From IMG/VR virus record IMGVR_UViG_3300032117_000012: a DNA stretch of 64,000 nt; one strand, written 5' to 3'. Below are positions 1 through 64,000 of the stretch, in pieces. The notes beneath the pieces were generated by a model. It did no database searches. It saw nothing but the letters and a program-made list of their open reading frames with translations, and was not told where the DNA came from. Position 1 is the stretch's first letter. Each line of letters begins with the position of its first letter. This stretch comes from a virus. Lineage: Duplodnaviria > Heunggongvirae > Uroviricota > Caudoviricetes. The translations under genes and the position numbers were made by a program.

Positions 1-154
1 GTTGAAAAATTAAATTTGGGATCAGTTCAGCAAACAACTATGCATTTGACTTGTAATCAAAAACGCAAAAGTTGATCCCGTTGATTAAAGGTTAATTACC
101 GCATTTAATCAGTTTACCAAAACCGACGCTATTATGTTCTCATAATAGCGAAAT

Positions 155-1609
155 TTGTGGAACATGAACAGTCCACACTTAACCTGTAGAAAATGGAGAA
201 TTATTATGTCTTTTAAGAATGCTGTTTTGAATACACCTGTAGTAGCTCGTACCAAGAATGGTATGAGTGCATTGGAGTCCACTCTTAGCAATACTACTGA
301 CCTATTTTTTAAGATCGGTGCAAGCCGTGGTAAGGATATTTCGGTAAATTTGCTTAAGGCATATCATGAAGATCGTGACCTTACCCTTCGTATCATCCAA
401 TGGGCACGAGATGTTCGTGGTGGAGCAGGTGAACGCCAGCTGTTCCGTCAAGCTCTCAAGCTAATTGAAAAGAATTTCAAGAGTGATCTTCTGGATACTA
501 CTCTTCTTGTTAATGTCCCTGAAATTGGACGTTGGGACGATCTTTTGATTTTTGAAGATGTAGAAGTTAAGGCATATGCATTTTCTTTGATTGCAAAGGC
601 GTTGGAGGCTGGAAATGGTCTATGTGCAAAGTGGATGCCTCGTAAGGGTGCGGTTGCTGTAGAACTCCGTAGCTATCTTGGATGGAGTCCTAAGTTCTAT
701 CGTAAGCGTCTTGTAGAACTTACCAAGGTTGTAGAAACTCAAATGTGTTCTAAGGAATGGGATACCATCAACTTTAGCCACGTTCCTTCACTTGCAATGT
801 CTCGTTACTCTAAGGCATTTGGTAAGAATGCTCCTGATGCATTTACTTCCTATAAGGAAGCCTTGAAGAAGGGTGATGATCCTAAGGTCAAGGTAAATGC
901 GGGAGCAGTTTATCCTTACGACATTGTTAAGAACGTTCGTTATGGGGATAATTCTCTTGCTGATGAGCAATGGAAAGCTTTGCCAAACTATGTTGGTGAT
1001 GCAATGGCCCTACCATTGGTTGATGTTTCAGGGTCTATGACTTCTAAGGTTGGAGGTAGCTCTACTATCTCTTGTCTGGATGTTGCAGTATCTCTTGGTT
1101 TGTATCTTTCTGATAAGAATACAGGAGCATTCAAGGATCTATTCTTGACCTTTAGCAGCAAGCCTAAGTTTGAACATCTGAAGGGGACTCTTTCTCAGAA
1201 GCTTCGCCAAATGGAAAGTTCACATTGGGAAATGTCTACTGATCTTCATTCGGCGTTTAATGAAATTCTGCGAGTAGCGGTTTCTAATCGAGTTCCACCT
1301 GAAGACATGCCTAAGGCTCTTCTGATCCTTTCCGATATGCAGTTTAATTGCTGTATGAATTATGATGATACTGCATTCCAGATGATTCATCGTAAGTATC
1401 ATGAAGCTGGATATGAAGCTCCTAACGTCATCTTTTGGAATTTGAATTCCTCTGACAATGTGCCTGTTCGTTTCGATGAAAAGGGTACTGCACTTGTCTC
1501 TGGATTTTCTCCTTCCATTATGAAGTCGATATTGGATGGAGATATGTCTGGAATGACACCAGAAGGTATCATGAAGAAGGCAGTCCTTTCGGATCGTTAT
1601 TCTTATTGA
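155..1609 (+). CDS. vWA (von Willebrand A) domain protein with MIDAS motif DVSGSMTS; alpha-helical N-terminal region; DUF2828-like/Ro60-like architecture (unresolved). Likely start at ATG 206 preceded by GGAG
   Basis: 467-484 aa ORF; DxSxS MIDAS at VDVSGSMTSKVGG; rho-independent terminator directly downstream. Confidence 0.6.
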   Translation: MWNMNSPHLTCRKWRIIMSFKNAVLNTPVVARTKNGMSALESTLSNTTDLFFKIGASRGKDISVNLLKAYHEDRDLTLRIIQWARDVRGGAGERQLFRQALKLIEKNFKSDLLDTTLLVNVPEIGRWDDLLIFEDVEVKAYAFSLIAKALEAGNGLCAKWMPRKGAVAVELRSYLGWSPKFYRKRLVELTKVVETQMCSKEWDTINFSHVPSLAMSRYSKAFGKNAPDAFTSYKEALKKGDDPKVKVNAGAVYPYDIVKNVRYGDNSLADEQWKALPNYVGDAMALPLVDVSGSMTSKVGGSSTISCLDVAVSLGLYLSDKNTGAFKDLFLTFSSKPKFEHLKGTLSQKLRQMESSHWEMSTDLHSAFNEILRVAVSNRVPPEDMPKALLILSDMQFNCCMNYDDTAFQMIHRKYHEAGYEAPNVIFWNLNSSDNVPVRFDEKGTALVSGFSPSIMKSILDGDMSGMTPEGIMKKAVLSDRYSY

Positions 1610-1698
1610 ATAATTTATTGCTATGGTATACAAACCATACAGTCTGTGCCTGATATATTGAAATGTGATATCAGGAATTGTCAGACCAATAAATAAAA

Positions 1699-1737
1699 GG
1701 TGGAATGTCGTTGTGATGGAGGGCATTCCACCTTTTT
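1699..1737 (+). terminator. rho-independent terminator after vWA gene
   Basis: GGTGGAATG...CATTCCACC hairpin followed by TTTTT. Confidence 0.6.
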
Positions 1738-1782
1738 CATAGTTATAATGTGTATAATATACGATGAATCGATTATTAGATG

Positions 1783-1813
1783 TTGACAGTCTAAATTTTA
1801 TACTCTATAAATA
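1783..1813 (+). promoter_or_regulatory. promoter upstream of tRNA-Ala: TTGACA-17nt-TATAAA, overlapping T4 late-type TATAAATA
   Basis: TTGACA at 1783-1788, tataaata at 1806-1813, tRNA starts 1825. Confidence 0.4.
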
Positions 1814-1824
1814 GATATGTAAAT

Positions 1825-1900
1825 GGGGATGTAGCTCAGTTGGGAGAGCAGAAGCTTTGCAAGCTTAAGGTCAGGAGTTCGAGCCTCCTCATCTCCACCA
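1825..1900 (+). tRNA. tRNA-Ala(TGC), CCA encoded
   Basis: GGGGATGTAGCTCAGTTGGGAGAGC... cloverleaf by hand; anticodon loop TTTGCAA; T-loop TTCGAGC. Confidence 0.8.
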
Positions 1901-1991
1901 ATTTTTAGGAATTTTATATGAGTGGCAGTTGGATTAACAATAAAAGTCACCAACCATCTGAGGGATGGGGCGGTTTAAAATAATAAATTAT

Positions 1992-2062
1992 GGGGCTACC
2001 GATGGGTCGGGTGGCAGGCTGGCAGTCTACTAACCGGGATTCGATTTCCCGTAGCTCCACCA
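1992..2062 (+). ncRNA. miniature tRNA-like element: 7-bp acceptor-like stem (GGGGCTA/TAGCTCC), canonical T-arm (CGGGA TTCGATT TCCCG), discriminator A and CCA, but no recognisable anticodon arm
   Basis: hand folding; region between acceptor and T-arm is only 36 nt and lacks a 5-7-5 stem-loop. Confidence 0.45.
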
Positions 2063-2076
2063 AAGTTTTATAGGTT

Positions 2077-2133
2077 CAGCTTGCTCGTGGGAGCTAGTGC
2101 ATTAAGGTAGATTCGACTTCTACAAGCTGTTCA
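2077..2133 (+). ncRNA. second mini tRNA-like element: CAGCTTG/CAAGCTG closing stem enclosing a T-arm-like hairpin GTAGA TTCGACT TCTAC
   Basis: hand folding; 57 nt; no anticodon arm. Confidence 0.35.
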
Positions 2134-2424
2134 TCAATCTCCCTAGAGGGGATCTGGCTGTGGGTATCTGAAGAGATAAGGTTATGACGGCAGGATACGG
2201 GAAGCCAGTCATATAAATTAGAGGATCTTCCTCTGTGAAACATTACAACAAGCTTCAAGTCTTAATGGCTAAGAAAGCGTTTATATTTTAGGATATAAAC
2301 ACCTACGAAACCAAACGATTTTGCATTTCTAGTAATGGGGAATGGATGAAGAAGATCCTTTATTGTATCTTCTATAGCATAATTTAAGATATACGTTGAG
2401 ATACGTTATTAAGTCTTTATTTTA

Positions 2425-2901
2425 TTGCCAAAGTCGTTTAGACAAGAGAATACAATGTTAAAGAAAATCGCACTAGGATTAACATTTGCCCTAGCTTTCG
2501 TTACCATGGCTCCATCAGTAGCCTATGCAGCAAATAATCAAAATGAAATTAACTGCCTTGCACAAAACATATATTTTGAGGCTGGAAACCAACCCGAACG
2601 TGGCAAGATTGCAGTTGCAACTACAGTGATGAATAGGATTAGGGATGGCCGATTTGGTAGTTCCGCCTGCTCAGTTATACATCAAAGAACAAAACGCACT
2701 TGCCAATTTTCATGGGTTTGTACACATGCAAAAGTACGAGACAGAAAATTGTATGCAAGCGTTATCCCAATAGCGGAAAGAGTATATAATGGTCAAACAA
2801 ATGATCCATCTAACGGGTCATTATTTTTTAGATCAACCCGCTTGACATGCAAACATAGATATGCTATAAGAATTGGTCAGTTAGTTTTCTATAAGGTTTA
2901 A
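2425..2901 (+). CDS. secreted cell wall hydrolase, SleB/Hydrolase_2 family
   Basis: signal peptide MLKKIALGLTFALAFVTMAPSVAYA; motifs GKIAVATTVMNRIRD, FGSSACSVIHQ...CQFSW typical of SleB-type hydrolases. Confidence 0.65.
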   Translation: MPKSFRQENTMLKKIALGLTFALAFVTMAPSVAYAANNQNEINCLAQNIYFEAGNQPERGKIAVATTVMNRIRDGRFGSSACSVIHQRTKRTCQFSWVCTHAKVRDRKLYASVIPIAERVYNGQTNDPSNGSLFFRSTRLTCKHRYAIRIGQLVFYKV

Positions 2902-3059
2902 ATAATGGCAAGTAACGTGTATGATGAATTGGCGATTGATTTTGTTAAAGTCGCCCGCCTAAATAAATTCCAAGCAAATATTATTGTAGATTTCTTAAAA
3001 AATGAGGGATTTATTGATTATGATCAGTTAAAAGAATATTACGAAGAAGAGTCTGAGTA

Positions 3060-3290
3060 ATGTCGTCTTTACCTGAGATTAAAGATCTATGCGTTATTTT
3101 AGATGGACTAGTTAAAACATATAAGATCCCTTATATGGATGCAGCTATTCATTATTGTGAAGAAAATGGAATCGAAATAGAAACTATAGCCAAAGCTATA
3201 AAATCTAATGAAAAGTTGAGGTCTAAAATCCAAACGGAGGCTGAAGACCTCAACTTTTTAACTCAAAAAACAAGTAGAATCGATTTGTGA
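3060..3290 (+). CDS. hypothetical protein
   Basis: 76-aa ORF; stop overlaps the next gene's start (ATGA-type overlap). Confidence 0.4.
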   Translation: MSSLPEIKDLCVILDGLVKTYKIPYMDAAIHYCEENGIEIETIAKAIKSNEKLRSKIQTEAEDLNFLTQKTSRIDL

Positions 3291-3862
3291 CACCATTCGA
3301 AGCATATAAACTTTATAATGCTCTAAAACAGCATTTTAGAGATGAAAAGTATAATTTTTTCAAGTACAATGGTAAGACAAAACTAACAGATTCAACATTT
3401 GAAAAAAGAAAAGATAAATATTTCTTTAAAAAACTCTCTTTACATCCAGATCCTAAAGGTTTTTTGATTGCAAATTTCTCAAAATGCGGATATACTATCT
3501 GGATTGGAGATTTAGTGAAGAGTCCTGAATATCAGGATAATTACCGCAAATGGGCGGCTTCTTTAGGATCCTTATCCTATAATCTTTCTAATGAAATTTC
3601 ATCCTTATCGGATGATTTATCGTCGTTAATAAAAACTAGCGGCGATTATCCAAAGCTATTTCAGTTGTATGTTGATGGATCCTTATCAACAGAAAGCTTA
3701 ATAGCTATGGACTATGTACTTAACTTTATCTCATATTGGGATAAGTTAATTGATGATCCCATCTTCTATCAAGATGTCATATCTCGGGTACGGAAATATA
3801 AACCTTTCGTACAAATAGATATGGTAAAAATAAAGAAAATTTTGAAAGAAAAATGGGGTTAA
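3287..3862 (+). CDS. hypothetical protein
   Basis: 191-aa ORF in a plus-strand operon with gp32. Confidence 0.5.
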   Translation: MTPFEAYKLYNALKQHFRDEKYNFFKYNGKTKLTDSTFEKRKDKYFFKKLSLHPDPKGFLIANFSKCGYTIWIGDLVKSPEYQDNYRKWAASLGSLSYNLSNEISSLSDDLSSLIKTSGDYPKLFQLYVDGSLSTESLIAMDYVLNFISYWDKLIDDPIFYQDVISRVRKYKPFVQIDMVKIKKILKEKWG

Positions 3863-3946
3863 TCCTCTTTGTTATGATATTGTGAACATAAATACTACCG
3901 AGGCTTAGATCCTCATACCATCAGAGAATATAAGAGGAAATATCAC

Positions 3947-4894
3947 ATGTCATTTAGTAAATTTAAACAATCCCAACAAGACTCTCTTCGTAAGCTTAGT
4001 GAAGATTTAGCGAAGACCGAAGGTAATAACAATAAGGCAGATGATCGTCTATGGAAGCCTACCGCAGATAAGCAAGGTAATGGTTCGGCCATCATTCGAT
4101 TTTTAGCTACACCAGCCGTAGATGGTGGCGATAGGCAACCATATGTCAAATATTACGGGCACTCATTCAAAAACGAAGCAAATGGAAAATGGTACATTGA
4201 AAAGTGCCGTTCGACAATTGGATTACCAGATCCTGTAATGGAGGTCAATGGTAAACTTTGGGAAGATGGATCGTATAACGATAAATCCCCTGAGCGTGAA
4301 CAAGCTCGTAAGCAAAAGAGACATCAACATTTCGTTGCAAATATCCTTGTGATCAAGGATACCAATGCTCCCCAGAATGAAGGTAAGATCTTTTTATATG
4401 ATTTTGGTCCCGGAATTTTCAATTTCATTAAAACAGCAATGAATCCACCTATTGATGATTTGACAAAAGAACCTTTGCATGCGGCATTTGATCCATTCAA
4501 TTTTTGGACTGGTGCAGATTTTTATATGCGTTTTAATGTTAAAAATAAGCAACGCACATATGAAAATTCTTCATGGGGCGCACCTCGTGTGTTGGCACCA
4601 GATAACGAATTGGAAAAAATCCATGCAAATGAATTTTCAATAAAAGAATTTATTGATCCAGCGACATTTAAGAGCTTTGAAGAGCTTCATAAGCGCCTCG
4701 CATTTGTTTTGGGTAGTAAGCCTGATTCGTCACCAAGAGAAGAGCCTAAGGAGCTTAAAAAGGCTCTTTCCAAGTCAATGAAAGAAGAATCAGTAGATGA
4801 GTCATTGCCTTGGGATAGTGGTTCTGACTCTAATACAACCTTTGGATCGGATGACTTCGATCCTGATGACTTCGCTAAGTTGTTAGAAGATTGA
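3947..4894 (+). CDS. 32: single-stranded DNA-binding protein, T4 gp32 family
   Basis: GNGSAIIRFLATP and KNEANGKWYIEK blocks match gp32 core; acidic C-terminal tail DSDSNTTFGSDDFDPDDF. Confidence 0.85.
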   Translation: MSFSKFKQSQQDSLRKLSEDLAKTEGNNNKADDRLWKPTADKQGNGSAIIRFLATPAVDGGDRQPYVKYYGHSFKNEANGKWYIEKCRSTIGLPDPVMEVNGKLWEDGSYNDKSPEREQARKQKRHQHFVANILVIKDTNAPQNEGKIFLYDFGPGIFNFIKTAMNPPIDDLTKEPLHAAFDPFNFWTGADFYMRFNVKNKQRTYENSSWGAPRVLAPDNELEKIHANEFSIKEFIDPATFKSFEELHKRLAFVLGSKPDSSPREEPKELKKALSKSMKEESVDESLPWDSGSDSNTTFGSDDFDPDDFAKLLED

Positions 4895-4903
4895 TATCCT
4901 AAA

Positions 4904-4934
4904 TAGGGTGGTGTAATAGCCACCCTATTTTTTT
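4904..4934 (+). terminator. rho-independent terminator after gp32
   Basis: AGGGTGG TGTAATA GCCACCCT hairpin + T7 run. Confidence 0.65.
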
Positions 4935-4949
4935 CAAAGAGATTCCTAT

Positions 4950-6011
4950 ATGAAGTTGCTTTTTATTCTCAAAAGAAGAGAAGATTATAATTCTGAAATA
5001 CATTCAAAAATTGGTCTAAGCACAGGATTATATAATTCCGCTAAATTCATGAATGATATGATGGTGGAATCTGGATTTGATTCTGTCTTAGAGGTGGCTG
5101 TCGATAATAATTGCATAGACAGACTCGTGACTGAACATAACCCAACTCACGTAATTATAGAAGCACTTTGGGTAGTACCTTCTAAATTTGCCGAGCTTAC
5201 AAAATTACATCCTAATGTGACATGGATTATTAGACTACACAGCGAAATGCCCTTCATGGCTGGCGAAGGTATTGCATTGGATTGGATGGGCGATTATGCT
5301 TCATTCAATAATGTTTTAATAGCCTGTAACGCACCAAGAATGCTAGGTGAGGTAAGGGTATTTCTAAAATCAAAATTTAGATGGTCTAATGAGAAGACAG
5401 AGGATAAGGTTATTTACCTTCCAAATTTTTACCCACAAGAATATTCAATTAAATCTTTTGATAAAGATAAATATTGGATCGATATATCTTGTTTCGGAGC
5501 GGTCAGACCTCTTAAAAATCATGTATTACAGGCTCTTGCTGCATTAAAGTTTGCTAATTCCATTAAAAAGCAATTGCGATTTCATGTGAATGGTGATAGA
5601 ATTGAGATGAAGGGAGATCCCATTCTTAATAATCTTAAGGGGATGTTCCAACATTTTTCTACTTCCACTGCCAAACATGAAATTATCATGCATACATGGT
5701 GTCCTAGAGAACAATTTTTAAAAGTATGTTCCGATATGGATATTGGAATGCAGTGTAATCATTCAGAAACGTTTAATATTGTTAGTGCAGATCTTGTTTC
5801 ACAAGGCGTCCCTATTGTAGGATCCAGTGAAATTCCTTGGGCATCTAGGTTATTCAATGCCGAGCCATATAATAGCGATGGTATTGCTAAGGCATTGACT
5901 CGCACATATATGTTTCCAAATGTCAATGTACGAAGAAATCAAAAGAAATTGTATAAATACACTAACAAGACACGTAAAATCTGGGAAAACTATTTTAAAA
6001 GGGTATCATAA
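4950..6011 (+). CDS. hypothetical protein (353 aa)
   Basis: long ORF, no motif recognised. Confidence 0.5.
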   Translation: MKLLFILKRREDYNSEIHSKIGLSTGLYNSAKFMNDMMVESGFDSVLEVAVDNNCIDRLVTEHNPTHVIIEALWVVPSKFAELTKLHPNVTWIIRLHSEMPFMAGEGIALDWMGDYASFNNVLIACNAPRMLGEVRVFLKSKFRWSNEKTEDKVIYLPNFYPQEYSIKSFDKDKYWIDISCFGAVRPLKNHVLQALAALKFANSIKKQLRFHVNGDRIEMKGDPILNNLKGMFQHFSTSTAKHEIIMHTWCPREQFLKVCSDMDIGMQCNHSETFNIVSADLVSQGVPIVGSSEIPWASRLFNAEPYNSDGIAKALTRTYMFPNVNVRRNQKKLYKYTNKTRKIWENYFKRVS

Positions 6012-6013
6012 CA

Positions 6014-6226
6014 ATGTCAAGCGAATTAGATCCTCATTCCGTAGTATTATACAAATGGGATGACCAAGGCAGACTTCAAACTACAAACAAATTTGCTAGA
6101 AATCTAGAAGAAGCTAAACGTATAGCTTCAGAATTTGAGCATGATTTGGTAAAAATTTACAACGAATTTATGGAACTGATTTCCATCAATAGCGATGGTG
6201 GTCCTGATGGAGAGATATACGCATGA
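6014..6226 (+). CDS. hypothetical protein
   Basis: 70-aa ORF abutting neighbours. Confidence 0.4.
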   Translation: MSSELDPHSVVLYKWDDQGRLQTTNKFARNLEEAKRIASEFEHDLVKIYNEFMELISINSDGGPDGEIYA

Positions 6227-6426
6227 AATATATTATTTTAGGGAATGGAATTTCTATTAATAAGGAATTCGAAACTGCGTCAGAAGCCTTTACTTTTGGA
6301 AAAGGTCTAAATGTAAATTTTGCAGTTCATGAAAAAGATATGGGTGTTATAGATCTTAAGCCTGTGATTATTGCAGAGTGCGATAAAGGTTCGAGTACAT
6401 CTGGGCCAGAGTATCTAGCAGGATAA
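6223..6426 (+). CDS. hypothetical protein
   Basis: 67-aa ORF, overlapping start/stop with upstream gene. Confidence 0.4.
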   Translation: MKYIILGNGISINKEFETASEAFTFGKGLNVNFAVHEKDMGVIDLKPVIIAECDKGSSTSGPEYLAG

Positions 6427-6455
6427 TAAAAAGGGGAGCTAATGCTCCCCTTTAG
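6426..6455. terminator. bidirectional rho-independent terminator between convergent genes
   Basis: A-run, GGGGAGC TAAT GCTCCCC hairpin, T-run. Confidence 0.6.
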
Positions 6456-6494
6456 TTTATAGACAGTTATTATTTTGTTCTAGTCTAATTTTAT

Positions 6495-6791
6495 TTAGTT
6501 GTTGGATGATCCACTGTCGCCAGCATCATCTGGTTGGGGAGTAGGTTTCTTTTTAGGAACAAATTTTTCGACACCACTTATACCAAGGCATCCGATTATT
6601 AGATATACTAAAGAATCGTAGATAAATTCGGTAATAGTCTTTCCATAATATAAATTGGAAGCCCAAGTAGCAACCACCATCATCAAACAGATAAATGCGA
6701 CCCATCGTTTAGAGGAAGGGACGCCATCGTAATCCTGAAGAATTTTTGATACATATGAAAATGCGAGAGTTATTTTCATTAATTGCTCCAA
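6495..6791 (-). CDS. small membrane protein (2 predicted TM helices)
   Basis: hydrophobic stretches; ORF abuts next gene. Confidence 0.45.
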   Translation of the reverse strand: MEQLMKITLAFSYVSKILQDYDGVPSSKRWVAFICLMMVVATWASNLYYGKTITEFIYDSLVYLIIGCLGISGVEKFVPKKKPTPQPDDAGDSGSSNN

Positions 6792-8590
6792 TAATTTAAA
6801 TCTAATGAATTTCTTGGTGCTGCCGTTGGAGAAATAGTTACTCCACCACCGCTACCACCAGCACTTGAATTGTTTGTTTTATTATTTATAATAGTATGAC
6901 CGGCAGTAGCAAATTGCTTAGATGTTTTAGCATCCTTCCTTTTTTCATGTTCTCTATCCATGGTCACCAATTGTTTTGATTTTTCTTGTAATGGCGCATG
7001 TATTTTAGTGGCAGGATGAGTTTTAGGTGTAGCTATCATAGGACTTCGTTTAGTAGTTGGTGTAGCCGTGGGTGCGGGAGACGCATCCCCACCATCAAAT
7101 AATTTATAAGCCCCATATCCCAAAGCCGCTGTACCAGCGACAGCAGCCGCTCCGGCTAATACTTCTGGTGCAGCTAGAACAGCTCCAACGCCCGCTAGAC
7201 CCTCTCCTATACCAGCTAGTAGGCCACCACCTTCTACTAACCCTCCTAACGCCTCTGCGCCCCCTACAGCGGCACCTGCCTCTCCACCTAATGCCTCAGC
7301 CCCAGCCGCTTCAGGAGCGGCATCTTTTAAGAGACTTCCACCTTTAGGAGATTTACCATTACCAAATAAATTTTTAACTTTAGGACCAACTTTAGAAAGA
7401 ACATGCTCTCCTACCTTTTCTTCAGCAACACCAGCAGCAACTTTAGTTGCATCATGTAGGAAACTACCTTTATTCCCTTCACCTTCTTCATCTTTAGATT
7501 CTTCATCTTTAGATTCTCTGGTGAACAACTTTTTAAGTTTCTCTCCTACACTTGTCTTGCTTTTTTCTGATACTTGTTCTGCATCATGGCGCTCTTTATC
7601 CTCACGTTCATTAAGCTTTTCTACTTGCTCATGTTCTTGTTTTTCTTCTTCTTTTATTTTACCTGTCATCATATATGAAAGAATATTCGATACGTTCTTA
7701 TCTATCGACATTAATAATTTAGAAGAATCTAGATTCATAATTGGGAACGCATGTTCTCTTTTAATAGGTTCTTTATCTTTTTTGAACCAATTCATTACCT
7801 TTGCAATATCATCCATAATTGGCATGTGAACAGCCAATCGTTCATGAACGTGTCCTACATATTTCTTGGCCGCATCGCCAGCCAGTCTCTTAACTTTATC
7901 ACGATGGTTATTTACCTTATCGTGCTGGTCACCTAATTTTTTATTATGGTCATTAGCATGATTATTTAAATGTTCGGTAATATCATTTTTAGAAAGTGGT
8001 ATTCCATCTTTTCTATAAGAAAAGTCATTGGGAGACATCGGAGCAATACCCATCTTTTTAAGACGAGTTTTTTCTGCATTTGTAAGATCCATTAACTTAC
8101 CAAGAGACTCTCTCTCATTGATAGGTTTGCGCTTAATAAATGCATCTTTGATATTATCAAGAACTTTACTTAGATTATCTAATACTTTACTAGATTTATC
8201 TAGATTAGCGTCAATATGATTCAAAGATTCTTTTAAATTATCACTTGATTTATCTAGATTAGCGTCAATATGATTCAAAGATTCTTTTAAATTATCACTT
8301 GATTTATCTAGATTAGCGTCAATATGATTCAAAGATTCTTTTAAATTATCACTTGATACCTTAGGAAGTCGAGGCTTATCACTTTCTTGTTTTTGTGCTT
8401 GGGGTTCTGGTTTCAGTAACTCAGCTGTTGATACATCTTCTTGTACTTCCGCAGTTTTAACTGTTGCAGAAACACGGTCAAGCATTTTAGCAGTAGCTAT
8501 CGGAGCTTCTTTTTTCCCGGCAAACCATTTTCCATTCGATTCATCAAATGAATATTTTTCGCCATTGATGGTAATAGGTTCTTTAGCCAT
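6779..8590 (-). CDS. large repeat-containing protein: three perfect 18-aa repeats (DKSSDNLKESLNHIDANL), K/E-rich coiled-coil middle, Gly/Ala-rich low-complexity region
   Basis: 603-aa ORF; 54-bp tandem repeats seen directly in DNA. Confidence 0.6.
   Translation of the reverse strand: MAKEPITINGEKYSFDESNGKWFAGKKEAPIATAKMLDRVSATVKTAEVQEDVSTAELLKPEPQAQKQESDKPRLPKVSSDNLKESLNHIDANLDKSSDNLKESLNHIDANLDKSSDNLKESLNHIDANLDKSSKVLDNLSKVLDNIKDAFIKRKPINERESLGKLMDLTNAEKTRLKKMGIAPMSPNDFSYRKDGIPLSKNDITEHLNNHANDHNKKLGDQHDKVNNHRDKVKRLAGDAAKKYVGHVHERLAVHMPIMDDIAKVMNWFKKDKEPIKREHAFPIMNLDSSKLLMSIDKNVSNILSYMMTGKIKEEEKQEHEQVEKLNEREDKERHDAEQVSEKSKTSVGEKLKKLFTRESKDEESKDEEGEGNKGSFLHDATKVAAGVAEEKVGEHVLSKVGPKVKNLFGNGKSPKGGSLLKDAAPEAAGAEALGGEAGAAVGGAEALGGLVEGGGLLAGIGEGLAGVGAVLAAPEVLAGAAAVAGTAALGYGAYKLFDGGDASPAPTATPTTKRSPMIATPKTHPATKIHAPLQEKSKQLVTMDREHEKRKDAKTSKQFATAGHTIINNKTNNSSAGGSGGGVTISPTAAPRNSLDLNYWSN
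8193..8357. repeat. 3 x 54-bp perfect tandem repeat inside CDS 6779..8590
   Basis: unit gattcaaagattcttttaaattatcacttgatttatctagattagcgtcaatat repeated identically. Confidence 0.8.
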
Positions 8591-8746
8591 CGTTATTCTC
8601 TAGTTCCTCTTTAAGCTTCTGTTGTATTAAACCCGAATAGATATCTCTTTCAAAAGGAAATAAATTTTCTATTTCTGGTATAGAGAAATTATGTCGCTGA
8701 GTCAAATTAAATATTAAATAGTAATAGTTTATTAACGAATTATGAC

Positions 8747-9436
8747 TCAGCCCCACGGAAAAAAATCAGCAATTCCTTCCAATTCAATAATTCTATCATT
8801 CTTTTTAGTATTGGTATACTTAATAGTATGGCGAAGTTTTGGCATTGTATCTACAAATTCATCTAAAATCTTTTCATAATTTACTTTTCCAAAATTATTT
8901 ATGAATTCCTGTTTTTCTTCTAAGCTATATGATGCAGCATCATATACTTTATCTCCTTCATAAATCGTTTCCAGACAGGATGCTATCATATCAATTTTAG
9001 TTTTTACCGATGTATCATTAATAGTAGGGTATCGGAATTGAATTTTAATATCATTTCCGATATCTATTAATGTATGATGTTCTGGAAATATAGTGGGCTT
9101 AATAGAATCTATATCGACATCAAATGAATATATCTTATTATCCTCTTTATCTCTATATCGTAGGGTCACAACATCATTGACAGATTTGGCTCTAATTTGT
9201 AAAAATAGATACTCTACATCAAATATTGGTAGTTTATTGACATCTATAGAACTGTCACCAAGACAATTTGTTAATACTTGTTTAACAGCATTCGCTGTAT
9301 CTTTTGGATCATTGCTTTCTTGGGCTATAAGAAATATTTTTTCTTCTCTTACAGTAAAGGGTCTAAATTTTACTTTATCTTTTACACTGATCAAAGATGT
9401 CTCAAAAGTTGGAGCGGAAATAATTGGAAGAGTCAT
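8747..9436 (-). CDS. putative virion/baseplate-associated protein
   Basis: 229-aa ORF adjacent to structural block; no specific motif. Confidence 0.35.
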   Translation of the reverse strand: MTLPIISAPTFETSLISVKDKVKFRPFTVREEKIFLIAQESNDPKDTANAVKQVLTNCLGDSSIDVNKLPIFDVEYLFLQIRAKSVNDVVTLRYRDKEDNKIYSFDVDIDSIKPTIFPEHHTLIDIGNDIKIQFRYPTINDTSVKTKIDMIASCLETIYEGDKVYDAASYSLEEKQEFINNFGKVNYEKILDEFVDTMPKLRHTIKYTNTKKNDRIIELEGIADFFPWG

Positions 9437-9447
9437 TTAAAACCTCA

Positions 9448-10068
9448 TTATAGTATGGTAATACCAGTTGCTGGTAAATTTGTTATTTGGGAAGGCTGTT
9501 GTGATATCGATAGGTTATTTGTATTAAAATTAACAGGATTAGTTGTGGAGTAGTACGTATACGCAAAAGAAGCTGGAACAAGCACCAAGCTGTCCGTTGC
9601 AGCCCATGAAAAATTAATAGGACCGACTGATACAGGGAATATATCTTTAAATGTGGTTGTCATGATCGTTCCGCCATCTTGCCCAAATTGCGTAAGGGTT
9701 CCTTGCCCGATATAGCTATCGTGATAGTTTAAGAGCATAGCCCCTGATCCTGAATACGAGGGCATCACTAGATTTATCCAACTTTGTAAAAGTTCTAAAA
9801 TATTTCCAGATGCATCACAATAAAACATAAGATCTAAGTTGGAAAAATTCGTACCTGTAGCATATGGCATATCAATACCATATCCGAGACGTTTTGTAGA
9901 ATTAGTTTCGATACGTCTATTTGGCTGTTGGGCAGATGTACATAATAGATTAATACTTTGGGCAGATCCTTTAACACTACTAGGAGGATTTAGCATCATT
10001 TCAAAATGGGCTTCTCGTGCCAAACTTTGATTTGTTTGAGATAAGAATGTTTGGATATTGAATGACAT
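9448..10068 (-). CDS. putative virion structural protein
   Basis: 206-aa ORF, Ser/Thr/Asn-rich. Confidence 0.35.
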   Translation of the reverse strand: MSFNIQTFLSQTNQSLAREAHFEMMLNPPSSVKGSAQSINLLCTSAQQPNRRIETNSTKRLGYGIDMPYATGTNFSNLDLMFYCDASGNILELLQSWINLVMPSYSGSGAMLLNYHDSYIGQGTLTQFGQDGGTIMTTTFKDIFPVSVGPINFSWAATDSLVLVPASFAYTYYSTTNPVNFNTNNLSISQQPSQITNLPATGITIL

Positions 10069-10724
10069 TATTTCTTCCTTATGGGTTTAGCAGGTTTCTT
10101 TTGTTTCACGGATGACAACATAGCAGCAGAATCCTTCCAAACAGCAGCAGTAGTTGCTTTTTGGAATTTCTGAGTAGGTAACATCAATGCAATATCCCAT
10201 TCTTTAGGCTCAATGTATAAAAATTGGGATCTCACATGATCGTATAAATACATTTTAAAACATGGCTTGAATAATGAAAGATTAGATGCATTTTTTAAGG
10301 TTTGGTATGATATCATTAAACGAGTTGTATCATCATACTTTTTATTATTAGCTATCACATACAAAGCATCCATTAGTTTAGCCCTTAGCACTGGTTGAAG
10401 ATAGTGTAGGTTAATACCGTAGAATCCTCCGGGGAATGTTGCTACTGGAAATATAAGAGGGAATGCATCCCAATACGGAAGCTCATCTTTATGTTTAGCA
10501 TCATATGTGAACATATACATACGTCCCGGCATACATGTATTAGTGGCCAAAGCATTCCCAAATAGGTTATCTCTATTAGAAATCAATCTAGCAGCCCTAT
10601 AATTTAATGCCTTATTACGAAACCAATCTCTTGCCTCTTTAGATTTATTAGGAAGAATACCCAAATCAGCGGCTTTTTTAAGCATATTACTATAGATATA
10701 TTTACTGGTGGTAGTTGAAACCAT
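10068..10724 (-). CDS. hypothetical protein
   Basis: 218-aa ORF, basic C-terminus. Confidence 0.4.
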   Translation of the reverse strand: MVSTTTSKYIYSNMLKKAADLGILPNKSKEARDWFRNKALNYRAARLISNRDNLFGNALATNTCMPGRMYMFTYDAKHKDELPYWDAFPLIFPVATFPGGFYGINLHYLQPVLRAKLMDALYVIANNKKYDDTTRLMISYQTLKNASNLSLFKPCFKMYLYDHVRSQFLYIEPKEWDIALMLPTQKFQKATTAAVWKDSAAMLSSVKQKKPAKPIRKK

Positions 10725-10750
10725 TTAAAATCATTCCTCGTTTTATATAT

Positions 10751-11188
10751 TTAGTTGATAAACCCACTGTTCTTTTCTGTAGATATAACAAATATCCAGC
10801 CTCGTTCATCACAGAATTTTTTACATGCATTCCATTTCGCCTGATTGATCATATACGTAGAGGCTTCTTCTAGATATCTTTTAGTTTGACGTTTAGGTTT
10901 AACAGGAGGTTTGGTATACTTATCGGGTTTAATCTCCATTACAATTTTATCACCAGCTTTATTTTCTAAGTAAATATCTGGAAAATATCTATGGCTTTTT
11001 TGGTCAATAGGATTAAAGTATACAATAGAAAATTCCTCTGATGCCCATTTTAAAACAGAAGGATCTAAATCTAATCTACGGAATACTTGTAGTTCCCACC
11101 CAGAGCGATATATAATATTATTTGGATTGCCCATATATTTATCGGGATTCTCTGGGGTATAACGGCCTTTATAGGTTTTATAGTTCAT
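10751..11188 (-). CDS. PD-(D/E)xK nuclease-like small protein (TnsA-N-like fold suggested)
   Basis: FPDIYLE ... VMEIKP arrangement resembles the D...(D/E)xK catalytic core. Confidence 0.35.
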   Translation of the reverse strand: MNYKTYKGRYTPENPDKYMGNPNNIIYRSGWELQVFRRLDLDPSVLKWASEEFSIVYFNPIDQKSHRYFPDIYLENKAGDKIVMEIKPDKYTKPPVKPKRQTKRYLEEASTYMINQAKWNACKKFCDERGWIFVISTEKNSGFIN

Positions 11189-12111
11189 TTAATTTATCTC
11201 ACATAAATACTTTATCCAATATAATATTTATAGGGAAAGCCATGAGTTCAACCACTATTACTGACCCAAATGTAGTAAAACAATCTTACAAGCCATATAC
11301 TGGCTCACAATCGCATGTATTTCCGCCTGAATTAGCAAAATCTGCTAATTTTTTATCTATGAATATCAGATCATATCAAAATACTCCCGGAATAACTAGT
11401 GGAGGTTCTGCTCCTTCTGTATCAGGATATAATATTCACCTGCCTATACCATACGCAGGATTAGAAGATAATTTTCATATCGATTATGAAAATACTGCTA
11501 GAGATGTTTTAGGTGGTACAGCGGCTGCTGTTATGGCTGCGCTTCATAATAGAACAGTTGCAGGTGATCCCCATGCAGGATATATTTCTAGAGTAGAAGA
11601 TGGTATAAAAAATAGTTATTATGGTGAATGGGAGGGTATATCTGCCTTTGTGGGATCAGAACTTCACGGGGCTATTTTAAATAAAACTGGCACAATCGGG
11701 CAACAAGCTGTAGGACAAGCTGTTAATCCTAATATATCTGTCTTATTTAAAGGAATAGGTATTAGAACTCATTCGTTCCGATGGAAATTGGTAGCCAAAA
11801 ATTCTGCTGAATCTAATCAAATATACGGAATAATAAAACTTTTAAAAACGGCTGCTCTTCCATCTAGAAACGCTGGTAGTAGTTTTACTATCCTAGATTA
11901 TCCAGATGTTGCATTTTTATCTTTGAATGGCCCTCAGGGTAACGGATTAATTACATTTGCAGGTTTTGGTTGCTTTATCGAAGATATTCAGGTAAGCTAT
12001 GGTGGATCTACGAGTCCTGCATTCTTTTTAAATTCTAATGCACCAGTAGAAGTAGACCTTATGATATCATTTAGAGAACGTACTATTATAACATCGTCGG
12101 ATATATCATAA
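11122..12111 (+). CDS. baseplate/tail-tube associated structural protein (gp48/gp54-like candidate); probable start at ATG ~11242
   Basis: first gene of plus-strand structural operon; Gly/Ser-rich beta-type composition. Confidence 0.4.
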   Translation: MDCPYIYRDSLGYNGLYRFYSSFNLSHINTLSNIIFIGKAMSSTTITDPNVVKQSYKPYTGSQSHVFPPELAKSANFLSMNIRSYQNTPGITSGGSAPSVSGYNIHLPIPYAGLEDNFHIDYENTARDVLGGTAAAVMAALHNRTVAGDPHAGYISRVEDGIKNSYYGEWEGISAFVGSELHGAILNKTGTIGQQAVGQAVNPNISVLFKGIGIRTHSFRWKLVAKNSAESNQIYGIIKLLKTAALPSRNAGSSFTILDYPDVAFLSLNGPQGNGLITFAGFGCFIEDIQVSYGGSTSPAFFLNSNAPVEVDLMISFRERTIITSSDIS

Positions 12112-12707
12112 TGACAACGCCTTCTTATTTCGGAAATTTTCCTAATACAGTTTATAATGGAACAACTATTCCTAATATATTCATGCGAGTTAAATTTCTA
12201 GAAACGTTACGGCTGGCTTCATCTGTATATTATCCATATGTTATAGAAGAAGGAGAAACTGCTGATGGCATCGCATCTTGGTATTATGGTAGTCCCGTTT
12301 ATGATTGGGTAATTTACCTAGCAAATAATATCATAGATCCTTATAGTCAATGGCCCAAAACATCTGCTCAATTTTCAGATTATATTATTAAAACATATGG
12401 TAGTATACAAGCCGCTCAATCTGAAATATTATTCTATAGACGAGAGCCAGATATAGGATATCTATCTCCTGATGGTAGTCAATTTTCATCTTCTCCGCAA
12501 CAGGGATATAATGTTGTGGTAAATAATACAGATTTAAGAATAACTCCATCATCATATGCTACTATACAAGATCCGGCCAATTACTTTCCAGTATATGCGT
12601 ATGATTATGAGAATGAACTTAACGAAAATAAACGTAATATATCACTCATAGATAAAAGTCTATTACAACGAATTGTTTCTGAATTATCTGGATTACTAAA
12701 TGCCTAA
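12111..12707 (+). CDS. baseplate wedge protein, gp53-like with LysM-like segment (tentative)
   Basis: 198 aa (T4 gp53 is 196 aa); VYDWVIYLANNIIDPYSQW...YIIKTYG LysM-like motif; operon position. Confidence 0.35.
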   Translation: MTTPSYFGNFPNTVYNGTTIPNIFMRVKFLETLRLASSVYYPYVIEEGETADGIASWYYGSPVYDWVIYLANNIIDPYSQWPKTSAQFSDYIIKTYGSIQAAQSEILFYRREPDIGYLSPDGSQFSSSPQQGYNVVVNNTDLRITPSSYATIQDPANYFPVYAYDYENELNENKRNISLIDKSLLQRIVSELSGLLNA

Positions 12708-14139
12708 CAATACATATAATCCCGGATCCTTATCCAAGATATCCCTAATCATCACCAACTTTGATGGATCTAAACAAATAGACATATCTTCTATATTCGT
12801 TAATCTCTCTATTACTGAAGATATTTTCAAGAATACATTATACGGATCGGTTATTATCAAAGATGCAATCGGCCTTCTCGAAGGTGCGCCAAATAATCCA
12901 AATTTACAAGGCTTTCCTATAGTCGGAGAAGAATTCCTTTTGGTATCGTATACTCCGTTAAATCAAGATACAGTTAATTTAAGATTTATGGTATATTCTG
13001 TTGACGATATCGTATACGGAAAATCCAATTTTAAAAAACAGTACACCCTTAATTTCTGTAGTGAAGAACATCTGATCGATTCTACTACAGTGGTAATGAA
13101 AAGCTATACTGGCATTAATTCAGATAATGTTCAAAATCTATGTAAGGATTTCTTACAAATAGATAAGGTAGATATACCATATAAAGGACATGCAATTAAG
13201 AAATTCGATAAGATACAGCCGACCAGAGGCAACCAGAATGTTGTCATTCCTAGATTGCCGCCAATTCAAGCCGCACATTTTCTTGCCAGACGTTCTATTG
13301 CGGCAGATGCAGCGATGAATACAGGTACATACCTATTCTTTGAAAACTTTAAAGGATTTAATTTTTGTGATTTGGAATATCTTATCACCCAAGGAATAAC
13401 AAAATTTAATTCATTTGGTAAATATACTTCTCAGACAGATTATCATCCTATGGTATACAGATTCGAAGATCCTATTGTGGTTGGCTCTACCTCTAAACAA
13501 CCACAACTAAGAGAAATGAATGCCATTCAAGCAATGCATCAAAAACATTATTTTGATACTATTGAAAAATTAAAAAGAGGACTAATAGAATCCGATACAG
13601 TCCTATTCGATTATACCAAAGGAACTTATTCTCCTACCAGATATAGATATATAACTACTCTTGACAAAACCAATACCAATCAGGTTGGATTGGGTAATGA
13701 GACAGGAAACTCTTTTCCTACCAATAGTAATTCTTTTATGACATTTGCTACATCTAATAGCGATAATGTCGTTAAATATAGTAAATTTTTCATGATACCT
13801 AAAGATACAAGCCAACCAGACACATTTCTAGATACGATTTATCCTAACAGGGCATCATATTTTACAGGAATGGCCCAGAATATGTTTACTCTAGATACTT
13901 ATGGGAATACCAAAGTAAATGCAGGTGATGTCATTTATGCCACCATTCCGTCTAGTGTAGATAATTCTCCTAATAAATTTATTAGTGGCTATTATCTTGT
14001 TTGTACTATTCGACATATCATAAGTCAAACATATTATCATATGAAAATGGATATCTATAAGAATGCTGTTGACACAAAACTACCAACAATGGATTTACCT
14101 AAATCAAATACCACATCTAACACAGGAAATTCTAAATGA
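12700..14139 (+). CDS. baseplate hub/wedge structural protein (gp27-like candidate)
   Basis: 479-aa ORF immediately upstream of gp5-like genes, overlapping stops/starts. Confidence 0.35.
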   Translation: MPNNTYNPGSLSKISLIITNFDGSKQIDISSIFVNLSITEDIFKNTLYGSVIIKDAIGLLEGAPNNPNLQGFPIVGEEFLLVSYTPLNQDTVNLRFMVYSVDDIVYGKSNFKKQYTLNFCSEEHLIDSTTVVMKSYTGINSDNVQNLCKDFLQIDKVDIPYKGHAIKKFDKIQPTRGNQNVVIPRLPPIQAAHFLARRSIAADAAMNTGTYLFFENFKGFNFCDLEYLITQGITKFNSFGKYTSQTDYHPMVYRFEDPIVVGSTSKQPQLREMNAIQAMHQKHYFDTIEKLKRGLIESDTVLFDYTKGTYSPTRYRYITTLDKTNTNQVGLGNETGNSFPTNSNSFMTFATSNSDNVVKYSKFFMIPKDTSQPDTFLDTIYPNRASYFTGMAQNMFTLDTYGNTKVNAGDVIYATIPSSVDNSPNKFISGYYLVCTIRHIISQTYYHMKMDIYKNAVDTKLPTMDLPKSNTTSNTGNSK

Positions 14140-15107
14140 TTAGTGACCTTCAACATATTATGGGAGTAGATCATACTATATGGTATGTCGGAGTTGTAGA
14201 AAATAGAGATGATCCATTAATGTTAGGTAGATGTCAAGTTAGAATAATTGGTGTACACCCTGATGATAAAACATTAGTTCCTACCACAGATCTTCCATGG
14301 GCTATGCCAATTCTTCCTGTTAATGGATCACCGGCTTTTGCTGGCATGGGGCATTCTCCTGTAGGACCAGTTATTGGTACAACAGTTTTTGGTATATTTG
14401 CTGATGGTATAGAGCGCCAGCTTCCATATATGCTAGGAACGATTGCAGGCGGTGTAGGACACCTTGACGCAGGTTCTAGTGCATCACTAGGGGATACGTT
14501 ATCAGGCTTCGTAGCGGGCTTTATTCCCACAGCTGCATCAACTGGCATGATATCCCGTGGAGCATTCTATGCTAAATTTCTATTACAGAATTTAAATAAT
14601 GCAGGATTTAAAATAAAAGATTTTCATGCAGCGGCAATAATGGGAAATATTGCTGGCGAATCTGGTGTTCAAGCCGTGGTAGAAGGACATTTTGGGCATC
14701 CATCTGGCCCTCCTCCTATCAACAGTCATAATGTCGGATACGGATTTGCACAATGGACCAATAGTAGATTGGTTAATTATCTCAATTATTGTAGCCAACA
14801 TAATAAGAACCCTCAGAGCGAGGATGCTAATATGAGTTTTCTCATATATGAACTTACAGGATCATTTAAAGGTATGTTAAATGCGTTAGCATCTGGCGGT
14901 ACGCATAGTGCAGCTGGAAATCCTAACGGACCACATAATGTGGATAATATCATAGGGGCAACGTCCTATGTCCTAGGACAGTTTGAACGTCCTGCCTATA
15001 GATGTTTAGCCACTACAACACCTCGTCGCATAAATTATGCACAATTGATATGGGCTGGCATGAAAGGTACTGGCCAGCCAGTTAGTGGAACAGGAACCTA
15101 TTCATGA
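14136..15107 (+). CDS. baseplate central spike protein, gp5-like N-terminal OB-fold domain with a putative glycosidase-like segment
   Basis: VGVVENRDDPLMLGRCQVRIIGVHP resembles the gp5/VgrG OB-fold start; GYGFAQWTNSRL segment. Confidence 0.45.
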   Translation: MISDLQHIMGVDHTIWYVGVVENRDDPLMLGRCQVRIIGVHPDDKTLVPTTDLPWAMPILPVNGSPAFAGMGHSPVGPVIGTTVFGIFADGIERQLPYMLGTIAGGVGHLDAGSSASLGDTLSGFVAGFIPTAASTGMISRGAFYAKFLLQNLNNAGFKIKDFHAAAIMGNIAGESGVQAVVEGHFGHPSGPPPINSHNVGYGFAQWTNSRLVNYLNYCSQHNKNPQSEDANMSFLIYELTGSFKGMLNALASGGTHSAAGNPNGPHNVDNIIGATSYVLGQFERPAYRCLATTTPRRINYAQLIWAGMKGTGQPVSGTGTYS

Positions 15108-16903
15108 CAGATTTATCAAACACAATTAATAATATCATAACTTCTACAGAAATGGCAATAGTAGATATAGCATCAACAGATTTTCTTTCTGTTTTCGGTG
15201 GAGCAGGGAACTTATCTGTAAATAATCTAACCCAATATATTCAAAGTTTTACTAATACTATCCCCATTTCTACTGTAGAAACATATCCAACGCTTTCTTC
15301 CACTACTTCAGATGTAGACACTAATACAATATTATATAATCCAAACGTTAGTGTTAGAAGTGATATAACTGGATCAAATACATCTGCCAATGGAGTTGTT
15401 AATCCAACCACTAGATATGTCAATCCAATAGGTAATGAACCTCCTGTAGCGGGGCAGGTTAGCTATTATCCATATAATAAAGCTTATGTGAGTGAGTCAG
15501 GCCATCTTAAAGAAATAGACGATACTCCCGGTAATGAACGTTTGTTAGATCAGCATGTATCTGGTACATATCAGGAAATGAAGGCTTCAGGCGACCATGT
15601 TATCAAGGTGGTTGGTGACAGTTATACAATTGTTGCGGGCGCAGATCATATTACAGTTCAAGGTTCTATATTAGTTCATGGCGAACAAGAATGTAATATG
15701 AGAATAGGTGGTTCCATTAATATTATAACAGATGGAGGATGTAACTTAGTATCAAAGGGGGCACTAAGAGTTAGAGCTTCTAGTTTGGCTTTCGAATCCA
15801 CATCTGGTGATATTTCATTCCTATCTGCTGCCAATTTAACTATGACAGCCGCTGGATCCACTAATATTAAAAGTCAATCGACAGCTATCCAAAGTGATAA
15901 TATAACATCTATCAAAGCTGGGCAGAATTTGGTTATAGAAGCTCAAAAGATATCAGAACATTCTATGTCTGATATTGTCGCTCAGGCAAGCGGAGGAATT
16001 TATATGCAATCCCAAGGAGATACAGATATTATTTCTGGTGGCAAGACTGTATTAACAGGATCATCTATAGAAGTAGCCGGGATATTAAATGCACAAGGTC
16101 AAACTAATATGTTAGCGTCTGGTACTCCTGTTCAAGGACAAGGTTCAGCTAGTGGTAGTAGTCAATCCCCAGATCAATTTGTTCCAGCTCAATTATCTAA
16201 TGGATCTGGTATAACTGGATCTAACAATCCAGATGACGTTTATATGATGAATGATGATGATACCCAATCTGCAATGACAGCTATTCAAACAGGTCTTAAA
16301 AATGGTACTATCCAATCTGCGGATCTTATACCACCTGCGGCTGGTCAATCAGATGCGGCTGGTGCGCCTAATGTCAATTTTAATGCTATTCCAACTTCTA
16401 TTATTGCGCTGCCTAGTGGAGGTGCTTTAGATAATCTTCAGCTATCGCCTAATTTCACTTTGGGAAGACTTTCTAAACATGCTTTGGCAAGCCCTACATC
16501 AGTAGTAGCTCAACATGGGTTAAGTCAATTGCAGATGGTACAAAATCTTCAAATGTTAGCATTGAATTCTCTGGAATTAATTAAGAAAAAGTTTCCAGAC
16601 ATGCAGATTACAAGTGGATTTAGATTAGGAAGTTCTAATTCTCAACATGAACGAGGTATGGCATGTGATATGCAATTTGCATCTGCAAATGCAAATAGAA
16701 ATCAATACTTTACATATGCTCAATGGATACGAGATAATGTACCATACGATCAATTATTATTAGAGTATAAAAATTCTGGTACTAAATTACCATGGATTCA
16801 TATATCATATAATGGTGGAGGAAATAGACGCCAAGTATTAACCCTTTTTAACGGGCTAACACATGGGAGTGGGCTGATCGACCTTTCGGGTAGTTCTTCA
16901 TAA
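15104..16903 (+). CDS. tail spike/needle protein with beta-helical repeats and C-terminal peptidase M15-like domain
   Basis: repeats of the VVGDSYTIVAGADHITVQGS type; C-terminal ITSGFRLGSSNSQHERGMACD matches the SxHxxGxAxD zinc-binding motif of M15/VanY-type peptidases. Confidence 0.5.
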   Translation: MTDLSNTINNIITSTEMAIVDIASTDFLSVFGGAGNLSVNNLTQYIQSFTNTIPISTVETYPTLSSTTSDVDTNTILYNPNVSVRSDITGSNTSANGVVNPTTRYVNPIGNEPPVAGQVSYYPYNKAYVSESGHLKEIDDTPGNERLLDQHVSGTYQEMKASGDHVIKVVGDSYTIVAGADHITVQGSILVHGEQECNMRIGGSINIITDGGCNLVSKGALRVRASSLAFESTSGDISFLSAANLTMTAAGSTNIKSQSTAIQSDNITSIKAGQNLVIEAQKISEHSMSDIVAQASGGIYMQSQGDTDIISGGKTVLTGSSIEVAGILNAQGQTNMLASGTPVQGQGSASGSSQSPDQFVPAQLSNGSGITGSNNPDDVYMMNDDDTQSAMTAIQTGLKNGTIQSADLIPPAAGQSDAAGAPNVNFNAIPTSIIALPSGGALDNLQLSPNFTLGRLSKHALASPTSVVAQHGLSQLQMVQNLQMLALNSLELIKKKFPDMQITSGFRLGSSNSQHERGMACDMQFASANANRNQYFTYAQWIRDNVPYDQLLLEYKNSGTKLPWIHISYNGGGNRRQVLTLFNGLTHGSGLIDLSGSSS

Positions 16904-17066
16904 CGTCTTGTGCAGCTGCCCATGCAGTCTCAGCTTGCCTAGTATGGATGATAATATTTCCGATAGGATCACCCACAGATCCATGAATATCCTTGGCATA
17001 GACAGGATTAGAAATCAAGATAGTAATCGACATAATAAAATACTTCATGGTTGAACTCCTTATCAA
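16848..17066 (-). CDS. small secreted protein (signal peptide MKYFIMSITILISNPVYA; likely start ~17048)
   Basis: ORF with N-terminal signal-like segment, convergent with tail spike gene. Confidence 0.35.
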   Translation of the reverse strand: MIRSSTMKYFIMSITILISNPVYAKDIHGSVGDPIGNIIIHTRQAETAWAAAQDVMKNYPKGRSAHSHVLAR

Positions 17067-17106
17067 TTGATTTGGTATAACACCAATAGATTAATTATTG
17101 GTTATC

Positions 17107-17481
17107 TTATGCCAAAGAATTTTTGATGAAGTTATACCCCAAACCGAATTCATATTCGATATAATCATAGCCATAAAATTTAAATTGTTCTTCAAGTCCT
17201 TCTGCACAAATGAGGATTCGAATAGCGTCTTCACGACTATTGTTCATTGCATCACGAATAATCAGAATACGATTATTGAAATCAGCTTCCCGATTTTTTT
17301 GTTCAATCCGTTCACGTTCAATAGAAGCGTCAGAAATTTCACAAACTTCATCCCAAATTGCTTGCTTACCGTCATCATCAGCACTCTTCCACTGTTGCCA
17401 GAAATTAGAAGTAGGACGATATCCGTATGCATCCTTATGGATATCCGAAATAAGATTTTCATCAAAAGTGTGATTGGTCAT
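17107..17481 (-). CDS. hypothetical acidic protein
   Basis: 124-aa ORF; its 5' end and upstream region are duplicated at 17594..17667. Confidence 0.45.
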   Translation of the reverse strand: MTNHTFDENLISDIHKDAYGYRPTSNFWQQWKSADDDGKQAIWDEVCEISDASIERERIEQKNREADFNNRILIIRDAMNNSREDAIRILICAEGLEEQFKFYGYDYIEYEFGLGYNFIKNSLA

Positions 17482-17507
17482 AATGACTTCCTTTGCGTGA
17501 ATATCCT
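17396..17507. repeat. direct repeat copy 1 (start region of CDS 17107..17481 plus upstream)
   Basis: tgccagaaattagaa...tcaaaagtgtgatt..ataatgacttcctttgcgtgaatatcctc shared with 17594..17667; copy 1 has a 49-nt insertion. Confidence 0.7.
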
Positions 17508-17544
17508 CTTCTAATATATTTTAATTATAGTGTCAACATTTATT

Positions 17545-17895
17545 TTAAATTTTTGACTTCGATATAATCATATAGATAAAATCTAAAATCTTCTGCCAGA
17601 AATTAGAAATGATATTTTTATCAAAAGTGTGATTAATTATAATGACTTCCTTTGCGTGAATATCCTCATCCAAAAATATTAAATGAGGATTACCATTGTG
17701 CTTACACCATGCCAAAGCGACCTGTGCCTCATCGGATGTAGGTGATGATCTGGATCTAATTCTATCGACCGTTTCCAATAATTCTAATGCACCATCACGC
17801 ATCCATTTTGGTAGATCTTCATTTGTTGATTTATCCAATAGTCTTTGTCTAAACTCATTATAACGTTGAGTTTGTTTAATTTCTTCGTCTGTCAT
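17545..17895 (-). CDS. hypothetical protein; C-terminus derived from a duplicated N-terminus of the neighbouring gene
   Basis: 116-aa ORF ending IINHTFDKNIISNFWQKIL vs neighbour MTNHTFDENLIS...NFWQQW. Confidence 0.45.
   Translation of the reverse strand: MTDEEIKQTQRYNEFRQRLLDKSTNEDLPKWMRDGALELLETVDRIRSRSSPTSDEAQVALAWCKHNGNPHLIFLDEDIHAKEVIIINHTFDKNIISNFWQKILDFIYMIISKSKI
17594..17667. repeat. direct repeat copy 2, forms the C-terminus of CDS 17545..17895
   Basis: near-identical 15 + 52 nt blocks; ATG of copy 1 changed (ggtcat to aattat). Confidence 0.7.
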
Positions 17896-17908
17896 AAATT
17901 TTCCTTAA

Positions 17909-17940
17909 TAAAAAAGGGGAGAGATTTCTCCCTCCCCTTT
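17909..17940 (-). terminator. rho-independent terminator downstream of outer-membrane protein gene
   Basis: GGGAGA GATT TCTCCC hairpin flanked by A-run (T-run on minus strand). Confidence 0.55.
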
Positions 17941-17973
17941 CCCCGCCTATTCTAAATCAGCCCATGCTCTAAT

Positions 17974-18453
17974 TTAGAATCGTAGAGTTGCCGTAGCAGC
18001 TACAGCATTCTTATGGGTAGATCCCAAATCATGATATTGGTATTGGGCACCTACAGATACCGGACCAACAACATTAACCTCGACACCGCCAGTGAAAACA
18101 GCTCCCTTAATGGAACGAGCATTAAAATCACGGAAATTATCATATGCCGCACCAGCATAAAGAAGCGCATGGTTATTCAATTCGTAACCAACTCGGCCAC
18201 CAACGTTGATGTCAGAACGATCAAATACGTTTGACAACCCAGCTTCTACACCTACCGTAACAGGTCCGACAAGCTTTGCATCATATCCAGCTTCTACGCC
18301 ATAATTGAAACTATGGTTCGCAGGCACATTTGTAACATCCTGATAGCCAGCTGTCGCTGTCACACGAGGTCCAGTAAAGCTATCTGCCATAGCAGGAGTT
18401 GCAGCAAATGCAAGGACAGCTGTAGCGATAGCAAACAAAATAGACTTATTCAT
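17974..18453 (-). CDS. outer membrane beta-barrel protein (OmpX/Ail/Lom/OmpW-like small barrel) with signal peptide
   Basis: MNKSILFAIATAVLAFAATPAMA signal; alternating Gly/aromatic beta-strand pattern; C-terminal aromatic residue (LRF); visibly higher GC than flanks. Confidence 0.6.
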   Translation of the reverse strand: MNKSILFAIATAVLAFAATPAMADSFTGPRVTATAGYQDVTNVPANHSFNYGVEAGYDAKLVGPVTVGVEAGLSNVFDRSDINVGGRVGYELNNHALLYAGAAYDNFRDFNARSIKGAVFTGGVEVNVVGPVSVGAQYQYHDLGSTHKNAVAATATLRF

Positions 18454-18586
18454 ATATTCATTCCTTTAATAATATTAGTTTAGTTTAGACTTAAGCTCTT
18501 CTGCCTTGGCTTTCCATAAGGCTTGGAACTTAGGATTCTTTGCCCTTGCCATCAGGTCATAGAATTTCGAAATAGTTTCTATAGGG

Positions 18587-18949
18587 TTAAACATTTTTAT
18601 TTTCTCTGTTGTATTGTTCGACACTGCGCATGCCTGCGGGAGAAATAATTACTTGACCTCTTGCAGAATCTCCATAATCAGCAAAAGTCAACCAATGAAG
18701 ATTTTCTTTTCCTACAAGATTTACAAAATCGGCCATTACTTTTCGTGTCATTCTAGGCAGATCCCGATATACCCAATCGATTTTATCTGGAAAGCATTCA
18801 CGAACTAGAGAAGCTTCTAATTCATCAGACAGCTTCTTTAACTCTTGCATTTCTTCCTTTGTGAATGGATTATTACCAGCCATACAATTACACCTTTCGA
18901 TTCCACAATATACAAAACATTTCTTATTGATTAACTCGGGTCCATACAT
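18587..18949 (-). CDS. hypothetical protein
   Basis: 120-aa ORF. Confidence 0.4.
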   Translation of the reverse strand: MYGPELINKKCFVYCGIERCNCMAGNNPFTKEEMQELKKLSDELEASLVRECFPDKIDWVYRDLPRMTRKVMADFVNLVGKENLHWLTFADYGDSARGQVIISPAGMRSVEQYNRENKNV

Positions 18950-19539
18950 TCTTTATAAATCCTTGATCTTACGTCATTTGCCGACATACCTTCCGTATCT
19001 AAAGAATTTAGAAAATTGGCAATATGATCCAATCCTTCATAGAGATAAGGTTTAGGTGTCTTACTAACATTTGCATCATAGATCTTTTTACGTAGACCAG
19101 ACGAACTAAAATGATGATCACGAGAACAATAATGAATCTTAATAGGTAAATTAGCCCCTGTAAAAGTATGATTATGTTTGTAATCAGCACCAAGAAATCT
19201 AACATCAATTGGATACGTTGTCAAGATAGCATATAGATCATCTTCTGTTTCGTATGGAATAATTGTGGCACCTGATGCAAAAATACAACTACTTAATTGT
19301 AACCATCGTTCGAAATATGATTGGATAGGTCTGTTCTTCTCAGGGCGATCTATAGTGGGATCAGTATGCAATCCAATATAGAGGTGGCTACAATTCTCCC
19401 TACATTCCTTAAGCATTAGTAAATGCCCAGCATGTAAAAGATCAAATGAAGAAGCTATGAAACCATTTGTCATGAATTTAAAATCGCTTCTACCAAAAAG
19501 ATAAACCCTACTGTGATCACTATAAGATCCATAGCACAT
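18931..19539 (-). CDS. cytidylyltransferase-like nucleotidyltransferase (TagD / RfaE domain II-like; sugar-phosphate nucleotidyltransferase)
   Basis: SSFDLLHAGHLLMLKE HxGH motif, LHTD, FLGADYK blocks parallel glycerol-3-phosphate cytidylyltransferase. Confidence 0.6.
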   Translation of the reverse strand: MCYGSYSDHSRVYLFGRSDFKFMTNGFIASSFDLLHAGHLLMLKECRENCSHLYIGLHTDPTIDRPEKNRPIQSYFERWLQLSSCIFASGATIIPYETEDDLYAILTTYPIDVRFLGADYKHNHTFTGANLPIKIHYCSRDHHFSSSGLRKKIYDANVSKTPKPYLYEGLDHIANFLNSLDTEGMSANDVRSRIYKECMDPS

Positions 19540-19863
19540 TTAGTGATATAATATGCAATACGAGACACCATAGAAAACCTATGTATTGGATTATTCTTGT
19601 CGAATGTACGGGCTATATCACATACTCCAATCCACAACATTAAAAATGTAAGAATGTAATAAAATATCATCACCATTTGGTTAAAACCTCATATAAACTT
19701 TTTATCATATACTTAATAAGTGCAACAGGCCACCATACAAGTTCCGAAGTGGTCATAAAATTTCCAGCTCCACCAATTACGAGAAACAATCCAATTATAG
19801 GCCATGCTAAAGTCACAAGAAAAATAATCATACTCATATTTTAATTTCCCTTTTATTCACGGT

Positions 19864-20328
19864 CTATTGTGGTGCATGGCGAGTAGTTTGTTTTGCAAGA
19901 AAGAACATAATTCGAGGCATATAATTCGCAGCTTGTTTGAGTAAATTACGTGCCTCACATTCCCATTCCACCGCTTCAGCTAAGATTTCTTTGGTATTGG
20001 TAAGCTTGGCGTTGGTTATATCGAGTAATTCTTTAGCGTATTTTAGGGCAGTTATGCGGTGATCTGCATCTTCTCTGAGAGCTATCACGTTACGTTTAAG
20101 ATGAGCAACCTCATACCGTAGTTCAGTAATCACGGTGGCGGCTCGTCCCTCATATGTTTTATCTGGTGTGGGCCAAGAATATAAATCGGTGCGTCCATCT
20201 AGATTGTCAGTTTGGCGTAGTGACTTCGCTTCGGCCATCATCTTACTAATTTCCGAAGAGGCAATAGCAGATAAGTAAAGTTGTTCCACCAGTGCATTCA
20301 GTTCATCTTCAGGCATTTGGTTAGTCAT
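19864..20328 (-). CDS. hypothetical protein
   Basis: 154-aa ORF. Confidence 0.4.
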   Translation of the reverse strand: MTNQMPEDELNALVEQLYLSAIASSEISKMMAEAKSLRQTDNLDGRTDLYSWPTPDKTYEGRAATVITELRYEVAHLKRNVIALREDADHRITALKYAKELLDITNAKLTNTKEILAEAVEWECEARNLLKQAANYMPRIMFFLAKQTTRHAPQ

Positions 20329-20551
20329 GGTTAGTGTCTCGTTCTACATCGTTACTGAGACGACCAAAAATAAAACCAAGAACCATAGCACTAACGGGAC
20401 CAAAAAATGCATTCCAATTCATTGAATCGCCACACATACCCACGCCAGCAATTGCCATAAAAATTGGTGATATAATCATTGCCACGATAAAATATAATAT
20501 ATTCTTCATATCACTTCCCTTTATTTTGGTTTGTGAGAAAGGCTTTGGCAC
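20321..20551 (-). CDS. small membrane protein
   Basis: 76 aa, two hydrophobic helices. Confidence 0.4.
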   Translation of the reverse strand: MPKPFSQTKIKGSDMKNILYFIVAMIISPIFMAIAGVGMCGDSMNWNAFFGPVSAMVLGFIFGRLSNDVERDTNHD

Positions 20552-20807
20552 GTTTTAAATGATCTGATGATCCGGCAATAACACCTGATGTCAAGCATTC
20601 GATAATGGATACTGCTAATTCCAAAGTTGCTTCAGTATCAGTTAAACGATCCTCGGCTGCGATTCTGTGGCGGGCGAAGGCTTGGACAGGTACTTCATGA
20701 TCCCATTGCCCATCGACTATCCCCTCCCCAGCGCCTTCTGTGTGCGGGAATGTCCAGCGCACTAATGCTCCAGCCGCTTCCCTATCCGCTTGCGTCGCCT
20801 CAATCAT
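20511..20807 (-). CDS. hypothetical protein
   Basis: 98-aa ORF. Confidence 0.35.
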   Translation of the reverse strand: MIEATQADREAAGALVRWTFPHTEGAGEGIVDGQWDHEVPVQAFARHRIAAEDRLTDTEATLELAVSIIECLTSGVIAGSSDHLKRAKAFLTNQNKGK

Positions 20808-21129
20808 GGCTGGTGTCCTGTTCTGCGAGAAAGTCAGAAACTGGCGGTGGTAAATCGCAGGGATCCACCCAATTTCTTAACAGCTGCACCGCCTCCGCCA
20901 GCCGTGCCTTAGTGTCTATCAAATCCTTCAAGTGTGTTGCAGCAGCTTTAGCAGTTGCTTGGTATGCCGTTTTCATATCATTCATTGCAGACAACATACG
21001 GAATTTTTCTTCTTTCAATTCAGCGAGTTCTTTATCTAGAATATCTAGTTCTTTAACTAGAGCATCCCGCTCATCCCGCATTTCACACCAAGTCTTGTCA
21101 TCATCATGTATCATCATAAAACCTTTCAC
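20800..21129 (-). CDS. hypothetical coiled-coil protein
   Basis: 109 aa, heptad-like K/E/L pattern. Confidence 0.4.
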   Translation of the reverse strand: MKGFMMIHDDDKTWCEMRDERDALVKELDILDKELAELKEEKFRMLSAMNDMKTAYQATAKAAATHLKDLIDTKARLAEAVQLLRNWVDPCDLPPPVSDFLAEQDTSHD

Positions 21130-21180
21130 TTAATTTATGTCTCTAAACGCATAAAATAAGTTTATGCTATAAAGGACATA

Positions 21181-21639
21181 TTATGGATTCATCCATTTTT
21201 CTTTAAGTGCCATCGCATCCCACCACGCATTATGGCGAACAGCATTTTCAAGTTTACTTGGATATGAGTCCACCCTTACCATACGAAAGGTGAGGTTGTC
21301 AAGCCCTACCATCATACCCGGTCCAGTAATTAAACATTCATTAAAATATTTAATATCATCTGGCCAATCTGCAATTATAACCGGATCACGATCATTTCCG
21401 ATAAGGGTTTTAATCTTTCTACCAATATCGGCTGTATTATCACATTTATATGCCATACCGGGAAGAGGACTTGGAATATCCCATAGAATGGGAAGAACAT
21501 TATCCTTTACCCATTGTTCACATTTCTTTTTCGATACAGGAGCTACACAATAAATGCTTTCACCATCCTGCCTGACCAATGCAAGAGAGATTAATTCTCC
21601 GCCGAATCCATTAAATTCACAATCTAAAAAATAAATCAT
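21181..21639 (-). CDS. DEDD-type 3'-5' exonuclease-like protein (tentative)
   Basis: N-terminal FLDCEFNGFGGELISLALV resembles Exo I motif (D-x-E) of DnaQ-like exonucleases. Confidence 0.4.
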   Translation of the reverse strand: MIYFLDCEFNGFGGELISLALVRQDGESIYCVAPVSKKKCEQWVKDNVLPILWDIPSPLPGMAYKCDNTADIGRKIKTLIGNDRDPVIIADWPDDIKYFNECLITGPGMMVGLDNLTFRMVRVDSYPSKLENAVRHNAWWDAMALKEKWMNP

Positions 21640-21872
21640 ACCAATTCTTCTCTATAAAAAGTATGACCATATCCATCTACAGTTATACCATATAATTTTT
21701 CATACCAATCTGGGATATACCGTTTAGGAGCTTTAGCAAAGAAGTCTTTAAATGCATCCAACCATACTTTCCGATCTTTCAAATCAGCACTATACGATAG
21801 GGTAAACAAAGATTGATTTGGTATCAATTCCATATCATCTGTTAAAACAGTAAATCTTGTAGGCATGCTCAT
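21636..21872 (-). CDS. hypothetical protein
   Basis: 78-aa ORF with start/stop overlap. Confidence 0.35.
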   Translation of the reverse strand: MSMPTRFTVLTDDMELIPNQSLFTLSYSADLKDRKVWLDAFKDFFAKAPKRYIPDWYEKLYGITVDGYGHTFYREELV

Positions 21873-21884
21873 AATATAAACCTT

Positions 21885-22256
21885 TTATCTTGGTGCTCTT
21901 CGCTCTATAACATGATGAATAAATTTCTCAGGAGAAAAATATTTCTCAAATATGGCCAATACTAACATAGGATCATATGGTTTGCAAGAAAAAATATCAA
22001 CATAGGCAGAATTGCCGTCAGACGGGCAAAAATGTGCCGATATATTAGAGTCTTGTAAAAGCTGATAAATGGAGAATCCAACCTTATTAGGATCGTTGGT
22101 TTCACACCATACGATTTGAAGATCCCCAATTTTAATCATTTCGATACGTTCAAGAAGTTCATCTATAAACTTTTGAAATGTTATCTTACAATTAATAGCA
22201 TCTGAATTACAATTAGATGCATCGATGGCAGTCAACCATCCCCAAGGTTCTTCCAT
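21885..22256 (-). CDS. hypothetical protein
   Basis: 123-aa ORF. Confidence 0.4.
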   Translation of the reverse strand: MEEPWGWLTAIDASNCNSDAINCKITFQKFIDELLERIEMIKIGDLQIVWCETNDPNKVGFSIYQLLQDSNISAHFCPSDGNSAYVDIFSCKPYDPMLVLAIFEKYFSPEKFIHHVIERRAPR

Positions 22257-22562
22257 TTTGTTCTCCGTTTAAAAAGTAAAGAATCTATTTATCAAACGGA
22301 GAACAAAACGATTACCAATCTAGGTCATCTTCCTCCATAAGTGCTTCTATATTTCTAGTGTGTAGAGCATTCCGTATCTTTTTTTCTTTTCGATGGGAAT
22401 TACGATCAAAGATATCTCGCCTAAAATCTCGAACATCATCATATTCATGACTTTTACGCATATCATCTTGGCTCTTAGACATTGAAATTAAAACCTCTTC
22501 TCAATAAACACAGATTCTTTACTCCTATTTTACTCTGGTGTCAAGGGTATATTCATTCCCTA

Positions 22563-23204
22563 TTACCCAACCTTCTCCGATTGGTGTGAATTCTTCACAT
22601 GTTTCGCTAGTGGGCCGGGTAAAAAATTCCCGTCCTCTGCGGATGATATGCAACCAAAAGGGCATGGCTTTGCTTTGCTTCTGTCCTTTTTTTCGTCCTT
22701 TCCCGATACCACAATCTGTGAAGATTGAAGATCTAAAACATCATCTGTTTTTGTAACATTATGCTGATTCAAATCTGGCAATAATCCGGGAAATGTGTTA
22801 TGAACCAAATCATATGTGATATTCTTATAAGGACATCTTTTCTCTTTCATAGCAAGAACAAGTTCTGCATCGTCTGGATCAAGAGCCTCTAGTAGCTGTA
22901 CAAACATAGTTTGACGTTTAAGATCTGGAATATTGTCAGCCTGTCCTTTGATGAATAGATAAAGGGTTCTAGACTCCCTGTAAAGACTTCCTTCACTATC
23001 AGCAGCCTTTGGCATCTTTTTAAAGTTAGGTGCGCCTTCAGGAAGGTTAAATACTACGTCAGGGTGAAACATATACATCAAAATTTGTACGAGTGGTTTA
23101 ATGCTTGCACATGTACCCAATGCATCTTGGCGTTGTTTAGGATCTTTAATTCCAGAAATAATCTTGAGAATTTCAGAAATCCCCTGTCTACGCTGTTCAG
23201 TCAT
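22563..23204 (-). CDS. hypothetical protein
   Basis: 213-aa ORF; Cys/His pairs near C-terminus. Confidence 0.4.
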   Translation of the reverse strand: MTEQRRQGISEILKIISGIKDPKQRQDALGTCASIKPLVQILMYMFHPDVVFNLPEGAPNFKKMPKAADSEGSLYRESRTLYLFIKGQADNIPDLKRQTMFVQLLEALDPDDAELVLAMKEKRCPYKNITYDLVHNTFPGLLPDLNQHNVTKTDDVLDLQSSQIVVSGKDEKKDRSKAKPCPFGCISSAEDGNFLPGPLAKHVKNSHQSEKVG

Positions 23205-23385
23205 ATTATCATTCGCCTTTTATAATTGTCTTAAATTGTGAAACACTATCAAGAAACATCAATTGTTTCTTATGTGGAAGATCATAGAAGTTCTTCTTAT
23301 TATATAGGAGGCGATAAAATTGAGATGCTTGGGATATTTCTTCACTTGTATACATATCGAGATTCTACCTATTCATAAATTTTGT

Positions 23386-24111
23386 TCAAATCAATGCGTT
23401 GTTACGAACATCATCAAACAGCTGGTCACGCAATAGTTCACCATCTGAATACACATCTTGCAAAACATCATCTTCTGCATACATCTCATATTTAACGGGA
23501 TGGCTCTCCGTGGTATAAGTAAAAAACTTACTATCCCAATATGGGGTATGCTTAAGAATCATTCGACCCTTCTTAGACCTTTTACCAGAATCAGTAAGAG
23601 GATCCTTATACACGTCAATCCATTCACCGTTGATAAATGCCGCCGAACACTTCATTGCAAACTTTTGATCGTCACGATTAACAATCTGTAGAAGAGCGCC
23701 GCCTTGGCCGAATGCCACATTATCAGCACTATAACCAATAGCAATAATAGCATTCAGAATTTCTTTGATAGTGTCAATAGTAATACCATCGCCTTGAATT
23801 ACACGAACATTGTTGAGAACCTTATATCCTTTATCATTAATAGCATGCCCAAAATGATAATCAAGGATTCGGATGCAGCTTTCTACCACTGTTGCTGGAT
23901 CGCCACTATCTGGGCGGATAACGGTAAACCCACCAAGTTCTCCGTTCAAGATAATCTTCTGTTTAATTTCAGGATCAGTTCCTAGGAGTTCGCAAAACTC
24001 AAAAATATTATAAGTATCTCCTACTATTGCAAAAGTCTTACCACCGGTGCCAAAATTGTCAATCATCGTGTTAATGTAGGTTCGTTCACTCATTTTATAT
24101 TTCCTTTCCAA
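23386..24111 (-). CDS. nadV: nicotinamide phosphoribosyltransferase (NAMPT/NadV), C-terminal fragment translated from its own ATG
   Basis: IRPDSGDP, VIQGDGI, RSKKGRM blocks align to NAMPT C-terminal half. Confidence 0.8.
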   Translation of the reverse strand: MERKYKMSERTYINTMIDNFGTGGKTFAIVGDTYNIFEFCELLGTDPEIKQKIILNGELGGFTVIRPDSGDPATVVESCIRILDYHFGHAINDKGYKVLNNVRVIQGDGITIDTIKEILNAIIAIGYSADNVAFGQGGALLQIVNRDDQKFAMKCSAAFINGEWIDVYKDPLTDSGKRSKKGRMILKHTPYWDSKFFTYTTESHPVKYEMYAEDDVLQDVYSDGELLRDQLFDDVRNNALI

Positions 24112-25199
24112 TCAACTAGTTTAAAAGAGCATCCATTAAACTTAGCGTTTCTTTTTGAATAACTATTATATGTGCCTTCTTTGATGGCTATGTTCCATAC
24201 CCCTTCAGTGCATCTATGTTCTCTCAAAAATGAACCTTTATTACCACAAAAGGTAAACAAAAGATTGTCTACCGGGGAATAGCATTCTATTTTCTTGTCA
24301 GTAGCCTTCATGTGAATACTAGGATCATACTCATCGCAGTTGATATTCACAAACTTATTCAGTTCTTTAATAAAGACTGTGACCATCCCCTTTGTTGTTC
24401 CATGATCAGGTTTCCTATTTTCTTTGGACGCCAGTGTTGAGTATCTATCCTTATTATGGTAATATTCTTCGGTTGTTACATGACATATTTTATCAGTGAA
24501 GGAGTCTTTTACAGTAACCTTACCTGCATGAATGCCATTAAGTTCATGATTGTCTTCTGTAGTTGCATATCTTCGCATTCCAGCATCATCTATTACTTTC
24601 CCTCCAAACACCTTAACATGAACACTAGGATCAAACATGCTAACTGGCATGGAACTTGTTTCTCCTGTTTCAATAACTCGTACACTAACTTTGCCAGACG
24701 ATGCGGTGCGATATAGATGTTTATTGTTTCGGTATTCCTCTACGGAAACTCTACAAACACCACCAGATGATATTTTTATAACCCGAACACTGTTGCTAGT
24801 AGGATAAGCATGAATAGTAGAATCAAACTCATCTTTTGGAATCCTGAAATAAGTTGAATCTTCTAGCAATCTAACAACAACCGTATTTTTAGTATTCCAC
24901 CCTCTGCCTCCGGATATTATATTATAAGTATCTACCCTTTTCACGAAATCTTCATTTACAAGTTCCGCTTCTTTGTTATTCATCTCATCAAACGAATCAT
25001 ACATGTATAATATGCGTCTGCTAAACGCATGAACACCGTATTTTAACAAGGCATTAGTAAAACGAGTCCCGGAACCAAGATATCCATCATCAATGTTGGT
25101 AGTAGAATGCTGTCCAACATATATCATACCATTGATAGTATTTGTAGTTTCGTATATAATATAAAACATTTTTAAGTATGCTCCATTGCAGTAACACAC
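24090..25199 (-). CDS. GIY-YIG homing endonuclease inserted inside the NAMPT gene
   Basis: N-terminal IYETTNTINGMIYVGQHS...GYLGSGT GIY-YIG module; sits between the two NAMPT halves with a 4-nt gap and an overlap. Confidence 0.75.
   Translation of the reverse strand: MCYCNGAYLKMFYIIYETTNTINGMIYVGQHSTTNIDDGYLGSGTRFTNALLKYGVHAFSRRILYMYDSFDEMNNKEAELVNEDFVKRVDTYNIISGGRGWNTKNTVVVRLLEDSTYFRIPKDEFDSTIHAYPTSNSVRVIKISSGGVCRVSVEEYRNNKHLYRTASSGKVSVRVIETGETSSMPVSMFDPSVHVKVFGGKVIDDAGMRRYATTEDNHELNGIHAGKVTVKDSFTDKICHVTTEEYYHNKDRYSTLASKENRKPDHGTTKGMVTVFIKELNKFVNINCDEYDPSIHMKATDKKIECYSPVDNLLFTFCGNKGSFLREHRCTEGVWNIAIKEGTYNSYSKRNAKFNGCSFKLVDWKGNIK
24090..25199 (-). mobile_element. freestanding homing endonuclease gene insertion splitting nadV
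   Basis: see CDS; no room for a group I intron core at either junction. Confidence 0.6.
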
Positions 25200-25203
25200 T
25201 TAT

Positions 25204-25908
25204 TTAGTCCTTTTGGTGACTTGCACTTATAGAATGTTCGCTAGCAGGAATACTAAAACCAGCCATATCAGCACCATAATACCGACGAGCATACAAAAGA
25301 GCTTCGATAGTGTCAGTACCCATGAAGTTGATAAGATGGGCAGATCCGCCAATTCCAGCAGATTCCAAACTAGATACGCCACGAGCGCCGAAATCGTGCA
25401 ATTTAAAATTAATATCAGCGGGTGTGCCAGTATGTTCAAGAGCATCCAAAATCACCTTCTTAATTTCACGACTATTGGTTGCTACTGTTGTAGGATACCA
25501 AATCGAACGAAGAATAGCAGTTTCAAGAAAACTTGTCAACCAATAACATTTTGGATCTGTGTTGATGATAGTCGCCAACACATTACGAACAGGAATAACC
25601 ATTCCCTCTGGAACTGCCTTAATATGAACAGGAAGGCAACCATTATGAGCATGAAGAATATATTCCCATCCTTCACGGTTAAATGGTTCACCATGGGCAG
25701 TAATAATGGCCTCAGCTTCATCAATCATGTCTTGGGTAATAGGTGCAAGCAAGTATTCCTTGATAAATGCTTGGAGGCCAAAAAATACGGTTTCATCATA
25801 CTTTCCACCCCTACTCTCGATATAACTGTAGATATATTCGGTGTTAGGAGGATATTGATTGAACTGGCTGTACTTATACGAATCTGCGTTAAGAATAATA
25901 TTTTTCAT
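25204..25908 (-). CDS. nadV: nicotinamide phosphoribosyltransferase (NAMPT/NadV), N-terminal fragment
   Basis: ADSYKYSQ, HDFGARGVSS, PASEHSISA blocks align to NAMPT N-terminal half; ends ...SHQKD where homologues continue. Confidence 0.8.
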   Translation of the reverse strand: MKNIILNADSYKYSQFNQYPPNTEYIYSYIESRGGKYDETVFFGLQAFIKEYLLAPITQDMIDEAEAIITAHGEPFNREGWEYILHAHNGCLPVHIKAVPEGMVIPVRNVLATIINTDPKCYWLTSFLETAILRSIWYPTTVATNSREIKKVILDALEHTGTPADINFKLHDFGARGVSSLESAGIGGSAHLINFMGTDTIEALLYARRYYGADMAGFSIPASEHSISASHQKD

Positions 25909-25961
25909 AGTAGCAAAACTCCTTTGCTTGTTAATGATCTTGGTCTGTCCTAGATCAGTCG

Positions 25962-26276
25962 TTATTTAGGCGAAAACTTAAAAACCGCATCATAATTTTC
26001 ATTCCATCCGGGAGAATCATATACTACAGTCCAACCCTGTTGTCTATAAATTTCTTCAATATCAAGATAATTATTTTCGAATATTTCTACTCGTGTCATC
26101 CCAGATTTAATGAGCTTTTCTATAATTGTATTTTGAGAAATTGTAAATGGTCTATTATTAAATTCCTTAACAATTAACTCATTAACAGTTTCGATAACAA
26201 TTTGAGGAATATAATGGACTTTACTAGATAAAGCTTCTTTTGGTGAAATAGGAAGTATATGTCTAGATGTTACCAT
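25962..26276 (-). CDS. hypothetical protein
   Basis: 104-aa ORF between nadV and macrodomain gene. Confidence 0.4.
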   Translation of the reverse strand: MVTSRHILPISPKEALSSKVHYIPQIVIETVNELIVKEFNNRPFTISQNTIIEKLIKSGMTRVEIFENNYLDIEEIYRQQGWTVVYDSPGWNENYDAVFKFSPK

Positions 26277-26758
26277 TATTCAAACTCCACTAAAGTTACC
26301 GAGCCTCCTTGCTCTGTTATCACCTTAGCAAAATCTTCTAGCATAGTCAAGATACGATTTTTATCTCCACCAGCAAGACCCATTCCGATATAAGGAAATC
26401 CAAATCTAGCTTTACTAAGTGTAGTAAGCTTCTTTAGAATAAGATAGAAGCTCTCATACTCGAAATGATCAATGCCACGAGGCGTATAGTGGACCTGAGT
26501 GTATGCATTGATCACGATGAAATTAAAAGTTGTATACGAGCTAAAGTTGCCAAGCTTAGCGACAGGATTCTTCCACTGTTGAGATGCCAAACAATCAGCA
26601 TCATATGCACCCGGATATCTTGCACGAATTTCCTTGGCAATGCCCCCTGCCATTGTGTTTTGACAGTTGCAACCATGTACGATAACATCAAACTCACCTT
26701 GTTCGGCAAGATCAATAAGGTTTCCTTTGGTATGTTTAAGCATTGTTCTGACTTTCAA
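26276..26758 (-). CDS. macrodomain protein (ADP-ribose binding/processing)
   Basis: GEFDVIVHGCNCQNTMAGGIAKEI is the macro-domain signature block. Confidence 0.7.
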   Translation of the reverse strand: MKVRTMLKHTKGNLIDLAEQGEFDVIVHGCNCQNTMAGGIAKEIRARYPGAYDADCLASQQWKNPVAKLGNFSSYTTFNFIVINAYTQVHYTPRGIDHFEYESFYLILKKLTTLSKARFGFPYIGMGLAGGDKNRILTMLEDFAKVITEQGGSVTLVEFE

Positions 26759-26975
26759 TTTTTCGAATTTTCGGCTTCATATTTTCATAAATTATATGAC
26801 GACAAGCGGCTAATGAAAATGGGTTGTAAGGAACAAAACATCCTCCTGAACCATCATCATTCAGCGACCATCTAGAACAAAATTCTATACAATCACATTC
26901 AACACGATCTGTTGTTTTATCATTTATCATAAAATTTATCCCAAATTGCGTTTCGGAATCGAATATGGTGGTAAA

Positions 26976-27281
26976 TTATATTCGATTCCGAACCTCATCA
27001 TCCCATTTGCAAAAGGTTTTGTATTTCTTAGTAGACTGTTCTACAATTGCGATCGATTGAGAAAAATTGAAATTATTGGCGACAAAGTAATTCAAAGCAG
27101 CGTATACGTCACCGATTTCTTCGATAAACTTTTCATTAAGATCGCCAGACCAATGATCAGTCTTGCCTTCAGATCCAATCAGCTTTCCGCAAACTTGTTG
27201 CAGTTCACCCAATTCTTCGATCAGCTTGGACAACCCGTTCCATTCGCTTGATCCTATACAATATGGTTTAGTCATGGCCAA
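26976..27281 (-). CDS. MazG-like nucleotide pyrophosphohydrolase (small all-alpha NTP-PPase)
   Basis: LIEELGEL and EEIGDVYAAL EExxE/D metal-binding motifs. Confidence 0.5.
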   Translation of the reverse strand: MAMTKPYCIGSSEWNGLSKLIEELGELQQVCGKLIGSEGKTDHWSGDLNEKFIEEIGDVYAALNYFVANNFNFSQSIAIVEQSTKKYKTFCKWDDEVRNRI

Positions 27282-27616
27282 TCCTGCGCTTTCTTACGTT
27301 CAAATTCACGTAGCATTTTAGCATTTTTTTGTTTTAAACGAATGCTTCTTTCATATTCTTTATCCATATTAATAAAAAATTTCTTTTCCTCACATGTTAG
27401 ATCTATGTTGAATAGAGTATCTCTATCTGCTAAAATTGCGCCTCTCGTCAATGTTACAGTTTTCCAGAAGAATCCATAAACACAAACACGCCAATTATCG
27501 TTTATATTACGAATTCTATCTTTATTGACATAATAGCTCGTTTCATGCCAATTATCCCATAAGATATCATATCCCTCATTTTTAATTTGGTTTATAACAA
27601 ATTGTGCAAATCTCAT
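27272..27616 (-). CDS. hypothetical protein
   Basis: 114-aa ORF. Confidence 0.4.
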   Translation of the reverse strand: MRFAQFVINQIKNEGYDILWDNWHETSYYVNKDRIRNINDNWRVCVYGFFWKTVTLTRGAILADRDTLFNIDLTCEEKKFFINMDKEYERSIRLKQKNAKMLREFERKKAQDWP

Positions 27617-27871
27617 TTTTCTATCCTTTATTCACATATCTAATTCAAGCTAAACCAAAGATATCTGTTGGTATACTCGTTATAGATATCAATGCCTTCC
27701 TTTAACTTATATAATGTAAGTCTTTTATCTGGAAGCTTACGAGTTATAATAGCTTTAAGTTTAAAATAATCTAAATCTGACATTACTCGACCTTATCTAA
27801 TATATCAAGAATTTCTTTTTCAGTTGCCTCATCATCATTATAATCTTCGTTAATAAACTTAACTGGATCAC

Positions 27872-28108
27872 CTATCTTAAATTTATTAATTTGTTCTTGT
27901 AGAAAAGTATATATATCAATGGTGATAAAATATCACTAGAACCATAATAATTACTTTTCTGTAATATCTTTTTACGTAAATCACATGTAGTATAAGCTTC
28001 TATTTTATCTCTTACATTTCTAGTCTCATTATAAAATTCTACCATCAATTTTTCAGTATTAGAATCTATTAATACTTTGAATAACTTATCTTGGAACTTA
28101 ATATACAT
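27872..28108 (-). CDS. hypothetical protein
   Basis: 78-aa ORF. Confidence 0.3.
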   Translation of the reverse strand: MYIKFQDKLFKVLIDSNTEKLMVEFYNETRNVRDKIEAYTTCDLRKKILQKSNYYGSSDILSPLIYILFYKNKLINLR

Positions 28109-28168
28109 AATTAATCACCTTAATAATTTACTTCATAAATACATTAACTAATCTTTAATTTATAACGA

Positions 28169-28480
28169 TCAGTTAGACTTTTCAGTTAAACTGCAAACTG
28201 AATCAATATTGTCTGTTTCAATAAGCTGCCATCCATTATATGCATTCCAAATAGCAAATCTTCCATCAAACTGTCCTCCATGTAATTTTTGTATTTTCGT
28301 ATCTCCACAAATTTTAACTATTGTGGAAGATACAGGTAACTTATATTGTTCTTCCACAGTTTCATTTTCATTTCCAGCTAGATTACGATATGGGGGATTG
28401 CCGATGTAATACCCAGAAGAGGCGTCATCATCACAACCAGAAAGAGTTAAACATATTAATATCATAATAAAGTATTTCAT
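28169..28480 (-). CDS. lipoprotein
   Basis: MKYFIMILICLTLSGC lipobox. Confidence 0.5.
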   Translation of the reverse strand: MKYFIMILICLTLSGCDDDASSGYYIGNPPYRNLAGNENETVEEQYKLPVSSTIVKICGDTKIQKLHGGQFDGRFAIWNAYNGWQLIETDNIDSVCSLTEKSN

Positions 28481-28529
28481 AACTAATTCCTTAATAATTT
28501 ACTACTGCTTGTCCAATTTTTAAATTTAT

Positions 28530-29015
28530 TCATGGCAATGTTTCCGGGTAATAATGTGTTTCAACCACATTTTTGCATCTATCACATAAGCCAGTTTCAT
28601 TGTCAACAATTTTATATCGTTTCCAACACCTAGGGCATTTTAGATCTAAATTTATAAAATGTAATGCGCCGAGTTTAACTTCGCCACAATTAGCAATATT
28701 ACAATCGGAAGGAAAGATTCCTGATGGTATACAGACGATATCTTCAATACTAGCTCCTCTGCCTACAATATCAGACAGTTCGCCAGATTGATTATCCATA
28801 TCGAGCATAATAGCTACATCAAACATATTGGTATAAAATATCCATCCAATATCTTCAGCCTTTGTAATTTTATTTTGCTTTCTGATATTCATGTCTAATT
28901 TGCTCGCTGCGTTATCAATTAAATCTCGCAATATTTTCTTCACATCAAATTCATGAAATTCAATATCTTGATGTTTGTCCATCAAATTAGTATCAGTGTC
29001 AAAAAGTAGACGCAT
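28530..29015 (-). CDS. hypothetical protein with C-terminal zinc-ribbon (CPRC...CDRC)
   Basis: 161-aa ORF, paired CxxC. Confidence 0.45.
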   Translation of the reverse strand: MRLLFDTDTNLMDKHQDIEFHEFDVKKILRDLIDNAASKLDMNIRKQNKITKAEDIGWIFYTNMFDVAIMLDMDNQSGELSDIVGRGASIEDIVCIPSGIFPSDCNIANCGEVKLGALHFINLDLKCPRCWKRYKIVDNETGLCDRCKNVVETHYYPETLP

Positions 29016-29018
29016 ATA

Positions 29019-30116
29019 TCATACTCCTAGGAAGAAATTGATAATATGAAAATGATCATCAAAAAGCATATCTTCACGAAGTTCCCCGATAGGGATCCAC
29101 TTTGCTTTTTCAGCATCATCCGCACCTTTGACCTTAGGCAATTTTACATCATCTGTCAACTTGAAATGGGCAGCATGAGTGATAACCCTACCCAAAGTAG
29201 ATCGATGCACATCATCGAACACATGTTCGCCTACTTGACAACCACGGATAACCTTTTCAGGAACCTTAATAAGAGTTTCTTCCTTAAGTTCACGAAGGAT
29301 ACCATCGGATATACGTTCATCCATCTCTAAATGGCCTCCCGGAAGTGCCCACAGCCCCTTTCCCGGCTCACTGCGGCGCTTTACCAACAGAATATGCCCA
29401 GATTGCTCTACAACAGCATCTACAGTAACATGTTTAACTGGATATGGTGCAGCTGCCCATGATTTCTTATATGCCTTTACGTGGACCAATTCCGACTTCA
29501 ATTGGTCATACTCTGAGGTATGAATAAATCGGTCAAAGAGAAATTGTGCGCTCTCCTTAGGAAGAAGAGAATCTTGGACTTCCCATTTATGTAACCGTCC
29601 TTCAAGAAATCCTTCACGAATATTAGTTGCATGAATATCTCCATGAACATCCACATTCACGGATTCCCATTGGGGGAACAATTTAAGATAATATGAAGAA
29701 TGATCTTTAGAGGCTCCAATCAAGCCTACTTTGGCATCAGCAGTTCCATGAAGATGAAATCCACCCTCATTAATGATATCAAGAGTTACATTATTAGCAA
29801 TATCTTGAATTTGCTTAACCCACGCACTATCATTGTAAAGCTTATCATATAGAGGCTTAATAATAAGGCGACTGTTAGCAGTTTCTGTGGAATATCCAAA
29901 TGGAATCCCTACATGATCTGAGAATACCTCAGAAATAACATTTTCTCGCTCTTGAAATGTAAAGGGGGTACGAATTGTACGTGCTTTACCAGCAGATCCA
30001 ACCAAAACCAAGACATTTCTTGATTTCTCTAAAGCGGTTTGGATAACCTTGACATGGCCAAGGTGAAGAGGACTAAATCGCCCAATAAAAACCAATAGGT
30101 CAAATTCTTTATTCAT
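29019..30116 (-). CDS. natV: bifunctional NMN adenylyltransferase / Nudix hydrolase (NatV/NadM-like)
   Basis: N-terminal GRFSPLHLGH HxGH nucleotidyltransferase motif; C-terminal Nudix box GGHLEMDERISDGILRELKEETL. Confidence 0.85.
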   Translation of the reverse strand: MNKEFDLLVFIGRFSPLHLGHVKVIQTALEKSRNVLVLVGSAGKARTIRTPFTFQERENVISEVFSDHVGIPFGYSTETANSRLIIKPLYDKLYNDSAWVKQIQDIANNVTLDIINEGGFHLHGTADAKVGLIGASKDHSSYYLKLFPQWESVNVDVHGDIHATNIREGFLEGRLHKWEVQDSLLPKESAQFLFDRFIHTSEYDQLKSELVHVKAYKKSWAAAPYPVKHVTVDAVVEQSGHILLVKRRSEPGKGLWALPGGHLEMDERISDGILRELKEETLIKVPEKVIRGCQVGEHVFDDVHRSTLGRVITHAAHFKLTDDVKLPKVKGADDAEKAKWIPIGELREDMLFDDHFHIINFFLGV

Positions 30117-30176
30117 AGCTCAAAACTCCTTTGAGTAATTATGCAAAGAGTCTATCTCTAAGCATCGGTATTTATA

Positions 30177-30485
30177 TTAGCAAGAATGCTCTCTTAATAC
30201 GATTCCAACCTTTGTCTGAATATATTGACAATCATATTTATTATCTTGAATTATATTCATATCGTCAGTAGTTTTATCTCCATCTGTCCGATATCCAATT
30301 ACCAATCCATCATTTGATGGTGGTGTTGAAGTAGATGTATCGACAGGAACATCAGTTTCGCTGGTAGTAGGTATTCCTGTATCGACTTGAGATGTATTAA
30401 TTTTATTATGTTTACCAGATTGCCCACCTTGGGCTTCGCATCCTGATAGCAAACATATCGCAATAATGCAAGATAAAAGTTTCAT
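30177..30485 (-). CDS. lipoprotein
   Basis: MKLLSCIIAICLLSGC lipobox. Confidence 0.5.
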   Translation of the reverse strand: MKLLSCIIAICLLSGCEAQGGQSGKHNKINTSQVDTGIPTTSETDVPVDTSTSTPPSNDGLVIGYRTDGDKTTDDMNIIQDNKYDCQYIQTKVGIVLREHSC

Positions 30486-30495
30486 ATTATAATCC

Positions 30496-30523
30496 TAAAA
30501 AATGGAGGGGATTTCTCCCCTCC
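30496..30523 (-). terminator. rho-independent terminator after SPFH gene
   Basis: GGAGGGGA TTTC TCCCCTCC hairpin with T-run on minus strand. Confidence 0.6.
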
Positions 30524-30531
30524 AAATTCAA

Positions 30532-31386
30532 TTAGTTGCTAGGAAGCTGGATCATATTGGATGCATTGCCTGCAACATAAGTTGGCAAATGACCATCCCA
30601 CTTTTCCAGATACTTTTGCTTCAGAATGTTGGGATTCGCTTCTAGAGCTTGTGCCTCGATCTGGGTAGCCTTAGCATCACCTGTAGCCTTAGCTACTCGT
30701 GCTTCTGCATCAGCCTTGGCAGTTGCGACATTAGCTTCAGCTGCCAGAGCTTGCTGTTGGTTAGTGATCTTTTGATTGATCTGTGCCATAACAGCCTGAG
30801 GAACACGAGGACCGCCAGCCCAATAAAGCTGCTCTACAACCAAACCACGGTCGTTGAAAAACTTCTGAACATCAACCTGAGTTCGTGCCAAAAGCTCTCC
30901 CTTCTTAGCACCATAGATATCTTCAATGCTCATTGCAGAGGCTTGATTAATCAAAGCTCCACGAATTTCATTGCGAAGTGGTCCAGCAATGATATCGTCC
31001 ATATCCATACGATAGTTTGTATACAACTTAGGAGCCTTAGATGGATCCACATGGTATGCTACACCAATATCTGCTGTAGCACTCATACCGTTACTATCGT
31101 TGAACTGAAATTCCTCGTTAACATTATTCCCTTCATTGGAAGAAGCTGTCCAAACATAAGTATGAGTCGATACAGGATACTCATAAATCGAAGTGCCTAG
31201 TCCGGTAAAATAAGTACCAATTCCCTTAGGATCTGGATCTACACCGGCATTAGAACCCCATGAGGTAACTTGGATACCCACGTTACCCGGAGCAACCCTC
31301 GAACACGCACCAAGACTGACAGCGCAAACGCTAAGCAAAATAATATCACGAATCTTCATTATTAACATCTTCCTTTTGATTGACAA
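30532..31386 (-). CDS. SPFH/band-7 (prohibitin/HflKC-like) domain lipoprotein
   Basis: lipobox SLGAC; SPFH core with Ala/Gln/Glu-rich coiled C-terminal region. Confidence 0.65.
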   Translation of the reverse strand: MSIKRKMLIMKIRDIILLSVCAVSLGACSRVAPGNVGIQVTSWGSNAGVDPDPKGIGTYFTGLGTSIYEYPVSTHTYVWTASSNEGNNVNEEFQFNDSNGMSATADIGVAYHVDPSKAPKLYTNYRMDMDDIIAGPLRNEIRGALINQASAMSIEDIYGAKKGELLARTQVDVQKFFNDRGLVVEQLYWAGGPRVPQAVMAQINQKITNQQQALAAEANVATAKADAEARVAKATGDAKATQIEAQALEANPNILKQKYLEKWDGHLPTYVAGNASNMIQLPSN

Positions 31387-31576
31387 CTGGCATTATTGCC
31401 GCTGCTCGTTTAAATACGATGGAAATAACCCATACAATAATCGATACCATCAATACGATTAGTGCAATTCCGACATCATCATGAGCATTAAACAAAAACT
31501 GAATAGTCTTTGGTATCAAGATGAATACACCAAATATAATAAATGGCCATTTAGCCACATTTAAAAAAGATTTCAA
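31346..31576 (-). CDS. small membrane protein
   Basis: 76 aa, 2 TM. Confidence 0.4.
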   Translation of the reverse strand: MKSFLNVAKWPFIIFGVFILIPKTIQFLFNAHDDVGIALIVLMVSIIVWVISIVFKRAAAIMPVVNQKEDVNNEDS

Positions 31577-31809
31577 GACTTTTTCCCCTTAGATTTTGCA
31601 ATAAGAAATCCAATAGTTGGAAATATTGCAATAAACCACACTATGGATAATGCCACACTGGATAACAAATATCCAAAAACCTTTTCTCCATCGATTTCTG
31701 TAGTCCTACTACGACTAAAGGTATCGAACACTTGAAAATCTTTACCATATGCCAAATAACCTCGAATAATGAGAGTTACTATTGCTCCCAATATATAAAG
31801 TTCACACAT
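31573..31809 (-). CDS. small membrane protein
   Basis: 78 aa, 2 TM. Confidence 0.4.
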   Translation of the reverse strand: MCELYILGAIVTLIIRGYLAYGKDFQVFDTFSRSRTTEIDGEKVFGYLLSSVALSIVWFIAIFPTIGFLIAKSKGKKS

Positions 31810-32062
31810 TCTTTTTTTCCTTTAAGAGTTTAGCAATTTTCTTTCCCATTGTAAATACAATTATAGCTGGAATGACCATAATAATTATAGGCCATGCCAA
31901 AGAGCTTATAATGAGAAGTAAAGTGCATTTAAGAAGCATATCCTCGTCAAGTTCCCCATTTTTATAATAAAAAGGTGTGGGATCAGATTGGTACGCAAAC
32001 CCTATTATTCCAATAATCAAAAAGAATATAAGTAATGCACATACGAAATATATAAACATATT
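31802..32062 (-). CDS. small membrane protein (start trimmed to MFIYFV to avoid overlap with DUF932 gene)
   Basis: hydrophobic 86 aa; listed ORF 31802..32239 overlaps the DUF932 C-terminus. Confidence 0.35.
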   Translation of the reverse strand, partial: NMFIYFVCALLIFFLIIGIIGFAYQSDPTPFYYKNGELDEDMLLKCTLLLIISSLAWPIIIMVIPAIIVFTMGKKIAKLLKEKKNV

Positions 32063-32114
32063 GGTTTTCCTATGAGGGAAGAAGGGGGGGTGGTAAATCC
32101 ACCCCCTAGTTAAA

Positions 32115-33161
32115 TTAGGCAGCTTCTGCCATTTCCATAGCAATGTTTGCAGCTTGGATCTTACGATTCTGGTTTGCACCAAACCAAGCGGATTGAAGAC
32201 GGCTTTCAGTCGAACGACCAAGGATGTGATCAGTGGCATAAGTCACTGCATTAAATGCCTGCCACCATGTGCCACGACCAAATTCTGCACCGGGCTGACT
32301 CTCTAGTGCTTCGTATACGGTACGAGCTGGACGGCTGGCCAGTTCACCCTCTTCAGCCTTAGCATTGCTGACAGCTGGGAAAATACGGTTAAAGTATTCA
32401 ACAATGGTTTCATTGGTGAAACGCTTGCTAGACAGATATTCAGCCATTTCCTTATACTTAGCAAGCTTCTCCTTCGAAATACCGAGGGCTTCCTTTGCAA
32501 GATCAGCATTAAACTGGCTACGATGACCAGCTGAGAACCGAGAAGTAAACGAGGAACCCATTGCCATTGCAAGAGTATTAGCACAGACTACCCGGATAGG
32601 AGTAAAACGGATTTCAATCGACTTACCATACTGATGCGGGTTAGAAAAAAGAAGAAATCCTTCAACTCGATCATGACCAAGAATTTCAAACGATTCATTG
32701 ATCTTGGCAAGTGCCCATACATTACGACCATCGTTCAAGGAACCTGCGGTATTCATTTCCATATCACCAGCAGCGACAAAATCATTAAAGAAATTAAACG
32801 CTTCGCTGTTTTGAACAGGATTCCAATCCTTACCAACAACATCCAAAATACGATTATCAGAAGTGCGAACCAACGCCGACTTTGCGTTAACTCGAATGGT
32901 TTCACCATTTACATGGGTGAAAAGAGGAGTCTTCGCAACTTCCCAATCCAAGCCAGCAGCCTGCATAATCTGTTCAGGAGTCAAATCAGCCGGAACCTTA
33001 GTACCCAGACCGTGCCAAGGCAATTCACCAGCCCAAGCCATCTGTGCTTCACCATTTACCATTTCAAGTGCATGTGCCATAATATATTTTCCTTTTAACC
33101 AGAGCAGTCCATCCGCTCTTGATGTGACTCTTATACCCCCAACAGATATAAGAGTCAACAT
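32115..33161 (-). CDS. DUF932 (phage/plasmid-related protein, TIGR03299-like)
   Basis: 348 aa; DWNPVQNSEAFNFF...GSLNDGRNVWALAKI blocks characteristic of DUF932. Confidence 0.65.
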   Translation of the reverse strand: MLTLISVGGIRVTSRADGLLWLKGKYIMAHALEMVNGEAQMAWAGELPWHGLGTKVPADLTPEQIMQAAGLDWEVAKTPLFTHVNGETIRVNAKSALVRTSDNRILDVVGKDWNPVQNSEAFNFFNDFVAAGDMEMNTAGSLNDGRNVWALAKINESFEILGHDRVEGFLLFSNPHQYGKSIEIRFTPIRVVCANTLAMAMGSSFTSRFSAGHRSQFNADLAKEALGISKEKLAKYKEMAEYLSSKRFTNETIVEYFNRIFPAVSNAKAEEGELASRPARTVYEALESQPGAEFGRGTWWQAFNAVTYATDHILGRSTESRLQSAWFGANQNRKIQAANIAMEMAEAA

Positions 33162-33189
33162 CTTTTTTCAAAAAAGTGCAATTATTTTA

Positions 33190-33474
33190 TCAACCCTGTC
33201 GAGAACCCGGATTTGTGTACTTCTCCTTACGAGGAGATGCATTAAATTCATTTTGACGGGATGTTAGCTTGGTAAGAACTCGCCGCATAGTACGGCCACC
33301 GGGGAACTTCTTCCCAGACCGTGTACGAGCGGGTTTAGTGTTGTTTACTCCAACCCTGCGACCGTTTACCAAAATATGGATAGACTGATCTTTCGTATCA
33401 CTAGGAACGCCTAGAAGATCTTGACGAGTCTTTGAAGTCATACAAGCAATTTGAATAGAAGATAGATTATTCAT
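33190..33474 (-). CDS. hypothetical basic protein
   Basis: 94-aa ORF; conserved start context GGAAATTATATTATG. Confidence 0.4.
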   Translation of the reverse strand: MNNLSSIQIACMTSKTRQDLLGVPSDTKDQSIHILVNGRRVGVNNTKPARTRSGKKFPGGRTMRRVLTKLTSRQNEFNASPRKEKYTNPGSRQG

Positions 33475-33490
33475 AATATAATTTCCTTTA

Positions 33491-33883
33491 TTAATCTACG
33501 GTTTCTTCGACGCAGCAAAAATTTTCAAATTCTCGCCATGATCCTGTAAATATTACATCAGTAGGATCCTTGATCACCACCTTATCTGGATAAATGTGAT
33601 ACTCAAATTCCTGCCATTTATCTTGATTCAATTCAGGAGAACACAAATAAATTCCTCCCGCACTATCACCTTTCAATCGGCCAACAATTTGAGCAGCCAT
33701 ACATCCCATTCCATTAAATTGGGTAGCTGCATCATTGTAGCCATTTACCATAGTCTTAGAATTCATAAAAGATGCGATATCCTTACCATGTCCTGTAGGA
33801 TAACCATCAAATTGACGATAAAATGCCACAAACGGGGTTTTTCCATCAGTTTCATAAAAGTATGTTAGTGACCGAGTTCCCAT
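33491..33883 (-). CDS. hypothetical protein
   Basis: 130-aa ORF; same start motif. Confidence 0.45.
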   Translation of the reverse strand: MGTRSLTYFYETDGKTPFVAFYRQFDGYPTGHGKDIASFMNSKTMVNGYNDAATQFNGMGCMAAQIVGRLKGDSAGGIYLCSPELNQDKWQEFEYHIYPDKVVIKDPTDVIFTGSWREFENFCCVEETVD

Positions 33884-33902
33884 AATATAATTCCTTCAAA
33901 AT

Positions 33903-34202
33903 TTAATTAATAGTAACGTTCTTCATTTCTCGAAGAGCTTGATCCACACCAGAATTTATACGGTGTTGAATTAGGTCAATATATGCTGGAACTAATGTTT
34001 TAGCTCCACCTTGAATGGCCAAAGTATATACAACTCCTTCTATCTTCCATGTTAACGCTGAAGATATAATACCAAATTTTTCTGTGGTTGTCAAGTCATC
34101 ATGAGATTTAAAATAGGAATCAGTTGTCTTTGTAAGCTCGGCTACCAATTCTATAATATAATTATGAAGATCATCTAGTCGTTCGGTTTTTATTTTATTC
34201 AT
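33903..34202 (-). CDS. hypothetical protein
   Basis: 99-aa ORF; same start motif. Confidence 0.4.
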   Translation of the reverse strand: MNKIKTERLDDLHNYIIELVAELTKTTDSYFKSHDDLTTTEKFGIISSALTWKIEGVVYTLAIQGGAKTLVPAYIDLIQHRINSGVDQALREMKNVTIN

Positions 34203-34214
34203 AATATAATTTCC

Positions 34215-35048
34215 TTAAATGTGACAATCGACCACAGTAAACCACTGGTCTGATGGTGTTTTATTAATAAGGTCTGCGTACCAATTGTACCACTCGGTTT
34301 TACTCATTTCGTTAGAAACGCTGCCAAACCAACCCATTTCTCCCCGTTCGAACCAAGTTCCATCCTTTACAACAGCAAAAGTTGTAAAGGCTGCTGCCCT
34401 AGCATTACTAGCGTATTCATCTTCAGTTACTGAATATGATTCATAATTTCTATCCCACCTGAATTCTTCAGATGCATTAAGATCCATAATCACTGGAGAA
34501 GATGAGAAGATTTGTCTAGCCTTATCATGATTATAATCATTTTCCAACAAAATATAATTATAAGTTGGAAGCACTCGGCCATCACGAATTGTGTGAAATT
34601 TTTTCCATTTAATTCTAGCAGACGCTTCAGCATCATCACGAATCTTTACAATATTGATGGCACCTTTAGTTGATTTGTCCATGGCAATATGTCCACCCCA
34701 TCGACCACCGACAACCCACCAATCCCATTTTTTATTAGGATTGGTTCGATGAATAACTCGATTAATGTGACCGTTTGATTTACGGGTGAATCGATAATAC
34801 TTACCATTTTCATTTATATCATCTCCATAATAATACGAAAGAAATTCAACAAATGTCATTTTGGTATTATCAGGAGATGAATTATGAGCTTTAAATTCTG
34901 CCCTAGCCTCAGCCGTAATGTCGATATCTTTGACATATTGATCATCTAACCCTGTACATTCAAATTCATGCCAAGGCGCAAGAATGGTTTCCAGCTCCAT
35001 TTGGGTAGGCTTAGTGGGTGTGATTACCAGTAGACTAAAATGTGACAT
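34215..35048 (-). CDS. hypothetical protein (277 aa, Trp-rich)
   Basis: long ORF; same start motif. Confidence 0.5.
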   Translation of the reverse strand: MSHFSLLVITPTKPTQMELETILAPWHEFECTGLDDQYVKDIDITAEARAEFKAHNSSPDNTKMTFVEFLSYYYGDDINENGKYYRFTRKSNGHINRVIHRTNPNKKWDWWVVGGRWGGHIAMDKSTKGAINIVKIRDDAEASARIKWKKFHTIRDGRVLPTYNYILLENDYNHDKARQIFSSSPVIMDLNASEEFRWDRNYESYSVTEDEYASNARAAAFTTFAVVKDGTWFERGEMGWFGSVSNEMSKTEWYNWYADLINKTPSDQWFTVVDCHI

Positions 35049-35100
35049 AATATAATCCTCAATTTGATGTGAAAATATATAACCTAATTAGCGATAGATG

Positions 35101-35367
35101 TCAAATCCTATTTTCACCTTCTTTAATCGCTCTTTCAATCATTACCCTCAACATAGTTGTTAGATTTGGATCGATCACATTGATAACACTTGCATACCAA
35201 CCAACAATATCGCTAAGTGCATCTGCAATAATAAATGACGATTCAGGAGTAAGATTTTTGGCGTTAGCTCCACCAAGAAACACCAGAATTTCTTCATGAA
35301 TAATTTTACGTAGGCTATCAGACTTTTTCATCAATTGTTCAATATCTACCATGATTAATCGTTCCAT
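35101..35367 (-). CDS. hypothetical protein
   Basis: 88-aa ORF. Confidence 0.35.
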   Translation of the reverse strand: MERLIMVDIEQLMKKSDSLRKIIHEEILVFLGGANAKNLTPESSFIIADALSDIVGWYASVINVIDPNLTTMLRVMIERAIKEGENRI

Positions 35368-35696
35368 TCTATAATAAGTTTACGGCCATTTTTACGCAAA
35401 ATCCCAACATAATTACCGATATTATTATCAATAATTGCCTCTTCATCAGGATCTATTTCAAAAATACTAAGACCTTCTTTCTCACAGGCATAGGTCCAAC
35501 TTCCAAGTACACCATATTTAACATGAGATGTAGCATCTGTCGCCCGTTCAGCATGGCTATGCATAATTGCTATTCTACGCTGATAGTCGGTATTATACCA
35601 TCCAGAACATTTATAAGCATAGTCAAATCGTACAATTTCAATGCCTTCTTCTGTGACCTTAACATCTTTCCGACGAGTGTAGCAATAAACGCCCAT
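35355..35696 (-). CDS. hypothetical protein
   Basis: 113-aa ORF. Confidence 0.4.
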   Translation of the reverse strand: MGVYCYTRRKDVKVTEEGIEIVRFDYAYKCSGWYNTDYQRRIAIMHSHAERATDATSHVKYGVLGSWTYACEKEGLSIFEIDPDEEAIIDNNIGNYVGILRKNGRKLIIEWND

Positions 35697-35756
35697 AAAG
35701 ATCTCCTTTGTGTTGAAGCCTTTATAGACGTTTATAAAACTAAGTCAAGCCTAAAT

Positions 35757-36230
35757 TTAAAAATCTTTTATGTTAGATACCAAGTCGATAGTCTGTTCAG
35801 CGGATGTATGAGTTATTCCTCTGCCACCAGCTGTGATAAATGCGTCAACATTTTTCCATTGATCATCTATCAATAATATATCATGCGCTGCATACAGAGC
35901 TTTTACCTCTTTTTTAGGTACGATAACTGGAATCCAAGATGGAAATCCATTGGATATCAACCATCTAATTTTCTGTTTAGCAACATCAATGAATAAATCC
36001 TGTTGAATGCCACCAGCGGATGAAAGATAAAAAACTTTAAGATTTATCGATTGAAGATATCTAATAAGATCGAATGCATCTGGTAAAACAGGAAGGGTTT
36101 CAAATCCACCATCTTTAACAAATTTTGGAAATTTCCACTGCCACTCTTCTTTTGTGCTACTAGAAAAATCATATCCAGAATTAAAATCTGCCAATACGCC
36201 ATCTATATCTAAAGCAATTGTTGTAATCAT
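35757..36230 (-). CDS. HAD-superfamily phosphatase (candidate heptose bisphosphate phosphatase GmhB-like or nucleotidase)
   Basis: LDIDGVLADF DxDG(V/T) motif I. Confidence 0.55.
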   Translation of the reverse strand: MITTIALDIDGVLADFNSGYDFSSSTKEEWQWKFPKFVKDGGFETLPVLPDAFDLIRYLQSINLKVFYLSSAGGIQQDLFIDVAKQKIRWLISNGFPSWIPVIVPKKEVKALYAAHDILLIDDQWKNVDAFITAGGRGITHTSAEQTIDLVSNIKDF

Positions 36231-36844
36231 TAGTATTTTATCTCCTCTGGATTTTTATCGCTCTGAGTTCTACGGATAGTCTGAGCGATAAAATGCATCA
36301 ATGCTTGGCTTGCATCTTCAACAATCCCATAATTATTAGATTCGATATGTAAATAAACATCTGAGTAGTCTAATGCTGCTCCTCCATCGAATCCTACAAT
36401 TGCAATTGTTTTCATACATTTAGCTTTAGCTGTTTGTAATGCTTTGCAAATATTTGGACTATTTCCAGATGAACTAATAGCAATTAAAACATCATTGCGC
36501 CTTCCTTGCCATTCTATTTGTTTTGAAAAAACTTCATCATAACCAATATCATTGGCGATGGCAGTCATAACAGAAACATTTGATGCTAAAGAAATAATTT
36601 TTGGATATAATTCTGTATCTGTTGCTACCCCTTTCATACAATCACATGATAAATGTTCAGATATTGCTGCTGACCCGCCATTGCCACATGTGAATATGGT
36701 TTTAGAAGATCCCATAGCTTGTATCATAATATCAACTATTTGATCTAAATCAAATTCATCAATATTATGAATTGCTACTGCTAGGTCATCAGCATAAGTA
36801 TGCAAATCTAGATAAGGTTTAGTCACGATATACCACCTTTGCAC
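36230..36844 (-). CDS. gmhA: SIS-domain sedoheptulose-7-phosphate isomerase (GmhA-like)
   Basis: FTCGNGGSAAISEHLSCD matches the GmhA GNGGSAADAQH block. Confidence 0.7.
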   Translation of the reverse strand: MQRWYIVTKPYLDLHTYADDLAVAIHNIDEFDLDQIVDIMIQAMGSSKTIFTCGNGGSAAISEHLSCDCMKGVATDTELYPKIISLASNVSVMTAIANDIGYDEVFSKQIEWQGRRNDVLIAISSSGNSPNICKALQTAKAKCMKTIAIVGFDGGAALDYSDVYLHIESNNYGIVEDASQALMHFIAQTIRRTQSDKNPEEIKY

Positions 36845-37766
36845 CTTCTGGTGCCATTTTAACTGTTAACACTGTGTCTTTAAACTTACATTGTGTTAAT
36901 TTGTTGCGATCTTTTTCTGTTTGCATCATGGCTAATATATACCCACCTCCGCCAGCACCAAGAACCTTACATCCGATACTGCCTAAGGAATAACAAGTTT
37001 CAATAATATCATCTATGATATTGTTTGATATTTCGGATGATGTTTTTTTCTTAAGGTTCCACGAATGAGATAAATTTGTGCCATACTGAATTATATCTAC
37101 TTTAGAATTTCCAATTAAATGCGCTATATCTTTTATTTTATCTAAGTGGTTCGATTTATCAAACACCACAGTATCTAAAATTGAGGTGGCTTTTCTTTGT
37201 ATTCCAGTTGAAATAAGAACACAATTATCCAATATATTATTATCATCAATTTTAGAAATTTTACATCCAGATTCTGAATATTCGATATAATTCATCCCAC
37301 CAAATGCTGAAGCATACTGATCTTGTTTGCCAATTCTCCATCCGCATTTTTCAATTTCTATCTTAGAGGCAAGCTCTGCTATTGAATATGCATTATATCC
37401 AGAAAAAGAATATAAATCTACTACAGCAGAAATAAGGGCACATGTGAAGGCAGAAGATCCACCTAGCCCACTTCCTATCGTAGGAATATCCGCCCATGTA
37501 TTAATTTCGATACCTGTTTTTATTCCAAAATATTTGAGAACTTCTCTGACAATATCATGTTCAATATCATTGATATCATAGACAAGTTCTTGTTTCATAT
37601 ATGAAATTTTAACATGACGATGCGGAGTTTTACTAACAGCCACATAAACAAATTTATCAACAGCGATGGAGATTGTAGCGCCACCGCCATTATTAATATA
37701 ATACTCTGGAACATCTGTACCACCTCCAAAAAAGCTAACCCGTAACGGAGCTTTAGCTAAAATCAT
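36819..37766 (-). CDS. GHMP-family sugar kinase, D-glycero-D-manno-heptose 7-phosphate kinase (HddA)-like
   Basis: N-terminal APLRVSFFGGGTD and internal GSGLGGSSAF GHMP ATP-binding motif. Confidence 0.7.
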   Translation of the reverse strand: MILAKAPLRVSFFGGGTDVPEYYINNGGGATISIAVDKFVYVAVSKTPHRHVKISYMKQELVYDINDIEHDIVREVLKYFGIKTGIEINTWADIPTIGSGLGGSSAFTCALISAVVDLYSFSGYNAYSIAELASKIEIEKCGWRIGKQDQYASAFGGMNYIEYSESGCKISKIDDNNILDNCVLISTGIQRKATSILDTVVFDKSNHLDKIKDIAHLIGNSKVDIIQYGTNLSHSWNLKKKTSSEISNNIIDDIIETCYSLGSIGCKVLGAGGGGYILAMMQTEKDRNKLTQCKFKDTVLTVKMAPEGAKVVYRD

Positions 37767-37921
37767 AAAATTTCCTCAATAACAACCCCAACCTCTACAT
37801 TTAGTACATTTTACCCCGCCGCCGGGGGCATTAACTATATCCCCGTCACAATCTGGGGTAGCATCCCATAGCTCATCGTGATATTCTTTGCGCTTGGCTT
37901 CTTTACGTCCATCCTCTGTCA

Positions 37922-38932
37922 TTATCCGGTCCTATACATGAACTTTGGAGACGCTACAGAAATGTCTTTCCCTATGTTTTCGGCTACCAATGATTGGCAT
38001 AAGGCATTCCACTGAGAAGACACTCTATCCCAATTAAATCTAAAATCTGCATATGTTTTTACAAAATTAAGATATGGCATCATATTATCATTTTGTAGAC
38101 GATTAATAGTATCATCCAAGAGATTATAGAACAATCCAGCATGTTTGTTTTGATCATTATCCCATTGATATTGTAATGTCAACCCACCACTTGTATCAGT
38201 TAATCCTGCAAAATTAGGATGAACGCATACACAACCAGATGACATTGCCTCAATCAAGGATCTACTATTACATTCCATCCAAATGGAAGGATATGCAAAA
38301 ATATGTGCATTTGCTACATGCTGTCTTACAGTTTCGTTACTAGCAAATCCGTGGTAGTTAATTTGGGGATGATTTCGACAACGTTCAAATAATTCTTCGA
38401 ATTGTGCATCAGCTTCTGACCATCCATAAATTGCATAGCTAGAAAATACATCTAAAATTATATTAGGATGTTTCTTCGCCAGTTCTTCAAATACTGGCAC
38501 CAAGATGTTCAATCCTCTCTGAGGAGTGGAGGTATAGATTAAACGTATTTCTTTTTTTGGATCTGGTTTATTAATTGCTGGAAATGGATCAATTGCGGTA
38601 TCGATTACACAGAATTGCTGAGTTTGGGGGACACCTAACAACATCTGATATGCGTTCATTTGCCAATTACCACAATATACTATCTTATGAAACCTATTTC
38701 TGCTATTAGGATCCTGTAGATGTTTAGTTTCACTATCCATTGGTAGATCATGAACCCAATAAATTCTAAGCCTATCATCATGTAATTCTCGTACACGAGA
38801 AGGAATAATCTGAAATTTATCATGAAATTCCGGGTTTAATCTTGAAATAAGACCTTCTACCATTTGTTCAGTTCCGCCATGAGAATTCTTATTTAATTCA
38901 TTACGGGACCAAAGTTTTGGATCAATGCTCAT
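37922..38932 (-). CDS. glycosyltransferase (GT4-like, tentative)
   Basis: HGGTEQ N-terminal block and C-terminal E..SLIEAMSSGCVCV resembling GT4 E-x7-E region. Confidence 0.45.
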   Translation of the reverse strand: MSIDPKLWSRNELNKNSHGGTEQMVEGLISRLNPEFHDKFQIIPSRVRELHDDRLRIYWVHDLPMDSETKHLQDPNSRNRFHKIVYCGNWQMNAYQMLLGVPQTQQFCVIDTAIDPFPAINKPDPKKEIRLIYTSTPQRGLNILVPVFEELAKKHPNIILDVFSSYAIYGWSEADAQFEELFERCRNHPQINYHGFASNETVRQHVANAHIFAYPSIWMECNSRSLIEAMSSGCVCVHPNFAGLTDTSGGLTLQYQWDNDQNKHAGLFYNLLDDTINRLQNDNMMPYLNFVKTYADFRFNWDRVSSQWNALCQSLVAENIGKDISVASPKFMYRTG

Positions 38933-39908
38933 AATTTAATTCCTCGATATGTCTATAATGCGATTTAATAATATCGCTTAAATTGTGTTTGGGTCTATAA
39001 TTCAATTGTGTGATGGTTTTAAACGTATCTGCTAAAAGATACGCAGGATCCCCAGAACGTTCTTCGCTTATCGAATAAGTTAAAGGAAAATGCTGCTGAA
39101 ACATTTTTACAAGCTCTTTATTAGAGCTATGGCATGCATTACCATTTCCAACGTTAAATGTGTCGAAATATCCATATTCAGTGAGGATGATATGGTTGGC
39201 GGCAGCTATAAGAGTTCGACACACATCTTCTACATGTATGTAATCTCTAACACAGGTTCTGTCATATGTATTATAATCAGATCCAAATATCTTGAATTCA
39301 GACTTATTTATAGAGGCCATAGACATTTTTGTCAATATATGAGGTTGATCAACATCCTGTCCTAATTCCCCATATGAGCCTGCTACATTGAAAAACCTCA
39401 TAGCCATAGCTCTGGCACCATATGCGGCACATACAGCCTCTAAGAGCTTCTCTCCGAACCATTTGGTCCATCCATAGGGGTTGATGGGATTTCCTGCTAA
39501 ATCTTCTCTGATTAGATGTGATGTTCCAACATCACCATATACCGCAGCAGAAGAAGCAAAAACAATAGGAGTTTTTTGATTTACTCCTTCTACGATACCA
39601 GTCAACATTTCAGTTAAATGTGAATTGTTGTTTTTAAAATATGTAAGAGGATTTGTCACAGATGGGCCAAGCAAACTATTGGCTCCTAAATGGAATATTA
39701 CATCAACTTTATTTTGTTTAGCTTTCCAAAAGTTGATATTGCCATATCCTGTAGGCTTATTATTATAAGCACGAGAAACATAATTAGAAATGATGTCCAA
39801 AGGCTTATTATCAATATCCAAAGCCACAACATTCCAACCAGATTCATGAAGAATTTTACAAAGAATTCGGCCAATATATCCCCCTGCTCCGGTAACAATA
39901 GCTTTCAC
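38922..39908 (-). CDS. NAD-dependent sugar-nucleotide epimerase/dehydratase (SDR; GalE/HldD-like)
   Basis: MKAIVTGAGGYIGRIL Rossmann GxxGxxG; YGWTK catalytic YxxxK. Confidence 0.7.
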   Translation of the reverse strand: MKAIVTGAGGYIGRILCKILHESGWNVVALDIDNKPLDIISNYVSRAYNNKPTGYGNINFWKAKQNKVDVIFHLGANSLLGPSVTNPLTYFKNNNSHLTEMLTGIVEGVNQKTPIVFASSAAVYGDVGTSHLIREDLAGNPINPYGWTKWFGEKLLEAVCAAYGARAMAMRFFNVAGSYGELGQDVDQPHILTKMSMASINKSEFKIFGSDYNTYDRTCVRDYIHVEDVCRTLIAAANHIILTEYGYFDTFNVGNGNACHSSNKELVKMFQQHFPLTYSISEERSGDPAYLLADTFKTITQLNYRPKHNLSDIIKSHYRHIEELNYEH

Positions 39909-40062
39909 AATTCATCCCCAATTTCTATTTCTTCAACATATTTTCGCCCGATATCTAAGCATAACGACAAGACTGCCATTGCACTTATTCTGGACGCTAG
40001 ATTTACAACTAACCATACCGCTATTTTAGCTTTAATATGTTCCCATTTGGTCAACGGTTGTA

Positions 40063-40557
40063 TCATATACTCTCACTTATCGTATAAGAAATAACATTTG
40101 AATAATTCAGATTAAATTTTCCATGTTTACCAGACACTACCACGATATCTTTATCTAATGGATCTAATGATATAAATGTAAGCATATCTTGTTCACTGTG
40201 TAAACCAGTGTTATATTCAACCGATAATGGAGAATAATTTGTCATATCATGAAAAAATAATGATTTATATTGATCATCCATTTCTGAAATATATTCAACT
40301 AAAGAATCATACCCGCCTATAGGTCTATAGTAAGAATCTTCGTATATAACCCAAATTTGAGGAACAGTCTTAGCATCTGGTGCTAATTCTAAAAGCTCTT
40401 CTTTGGTATAGTCCTCTCCAAGATTCATATATGTAAATTCAAAATTCTTATTAGTGAGAACTTCTTTTGCTTTATCACAAAATTGACAATTATTTTTTCC
40501 ATAAACGATGAAACGCATATTATCTCCAAGAAATTTTATTAATAGAAATCCTAGCAT
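40063..40557 (-). CDS. glutaredoxin/NrdH-like redoxin with C-terminal extension
   Basis: FIVYGKNNCQFCDKAKEVL CxxC in glutaredoxin context, TVPQIWV. Confidence 0.6.
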   Translation of the reverse strand: MLGFLLIKFLGDNMRFIVYGKNNCQFCDKAKEVLTNKNFEFTYMNLGEDYTKEELLELAPDAKTVPQIWVIYEDSYYRPIGGYDSLVEYISEMDDQYKSLFFHDMTNYSPLSVEYNTGLHSEQDMLTFISLDPLDKDIVVVSGKHGKFNLNYSNVISYTISESI

Positions 40558-40735
40558 CAGGATATAGACGATCTAGGTAACTTTGGACGGCAAATTCTGA
40601 TTCAGCCCCATGCAAATGGACCACACTGGATCCCTGTTGCTGACGACGATTACGAACATTATTCTTAGAATAATAAAAATCGACCATAAAGTTTGCCATG
40701 GAATTGTCTCCTTATTTAGGAGTTATATTCCAATT

Positions 40736-41401
40736 TTACTCAGATGTCAAGCTATAATATGCGTCAACTCTTTCATGTGCGACTGTAACCCAATCGGATA
40801 CATTTTCAATAAAAACAGATGGACCATCGCCATTTTCGTTAGCAATGATAATCACAACTTGATCAATGGATATCCCAGTTAGTTCTTTAAATGCGATAGC
40901 ATAGATCGTAGATTGGATAAAATAATCTTCTATCCATTCTTTCTTTTTCTCGTTGGTGCTGGTTTTATAGTCTATAATCGATCTTTTGCCCTTAAATTTG
41001 GCAATTAAATCAGATCTTCCGGCTATTCGAAGTGTATCTGAATATAATGGAACTTCTATCCCTACAATATTTCTAACATTTTTTAATAGAATAGGTCTTA
41101 TTTGGCCAAATAGAGCTAATGCCAAACTATTTTCCCGTCTAGGATCTATTTTTTCTCCCATGACAAATCGTTCGGCCAAACTATGTAATTCATTTCCTCG
41201 CATTGCAGCGGCCCTAGTGATTCTATCAGCTTCTGCATCTCCAATTTTAAGTCTCCATTTTATTAGATGGTCTTTATCGGATGTTTTACCTAATACCGTA
41301 GTCACTGATGGATATTTTTTACCATCTGGTGTGATATAATATCTACCTGTTGGTAGAGTTTCACATTCTAAATCTTCAAATTTCATTAATTCAAGTGACA
41401 T
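40736..41401 (-). CDS. PD-(D/E)xK nuclease family protein
   Basis: GIEVPL ... SIIDYKTS D/E-x-K arrangement. Confidence 0.45.
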   Translation of the reverse strand: MSLELMKFEDLECETLPTGRYYITPDGKKYPSVTTVLGKTSDKDHLIKWRLKIGDAEADRITRAAAMRGNELHSLAERFVMGEKIDPRRENSLALALFGQIRPILLKNVRNIVGIEVPLYSDTLRIAGRSDLIAKFKGKRSIIDYKTSTNEKKKEWIEDYFIQSTIYAIAFKELTGISIDQVVIIIANENGDGPSVFIENVSDWVTVAHERVDAYYSLTSE

Positions 41402-41408
41402 AATTTAT

Positions 41409-41735
41409 TCAATCTGTAGTAGCTTTGATACCAAATTTTTTCTGTTTAGCCTTTACGACTTCTCGAATTTTTGTTTGCTTAATACCTTTATCACCATATG
41501 TATCTGCCATTTTAGAAGTAGGATTGGCTCTAGCTATTCTTCCCATCATATCATTAAATCCGGCATCTGGTTTGATACTATCGCCAGTTCCGCTTATGAT
41601 AGCACATCCAGTTACCATTTGTTTTATATGAGGATTGTCGGCCAAATAAGATTCACGAGCGGAAATACCCATATAATCTTCCCATTCTTCATCAGTTTCA
41701 GTATTTTTAAATCTGTAAATAGGCATTAATCCCAC
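41409..41735 (-). CDS. hypothetical protein
   Basis: 108-aa ORF. Confidence 0.4.
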   Translation of the reverse strand: MGLMPIYRFKNTETDEEWEDYMGISARESYLADNPHIKQMVTGCAIISGTGDSIKPDAGFNDMMGRIARANPTSKMADTYGDKGIKQTKIREVVKAKQKKFGIKATTD

Positions 41736-42193
41736 AATCCTCTATAATATTTGCCAAATAATATCAATCCATTAGCTATACGTTTATCATATTCTAATGC
41801 AGATTCTTTATCATACCAATATTTAGGCTTGTTTGGATCCACTTGGTCATTTATATGCATTTCTGAATATTTTGGTTTATCAGCTTTAGGGGTGAAAACT
41901 AATGTCATATTATCACTATGATGATGAAAATCTTCTGGCTTTAAAATTTGAGCAAATGCCCAAATCATTTCATCCAAAGCCCAATTCCATCTATCATGTA
42001 CAGTTTCATCGTTATCAAAACCTGAATTATGATTCCTTAATTCTTCTGGTACATCTTCGTTATCTACAATACATGAACCATGCTTATTCTTTTTTAATTT
42101 GATGAGAGCGGGATGAATAATTCGTGCTAACGTGTAGTCAAGATTCCACACATCTTTACGAGATATCTTGACTACACGATTAGTTACTTTCAT
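41726..42193 (-). CDS. hypothetical protein
   Basis: 155-aa ORF. Confidence 0.45.
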   Translation of the reverse strand: MKVTNRVVKISRKDVWNLDYTLARIIHPALIKLKKNKHGSCIVDNEDVPEELRNHNSGFDNDETVHDRWNWALDEMIWAFAQILKPEDFHHHSDNMTLVFTPKADKPKYSEMHINDQVDPNKPKYWYDKESALEYDKRIANGLILFGKYYRGLWD

Positions 42194-42204
42194 AATTTTA
42201 CTTT

Positions 42205-42657
42205 CTAGTGTCTAACAACATGATCGGCGGCGTGAGTAGCGGCCCATGCCAGAGGTTTAATTTGTGCATCTATACCCAGACAGCCCTTAACCCAACCAAG
42301 AGCTTCTTTAACAGCCACATTAGACTTATGCTTTGGATTTGGATTGATATCAAGATGGACCGACATATGCCTACCACCTAGGACTTCCAGAATATCAGTT
42401 GCGGCATCTACTGCAAACTGAACCTCTGTCAGTAGTCGTTGCTTTAGATTGCCATAATCTTCTAGGTCTACTGTATGATGAAAAATTTGGCATCCATGTC
42501 GAGAATCTTTATGTAGAATAATAACAGTTGAATACTTTGCCATCCACTTTTTATTTTTCTTATAACGAATACTATCTGCGCCAACATACACAGAAGAACT
42601 TTGTGATGAGTTCATGATAGCTTTTTTGGCATCTTCAAACATATTACTTCCTTTCAA
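42205..42657 (-). CDS. hypothetical protein
   Basis: 150-aa ORF. Confidence 0.45.
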   Translation of the reverse strand: MKGSNMFEDAKKAIMNSSQSSSVYVGADSIRYKKNKKWMAKYSTVIILHKDSRHGCQIFHHTVDLEDYGNLKQRLLTEVQFAVDAATDILEVLGGRHMSVHLDINPNPKHKSNVAVKEALGWVKGCLGIDAQIKPLAWAATHAADHVVRH

Positions 42658-42715
42658 AACATTAAGTAATGTTGCCTTCTATATAGACTTGATATTACTA
42701 TGTCAAGGAAAATAT

Positions 42716-42790
42716 TGGCGAATGCGCTGGGATTCGAACCCAGATTTTCAGTTTTGGAGACTGACGTGTTAAACCATTGATCACTACGCA
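42716..42790 (-). tRNA. tRNA-Trp(CCA)-like; good anticodon arm (TCAGT CTCCAAA ACTGA) and T-arm, CCA encoded, but acceptor/D-stem pairing irregular (possible bulge) - may be atypical or pseudo
   Basis: hand folding of reverse complement. Confidence 0.45.
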
Positions 42791-42876
42791 AACGTGAGGG
42801 CAAGGTTTTTTAAAGAAAAACCCTGCAAGAAAACTTAATCTCTGTATTATACCAGAGCAGCTCTGATGCATGCTAC

Positions 42877-43086
42877 CTATTGTCCGAGATTAACGACATT
42901 TTGGTTCTTAATAACTAAATCATTTTTAGTTGCATAATCTATAACATCTGAATAATAAAATATTATTCCGCCGCCATCCCGTGGTTTGGTATTCGGTAAA
43001 GCTTTAAGAAAGCTAAATGTTTGCGGATAGAAATATTTACTACTATCGAATATATCATCTATTATTTCTTGATCGGTCATATGCAA
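42877..43086 (-). CDS. hypothetical protein
   Basis: 69-aa ORF. Confidence 0.3.
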   Translation of the reverse strand: MHMTDQEIIDDIFDSSKYFYPQTFSFLKALPNTKPRDGGGIIFYYSDVIDYATKNDLVIKNQNVVNLGQ

Positions 43087-43087
43087 C

Positions 43088-43273
43088 CTAATTAAAATTA
43101 TTTATAATTTCTATTATTTCTTTATATTGATGCAGTGAGTTTGCCGATGTGCCTGCCAATATTACGACTAGTAATTCTAAATGTTCTCTAGGCATCGTTT
43201 TAATATGTTCTATATATTCGTTAAAATCTGGACGATCATGTGACATATTTAATCCCTCATAAAATACTAGCAT
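43088..43273 (-). CDS. hypothetical protein
   Basis: 61-aa ORF. Confidence 0.3.
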   Translation of the reverse strand: MLVFYEGLNMSHDRPDFNEYIEHIKTMPREHLELLVVILAGTSANSLHQYKEIIEIINNFN

Positions 43274-43291
43274 ATGAAACGTATATACAAT

Positions 43292-43367
43292 TGGTCGGGA
43301 AGACAGGGATCGAACCTGCGACCTGATGCTCCCAAAGCACCCGCTCTACCACCTGAGCTACTTCCCG
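43292..43367 (-). tRNA. tRNA-Pro(TGG), CCA encoded
   Basis: CGGGAAG acceptor, GCTC AGGTGGTAGA GC D-arm, anticodon loop TTTGGGA, T-loop TTCGATC. Confidence 0.8.
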
Positions 43368-43370
43368 ATA

Positions 43371-43425
43371 TTCTTTATTTAGTTTTAGGCGGGAGTGACG
43401 ATTCTTCACCCGCTCTACCATCTTA
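43371..43425 (-). repeat. partial tRNA duplication: D-arm segment CACCCGCTCTACCA repeated from tRNA-Pro, fused to a GC hairpin; no T-arm
   Basis: 14-nt identity with 43338-43351; hairpin GCGGGTGA...TCACTCCCGC. Confidence 0.4.
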
Positions 43426-43511
43426 CTGTCAAGCCTTCTATATGACTATTTTTGGCCTTTGTGATTGGTGTGCTATTTATTGATCGTTTAACTACACTAC
43501 TAAAACAATAT

Positions 43512-43593
43512 TGGCACCCTAGGTAGGATTCGAACCCACATGTTAGTTCCAGTTACCTTTCGCTCCGTTCGTAGCGGAGGGGGATACTAGGGC
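43512..43593 (-). tRNA. atypical long tRNA-like gene (82 nt): perfect 7-bp acceptor, canonical T-arm, CCA; internal region has hairpin CTCCG CTACGAA CGGAG (anticodon ACG if read as anticodon arm) but no normal D-arm
   Basis: hand folding; 22-nt unassigned region. Confidence 0.4.
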
Positions 43594-43789
43594 ATTAATT
43601 GGTTGCGGTGTCACGGATTTGCACCGGTTTTCTAGGATATGAGCCTAGTGAGATACTGAACCTCCCACCCGCTATGAAACTCTGTGAAGCCCTTTCAACT
43701 TCTTGGATAGCTCCCTTACCGATAGTCTATCTATGTCATCTTCCCGATGCGGGGCTAAGTTTTTACGGATATTTTCTTAGCATCTAATA

Positions 43790-43864
43790 TGGTACTCGGT
43801 AGTGGGATCGAACCACTGACAACTGCCGTGTAAAAGCAGCACTCTACCGCTGAGTTAACCGAGC
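43790..43864 (-). tRNA. tRNA-Val(TAC), CCA encoded
   Basis: GCTCGGT acceptor; ACTC AGCGGTA GAGT D-arm; anticodon loop TTTACAC; T-loop TTCGATC. Confidence 0.8.
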
Positions 43865-43881
43865 ATTTTTTCAAAATTTTA

Positions 43882-43957
43882 TGGTACGGACGGTGAGGAT
43901 CGAACTCAACACCTACTGGTTGGAAGCCAGTCACGCAAACCACTACGCCACGCCCGC
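43882..43957 (-). tRNA. tRNA-Gly(TCC), CCA encoded
   Basis: GCGGGCG acceptor; anticodon arm ACTGG CTTCCAA CCAGT; T-loop TTCGATC. Confidence 0.75.
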
Positions 43958-44016
43958 ATGTATTTCTAAAGTATATATGTAAATTTATAGGTTGTCAAGT
44001 AATATTTTCAATATTT

Positions 44017-44024
44017 TATAAATA
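44017..44024 (+). promoter_or_regulatory. T4 late-promoter-like TATAAATA upstream of homing endonuclease gene
   Basis: exact octamer 64 nt upstream of candidate start 44088. Confidence 0.3.
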
Positions 44025-44027
44025 ACT

Positions 44028-44792
44028 TTGTGGTTCACGAAGTCCCCACTTCCAACCACCTTAACAGCTTTCAAGGAGCATGTCAACATGATTATTTATC
44101 TCTACGTAAAACAACATTCCATCACAGGATTAAAATATTTTGGAATGACTACTAAATTAAATCCCTTTACTTATAAAGGTTCTGGTAAATATTGGTCAAA
44201 ACATATCAAAAAACATGGTAGAGATTATATTAAAACATTAGATGTTTGGGGATTTGATGACCAAAAGCTTTGTACTGAGTTTGCTTTAAAATTCTCTCGT
44301 GATAATAATATCGTCAATTCTAATCAATGGGCCAACCTTATAGAAGAGATTGGAATTTCTGGAAGAATTAGAGGGCAGTCGGGATCACCAAGAAGCGAAG
44401 AGTGCAGAATAAAAATATCAGAAAAAGCTTTAGGTAGAAAATCTTGGAACAAAGGACTAACTAAAGAAAATGATCCAAGGGTTGCTAAAATATCACAATC
44501 CTTGTCAGGTATAAAGAAAAATTCCGAACATATTGAAAAATTAAAAATTCCTAAATCGGATGAACATAAACAAAAAATAAAAGAAATAATGAATAAAGAT
44601 AAATATAAAAACTTATTAGCAGATAGAGTCAGAGGAATACCAAGAACAGAAGAACAAAAGCATAAACAACGATTGGCTATGATAGGTAGACCCGGAGCAA
44701 ACAAAGGAAAACCTATGTCTGAAGAAAGTAAAAGAAAACTCAGCGAGTCTCAAAAATTAAGAATAGCCAAAAGGAAAGAATTATGTCCATAA
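44028..44792 (+). CDS. GIY-YIG/NUMOD3 homing endonuclease (seg-like, freestanding); likely start at MIIYLYV (44088)
   Basis: IYLYVKQHSITGLKYFGMT GIY-YIG-like start; repeated NUMOD3-type motifs (GRKSWNKGL, GRPGANKGKPMSEESKRKLS). Confidence 0.65.
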   Translation: MWFTKSPLPTTLTAFKEHVNMIIYLYVKQHSITGLKYFGMTTKLNPFTYKGSGKYWSKHIKKHGRDYIKTLDVWGFDDQKLCTEFALKFSRDNNIVNSNQWANLIEEIGISGRIRGQSGSPRSEECRIKISEKALGRKSWNKGLTKENDPRVAKISQSLSGIKKNSEHIEKLKIPKSDEHKQKIKEIMNKDKYKNLLADRVRGIPRTEEQKHKQRLAMIGRPGANKGKPMSEESKRKLSESQKLRIAKRKELCP

Positions 44793-45124
44793 ACAATATT
44801 AATAAAAAAATAGCGGTCACTGCAACTGATTTAATGGGGACCATGGGAACAGTGTATTTTTTCTTTTTTTTAGTTATGATACCATTGGTATTCCCCACAT
44901 TAATGACTCCAATAATGTATATTTCATCGTCTATAATTCAACTTGTTGTCCTTCCTCTTATCATGGTAGGACAACAAGTTCAAGGTGAAAAGACAGAAAT
45001 AAGAGCAATCCAAGATCATGAAACATTGATGGCAGAATTAGCTGAAATCAAAGAAATTCATTCAACTCTCAATCAACTTCATAAGGATAAAGCTGGATGT
45101 GGTTACGTCTCTGTCTCTTCTTGA
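44783..45124 (+). CDS. membrane protein
   Basis: 113 aa with two long hydrophobic segments. Confidence 0.45.
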   Translation: MSINNINKKIAVTATDLMGTMGTVYFFFFLVMIPLVFPTLMTPIMYISSSIIQLVVLPLIMVGQQVQGEKTEIRAIQDHETLMAELAEIKEIHSTLNQLHKDKAGCGYVSVSS

Positions 45125-45681
45125 TCTTAAATATTATTTTATGTAGTAATCCAACATTCGGTCAAACTATAACTGCTGATAGGCCGGGTATTGGTGCGGA
45201 TCCTGAAACTGTTCCACAATATACATTACAACCAGAGATGGGAACTGATTCTAAAGAAATTCGCCTTGGGGTATTAAAAGGATTTGAATTGGATCGAGAT
45301 GACACAAGCTGGGGGGCCAAGGTATCACTAATAGATAATGATACATTTAAATCATCTCTAAAAATATCATATGATGAAACTCTTAAAACTGTGGTAGAAA
45401 TTCCTTCCAATTATACCTACAACAAATGGTTTAATTTAGGAACAGATATTTCTATCTCTAAGACAGTTAAGATATACGCTGGCGAATTTAATTTTACTCC
45501 TACTTCTACCTTAACAATCAGTCCAACTGTATATTTTGATGGTAAACCTAGAGTAGCGGCTTTTGTAGCATGGATACCACTTAAACATCAAAATATACAA
45601 TTCGATATCGGATATGACAAGAAAAAGTTTAGTATTGGAATAAGCACGGCTTTAAATTTCAAAGACATATTTAAAAAATAA
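45097..45681 (+). CDS. secreted beta-rich protein (signal peptide)
   Basis: MWLRLCLFLILNIILCSNPTFGQ signal-like N-terminus. Confidence 0.45.
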   Translation: MWLRLCLFLILNIILCSNPTFGQTITADRPGIGADPETVPQYTLQPEMGTDSKEIRLGVLKGFELDRDDTSWGAKVSLIDNDTFKSSLKISYDETLKTVVEIPSNYTYNKWFNLGTDISISKTVKIYAGEFNFTPTSTLTISPTVYFDGKPRVAAFVAWIPLKHQNIQFDIGYDKKKFSIGISTALNFKDIFKK

Positions 45682-45824
45682 AGGGTTTTTCCTAGCCGGA
45701 ACGCACTCTACCCTTAAACGTTTTATTAACTTGGCTGCGACAACCGGAATTGCACCGATGTTTTCCTAACATAACCTACCCTAGGATTGTAGGTACGCTT
45801 ATTTAGAAGCTTATATCACAAAAT

Positions 45825-46031
45825 TTATTCTTGTTTTTCGGCCATCCAATTTTCTGCAAAATTCATTGCATCTTTTCTTGAAGAAAGATTATATGCAATC
45901 ATTTTATTATCGAATATGAAACTCCAAGTAAGATTTACATTATTACGCACGATATCAATATAGATGTTATTTTTGTAAACACAAAGATCATAATCAGGAT
46001 ACTTCAAATCTTCTTGATTCCAGTCTATCAT
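45825..46031 (-). CDS. hypothetical protein
   Basis: 68-aa ORF. Confidence 0.35.
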   Translation of the reverse strand: MIDWNQEDLKYPDYDLCVYKNNIYIDIVRNNVNLTWSFIFDNKMIAYNLSSRKDAMNFAENWMAEKQE

Positions 46032-46079
46032 AATATTACCCTTCCATTTGTCAAAGTCTGAAACTTATCTGACTTTGGA

Positions 46080-46433
46080 TCATATTCTTCCCAATCTTTT
46101 AGCCCAAGGACCTCTAAATGTCAAGAGAAAAGTAGTACCATTTGAATCAACTTTATGAAAATCTTCTCGTCTAGTTATAAATGGTTTCAAACTTGGTTTA
46201 TGCCAAACCCATCTACCACCTAAAAAAGTTTCTGTCAATCTTCCATAAAGAACCCATGAAAAGCAATTGAATGCATGAGAATGAAACATTTCTCTCGATT
46301 TGCCTTCAAATTTCAAAAGCGCAATTGAAAAAACATTTTTCCATTCTATCAACCAATATCCTGTAACAGTGGATTCTGGACCGCCATCTTTCATAATTTT
46401 AAATAATTTCATATTCCATCCTAACAGCTTCAA
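46080..46433 (-). CDS. hypothetical protein
   Basis: 117-aa ORF. Confidence 0.4.
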   Translation of the reverse strand: MKLLGWNMKLFKIMKDGGPESTVTGYWLIEWKNVFSIALLKFEGKSREMFHSHAFNCFSWVLYGRLTETFLGGRWVWHKPSLKPFITRREDFHKVDSNGTTFLLTFRGPWAKRLGRI

Positions 46434-46680
46434 CCAACTTTCGTCTGTGGGTCTTTCGGGGATTCTGGTTTAATGGAACTACTATAATCCCTTTTTCGTA
46501 ATATAACAGGCTGCGCTGTGCTTAACCGGGACCACCCGCACACCGAATCGAACGGTTCAGACCTCTTGTTCAAAAAAGTATTTTTTAAATGCGGTAATCA
46601 GCCTAATATCACAGGATTGCTTTTGTCCGCTAAGACACCCAAAGTTATAGCGTTTTTATTTGCTGTAACAATCCTAAAAC

Positions 46681-46754
46681 TGGCGACTCTGACGGGACTC
46701 GAACCCGTCTTCACCGGTAGACAGCCGGTGGCCTTCCCTGACGGCAACAGAGCC
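46681..46754 (-). tRNA. tRNA-Asp(GTC), CCA encoded
   Basis: GGCTCTG acceptor; anticodon arm ACCGG CTGTCTA CCGGT; T-arm CGGG TTCGAGT CCCG. Confidence 0.8.
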
Positions 46755-46759
46755 ATTAT

Positions 46760-47002
46760 TTAATATTTAGATAGGTTTCTGATAGGAATTATCTTATCTT
46801 CTCCATCTTTATATGTCACTATTACACATGCCTCGTCGTAATATGTACAAAATTCAGAAATAATAGCCAGTTGACATCCAAATTTATTGGTATTTACTAG
46901 CACCATTTCCCCAACTTCATAGTTCGTTTGGGCATGTCGACCGTGAGTTGGAATTGCATCGATTAGAATTGGTTTCATAAAACTTCTCCTTACCATCTGC
47001 AA
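46760..47002 (-). CDS. hypothetical protein
   Basis: 80-aa ORF. Confidence 0.35.
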   Translation of the reverse strand: MQMVRRSFMKPILIDAIPTHGRHAQTNYEVGEMVLVNTNKFGCQLAIISEFCTYYDEACVIVTYKDGEDKIIPIRNLSKY

Positions 47003-47036
47003 TAAATCATTTTCAACACAAAGTCAACATAAAAAT

Positions 47037-47118
47037 TGGTGGGTAAGTGTGGACTCGAACCACTCCCGGTTAAGGTCAGGTTTTACAGACCGTCTGCTAG
47101 AACCCCTAGCTTTACCTA
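47037..47118 (-). tRNA. degenerate tRNA-like gene (T-arm GTGG TTCGAGT CCAC and ACCA end present; acceptor and anticodon arms do not fold canonically) - probable pseudo-tRNA
   Basis: hand folding. Confidence 0.3.
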
Positions 47119-47128
47119 CACATAAATG

Positions 47129-47204
47129 TGGTGCCTCTCCGAGGTTTCGATCCCCGTTCTTCCGCTCTTCAGGCGGACGCTATGACCACATCAGCTAAAG
47201 AGGC
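47129..47204 (-). tRNA. tRNA-Phe(GAA), CCA encoded
   Basis: GCCTCTT acceptor; GCTG ATGTGGTCA TAGC D-arm; anticodon arm TCCGC CTGAAGA GCGGA; T-loop ATCGAAA. Confidence 0.75.
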
Positions 47205-47219
47205 ACTCTATTAAACCAT

Positions 47220-47289
47220 CCGTAGCATGAGGATTCCTACCCCGCCCAACCAATCTTAGCTATTCAACTATGAATGCCCATCGCTACGG
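47220..47289 (-). ncRNA. tRNA-sized structured element closed by a 7-bp stem CCGTAGC/GCTACGG with internal hairpins; not a canonical tRNA
   Basis: hand folding; no TTCGA T-loop. Confidence 0.25.
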
Positions 47290-47347
47290 TGATGGGTGGC
47301 CTCTTACTCTGTGTTTCGAGTTTCGAACCTCTACACACATATAAAAC

Positions 47348-47422
47348 TGGTCTAGGTGGTGGGTAACGCTCCCACGATCCGGTGGTTCCAAACCACCGTT
47401 TAGCCCTTGCTATCTCACCTAG
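47348..47422 (-). tRNA. atypical tRNA-like gene: 7-bp acceptor CTAGGTG/CACCTAG + ACCA, anticodon arm GGTGG TTTGGAA CCACC (anticodon TGG, Pro), but D-loop only 4 nt and T-loop AGCGTTA non-canonical
   Basis: hand folding on both strands; minus orientation supplies the CCA end. Confidence 0.35.
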
Positions 47423-47430
47423 ATATTATA

Positions 47431-47507
47431 TGGTAGCGATGGAGAGATTCGAACTCACACTGTTCTGGTTCTAAGCCAGTTGTCTCCTGCCGTTGGACTA
47501 CATCGCC
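47431..47507 (-). tRNA. tRNA with anticodon TAG (Leu-CUN) but type-I architecture (5-nt variable loop), discriminator A, CCA encoded
   Basis: GGCGATG acceptor; anticodon arm ACTGG CTTAGAA CCAGA; T-arm GTGAG TTCGAAT CTCTC. Confidence 0.5.
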
Positions 47508-47508
47508 A

Positions 47509-47961
47509 CTATCTTTTTTGTGAATGGCAATTTGGACATAAAAATTGTAAATTTTCAGGTGAGTCATCCCAATGTTTTTCATTGATATGATCAATTTCTA
47601 AAATCAATTTTTTATTATTCCAAAAAGATTCAATTTTACATTCATTACATATTTCTGGTATCCCTAAAGCAATTAATCCATTTCTTAAATGGGATGCTTT
47701 TTGTCTTCCAGAATTTATATCTCTTGTAACTAAGCGTTCGATAGGATTTCTCTTATTTAGAGAGACTTTTCCTTTATTCCAAGCTTGACCAGTCATATGA
47801 GACAAATCAATTTGAAATTTCGAACACACACGCTTTAAATGACTTATGTTGCCTCCGACAGGCCTCTTGTCACATTTCCTCAAAACTTCAGATAAAGACA
47901 TCGAATCTGCTACTATTAAAGCTAATTCATCTTTTTTATAATTATTATATTTTTTATTCAT
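47509..47961 (-). CDS. HNH homing endonuclease
   Basis: C-terminal DHINEKHWDDSPENLQFLCPNCHSQK HNH motif; starts 2 nt after a tRNA. Confidence 0.7.
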   Translation of the reverse strand: MNKKYNNYKKDELALIVADSMSLSEVLRKCDKRPVGGNISHLKRVCSKFQIDLSHMTGQAWNKGKVSLNKRNPIERLVTRDINSGRQKASHLRNGLIALGIPEICNECKIESFWNNKKLILEIDHINEKHWDDSPENLQFLCPNCHSQKR

Positions 47962-48206
47962 TGATTACTCCATTAGTAGAGTAACTATTTATATAATATT
48001 GTATATTTACTAATCTAAAATGATTGATGTTTTCTTGCTACGCCCTTCTAGCTTAGAAAAAGTTTATCAGGCTAACATCAATCATTTTAAATCTGGTTCC
48101 AATATATAGTCACCAGCAACCTTTAAAACACACTTTAAAACACAAAAATAATTACAATATCCAATAAATTAATAAAAATATTAAGTTAGGGCATAATAAC
48201 TTCTCC

Positions 48207-48214
48207 TATTTATA
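48207..48214 (-). promoter_or_regulatory. T4 late-promoter-like TATAAATA on minus strand in a 480-nt noncoding region
   Basis: plus-strand tatttata. Confidence 0.25.
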
Positions 48215-48344
48215 AAAGAATTCGTATTAAGATTTAGCTAGAATATATTATATTGCATTTATTGTCAAGAGAAAATTTCAGTGTACAGAAACTTTCAAAC
48301 TCTATCTCGGAGCGACCGAACATTCTCCCCCTAGGGAGCTTACT

Positions 48345-48420
48345 GGTGGACCATCTCGGGTTCGAACCGAGGACATACGGATTAAAAGTCCGCCACTCTA
48401 CCTACTGAGTTAATGGTCCA
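48345..48420 (-). tRNA. tRNA-Lys(TTT), CCA encoded
   Basis: GGACCAT acceptor; ACTC AGTAGGTA GAGT D-arm; anticodon arm GCGGA CTTTTAA TCCGT; T-arm CTCGG TTCGAAC CCGAG. Confidence 0.8.
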
Positions 48421-48450
48421 ATTAACTGTTCAAACGGCTGTAGACAAAAC

Positions 48451-48699
48451 TTAATTTGTCTTAACTTGTCTTAAATATTCCAACACTTCTTCTTCAGTAT
48501 CATATACTTTGATATGTGTCAAAGGATTTCTTAGTGCTACATGAATTTTAGACCCAAATTTACGGATTATTCCATATCCTTCAAATCTTCCTTCACCAGC
48601 TTGTCTATTATTCCAACGAGTCCTATACCTATAGGGAAAAGGTTCGCTATTATAGTCTACATTCAATATTTCTGCACATTTTTGATAAAAACTTTTCAT
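48451..48699 (-). CDS. hypothetical protein
   Basis: 82-aa ORF. Confidence 0.35.
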   Translation of the reverse strand: MKSFYQKCAEILNVDYNSEPFPYRYRTRWNNRQAGEGRFEGYGIIRKFGSKIHVALRNPLTHIKVYDTEEEVLEYLRQVKTN

Positions 48700-48730
48700 A
48701 CCAATTATATAGTATAGTTTTTATATTATG

Positions 48731-48934
48731 TCAAGATAAAAGTTCAATTTCATCTTCATTACAAGGACATGTAACATGATCAAAAAAAACGTTTTTATCA
48801 TCAAATAGTACATCATATGGCCAACGAGTTGTGTTAACTATACCTACAATAGTCCCAGCTCTTGTTGTTGCTCCTTCGAAATTGTAGGAACATTTTTTGG
48901 TGGCTATGATTTTATCTCCTACTTTAAATTTCAC
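48731..48934 (-). CDS. hypothetical protein
   Basis: 67-aa ORF. Confidence 0.35.
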   Translation of the reverse strand: MKFKVGDKIIATKKCSYNFEGATTRAGTIVGIVNTTRWPYDVLFDDKNVFFDHVTCPCNEDEIELLS

Positions 48935-48936
48935 GA

Positions 48937-49641
48937 TTACGCTGCCTTTTTGAAGAGGAAAAAGCTTTCGTGCTGTGGATAATTATCCACAAATTTACGA
49001 GCATAATATGAAATATGGTTATTGCTAATCTTGAAATCTGGGATATCCCAACGAATTCGTTCAACAATGGTCTTAGGTGAAATAGTTGTGTGACCACGAT
49101 TCATCGCACGAAATGCATACGACTTAAAGAGAGTATACACATATGGATTCTCAGTGTCAAACTTTGTAAAGCTTTCAACCAAAGAATTATCTTTAGTGGC
49201 ATTCGCTGGCTCTTGTGCTGTAGGTGTTTCTACAGGTGACGATACAGCTTCAACCAATACAAGATCATTCTCATCAAAAGCTCCACGCCCCTTAAAGGAG
49301 TCAACACAAGTATAGGCATACTTATCGCCTGCCCATACCTTGTATACTGTCATATTCTTCCAAATGGGATACTTAATAGAACTGACCTTATCACCAACCT
49401 GAAACTTAGTTGGGGTTACCTTTGGTTCTTCGATTTTCTGAGGAACGAGAAAGATTTCATCTAGTGCAAACAGAGTTGCACTATAACTTGAATGAGTTCC
49501 TACCAACTTTGCTCGAATTGGATATGGTCGGCCATTTAGAACTTCCATAACTTCCAAATCTTTGTCAGCCAAATCAGAAAATGGATATTTACCATTTTGC
49601 TTCGTCTGACGCACAATATCACCAATCTTATAATAAACCAT
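48937..49641 (-). CDS. hypothetical protein (234 aa)
   Basis: long ORF. Confidence 0.5.
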   Translation of the reverse strand: MVYYKIGDIVRQTKQNGKYPFSDLADKDLEVMEVLNGRPYPIRAKLVGTHSSYSATLFALDEIFLVPQKIEEPKVTPTKFQVGDKVSSIKYPIWKNMTVYKVWAGDKYAYTCVDSFKGRGAFDENDLVLVEAVSSPVETPTAQEPANATKDNSLVESFTKFDTENPYVYTLFKSYAFRAMNRGHTTISPKTIVERIRWDIPDFKISNNHISYYARKFVDNYPQHESFFLFKKAA

Positions 49642-49707
49642 AATATATTCTCCGTTTCAATATGAGGGCATTATACCCTGTTTAATAACTCTTGTCAACT
49701 CTTTTTT

Positions 49708-49779
49708 TGGTGGCTGGTAGTGGATTCGAACCACTCTGAGAGGCTTATGAAACCTCTTTAATCACCAGATCGACCAGCC
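49708..49779 (-). tRNA. tRNA-Met(CAT) (elongator-type G1-C72 pair; could be Ile2/lysidine type), CCA encoded; D-arm short
   Basis: GGCTGGT acceptor; anticodon arm GAGGT TTCATAA GCCTC; T-arm AGTGG TTCGAAT CCACT. Confidence 0.6.
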
Positions 49780-50000
49780 ATTGTGTTTTTAATCTTAGAT
49801 TGTTCTATAACCAAATCAAGTTTATTTCGAAGGTTAATTGCATCAATTATTACCTGAAAATCCCCTCCTGCTATAGGTTTATTATTTTCAATTATATCAT
49901 ATGCATCTTTTTGATAATCCATAAGAGATATCTGTAGTTGTGTCATAAGTTTAGTAATAACTCGACCATCAACCCATGTTACGGTATTAGTCCTTTTCAT
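49758..50000 (-). CDS. hypothetical protein
   Basis: 80-aa ORF. Confidence 0.35.
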   Translation of the reverse strand: MKRTNTVTWVDGRVITKLMTQLQISLMDYQKDAYDIIENNKPIAGGDFQVIIDAINLRNKLDLVIEQSKIKNTMAGRSGD

Positions 50001-50016
50001 AATATAAAACCTTTAA

Positions 50017-50041
50017 TGGTGCCGATGGTTAGATTCGAAAC
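50017..50041 (-). repeat. isolated tRNA 3' fragment (T-loop TTCGAAT, T-stem 3' strand CTAAC, acceptor 3' strand CATCGGC, A, CCA) without matching 5' half
   Basis: reverse complement GTTTCGAATCTAACCATCGGCACCA. Confidence 0.45.
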
Positions 50042-50057
50042 ACATATATAGTTGCGG

Positions 50058-50128
50058 TGCCCCCAGAAGGAATCGAACCCTCGTGTCCAACTTACAAGAT
50101 TGGCAGTCTACCATTGACTTATAGGGGC
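50058..50128 (-). tRNA. tRNA-Thr(TGT), CCA not fully encoded (ACCG)
   Basis: GCCCCTA acceptor; AGTC AATGGTA GACT D-arm; anticodon arm CCAAT CTTGTAA GTTGG; T-arm GAGGG TTCGATT CCTTC. Confidence 0.75.
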
Positions 50129-50169
50129 ATTATGACTATAATGAGATATAAATTATATTAGGAGTATAT

Positions 50170-50829
50170 ATGTATACAAATAAATGCATAACATGTCAAG
50201 AAAATTTTACCGTAAATAGAGACTCTAGGAAAAGAAAGTATTGCAATTCATGCAAAGAAAAACAACCCAAACCCTCTACTTCTAAGACCTGTAAAAATTG
50301 TCAGAAAAATTTTGCAACCCCGACATATCATCAAAGGGTAAAAATATTCTGCTCGCATTCTTGTTCTGCTGAATTTAATAATAAATTAAGATCAAAGAAT
50401 ATGGTACAAAAATTAAAGACAAATATTGTTAAGAAAAACATTGAGCCACAATTTTGTATTTTATGTAATACTAAAGTAAAGTTTAAAAAATCGAAATATT
50501 GTTCTAAAAATTGTGAACTGACACATAAAAAGAAAATAAAACTAGACAAATTTGAAAAAGGTGAATTATCTTCCAAATTGGCTAAAGATATTCTCTTAGA
50601 GAATCACGGTAACATATGCTTGAATACAACTTGCGCATGGGATTTCACAAAGAAATTTGTCAGTGTTGAACTTGAACATATAGATGGTAACTCAGAAAAT
50701 AATTTACCAGAAAATTTGACCTTACTATGCCCAAACTGCCATTCTTTAACGTCAACTTATAAAGCTAAAAATAAAGGAAATGGTAGATCTGTCAGAATGG
50801 AAAGATATTATTCTGGTAAAAGTTATTGA
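50170..50829 (+). CDS. HNH homing endonuclease with N-terminal CxxC zinc-finger repeats
   Basis: C-terminal NLTLLCPNCHSLTS HNH motif; multiple CxxC pairs. Confidence 0.7.
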   Translation: MYTNKCITCQENFTVNRDSRKRKYCNSCKEKQPKPSTSKTCKNCQKNFATPTYHQRVKIFCSHSCSAEFNNKLRSKNMVQKLKTNIVKKNIEPQFCILCNTKVKFKKSKYCSKNCELTHKKKIKLDKFEKGELSSKLAKDILLENHGNICLNTTCAWDFTKKFVSVELEHIDGNSENNLPENLTLLCPNCHSLTSTYKAKNKGNGRSVRMERYYSGKSY

Positions 50830-50912
50830 AAGGTTGGTACGGGCGACAGGACTCGAACCTGCATGAGTAAAACTCGGGAAATTTTAAGTCTCCGGTGTCT
50901 ACCAAATTCCAC
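50826..50912 (-). tRNA. tRNA-Leu(TAA), type II with variable stem-loop, CCA encoded
   Basis: GCGGGCG acceptor; anticodon arm GGAGA CTTAAAA TTTCC; variable arm GAGT TTTA CTC; T-arm GCAGG TTCGAGT CCTGT. Confidence 0.7.
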
Positions 50913-51114
50913 CACGCCCGCAAAATAATGTTTAATTAAAAGGATGAAAAAATGTTTTTTCTTTCCCGCAATGAGAACATTTATAATCCATAAACGTTCC
51001 ATGGTTATTTGAATTATCTTCAATATTTTCTGATACAGTTGTATTATTATACAACCAATCATGAAAACCCAATTTACATAGAATATTCTTAATCATAATA
51101 TAAAACCTTTTAAC

Positions 51115-51199
51115 TGGTGCCCTGAGTGAGACTTGAACTCACATTCCCGAAGGATCCAAATTTTGAATCTGGTGCGTCTACCAATTCCACCATCAGGGC
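51115..51199 (-). tRNA. tRNA-Leu(CAA), type II, CCA encoded
   Basis: GCCCTGA acceptor; anticodon arm CCAGA TTCAAAA TTTGG; variable arm TCC TTCG GGA; T-arm GTGAG TTCAAGT CTCAC. Confidence 0.75.
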
Positions 51200-51333
51200 A
51201 TTCAACTTATATAGGACAGTTTTTATAATGTGTCAATCATTATTTTATATAAGTGGTTAATCCACATATAAAAATCCCTATCAAATACCGTGGTAGATAT
51301 ATCTGATAGGGATTTAAAAGTCAATACTAATTT

Positions 51334-52551
51334 TTAGTGATTGATGCGAATAATTCCATCATGATCTACTTTATTTGCAAAATGTCCTGCGGCTTCGTTT
51401 TTAACGCCTTTTAAGCGTAAACCAGATACAACACCATGTCCAGCTTTACCGAGCGTTCTACCAGCTTGTGCGTGACGATCAAAGGTATTATCATCATGAT
51501 CCCCGTTTACGATAGGGTATCTACGGCCAGATTTCACATCTTCAACATGAGTAGGATTTGGAACATCCTTACCCCTGTGATAAACCATAGCCACTGTATG
51601 TCCACCTTCCAATTTCTTAACTGATTCATGATCGTTTGATTCAGCATGTCCTGTCCCTGTATGCGAAAGTGTAAGATGATAATTTTCAGGCGTTTTAGGA
51701 TGGCCGACACGGTTAGGAATTTTTGTGTAATCATAAAATTGGGCACCCGGATGACGCTTAAAAAGTTGCGGAGCATGATGTTCCCATGAAATATCCGAAG
51801 TAACATTCATACGAACTCCCGGTTTATATCCCTTCTTTGTTGCTGCCTTAACGTGATTACCAATTTCATGATCAATTAATCGTCCAGCATGTTCAGGATG
51901 CATTGCCAAATAATGTGTTCTCAAAACTTTGGCCGATAATGCTGCGTCTGGATATTGTTTATTTCCACCAGCTTCTGTACCCAAGCAATTTGCACGGCAT
52001 TCTTTAGAAGCACGAGGGCAAACATCAAACTTATGAAGACCATTAGTTGCGTGTGGTGCTAAAGAAAGTCCTTTTGTATGAACCATCTCACCTGTGGATT
52101 TCTTAGTCTTACCATTTTCACCTAGCATAGATGGACCAGTTTTATATCCACGACTTTGGGCAAAAGAATTCCAATGAGCCTTTGATTCTTTAAGTTTTGC
52201 ACTAGATTGTGAAGGAGATTCGTGTTCCATCGATTCAAACGTATGACGAAGTTTTTGCCCCATTGTCTTATGTACATTTGCCCCATCAGGAAGCTCAGAA
52301 TTGCCCTGTTGAATAAGGGCACGAGTCTTAGGTAAATTCATAGACTTATGAGCAAACTTTTCAACATCGACATCTTCAAAAATGCTGCCAAACATTTTAT
52401 CATCCACGCCTTCATGCATAGATCCTGTGTGCATAGATGGATCGGAAGGACTACTTACATGGAATAAAAAGTCATGAAGACACTTATTGGTGATTAATGG
52501 ATGTTCGCTGACAGCCATTGCTTCAGCCAAAAATGAGGTAAAAGTTTTCAT
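51334..52551 (-). CDS. internal head protein-like, His-rich 405-aa protein with T4-type capsid targeting sequence at N-terminus
   Basis: N-terminal MKTFTSFLAEA parallels the T4 internal protein (IPIII/Alt) leader MKTYQEFIAEA, including the L-x-E prohead-protease cleavage context. Confidence 0.5.
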   Translation of the reverse strand: MKTFTSFLAEAMAVSEHPLITNKCLHDFLFHVSSPSDPSMHTGSMHEGVDDKMFGSIFEDVDVEKFAHKSMNLPKTRALIQQGNSELPDGANVHKTMGQKLRHTFESMEHESPSQSSAKLKESKAHWNSFAQSRGYKTGPSMLGENGKTKKSTGEMVHTKGLSLAPHATNGLHKFDVCPRASKECRANCLGTEAGGNKQYPDAALSAKVLRTHYLAMHPEHAGRLIDHEIGNHVKAATKKGYKPGVRMNVTSDISWEHHAPQLFKRHPGAQFYDYTKIPNRVGHPKTPENYHLTLSHTGTGHAESNDHESVKKLEGGHTVAMVYHRGKDVPNPTHVEDVKSGRRYPIVNGDHDDNTFDRHAQAGRTLGKAGHGVVSGLRLKGVKNEAAGHFANKVDHDGIIRINH

Positions 52552-52744
52552 AGTTTAAAATATCCCTGTTGATGTTGTACTTATTCTATTTAGGGTTTAT
52601 GGTGCTTCCAAACGGTCCCGATCCGTAAACCTATTTCTAGGTTCCCTTTGTTTAGCAAACAAGGACAGCCACCCGACTGCTCTACCTTCCATTGACTTAT
52701 ATATCGGTCATTAAATGCCTTTATGCCTCATATAGCAGTCATTA

Positions 52745-52834
52745 TGGCGGAACCGGTGGGATTCGAACCCACGGACCCCGTAAAGGGTCGCCACCTTTCC
52801 AAGATGGTGCCTTAGACCGCTCGGCCACAGTTCC
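52745..52834 (-). tRNA. tRNA-Ser(GGA), type II, CCA encoded
   Basis: GGAACTG acceptor; GCC GAGCGGTCTAA GGC D-arm; anticodon arm CCATC TTGGAAA GGTGG; long variable arm GACCC TTTAC GGGGTC; T-arm GTGGG TTCGAAT CCCAC. Confidence 0.75.
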
Positions 52835-52959
52835 AGTTATAACTTAAAATATTTACCGCACTTTAATCTGTAACTAATAGTTTGATTACTTACACTATTC
52901 TCCGAGAATTACTAATAGATTTACGTTATCTACTATTTAGTAATTCTCGGAGTTCTATG

Positions 52960-53046
52960 AGGAAGGCGGGTGGTGTCGATCCCCACACCCGTTAAGGTGC
53001 CACTAGTTTTCAAGACTAGGCTGTAGGCCGCTACAGTTCACCTTCC
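52960..53046 (-). tRNA. tRNA-Ser(TGA)-like type-II gene with non-canonical T-arm and no encoded CCA (opposite-strand reading would give anticodon TCA)
   Basis: GGAAGGT/GCCTTCC acceptor; D-arm CTGT AGCGGCCT ACAG; anticodon arm CTAGT CTTGAAA ACTAG; T-region GTGGG GATCGAC ACCAC poorly paired. Confidence 0.4.
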
Positions 53047-53114
53047 ATATTCATTATATATGTATAATAGGCTTAACCCATGTTAATTTAATCCGCTTGA
53101 TTGGAACCATTATT

Positions 53115-53735
53115 TTACATAGTTGGGCCATTACCATTTTTAAACCCAATTTCTCCGCCTTGATCAATAATGGCCTGACATACATCATCAAACAGCATAG
53201 GTTTGAATTCCGTATGCTCGGCAGATACACAAAAATATCTTGGATCTATTCCTTCTTTATAAAAGGTCTGATATCCAAAACTTCCACCGGGACCATCTAG
53301 TTCTTTGTATGGAACTTTCGTCATAACCCTGTTAGAATGAAGATGACCATGTATATTACATCCGAACCTTCCAAGAGACTCAGCATGAATTGGGATATGA
53401 GATAGAATCAACCCATTCATTACATGGTAACCACGAATATCATAAAAATACGGAGTATAATCAGTCAATTTAAAAATATCATGATTGCCCTTGATCAAAA
53501 CCTTCTTTCCATTCAGTTTACCAAATGTAGACAGATGTTTACGACCAATAACCGCATCTCCTAGTACATAAACTTTATCGTTATCTTGAACTGTATCATT
53601 CCACAGTTCAATCATAGCAATATCCATCTCTTCCGCCGAATTCCAAGGCCGAATGGGGTTACCATTTTTATCTGTAAAAACACACATATTGTTATGTCCA
53701 AAATGTGTATCAGCGATTAGAAATGTTCTACTCAT
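53115..53735 (-). CDS. calcineurin-like metallophosphoesterase (candidate 3'-phosphatase/2',3'-cyclic phosphodiesterase of an end-healing system)
   Basis: DTHFGH, GDAV, GNHD, GHLH metallophosphatase motifs. Confidence 0.7.
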   Translation of the reverse strand: MSRTFLIADTHFGHNNMCVFTDKNGNPIRPWNSAEEMDIAMIELWNDTVQDNDKVYVLGDAVIGRKHLSTFGKLNGKKVLIKGNHDIFKLTDYTPYFYDIRGYHVMNGLILSHIPIHAESLGRFGCNIHGHLHSNRVMTKVPYKELDGPGGSFGYQTFYKEGIDPRYFCVSAEHTEFKPMLFDDVCQAIIDQGGEIGFKNGNGPTM

Positions 53736-53916
53736 ATTTATTCCTTACAAATGATCCATTAAAATATCCGACCATTTTTCAATTATTTCATCTCTGATAT
53801 CATCGTCAAGATCGTTCCATTCATCTCCGATACCTTTACGAGATTCCAAATCTTTAACAATGGCCTCTGCCGCTTCTCTATACGAAGCAATATCATTTGT
53901 CAACATCCTTGACTCC

Positions 53917-54384
53917 TCAAACATAAGAAATTTTAGAAAAACCTTCTTCCATCATGGGATGTTGAAAATTCATCGCCATAGATTCCAAAACATGTTTTGG
54001 AATTGTCTTACCGAGACGAGAATCCAACCTACGCTGCCATTCTTCTTTATCTGGAACAGGAAATACAACAGCCTTAAAATTATATCCAAATGGTTTCAAA
54101 ATATCGATAATTCTTTTCCGAGACTTCACCGAAAGATTAGTACGATCAATGTAGATATCAGACCCAGCTTCAGCTAACTTAGCCAGACGATTAAACATGG
54201 TTTTCTCAGCAAACCCTATAAGATCTTTAAATGCTGCATCATATGTCATCATATAGGTATTAGCAATATCTTCAATAATTCGATCTGTAGAAACAACAAA
54301 GGTATTAAAATCTTTCTGTGCATCAACCCAAGTGGATTTACCGGATCCGGGAACGCCGACTAAAAAAGTACATTTACGCATCAT
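53917..54384 (-). CDS. polynucleotide 5'-kinase, T4 Pnk kinase-domain homologue (P-loop)
   Basis: VGVPGSGKSTW Walker A identical in T4 Pnk (GCPGSGKSTW); IYIDRTNL parallels Pnk ISDTNL. Confidence 0.7.
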   Translation of the reverse strand: MMRKCTFLVGVPGSGKSTWVDAQKDFNTFVVSTDRIIEDIANTYMMTYDAAFKDLIGFAEKTMFNRLAKLAEAGSDIYIDRTNLSVKSRKRIIDILKPFGYNFKAVVFPVPDKEEWQRRLDSRLGKTIPKHVLESMAMNFQHPMMEEGFSKISYV

Positions 54385-54551
54385 CAGATCCTTTCTTCTT
54401 AAAAGTATACTTCAATTTTGGAACAACAACCATTTGTTGAGTTTCATTATAATAAGGATTAACCGAAACTCCAACCAATTCCCAACCTTCTCGTTTATGC
54501 CATGCCAGAGTTTCAGGAGAAAGTCCAGTTTTAACTGTCAAAATATTATAA

Positions 54552-55688
54552 TTACTCATAATCTCTTACGCCTTTAAATTTTCCAAATCTTGGTATACCA
54601 TCAGGAGTATAATCCTGAAATACTACAGTACCCATTTTACCTATAATTTGAGATTTGTCAACCAAAAGTTGTCGGCAATATTCGAGAGAACCTAATGGAC
54701 CACTTCCAAATAATTTACCTTCTTTTGTCTGACAAATTACATTCGCAGCTACTCCCTCACGATTACCATCTCCATCCACCACATCAATAATCAAAAATTC
54801 ATCATCCTGAAATTCTTTCCATTTCATTAATGATGTCGAACGCTTAAATTCATATTTTTCATTGAGACGTACCATGCCACCTTCAAACTCAGATTGTAGA
54901 TATTCCGAACATACATTACCGACATTTTCCAATGGACAGTCGAGAATAGTATCTACGGCCACAATAGAAGGATGATTAATAACATATACGATTGCCTCAT
55001 ACGTAGAATATCTTTGTATAAATCCTACATCTATAGATGGCACATCATAAATCCAGTATTGAACCTTGGCAGCAGATTCGATAAGATCTTCCGCAGTTGG
55101 AGTTTTTTTCTTAATCAATGACATTATCTTATTAAAATTACGGCTATATTCATGGTTATAAAGTTCGCCGTCCAGAATAAGATCTGGGAATTGTTCAAAT
55201 AATGGTGCCAACGCATCCGAAATATGGGGAACAGATACAAATAATTCTTTATTACGAGAAAAACATCCATCTTTGGTGACGATACATCTGGCACCATCTA
55301 ATTTTGGTTGGACTGATACTGAGGTAACTCCGGCTTCAATTAAAAACCGTAGACGATCTTTCCATTTTGTTGCCAACATAGGTTCAACACCTTGTCTGTT
55401 ATCAACATCATTAATGTTTTCAAAATAGCCTTTTTTTATTTGTTTTTCATACATCGCTATTACTTCAAGTTCGGCCTGATCTTCTGGCGAAGTTTCGTTA
55501 GTTTTTCCTACATTTTTAGACTTACACCTAGTCCAACTAGAAATAGTCTTCTTTCCATCTATTTGGCCAGAAATAGTATGGTAAGACCCCCCATCGATTT
55601 CTGCGTACCAAATTTGAATATTACCTTTGGTTGTTCTTTTATACAGATGAGGTTTCGTTTTCATTAATAATTTCTTTCTTAAAAACAT
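54552..55688 (-). CDS. ATP-dependent DNA ligase
   Basis: EPMLATKW start-of-domain motif; KLDGAR nucleotidyltransferase motif I (KxDG). Confidence 0.7.
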   Translation of the reverse strand: MFLRKKLLMKTKPHLYKRTTKGNIQIWYAEIDGGSYHTISGQIDGKKTISSWTRCKSKNVGKTNETSPEDQAELEVIAMYEKQIKKGYFENINDVDNRQGVEPMLATKWKDRLRFLIEAGVTSVSVQPKLDGARCIVTKDGCFSRNKELFVSVPHISDALAPLFEQFPDLILDGELYNHEYSRNFNKIMSLIKKKTPTAEDLIESAAKVQYWIYDVPSIDVGFIQRYSTYEAIVYVINHPSIVAVDTILDCPLENVGNVCSEYLQSEFEGGMVRLNEKYEFKRSTSLMKWKEFQDDEFLIIDVVDGDGNREGVAANVICQTKEGKLFGSGPLGSLEYCRQLLVDKSQIIGKMGTVVFQDYTPDGIPRFGKFKGVRDYE

Positions 55689-55799
55689 AATGTGTGTGAT
55701 AATTTTTCACATATACTGAGACTAATTCCCATCCATCCGCTCCATATCTATTCATTGTAGCTTCAGACATTTCAACAAAATTTAAATATTGAAATGTCT

Positions 55800-56231
55800 T
55801 CACTTCTCGGCCTCTGGATAGATAATAATCATAGGCTTTTGTTGTTTTTCTGCATAATCATGCGTATACCATGTTCCTCCATTAGGTTGCCATTCTTTTT
55901 GATATGGCACTACCATAAGAAGATCTGTCTCGTCAACTATATTTCTATTACGAGCAAAATAGCTTAAAGGCTCTCTACGTTCATCTGAGATAACAAAAGC
56001 TCGTAGATCCTCTTTTGCAGGCGGATGGCATACAATTTTATAACCAAGTTGTTTGGCTATATCTGCTAATTCTGCATCAACTCCTATACAATCGCCATGA
56101 TGAAATTCAAATTCTTCATAAATTTTTGCACCTTCATGTTTAATATTATGAAGAAAATTGCATGCCATTTGAATTTGATATTGATTACAACCGGAACGTG
56201 TGCCTGTTACACCGATCTTGATAACACTCAT
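55800..56231 (-). CDS. SLOG/DUF2493-like Rossmann-fold protein (tentative)
   Basis: IGVTGTRSG N-terminal glycine-rich motif, HHGDCIGVD. Confidence 0.3.
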   Translation of the reverse strand: MSVIKIGVTGTRSGCNQYQIQMACNFLHNIKHEGAKIYEEFEFHHGDCIGVDAELADIAKQLGYKIVCHPPAKEDLRAFVISDERREPLSYFARNRNIVDETDLLMVVPYQKEWQPNGGTWYTHDYAEKQQKPMIIIYPEAEK

Positions 56232-56647
56232 ACATCAGTCTCCGAATTTAACTTATTAATAAACCAAGGTCTAGCGATATTCGCAATAGGACCACCAAGT
56301 TTCTTTGGGTCAATCTGGGAAGCAATCATTGTATCCATTTCTTCCTTCATGATATCATTGAAAACCCAACGAATAAAGTCTCCCATAGATTTCATTTCAA
56401 ATAGCATAATTTGAACAGTAGAATCAGAATTAACAAACGTCAATGCTCTTGACGAAACATGTGCATTCCAATATCCAGATTCATACATCCATACTAAAGC
56501 TTCATCTCTAGCCTTGGTAGATTTGGGATAGATATCCCAATCATTAATTGGTTTATTTGTGACTAAACTGGTAATAGCTCCGCCAGCAATAAAGCATTCT
56601 TTCAGACCAGCTGACCCACCGAATACAGCAAGAATTTTATCTTTCAT
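56228..56647 (-). CDS. hypothetical protein
   Basis: 139-aa ORF, GG..G glycine-rich N-terminus. Confidence 0.4.
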   Translation of the reverse strand: MKDKILAVFGGSAGLKECFIAGGAITSLVTNKPINDWDIYPKSTKARDEALVWMYESGYWNAHVSSRALTFVNSDSTVQIMLFEMKSMGDFIRWVFNDIMKEEMDTMIASQIDPKKLGGPIANIARPWFINKLNSETDV

Positions 56648-56779
56648 GCTAGAACTCCCACTCGAATGGTGGGAGGTTGACGATGATCGCTCGGAAGACG
56701 TTCCTTCTAAAATAGGAAAAGATTTAATAGATTTTATAATATCATGCTTTCTACATTAAAGATTATACACATACTTCGT

Positions 56780-57580
56780 TTAGATGTCAAGTGTTAAATT
56801 GGGATTGAACTCATTTTTATTTTCTTCTCTGTAACCCTTTGGATTAGCTACAATTCTAGTTTTTCCAATGTGGTAATCGAAGCTAGAGTGAGTGTGTCCA
56901 TGTGTCCAAAGCACAATATGCTCATTATCTAAAATCAATTCGGACAAATCAGAGTGATATGCACCGTTCAAGTGATAATCACCAGCATATTTTGCATTTA
57001 TACTAAGTGGACTTGGGGCATGATGAGTGCATACCACAACTTTCCCAACATACCCCTCAATTTCCTTTTTAAGGTATGCTACAGCCTTGTCATGTAGCAA
57101 TACGGCATCAGATACCTTGAATTTACGATAATTAGGCTTACCCCATGTAATAAGCCTAAAGTCATTCATACAATCACCAATAATAACAAGAGACGTAGGA
57201 TTACGTTTGTTGCCATCAAACCATAAAGTGGAACCGATAAATTTAATCTCATCTATAACAATAGAATCATTATCCAAAACATGAACATTTGGATACGCAT
57301 TAAACAACACTTTTAAATATGCCGCATATGAATCGATCCTACCATGATAATATTCATGGTTGCCAAGGATATAAATTACATTCTTCCAGTTTTCAGAACA
57401 ATAATCCATAAATGAGCTAAAATCAGCATTAAGAGTAAGCTGATAAGGACTCTCTGATCCACGAAGTAGATAGTCAATCACGTAAATATCCCCGGAAAGA
57501 ACGAGAACGTCCGATCCGGGGATAGGGCGAGGCAGAGTATCAAACTCTGCATGTAGATCACTTAAAACGGTTATTTTCAT
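56780..57580 (-). CDS. calcineurin-like metallophosphoesterase (second copy)
   Basis: VLSDLHAE, GDIY, GNHEYY, HHAP, GHTH motifs. Confidence 0.7.
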   Translation of the reverse strand: MKITVLSDLHAEFDTLPRPIPGSDVLVLSGDIYVIDYLLRGSESPYQLTLNADFSSFMDYCSENWKNVIYILGNHEYYHGRIDSYAAYLKVLFNAYPNVHVLDNDSIVIDEIKFIGSTLWFDGNKRNPTSLVIIGDCMNDFRLITWGKPNYRKFKVSDAVLLHDKAVAYLKKEIEGYVGKVVVCTHHAPSPLSINAKYAGDYHLNGAYHSDLSELILDNEHIVLWTHGHTHSSFDYHIGKTRIVANPKGYREENKNEFNPNLTLDI

Positions 57581-57887
57581 CTCTATACATCCTATAATCT
57601 TTAATTAATGGTTCTACAATTAGTACATAAGTTGGAATTATTGTAATCGCACCAAGTATGATACACAATGCACCAACCTCTCCCACAAATGATGCTAGTA
57701 GAAAAAATATTTCAATTGATCCCCATACTCCAACACAAGCTGCAAATAGTAAACTAAATGCGGCTACAAAATCCATCAGCGCATCATTATCCAATATAGC
57801 TGCCCAAAGAGCTTTCCAATCAATCATTATACATCGCTCCATCAAACCATTCATCACGAAGTTGATTATATTTGGTATTGCTACCAA
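57558..57887 (-). CDS. small membrane protein
   Basis: 109 aa, hydrophobic. Confidence 0.4.
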   Translation of the reverse strand: MVAIPNIINFVMNGLMERCIMIDWKALWAAILDNDALMDFVAAFSLLFAACVGVWGSIEIFFLLASFVGEVGALCIILGAITIIPTYVLIVEPLIKDYRMYRDENNRFK

Positions 57888-59065
57888 GATTATTACGAAC
57901 CATATTTAAAATGGCATCGTATGCTAGGGCCGGAGAATTGTCATCAAACAATTTAAATACCAAAGGTCGAAGGTAAGGAAGCTCCTTATCACCATATTTG
58001 ATGGCATAAGTTTTACGATCCAACCCAAGAGTTTTTGTATAATATTCGACCCTGTTGAAAAGACAGGTTGCCATTTCATGCAAGAAAAACTCAATTTTAT
58101 ATTCGAAATTTATCAACTTGATACGATCTTCATCTAGCACATGAGCTTTAATATCGTCAAGAGAATTTTCCAAAATCATCTCAACAATATTTCGATCTTG
58201 TAAAATCGATTCCTTGGCTTTATGGATTTGGACATACCAATGGCACTTCAATTTTACCATATGGCCTGAGTCAAATCGAACCACAAAACCTTCAAGGTCT
58301 TCCAAATCATGGACGTATTCAAGGAAAGCCTTAGTATCGTTTTGTTCTCCATAATTGGTCATATTAAATACCCGAACAACAGGAATATCACCATTACCTT
58401 CTACAAATTTAACCATGGAATCATGCTTTGCATAATGGCCATTATGCAAATGACGAATAGCAGTCAAAACAAGCTGATCTTCTTTATAATCAAGTACGAT
58501 ACGTTGTTTACGTGAACACCATTCAAAGATCGGAGTAAGGTGCATGGAAATCATCCAACGAGCAAACTTCTCATATTGGGGATTGTTCTTCACAAACTCC
58601 TCTACAGGCTTAGCAACATCGGTAGCACCCATCTTAGTACCCCTAGATCATCTGACCATCGACAATGAATGGAGCAATCATGCTTCCATCTAATTTTTCA
58701 ACAATGACATGTGGATGACCAAGATTTATTTGATTTTCCTGAGTTTCTTCACGCTCGTTCACGTTGAAGAACTTATGATAAGGGCGACGAATAATATCAC
58801 CAGTTTTAGAATCAAAAATGATACCACGACATTCACGGCGAATTTTGGCTTGATATTGTGGAAGATTACGCTCCTCTAAAGAACCAATCGTCTTAAACTC
58901 ACCATTTACATCAGGAAACGTATCATGAAAACAAACGTTATAGTTTACAACAGTATAACCTTCTTTCTCGGCAACTACAAATTCAGGACGATCCTTGATA
59001 GCAGGTAGAACATCTTTAATATTATAGATTTCTGGGAATTCATATCCGTACATAATATATCTCAC
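57820..59065 (-). pseudogene. rnlA: RNA ligase 1 (T4 RnlA/gp63 family) split into two ORFs (58643..59065 N-terminal with motif I EKLDGSM; 57820..58632 C-terminal) by a +1 frameshift at atc-tag-ggg; either disrupted, a homopolymer sequencing error, or recoded
   Basis: motif I EKLDGS (T4 KEDGSL); C-terminal GLDRKTYAIKYG, HWYVQIHKAKESI, EGFVVRFDSGHMVKLK parallel T4 Rnl1; joining frames gives DGQMI-RGTKMGATD matching T4 LDGDEILFKSKGSIKSE. Confidence 0.6.
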
Positions 59066-59117
59066 TTTTATCTGTTACAAGTGTCATAATATACAAAATC
59101 AGCTGTGTCAATAGATA

Positions 59118-59594
59118 TTATGATGATTTATTTTTAACCAATCGATATCCAAGAATCCTAGCAGCTTCTTTAATCAATTTAAGATTAACATCATTATTAT
59201 CTTGTCCACGCTTCCATGCACCATATGACAGAGCATTAAATCCATCATAATGATCCAACATAGCGAGAGTTTGATTGTCAGCATGAGTGCATTCGACAAC
59301 TCTACCATAATTTCCTATCTTGTTAGAATATGTTGGGGAATAGATAATCTTTTTACCCAATTCTGGATCGTTACTCCATTGATGGAGGTAATCATTGTTC
59401 AACATTATTACAGTACGATAACCCATATTAATTCTCCCTTTATGCCGCAACACACATATGAAAATGAAGACCCGTTTCGAGAGCTTTATGGCCGATTGCC
59501 ACCGGAAAGAATCTTCCTTCTGGCGTAGCTGCAATAACCACATTTTGATTAGCATCACCAAGAATTTTCTCTGCCGCTTTAACAGCATTCGCAT
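59118..59594 (-). CDS. hypothetical protein (likely start at internal MGYRTVIML)
   Basis: 158-aa ORF. Confidence 0.4.
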   Translation of the reverse strand: MRMLLKRQRKFLVMLIKMWLLQLRQKEDSFRWQSAIKLSKRVFIFICVLRHKGRINMGYRTVIMLNNDYLHQWSNDPELGKKIIYSPTYSNKIGNYGRVVECTHADNQTLAMLDHYDGFNALSYGAWKRGQDNNDVNLKLIKEAARILGYRLVKNKSS

Positions 59595-59715
59595 AAGTCT
59601 TATACGTTTTCAGAGCAGTATTGATGTCTGACGATCCATTCCAAAGAACTTTCATGCTACTTCCTTTCGGTCTTGATGTAACTCTTCTAACGTATTTTAA
59701 ATTAGGTGTCAACAA
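59440..59715 (-). CDS. hypothetical protein
   Basis: 91-aa ORF overlapping previous in another frame. Confidence 0.3.
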   Translation of the reverse strand: MLTPNLKYVRRVTSRPKGSSMKVLWNGSSDINTALKTYKTYANAVKAAEKILGDANQNVVIAATPEGRFFPVAIGHKALETGLHFHMCVAA

Positions 59716-59907
59716 TTAATTTAAAACAATTTCAGAAAGAAGCACATATCCATGAACACTAGGAAGTGCCTTATATTCATATAGATGGTAAAGAATGGAA
59801 TTGTAGTTTGTGATAATTCCGGGAATAATTTGGTATCCGAGGGCGGTAACGCTCCACCGTCTATGAATTATCAGTTCATTGCTCTACTTTTGAGCTACAC
59901 GGATATC

Positions 59908-59982
59908 TGGATGCCCCGTTTGGACTCGAACCAAAACCTACAGATTCAAAGTCTGTTGTCACTACCATTAGACTAAGGGGCA
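59908..59982 (-). tRNA. tRNA-Gln(TTG), U1-A72 pair, CCA encoded
   Basis: TGCCCCT acceptor; anticodon arm ACAGA CTTTGAA TCTGT; T-arm TTTGG TTCGAGT CCAAA. Confidence 0.7.
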
Positions 59983-59995
59983 TTAATTTTTATTA

Positions 59996-60069
59996 TGGAT
60001 GCCCTCCAAGGACTCGAACCTTGATTCACGGAGTCAGAGTCCGCTCTCTTACCATTAGAGGAAAGGGCA
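59996..60069 (-). tRNA. tRNA-Gln(CTG), U1-A72 pair, CCA encoded
   Basis: TGCCCTT acceptor; CTCT AATGGTA AGAG D-arm; anticodon arm GCGGA CTCTGAC TCCGT; T-arm CAAGG TTCGAGT CCTTG. Confidence 0.75.
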
Positions 60070-60442
60070 ATATAGTATATATGTTACTTTTTAAACATAG
60101 GATATGTTAATCTTTGATATAGCAAATAAGAACCAATTATCCCACTAAATATAGCAAGGCTATAATGCCCAATAAATATATCGGCTATACATCCCAGCAA
60201 ATTCAAAATTATAAGAATCATATGTATAATTTTTATTGTCATAATATTTCACTTTTTCTTAAACAAAGGAGAGTATATTAGTTGGTGAGTTATGGCTAGA
60301 GCGAATAACCCGCTTATAAAAGAACTAATATACTCACCAGAATATAATTCTGTCACACACGCCATCGCATTTAATGCGGCAAGGATAGTTCCTATGGCTT
60401 CAAACAATTTGTACTTTGGCATGTCATTACTTTCATTTTATA

Positions 60443-60519
60443 TGGTAGCCCCACCGAGTTTCGATCCCGGATCATAGACTTGAGAGGTCTATATGCTACC
60501 CAACTTACACCATGGGGGC
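60443..60519 (-). tRNA. tRNA-Glu(CTC)-like, CCA encoded; acceptor has one C-C mismatch; 5' end overlaps the stop region of the GIY-YIG gene
   Basis: anticodon arm TAGAC CTCTCAA GTCTA; T-arm CCGGG ATCGAAA CTCGG; acceptor GCCCCCA/TGGGGCT. Confidence 0.5.
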
Positions 60520-61143
60520 CGTTCTTCCTTTATACCATCCATCTGGAATATTGTCAATTCTTTTTATCTTTTTATTTACTATACCATCAGTAATCCATTG
60601 TGTTCCAAATTGTGAGTTTTCTTTTCCACAATTTTTTCCTATTTTAGATAAACGCATTTTATTTTTAGATTCATCTGAATGTTTTTTACCAAGAAATGTA
60701 GAAAATGCTTCTTTACCGTGGCGTTCTATAATCTTAGATATTCTATTTAATTTCCAACTTTCGGATGAATGATATTCTTTAAATTGTTTAGATGTATAAT
60801 TTCTACGACTATATCCTCCCATGCTAGAAGCTCGTGGTGATCTTAGTCCATTTGAATTAATATAACTAAATCCACCTTTACCTCCAACACAGATATTGTA
60901 GGTGTCATTTCTTGCACAAAACTCTTCAGTTACTAATTCGGCTTCCTTGGAATTCATCTCAAATTTGGTATCAAAAATATATACGATTTCTTTATCAAAA
61001 TTACTTATTCCATATTTTTCAATGGCATGATTCAATAATGTTCCTGATCCCATATATGAATCTTTTAAATTCTTTGTTTGATGTTTTCCGATATAAATTT
61101 TACCATTTATCTTATTTGTTATTTTATAAATTGTATAAAACAA
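60505..61143 (-). CDS. GIY-YIG homing endonuclease
   Basis: MFYTIYKITNKINGKIYIGKHQT...YMGSGT GIY-YIG module. Confidence 0.7.
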   Translation of the reverse strand: MFYTIYKITNKINGKIYIGKHQTKNLKDSYMGSGTLLNHAIEKYGISNFDKEIVYIFDTKFEMNSKEAELVTEEFCARNDTYNICVGGKGGFSYINSNGLRSPRASSMGGYSRRNYTSKQFKEYHSSESWKLNRISKIIERHGKEAFSTFLGKKHSDESKNKMRLSKIGKNCGKENSQFGTQWITDGIVNKKIKRIDNIPDGWYKGRTAPMV

Positions 61144-61210
61144 AATATTCTCCGGGTTTACATAATTAGATTTACCATATGTACTATATATGTAAACCCG
61201 GAGTTCTATG

Positions 61211-61283
61211 TAGAGCAGACGGGGTTCGAACCCGCTTACACTTGATTGAAAATCAAGCCGCCCGCCGATTAGCGTTCTGCTCC
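61211..61283 (-). tRNA. tRNA-Glu(TTC); CCA not encoded
   Basis: GGAGCAG acceptor; anticodon arm CTTGA TTTTCAA TCAAG; T-arm GCGGG TTCGAAC CCCGT. Confidence 0.65.
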
Positions 61284-61286
61284 ATA

Positions 61287-61838
61287 TTAATCAATAGTAA
61301 CCGTAACTCCGGTTTTTTCTATTGGCTTTAATAAATCATAATATATGCTATATATAGCATGTTTATGTGCTATGTCAATATCTTTTTTCGCATCATCCAT
61401 AAAAAATTTTCTAGCAGAGATAATATTTTGATTCCGCATATTATCTCTGATATCTGTACTCAAAAGTAACCACGAACCATTATCATAATTTTTAATAGTT
61501 GTCGAATCAATATTAGGGGTACTTATAAAAGTTTTTGGCAAATGTACAGATATCTTTTTATTAGCATAATCTACGTTATAAGTTATCTTATTTAAACTTG
61601 TTTTAAATTCTACAGAACCACTTATAATAGATGATAGCTCTGCCTTCATTTTATAGTTTTGGTATGTAGATGTCGCCACTGTTGTAGAATTATATTCTAA
61701 TGATACTAGATCACTCTTTTCTTTTAATTGAGAAATAGCATTCACTACAGTACCGATATTATCCCAATCACTCCGAGCCATAACCCCAATTATAAAATAA
61801 GTTATTAATGCACCAGCTATACAAGATTTATACCCCAT
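61287..61838 (-). CDS. membrane-anchored/secreted hypothetical protein
   Basis: N-terminal hydrophobic segment, 183 aa. Confidence 0.45.
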   Translation of the reverse strand: MGYKSCIAGALITYFIIGVMARSDWDNIGTVVNAISQLKEKSDLVSLEYNSTTVATSTYQNYKMKAELSSIISGSVEFKTSLNKITYNVDYANKKISVHLPKTFISTPNIDSTTIKNYDNGSWLLLSTDIRDNMRNQNIISARKFFMDDAKKDIDIAHKHAIYSIYYDLLKPIEKTGVTVTID

Positions 61839-62946
61839 AATGACGAATTGCCTTATAATTGGTAGATGTTTTTTGAGAATAAATTTTCAACTCTTTACCT
61901 TGATAAGAAATCAGGGGTTTAGAACATCCATGCGAAATCCAATTAAGAGCATGTGTCCTAGCATAGGCTGGATTATGGTGGGCCGTAGCAATATATTCCA
62001 CCATTTGCTCTCTTTGATAAACACAACGCTTATTAAATTTTATAATTTGATCTGAATTCATCTTTTTAATCAAAGACATAATATTATAAGTTGAAAAATA
62101 ATATGCAGCCCGATCACTTGTCAACCCCTGAAGTTTAATTACAGAGGTCGGAAGCTTATGATGACGAGAATACTTACTAATTTTATTAGCAGGTCGCAAT
62201 CCATCTTTATCAAATCCTACGGCATAGGATGTAAATTGATATCTACCCATGCTAAGCAAAGTATCTCCCAATGACGGAATATTATCCAGAAAATTACGAC
62301 CACCTTCTTTCATATAAAGATTCATCATAATATAATTCTGCTCACCATTACGATATGGCATCAATTCCGTCATAGAATACGCTGTAAGAGCATTTGCATC
62401 AATTTGGATGGCAGAGTACACTAGTCCCCAACAATGCGCTGTATCAAGCTTATTATCAACACACAAATGTCCCCAATTAATATCGTTCTTAACCTTACCA
62501 AGGTCCATATTCAAAATATGATTATGGCGAACGATTGACATCTTTTCAGGCGAAGAATTTACATAATGGTCAATAATAGACGATGCAGATGATACAGTGG
62601 CAGGAGAAACATTTTGAATATGCAATTTCTTATTCCATACACGTTTCATAGACGAATTCCAATCCACAGTCTTGGAATTTGGAATATTTCCATTGAAGTC
62701 TAAATACCCAAATGACAGTTTGGATAGACCAGCTTTTTTAACTGGTGCAAAATCAACTGGTCCTCTTTTATCAATACGATGTGACAATTCAAACCTAAAC
62801 AATGGTTTAAATCCAGCATAATCGTTCTTAAAAGGCGCTAAACCAATAATCATCGGAATAGCAGCCAATTTAACCAAATTATAAACATTACTCATAATAT
62901 ACTCCTGTCTTATTTTAGGACTATACCAGAGAAAGGTTAATGTCAA
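61828..62946 (-). CDS. hypothetical protein (372 aa)
   Basis: long ORF. Confidence 0.5.
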   Translation of the reverse strand: MTLTFLWYSPKIRQEYIMSNVYNLVKLAAIPMIIGLAPFKNDYAGFKPLFRFELSHRIDKRGPVDFAPVKKAGLSKLSFGYLDFNGNIPNSKTVDWNSSMKRVWNKKLHIQNVSPATVSSASSIIDHYVNSSPEKMSIVRHNHILNMDLGKVKNDINWGHLCVDNKLDTAHCWGLVYSAIQIDANALTAYSMTELMPYRNGEQNYIMMNLYMKEGGRNFLDNIPSLGDTLLSMGRYQFTSYAVGFDKDGLRPANKISKYSRHHKLPTSVIKLQGLTSDRAAYYFSTYNIMSLIKKMNSDQIIKFNKRCVYQREQMVEYIATAHHNPAYARTHALNWISHGCSKPLISYQGKELKIYSQKTSTNYKAIRHYGV

Positions 62947-62959
62947 GTTAATTTTGGTG

Positions 62960-63175
62960 TTATTCTTTTATATTAGCGGCTGCTAATGCCCATTCTATCA
63001 TTTCTTGAACGGCAACTCTATTTTTGAATTGACTTCTATGATATTCACACGATGCTTCAATTCCTGTTGGATATTCTCCAATATAATGGATACCTTTTAT
63101 CCCAGATTTATAGCATCCGGTGGTCTGGCCGCCGGGATGTTCACGAATAGGCCAAGATTCATACTTAATAGGCAT
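62960..63175 (-). CDS. hypothetical protein
   Basis: 71-aa ORF. Confidence 0.35.
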   Translation of the reverse strand: MPIKYESWPIREHPGGQTTGCYKSGIKGIHYIGEYPTGIEASCEYHRSQFKNRVAVQEMIEWALAAANIKE

Positions 63176-63177
63176 TT

Positions 63178-63504
63178 TTAAAACCCTAGATAAAAATCTG
63201 TCGGATAATATAAAATTGGAAGTTTAGTAGCTTCAATTCGTTCGTCTATAGCAGAATTAATTGAATTTCTTAATTCTTCTAATTTAGAAGCAAAGAACTC
63301 GTTGAATTTATTAGGAACCTCATATCCAAGATGTGGAAGTTCAAAATCTAATTTAGATCCTACTTGCCAAAAATCTTCATACTTAACAAGTTTGTCTTCA
63401 TAATAATGAACTCTGGCTAGAAAAACTTTAGTCACAAAATTATGAAATCTATCTTTTTCAACAACGGCAACTAATCTAATTTCTGTTTTATGTAGACTCA
63501 TCAA
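63178..63504 (-). CDS. hypothetical protein
   Basis: 108-aa ORF. Confidence 0.4.
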   Translation of the reverse strand: MMSLHKTEIRLVAVVEKDRFHNFVTKVFLARVHYYEDKLVKYEDFWQVGSKLDFELPHLGYEVPNKFNEFFASKLEELRNSINSAIDERIEATKLPILYYPTDFYLGF

Positions 63505-63517
63505 TATATCCTAAATT

Positions 63518-63591
63518 TGGTGCGGATGGGGAGAATCGAACTCCCGACTCAACACTGGCAATGTCGCACGTTACCCCTACGCCACACCCGC
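63518..63591 (-). tRNA. tRNA-Gly(GCC), CCA encoded
   Basis: GCGGGTG acceptor; GCGT AGGGGTA ACGT D-arm; anticodon arm CGACA TTGCCAG TGTTG; T-arm GGGAG TTCGATT CTCCC. Confidence 0.75.
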
Positions 63592-64000
63592 AATCCTAAC
63601 TTGAGTTGTTCTATTTAAAGGAACTTGTCTAACATATTCACCTTCAGCTTTACGATTACTCCAAGGCTTTAAATTATGTTCCAAAATTACCTTATCTTTG
63701 ATAATAACAGCTCTAGTACATTCTTTATTCAACTGAACATAATATACACCATATTCATCTGCCAATGGGTTAGGAATTTTAGAGGTGAAACTTTTTTCTC
63801 TTCGCCATTGGTGATCTTTTCGTTCAATACAATTAATTGCCCCGAATGGAAACGCAACATCACCTTGCCAATTACCGTGACGAACCTCGATTTCCCAACA
63901 ATAAATTACTTCTCCATCTGAATTTAATGTAAGAAGATCGATGCCATGCTCATTTGCATTATCGATGGTCTTATATCCCTTAGCTTCAAATTGAAGATTC
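63577..64000 (-). CDS. hypothetical protein, 5'-truncated by window end (at least 141 aa); stop region overlaps tRNA-Gly 5' end
   Basis: open frame on minus strand runs from window edge to TAG at 63577-63579. Confidence 0.5.
   Translation of the reverse strand, partial: NLQFEAKGYKTIDNANEHGIDLLTLNSDGEVIYCWEIEVRHGNWQGDVAFPFGAINCIERKDHQWRREKSFTSKIPNPLADEYGVYYVQLNKECTRAVIIKDKVILEHNLKPWSNRKAEGEYVRQVPLNRTTQVRIAGVA

Follow-up and report, generated by a model that had tools for sequence, protein, structure and literature searches.

Positions 53115-59065 of an uncultured, T4-like phage carry a run of genes of the kinds that heal and seal nucleic-acid ends. Do these genes form one RNA-repair module, and could such a module still operate? 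We addressed this in a 64-kb stretch of the phage genome (hereafter the window). A first-pass annotation had described seven minus-strand genes in tandem as a consolidated tRNA-repair module. All of the named genes are present on that strand at the coordinates given, as are the motifs quoted for them: PGSGKSTW and DRTNL in the kinase, KLDGAR in the DNA ligase and EKLDGS in the Rnl1-type RNA ligase. The simple row of seven did not survive, however, as the region holds 12-13 open reading frames (ORFs), including two DUF4177-like ORFs and one small hydrophobic ORF, and Rnl1 is divided between two ORFs in different frames (Table 1).

Table 1. Features of the cluster and its flanks, in window coordinates
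Feature	Position	Strand	Matches and remarks
tRNA-Ser(GGA)	52745..52834	-	first tRNA downstream of cluster
MPE1, 206-aa AQ1665-type metallophosphoesterase	53115..53735	-	Metallophos; phrog_547 3.1e-44
Small acidic ORF, between kinase and MPE1	53745..53924	-	not conserved
Stand-alone Pnk-like P-loop kinase, 155 aa	53917..54384	-	AAA_33 5.9e-21; phrog_505 'polynucleotide kinase'
Second DUF4177-like small ORF	54374..54559	-	paralogue of 55639-55803, blastp 3e-5
ATP-dependent DNA ligase, motif I KLDGAR	54552..55688	-	PF01068 + PF14743 (DNA_ligase_A_M + OB); phrog_114 1.4e-63; NF006592 2.3e-28
DUF4177-like small ORF	55639..55803	-	PF13783 6.6e-5
SLOG/DprA-like protein, 143 aa	55800..56231	-	phrog_289 5.5e-10; cpYpsA 0.005 (weak)
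Chimeric 139-aa ORF	56228..56647	-	phrog_27100 residues 17-83; phrog_548 residues 83-134
Perfect sigma-70 consensus TTGACA-17-TATAAT (12/12)	56762..56790	-	ahead of the block from the 139-aa chimera to MPE1
MPE2, 266-aa binuclear metallophosphodiesterase	56780..57580	-	PF00149 (Metallophos) 2.3e-13; phrog_1649
Small hydrophobic ORF, 89 aa as called in locus L008	57558..57827	-	without family match
Rnl1 C-terminal fragment, 270 aa	57820..58632	-	PF09511 2.9e-16, profile positions 96-227; PF20819 6.9e-7
Rnl1 N-terminal fragment, 140 aa, motif I EKLDGS	58643..59065	-	PF09511 2.1e-15, profile positions 1-67; phrog_562
Extra A, shifts Rnl1 frame	58644..58644	-	ATC-TAG-GGG vs ATC-TGG-GGT
Three tandem tRNA genes: two tRNA-Gln, one Rfam-only	59834..60069	-	just upstream of cluster

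A conserved core of kinase, metallophosphoesterase and Rnl1

The kinase is predicted to act as a polynucleotide 5'-kinase. Aligned to T4 Pnk (1ly1), its PGSGKSTW motif is the same. Searched against the PDB, the family profile returned only polynucleotide kinases at the top (T4 Pnk at 2.4e-11, the CthPnkp kinase, mammalian PNKP and Pnkp1), a single-sequence search likewise placed polynucleotide kinases first, and every one of its nearest relatives in structure is a polynucleotide or tRNA kinase. The P-loop lysine K16, the general base D34, residue T82 and the lid arginines R119 and R123 are invariant in 17 homologues. The family lacks an arginine at Asp+3, the position of Arg38 in T4 Pnk and Arg41 in CthPnk, an essential residue that anchors the acceptor strand (PMC3902929). 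Downstream lies MPE1, predicted to work with the kinase by healing 3' ends, with all metal-binding motifs invariant. Its family profile matched AQ_1665 of Aquifex aeolicus (1xm7) over the full length at 1.6e-23; this was the only significant fold match, to the sole solved relative, a protein without an assigned function. The small acidic ORF between the two genes had no matches in related loci, and no kinase-MPE1 fusion was found among the top 120 matches of either family.

We compared about 90 related phage loci. Dereplicating the kinases at 90% identity and requiring 3 kb or more of flanking sequence at each end left 40. Of these, 31 have an Rnl1-family ligase on the kinase strand no farther than 3 kb away, 24 have MPE1 within that distance, and 23 have both within 4 kb, counts that are not fully independent because the compared loci come from related phages. 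Around MPE2 homologues, taken as a control, MPE1 was found within 6 kb in 7/80 loci and an Rnl1-family ligase in 5/80. Both kinase-Rnl1 and kinase-MPE1 adjacency are kept in very divergent phages, and the occurrence of MPE1 on either side of the kinase suggests that the linkage has been maintained, not merely inherited. The ligase and kinase genes frequently overlap (as in locus L012) or abut, and in eight further cultured phages, compared by hit coordinates, the match to Rnl1 and that to the kinase are no more than about 300 bases apart. More distant loci also bring DSP-PTPase ('Swiss Army Knife' type) and HD_4 phosphoesterases into the neighbourhood.

These loci are repeatedly sited beside tRNA gene clusters, with 1.73 tRNA genes per 10 kb around kinase loci against 0.11 around control loci, a roughly 15-fold higher density. 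In the window, the tRNA island reported beside the cluster is confirmed, and the cluster lies inside it, with the flanking tRNAs on its own strand.

The core comprises an Rnl1-family ligase, the stand-alone Pnk-like kinase and the small AQ1665-type MPE1, each assigned to its family and with intact catalytic motifs. With moderate confidence, we read it as the known phage tRNA-repair pathway in a split-protein form, of doubtful sealing capacity in this phage. The original idea that a kinase, a calcineurin-type phosphoesterase and Rnl1 form a set for healing and sealing RNA (tRNA) is supported by profile matches, synteny and tRNA enrichment; which substrates the three use and how they share the work are what we infer. 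[quoted passage not shown] Points against this reading are the missing Asp+3 arginine of the kinase family, the lack of an assigned function for AQ_1665, a weak match of MPE1 to the endonuclease PdeM, the lack of kinase-MPE1 fusions among those top 120 matches, and the state of the ligase genes in this phage.

Damage to the RNA ligase genes

The module is disturbed in this phage. Rnl1, which belongs to the RNA_lig_T4_1 and T4_Rnl1_C families, is interrupted by a single inserted base. Its N-terminal fragment, 57-69% identical to the corresponding parts of intact homologues, ends at the TAG created by the insertion, and the C-terminal fragment retains motifs III (FEW), IV (EGFV) and V (KLK) as well as the C-terminal domain. 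Removing the extra A restores ...I-W-G-T-K-M-G..., the sequence kept in the intact homologues of loci L001 and L005, and the fragments joined in this way in silico scored 145.9 bits against TIGR02308. The insertion is fixed in the population: the identical lesion occurs in an independent assembly (L008), and the protein database holds for this phage only the 270-aa fragment, on 8 contigs, with no intact allele found there. Among the best 120 Rnl1 homologues listed, this is the only split gene; the other 119 are full length.

A second ligase survives only as a remnant. The 139-aa ORF, described earlier as an unknown gene that might add a function such as 2'-O-methylation or adenylate handling, proved to be a chimera of gene fragments. 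Its head is a truncated Pol-beta nucleotidyltransferase of about 80 aa (GG...DWD, Gad2-like, with a precomputed Pfam Gad2 match). Its tail corresponds to the C-terminal 57 aa of an Rnl2-type ligase, matching residues 297-353 of the intact 356-aa enzyme of locus L036 at 72% identity, a type annotated as RNA ligase 2 in cultured phages. Profile searches of the ORFs at 55800-56647 returned phrog_289 and cpYpsA for the SLOG-like protein, phrog_27100 and phrog_548 for the chimera, and no methyltransferase. In addition, about 3.4 kb, carrying MPE2, the chimera, the SLOG-like gene, both DUF4177 ORFs and the DNA ligase, now separates Rnl1 from the kinase. The damage to the two RNA ligase genes had not been noticed in the first-pass annotation.

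With Rnl1 split and only a tail of Rnl2 left, sealing either needs a two-piece Rnl1 or is lost, and the pathway as a whole may be out of action here. It is possible, though unlikely, that the locus is a decaying relic, with Rnl1 only recently turned into a pseudogene, Rnl2 already destroyed, and the kinase and MPE1 either left over or serving a role that does not need sealing; the phage's own tRNAs (at least 19) would then have made RNA sealing dispensable. The fixed frameshift, unique among those homologues, fits such decay, as does the reduction of Rnl2, whose genes are also truncated or interrupted in the relatives L006 and L039, with no RNA ligase in the 64-kb window besides the split Rnl1 and the Rnl2 tail. 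The shift site AUC-UAG-G, moreover, would seem to offer no re-pairing for a +1 slip. Against decay, Rnl1 carries a single lesion with all catalytic motifs intact, and its branch length relative to that of the kinase (ratio 1.31) falls within the range of relatives with intact genes (0.65-1.55). A GGGG-N7-ATG directly after the premature stop could permit re-initiation and a two-piece enzyme, and decay is judged here from a 64-kb window that is part of the genome.

Neighbouring genes and alternative roles

The genes other than the core (MPE2, the chimera, the SLOG-like gene, the two DUF4177 ORFs and the DNA ligase) are best described as neighbours of the module. Homologues of the SLOG-like protein are annotated 'DprA-like' or 'GTP-binding domain'; the gene recurs in the vicinity of the kinase at four loci, which represent three distinct arrangements, and beside MPE2 in Rhizobium phages, and neither it nor the DUF4177 ORFs are consistent partners of the core. 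The small hydrophobic ORF is, on inspection of its sequence, probably membrane-associated. MPE2 has an RNA-repair neighbour at about 10 of 80 homologue loci and does not belong consistently to the repair set; the DNA ligase, most likely the phage's ordinary one, adjoins the kinase in this phage and in L006 alone. These two distributions, together with the make-up of the chimera, do not support the seven-gene consolidation proposed earlier.

The perfect sigma-70 consensus suggests two transcription units, although it is a consensus match only and promoter-like sites in total are not above shuffled expectation. By placing the DNA ligase, kinase and MPE1 together downstream, it raises the improbable alternative that these genes share a transcription unit for repairing DNA ends. 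Mammalian PNKP kinase domains among the kinase profile matches and the breakage of both RNA ligases would agree with this, as would a weak match of MPE1 (2.5e-8) to PdeM, named by NCBIfam as a ligase-associated DNA-damage-response endonuclease. PdeM, which belongs to the bacterial ligase-Lhr cluster, cuts single-stranded DNA as a manganese-dependent endonuclease and is not known to be linked to RNA ligases. The match, however, scored 33.6 bits and fails the curated 150-bit cutoff, the DNA ligase adjoins the kinase in two lineages as against 31/40 loci for an Rnl1-family ligase, and the tRNA enrichment points to RNA. Less probable still is that the substrates of the kinase and of one or both phosphoesterases are not polynucleotide ends but nucleotides or nucleotide-derived immune signals, such as cyclic nucleotides or derivatives of ADP-ribose: the nearest folds to the MPE2 AF2 model (pLDDT 94.7) are PptH, MPPED2, Dbr1 and Rv0805, among them the cyclic-nucleotide phosphodiesterases Rv0805 and MPPED2, MPE2 weakly matches the PADLOC candidate system PDC-S10, NAD+ salvage genes are also encoded in the window, and it has been suggested that calcineurin-like phosphodiesterases of phages degrade signals (PMC7824862, section 3.4.8), but the kinase's structural relatives and its overlap with or abutment to Rnl1 in many phages make this plausible for MPE2 alone and much less so for the kinase-MPE1 pair.

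Relation to known repair systems

Phage T4 counters the PrrC anticodon nuclease with Pnkp (pseT) and RNA ligase 1 (gene 63). The heal-and-seal set described here resembles it in having an Rnl1-family ligase with a T4-type C-terminal domain, a kinase whose best PDB match is T4 Pnk, with equivalent general-base aspartate, threonine and lid arginines, and a predicted heal-then-seal logic. Unlike T4 Pnk, the kinase stands alone, without a HAD phosphatase domain or an Arg38 equivalent; the candidate for 3' healing is a separate metallophosphoesterase, and Rnl1 is frameshifted. The genes here lie close together within a tRNA island, whereas pseT and gene 63 of T4 are not known to be adjacent.

Bacterial Pnkp joins kinase, phosphatase and ligase in one polypeptide, and its phosphatase domain is of the lambda-phosphatase type. 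The P-loop kinase of Clostridium thermocellum Pnkp is of the same clade as ours (4jst and 4gp7 are among the top matches), and 3' healing by a binuclear metallophosphoesterase is a proposed analogy to Pnkp/Hen1, since the metallophosphoesterases CthPnkp and lambda phosphatase can heal 2',3'-cyclic phosphate ends (PMC2190708). The first-pass annotation had likened the cluster to the Pnkp/Hen1 arrangement, which as homology is not supported. Here the activities reside in separate proteins, the Arg41 equivalent is absent, and sequence and fold searches found no likeness to lambda phosphatase or Pnkp in either MPE1, which is AQ1665-type, or MPE2, which is PptH/MPPED2/Dbr1-like; among the window ORFs scanned against Pfam, no Hen1 or other methyltransferase was detected.

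Systems of this kind have already been noted computationally. Iyer et al. 2021 described phage ATP-grasp RNA ligases (Rnl1, Rnl2) with polynucleotide kinase and phosphoesterases, including 'Swiss Army Knife' DSP phosphatases and ligase-associated Pol-beta nucleotidyltransferases (PMC7824862), and proposed calcineurin-like and HD phosphatases for RNA repair in a few jumbo phages (section 3.4.9); such neighbourhoods are also attributed there to Burroughs & Aravind 2016. That survey covered cultured jumbo phages, without detail on the kinase-MPE1 pair, and, unlike its neighbourhoods, the copy in this phage is partly decayed. Comparable genes in two cultured relatives are annotated as ATPase or hypothetical. 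Caulobacter phage Cr30 carries on one strand an MPE2 homologue, a small ORF, an Rnl2-type ligase and, further on, Rnl1 and kinase, and Synechococcus phage BUCT-ZZ01 carries Rnl1, kinase, three small ORFs and then MPE1; their ligases are intact, and protein identities to this phage are about 35-52%. In the present comparison, the kinase-MPE1 pair proves to be common in environmental T4-like phages (about 130-360 kb) and tied to tRNA islands.

Gene organization of the cluster

The source of the window is an uncultured T4-like myovirus: tail and baseplate genes are present, and relatives of the phage carry T4-type polymerase, UvsX, gp13, gp15 and sheath genes. At the DNA level it has no near relative among cultured phages (no megablast matches, and three short matches of less than 100 bases each by distant blastn), whereas a number of metagenome assemblies from JGI and Logan contain near-identical contigs. 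The minus-strand interval 53115-59065 comprises co-directional ORFs, most of them overlapping, to which families were assigned with Pfam, PHROGs and NCBIfam. All motifs quoted in the first-pass annotation were located in the window ORFs, and its description of the cluster is largely right, apart from two damaged ligase genes that it overlooked.

Coordinates of the cluster ORFs, listed in the direction of transcription, and of other features of the window
Feature	Coordinates	Strand
Rnl1 (T4-like RNA ligase 1), N-terminal fragment	58643-59065	-
Rnl1, C-terminal fragment	57820-58632	-
Small hydrophobic ORF	57558-57827	-
Metallophosphoesterase MPE2	56780-57580	-
Sigma-70 consensus match	56790-56762	-
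139-aa ORF (chimera)	56228-56647	-
SLOG-like protein, 143 aa	55800-56231	-
DUF4177-like ORF	55639-55803	-
ATP-dependent DNA ligase	54552-55688	-
Second DUF4177-like ORF	54374-54559	-
P-loop kinase, 155 aa	53917-54384	-
Small acidic ORF	53745-53924	-
Metallophosphoesterase MPE1	53115-53735	-
tRNA found by Rfam	59834-59904	-
GIY-YIG gene	60505-61143	
GP88-family protein, 405 aa	51334-52551	-
NadM/Nudix-like gene	29019-30116	
Nicotinamide phosphoribosyltransferase, N-terminal part, probable	25204-25908	-
Homing endonuclease inside the nicotinamide phosphoribosyltransferase gene	24090-25199	-
Nicotinamide phosphoribosyltransferase, C-terminal part	23386-24111	-

In the sole sizeable intergenic gap of the cluster, one site agrees with the sigma-70 consensus (TTGACA-17-TATAAT) at all 12 of 12 positions, which suggests a strong host-type promoter driving the DNA ligase-kinase-MPE1 block. 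Given this perfect consensus, the chimera, the SLOG-like gene, the DNA ligase, the kinase and MPE1 probably form one transcription unit, apart from Rnl1 and MPE2.

ARAGORN found 19 tRNA genes in the window, 18 of them within 42.7-63.6 kb; these 18 are all on the strand of the cluster, and Rfam added one more on that strand; tRNA genes lie on both flanks of the cluster. The Rfam addition (52.4 bits, no ARAGORN call) raises the number of tandem tRNAs immediately upstream of the cluster to three, while the ARAGORN tRNA-Asp (46681) and tRNA-Met (49708) score below the Rfam gathering score. An Rfam scan of 42000-64000 returned tRNAs only. The GP88-family gene (PF17338, 1.2e-29) separates the cluster from the tRNAs that come next, and a homologue occurs 7.5 kb from the kinase in the related phage locus L038. 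Elsewhere, a nicotinamide phosphoribosyltransferase gene, apparently split by a homing-endonuclease ORF, forms an NAD+ salvage pair with the NadM/Nudix-like gene. PADLOC defence-system models gave weak matches alone (ShosA, 0.0034; PDC-S10, 2.6e-11).

A stand-alone kinase without the acceptor-positioning arginine

A profile built from 17 kinase homologues matched, in order, T4 Pnk (1ly1, 2.4e-11), the CthPnkp kinase domain, mammalian PNKP and Pnkp1, with L-seryl-tRNA(Sec) kinase next. The P-loop, GVPGSGKST, conforms to GxxGxGKS/T, and its K16 is invariant among homologues. Residue D34, also invariant, aligns with the general-base aspartate D35 of T4 (D38 of Cth), and invariant residues T82, R119 and R123 have their counterparts in T4 T86, R122 and R126, the D-x-T-N threonine and the lid arginines. 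Three positions beyond the aspartate lies Ile37, where arginine occurs in none of the 17 aligned homologues. The T4 and Cth residues at this position, R38 and R41, are essential in structural and mutational work, positioning the acceptor strand and anchoring its first phosphodiester (PMC3902929).

In T4 Pnkp a HAD phosphatase is fused to the kinase, whereas the window protein consists of the kinase domain alone, the HAD (DxDxT) 3'-phosphatase domain being absent. None of the 120 homologues listed carries a phosphatase domain; all are 133-188 aa long, with AAA_33 in every one, and kinase-phosphoesterase fusions are absent from the top 120 matches of either family. Related locus L018 has the kinase in two copies (8001-8462 and 10272-10745), 1.8 kb apart, followed by MPE1.

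Two different types of metallophosphoesterase

Both proteins are calcineurin-like binuclear metallophosphoesterases, whose metal-binding motifs DxH, GD, GNH(D/E), H and GHxH are invariant in 19 MPE1 and 23 MPE2 homologues. For the MPE1 family, the best profile match is Aquifex AQ_1665 (1xm7, 1.6e-23), with GpdQ far behind; the AF2 model of MPE1 is moderate (pLDDT 69.9), and its sole fold match, again 1xm7, adds nothing further. MPE1 scores 33.6 bits against the PdeM model for a ligase-associated endonuclease (TIGR04123), below the curated cutoff of 150, and its profile search matched more than 7,500 protein clusters. The high-confidence model of MPE2 (pLDDT 94.7) has as fold neighbours the phosphodiesterases PptH, MPPED2, Dbr1 and Rv0805 (TM-score ~0.6), and the protein shows no sequence match to lambda-phosphatase-type or Pnkp proteins.

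Neither enzyme belongs to the lambda-phosphatase clade of bacterial Pnkp. The first-pass annotation had likened the arrangement to bacterial Pnkp/Hen1 systems, a comparison that fails on both components: those systems use a lambda-phosphatase-type domain, whereas MPE1 is AQ_1665-like and MPE2 resembles PptH, MPPED2, Dbr1 and Rv0805, and their Hen1 partner, a 3'-terminal 2'-O-methyltransferase, has no counterpart among the scanned window ORFs, with methyltransferase families absent from the cluster and from 38 other window ORFs.

Ligase, kinase and MPE1 form the conserved unit

Gene neighbourhoods were compared in 80 IMG/VR loci with a kinase homologue, together with loci reached through Rnl1 and exact-protein look-ups, and neighbouring ORFs were clustered; dereplication at 90% kinase identity left 40 lineages in which 3 kb or more of sequence flanks the kinase on either side. 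Within 3 kb of the kinase and on its strand, 31 of the 40 lineages have an Rnl1-family ligase, 24 an MPE1 homologue, 15 a DSP-PTPase (a match for the 'Swiss Army Knife' phosphatase model) and 7 an HD_4 protein, and in 23 both ligase and MPE1 lie within 4 kb on that strand. Of 80 MPE2-homologue loci taken from the same collection as a control, 7 contain MPE1, 5 an Rnl1-family ligase, 3 the kinase and none Rnl2, the second RNA ligase kind. From these counts the conserved unit is ligase-kinase-MPE1, and not the seven-gene block that had been taken for a consolidated module.

The ligase beside the kinase is either a ~400-aa form or a ~305-aa form without the C-terminal domain, both matching PF09511, and the two genes frequently overlap (e.g. 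in L012). MPE1 lies upstream of the kinase in some loci and downstream in others, and identities across loci are only 41-57% for the kinase and 29-67% for MPE1, which suggests that the linkage is upheld by selection, beyond mere inheritance. Among cultured phages, Synechococcus phage BUCT-ZZ01 carries Rnl1, kinase, three small ORFs and MPE1, and Caulobacter phage Cr30 carries an MPE2 homologue, an Rnl2-type ligase close by and, farther downstream, Rnl1 then kinase; the repair pieces stand without annotation in both.

Six more distant kinase loci (L046, L063, L074, L080, L082 and L087) have MPE1, the 'Swiss Army Knife' DSP-PTPase, an HD_4 protein and the short ~305-aa ligase around the kinase, an end-healing set richer than in any characterised system. 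Locus L005 has two minus-strand GIY-YIG homing-endonuclease genes, between Rnl1 and kinase and between kinase and MPE1 (10732-11328 and 11880-12512). Mobile endonucleases have a hotspot in the repair module, and the window carries a GIY-YIG gene of its own.

The position of the cluster beside the tRNA island, already remarked on in the first-pass annotation, proved to be a recurrent association. By ARAGORN, with 80 loci per set, kinase-homologue loci hold 155 tRNA genes in 894 kb (at least one in 34 loci, at least five in 12), against 9 in 825 kb around MPE2 homologues (at least one in 7, at least five in none), a ~15-fold ratio to be read as indicative, not as a formal statistic, since the loci are phylogenetically non-independent.

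Best supported is a three-protein version of T4-type RNA-break repair: for this core, the family memberships, active sites kept intact, linkage conserved across loci and the association with tRNA genes are all observed. MPE1 would take off a 2',3'-cyclic or 3' phosphate, the kinase would then add a phosphate to the 5'-OH, and Rnl1 would close the break, substrates that we infer for all three. The earlier tRNA-repair interpretation survives for this core and its link with tRNA islands, without the seven-gene module and the Pnkp/Hen1 homology. Metallophosphoesterases that heal cyclic-phosphate RNA ends have precedents (PMC2190708), and a survey comparing jumbo phages already states that in a few phages calcineurin-like and HD domains seem to serve as the phosphatase (PMC7824862, section 3.4.9). 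Systems of this kind are thus already known, while the kinase-MPE1 pair itself is uncharacterised.

Both RNA ligase genes of the window phage are damaged

Rnl1 keeps motifs I, III, IV and V (EKLDGS, FEW, EGFV and KLK). Its two fragments match PF09511 (2.1e-15 and 2.9e-16), and the T4-type C-terminal (tRNA-specificity) domain PF20819 scores 30.0 bits against a 27-bit cutoff (6.9e-7). The repaired join, with the extra A at 58644 removed, reaches 145.9 bits on TIGR02308, below the 242-bit equivalog cutoff; Rnl1 is a member of the T4 Rnl1 family and not a T4 RnlA equivalog.

The gene has no single uninterrupted frame, carrying a +1 insertion at 58644: the N fragment ends in ...VDGQMI-TAG, and the C fragment starts 10 bases on in the +1 frame. 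Without this A, ATC TAG GGG TAC becomes ATC TGG GGT ACT AAG ATG, or I-W-G-T-K-M-G, and the same site reads R-W-G-T-K-M-G in L001 and L005 and V-F-G-T-K-M-G in L006. The identical lesion occurs in L008, an independent Logan assembly with 2 differences from the window in 14,861 bases. When 5.8 billion proteins were searched with the repaired Rnl1, the 270-aa fragment alone, on 8 contigs, exceeded 64% identity; the other 119 best matches, among those listed, were 381-420 aa long, and no intact allele of the window phage's gene was found. Because the independent assembly and the protein database show the same split, the lesion is real and fixed in the phage population; sequencing error is rejected on these grounds, and the extra base lies outside any homopolymer run. 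Programmed +1 frameshifting appears unlikely from the local context, with no re-pairing codon at AUC-UAG-G and no Shine-Dalgarno-like stimulator upstream. The relative-rate ratio of Rnl1 to kinase is 1.31, inside the span of 0.65-1.55 in relatives. On this measure Rnl1 has no excess divergence, and the lesion would be of recent origin or else tolerated.

The second damaged gene lies in the 139-aa ORF, once counted as an unknown that might add a function. Profile searches across 55800-56647 identified it as a chimera of a nucleotidyltransferase head and an Rnl2 tail, and for the neighbouring SLOG-like ORF gave phrog_289 (5.5e-10), a weak cpYpsA match (E 0.005; 17 bits, under the cutoff of 26.2) and no PDB sequence match. 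Residues 17-83 of the chimera correspond to the N-terminal head of Pol-beta-type nucleotidyltransferases (GG...DWD; phrog_27100; precomputed Pfam match Gad2), covering positions 30-99 in a profile of 386; the full domain (profiles of ~250-480 residues) is absent, and PF10127 (RlaP) gave no Pfam match at E <= 0.01. Residues 79-135 share 61-72% identity with the extreme C-terminus of a 356-aa Rnl2-type ligase, full length in L036, L037 and Cr30 and annotated in cultured phages as RNA ligase 2, of which the 64-kb window holds no intact copy. The L006 gene (11291-11965) is N-terminally truncated and lacks motif I, and that of L039 (3-350 and 1328-1636) has a ~1 kb interruption; the ligase seems to have been repeatedly lost in this group of phages. 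A partnership of MPE2 with Rnl2, an idea raised by Cr30 and the relic in the window, is not supported: around 80 MPE2 homologues, no Rnl2-type gene occurs within 6 kb.

The window phage may have lost sealing, since its Rnl1 is split and no more than a tail of Rnl2 is left. That its large tRNA set relaxed selection on repair, leaving sealing to decay, is a possible but doubtful account: a GGGG-N7-ATG arrangement lies just past the new Rnl1 stop codon, and both fragments may be made and could then reassemble.

Rather unlikely is a composite proposal in which the Arg38-less kinase and the AQ1665-type phosphoesterase make up a two-protein end-healing enzyme, the common 'Pnkp' form of environmental T4-like phages, tied to phage tRNA islands. 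With both RNA ligases lost in the window phage and the pair behind a consensus promoter shared with the DNA ligase, the pair may heal ends for that ligase; otherwise Rnl1 would work in two pieces, by re-initiation after the new stop. The DNA ligase is itself well supported (KLDGAR, conforming to KxDGxR; PF01068, 1.6e-10; OB domain PF14743, 2.7e-6; phrog_114, 1.4e-63). DNA-end repair by the DNA ligase-kinase-MPE1 block would fit their probable common transcription unit, but this is quite improbable, since in the comparative data the kinase seldom has a DNA ligase for a neighbour, the two adjoining only in the window and L006. A small-molecule or immune-signal role, plausible for MPE2, is not so for the kinase-MPE1 pair and is very unlikely.

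The DUF4177-like paralogues (blastp 3e-5; Pfam DUF4177, 6.6e-5) immediately flank the DNA ligase. SLOG-like homologues occur near the kinase in four loci with three distinct arrangements, and beside MPE2 in Rhizobium phages.

Significance for phage tRNA repair

Mending tRNAs after host anticodon nucleases have cut them is a classic phage counter-defence, and tRNA attack can be survived in two known ways, replacement and repair. To our knowledge, no more than a few of the enzyme architectures behind phage tRNA repair have been characterised. The locus points to a further version, widespread yet unexplored biochemically: the kinase stands alone without a residue thought essential, the only solved member of its partner's clade has no assigned function, and both families are abundant in metagenomes. 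Their strong co-location with phage tRNA clusters joins the replacement and repair strategies, and the window phage may record a repair arm decaying once the replacement arm was in place. The overall picture of phage-host conflict is unchanged and the main yield is candidates for enzymology; the value of the locus lies chiefly in a source of uncharacterised end-healing enzymes and a possible case of repair decaying beside tRNA replacement.
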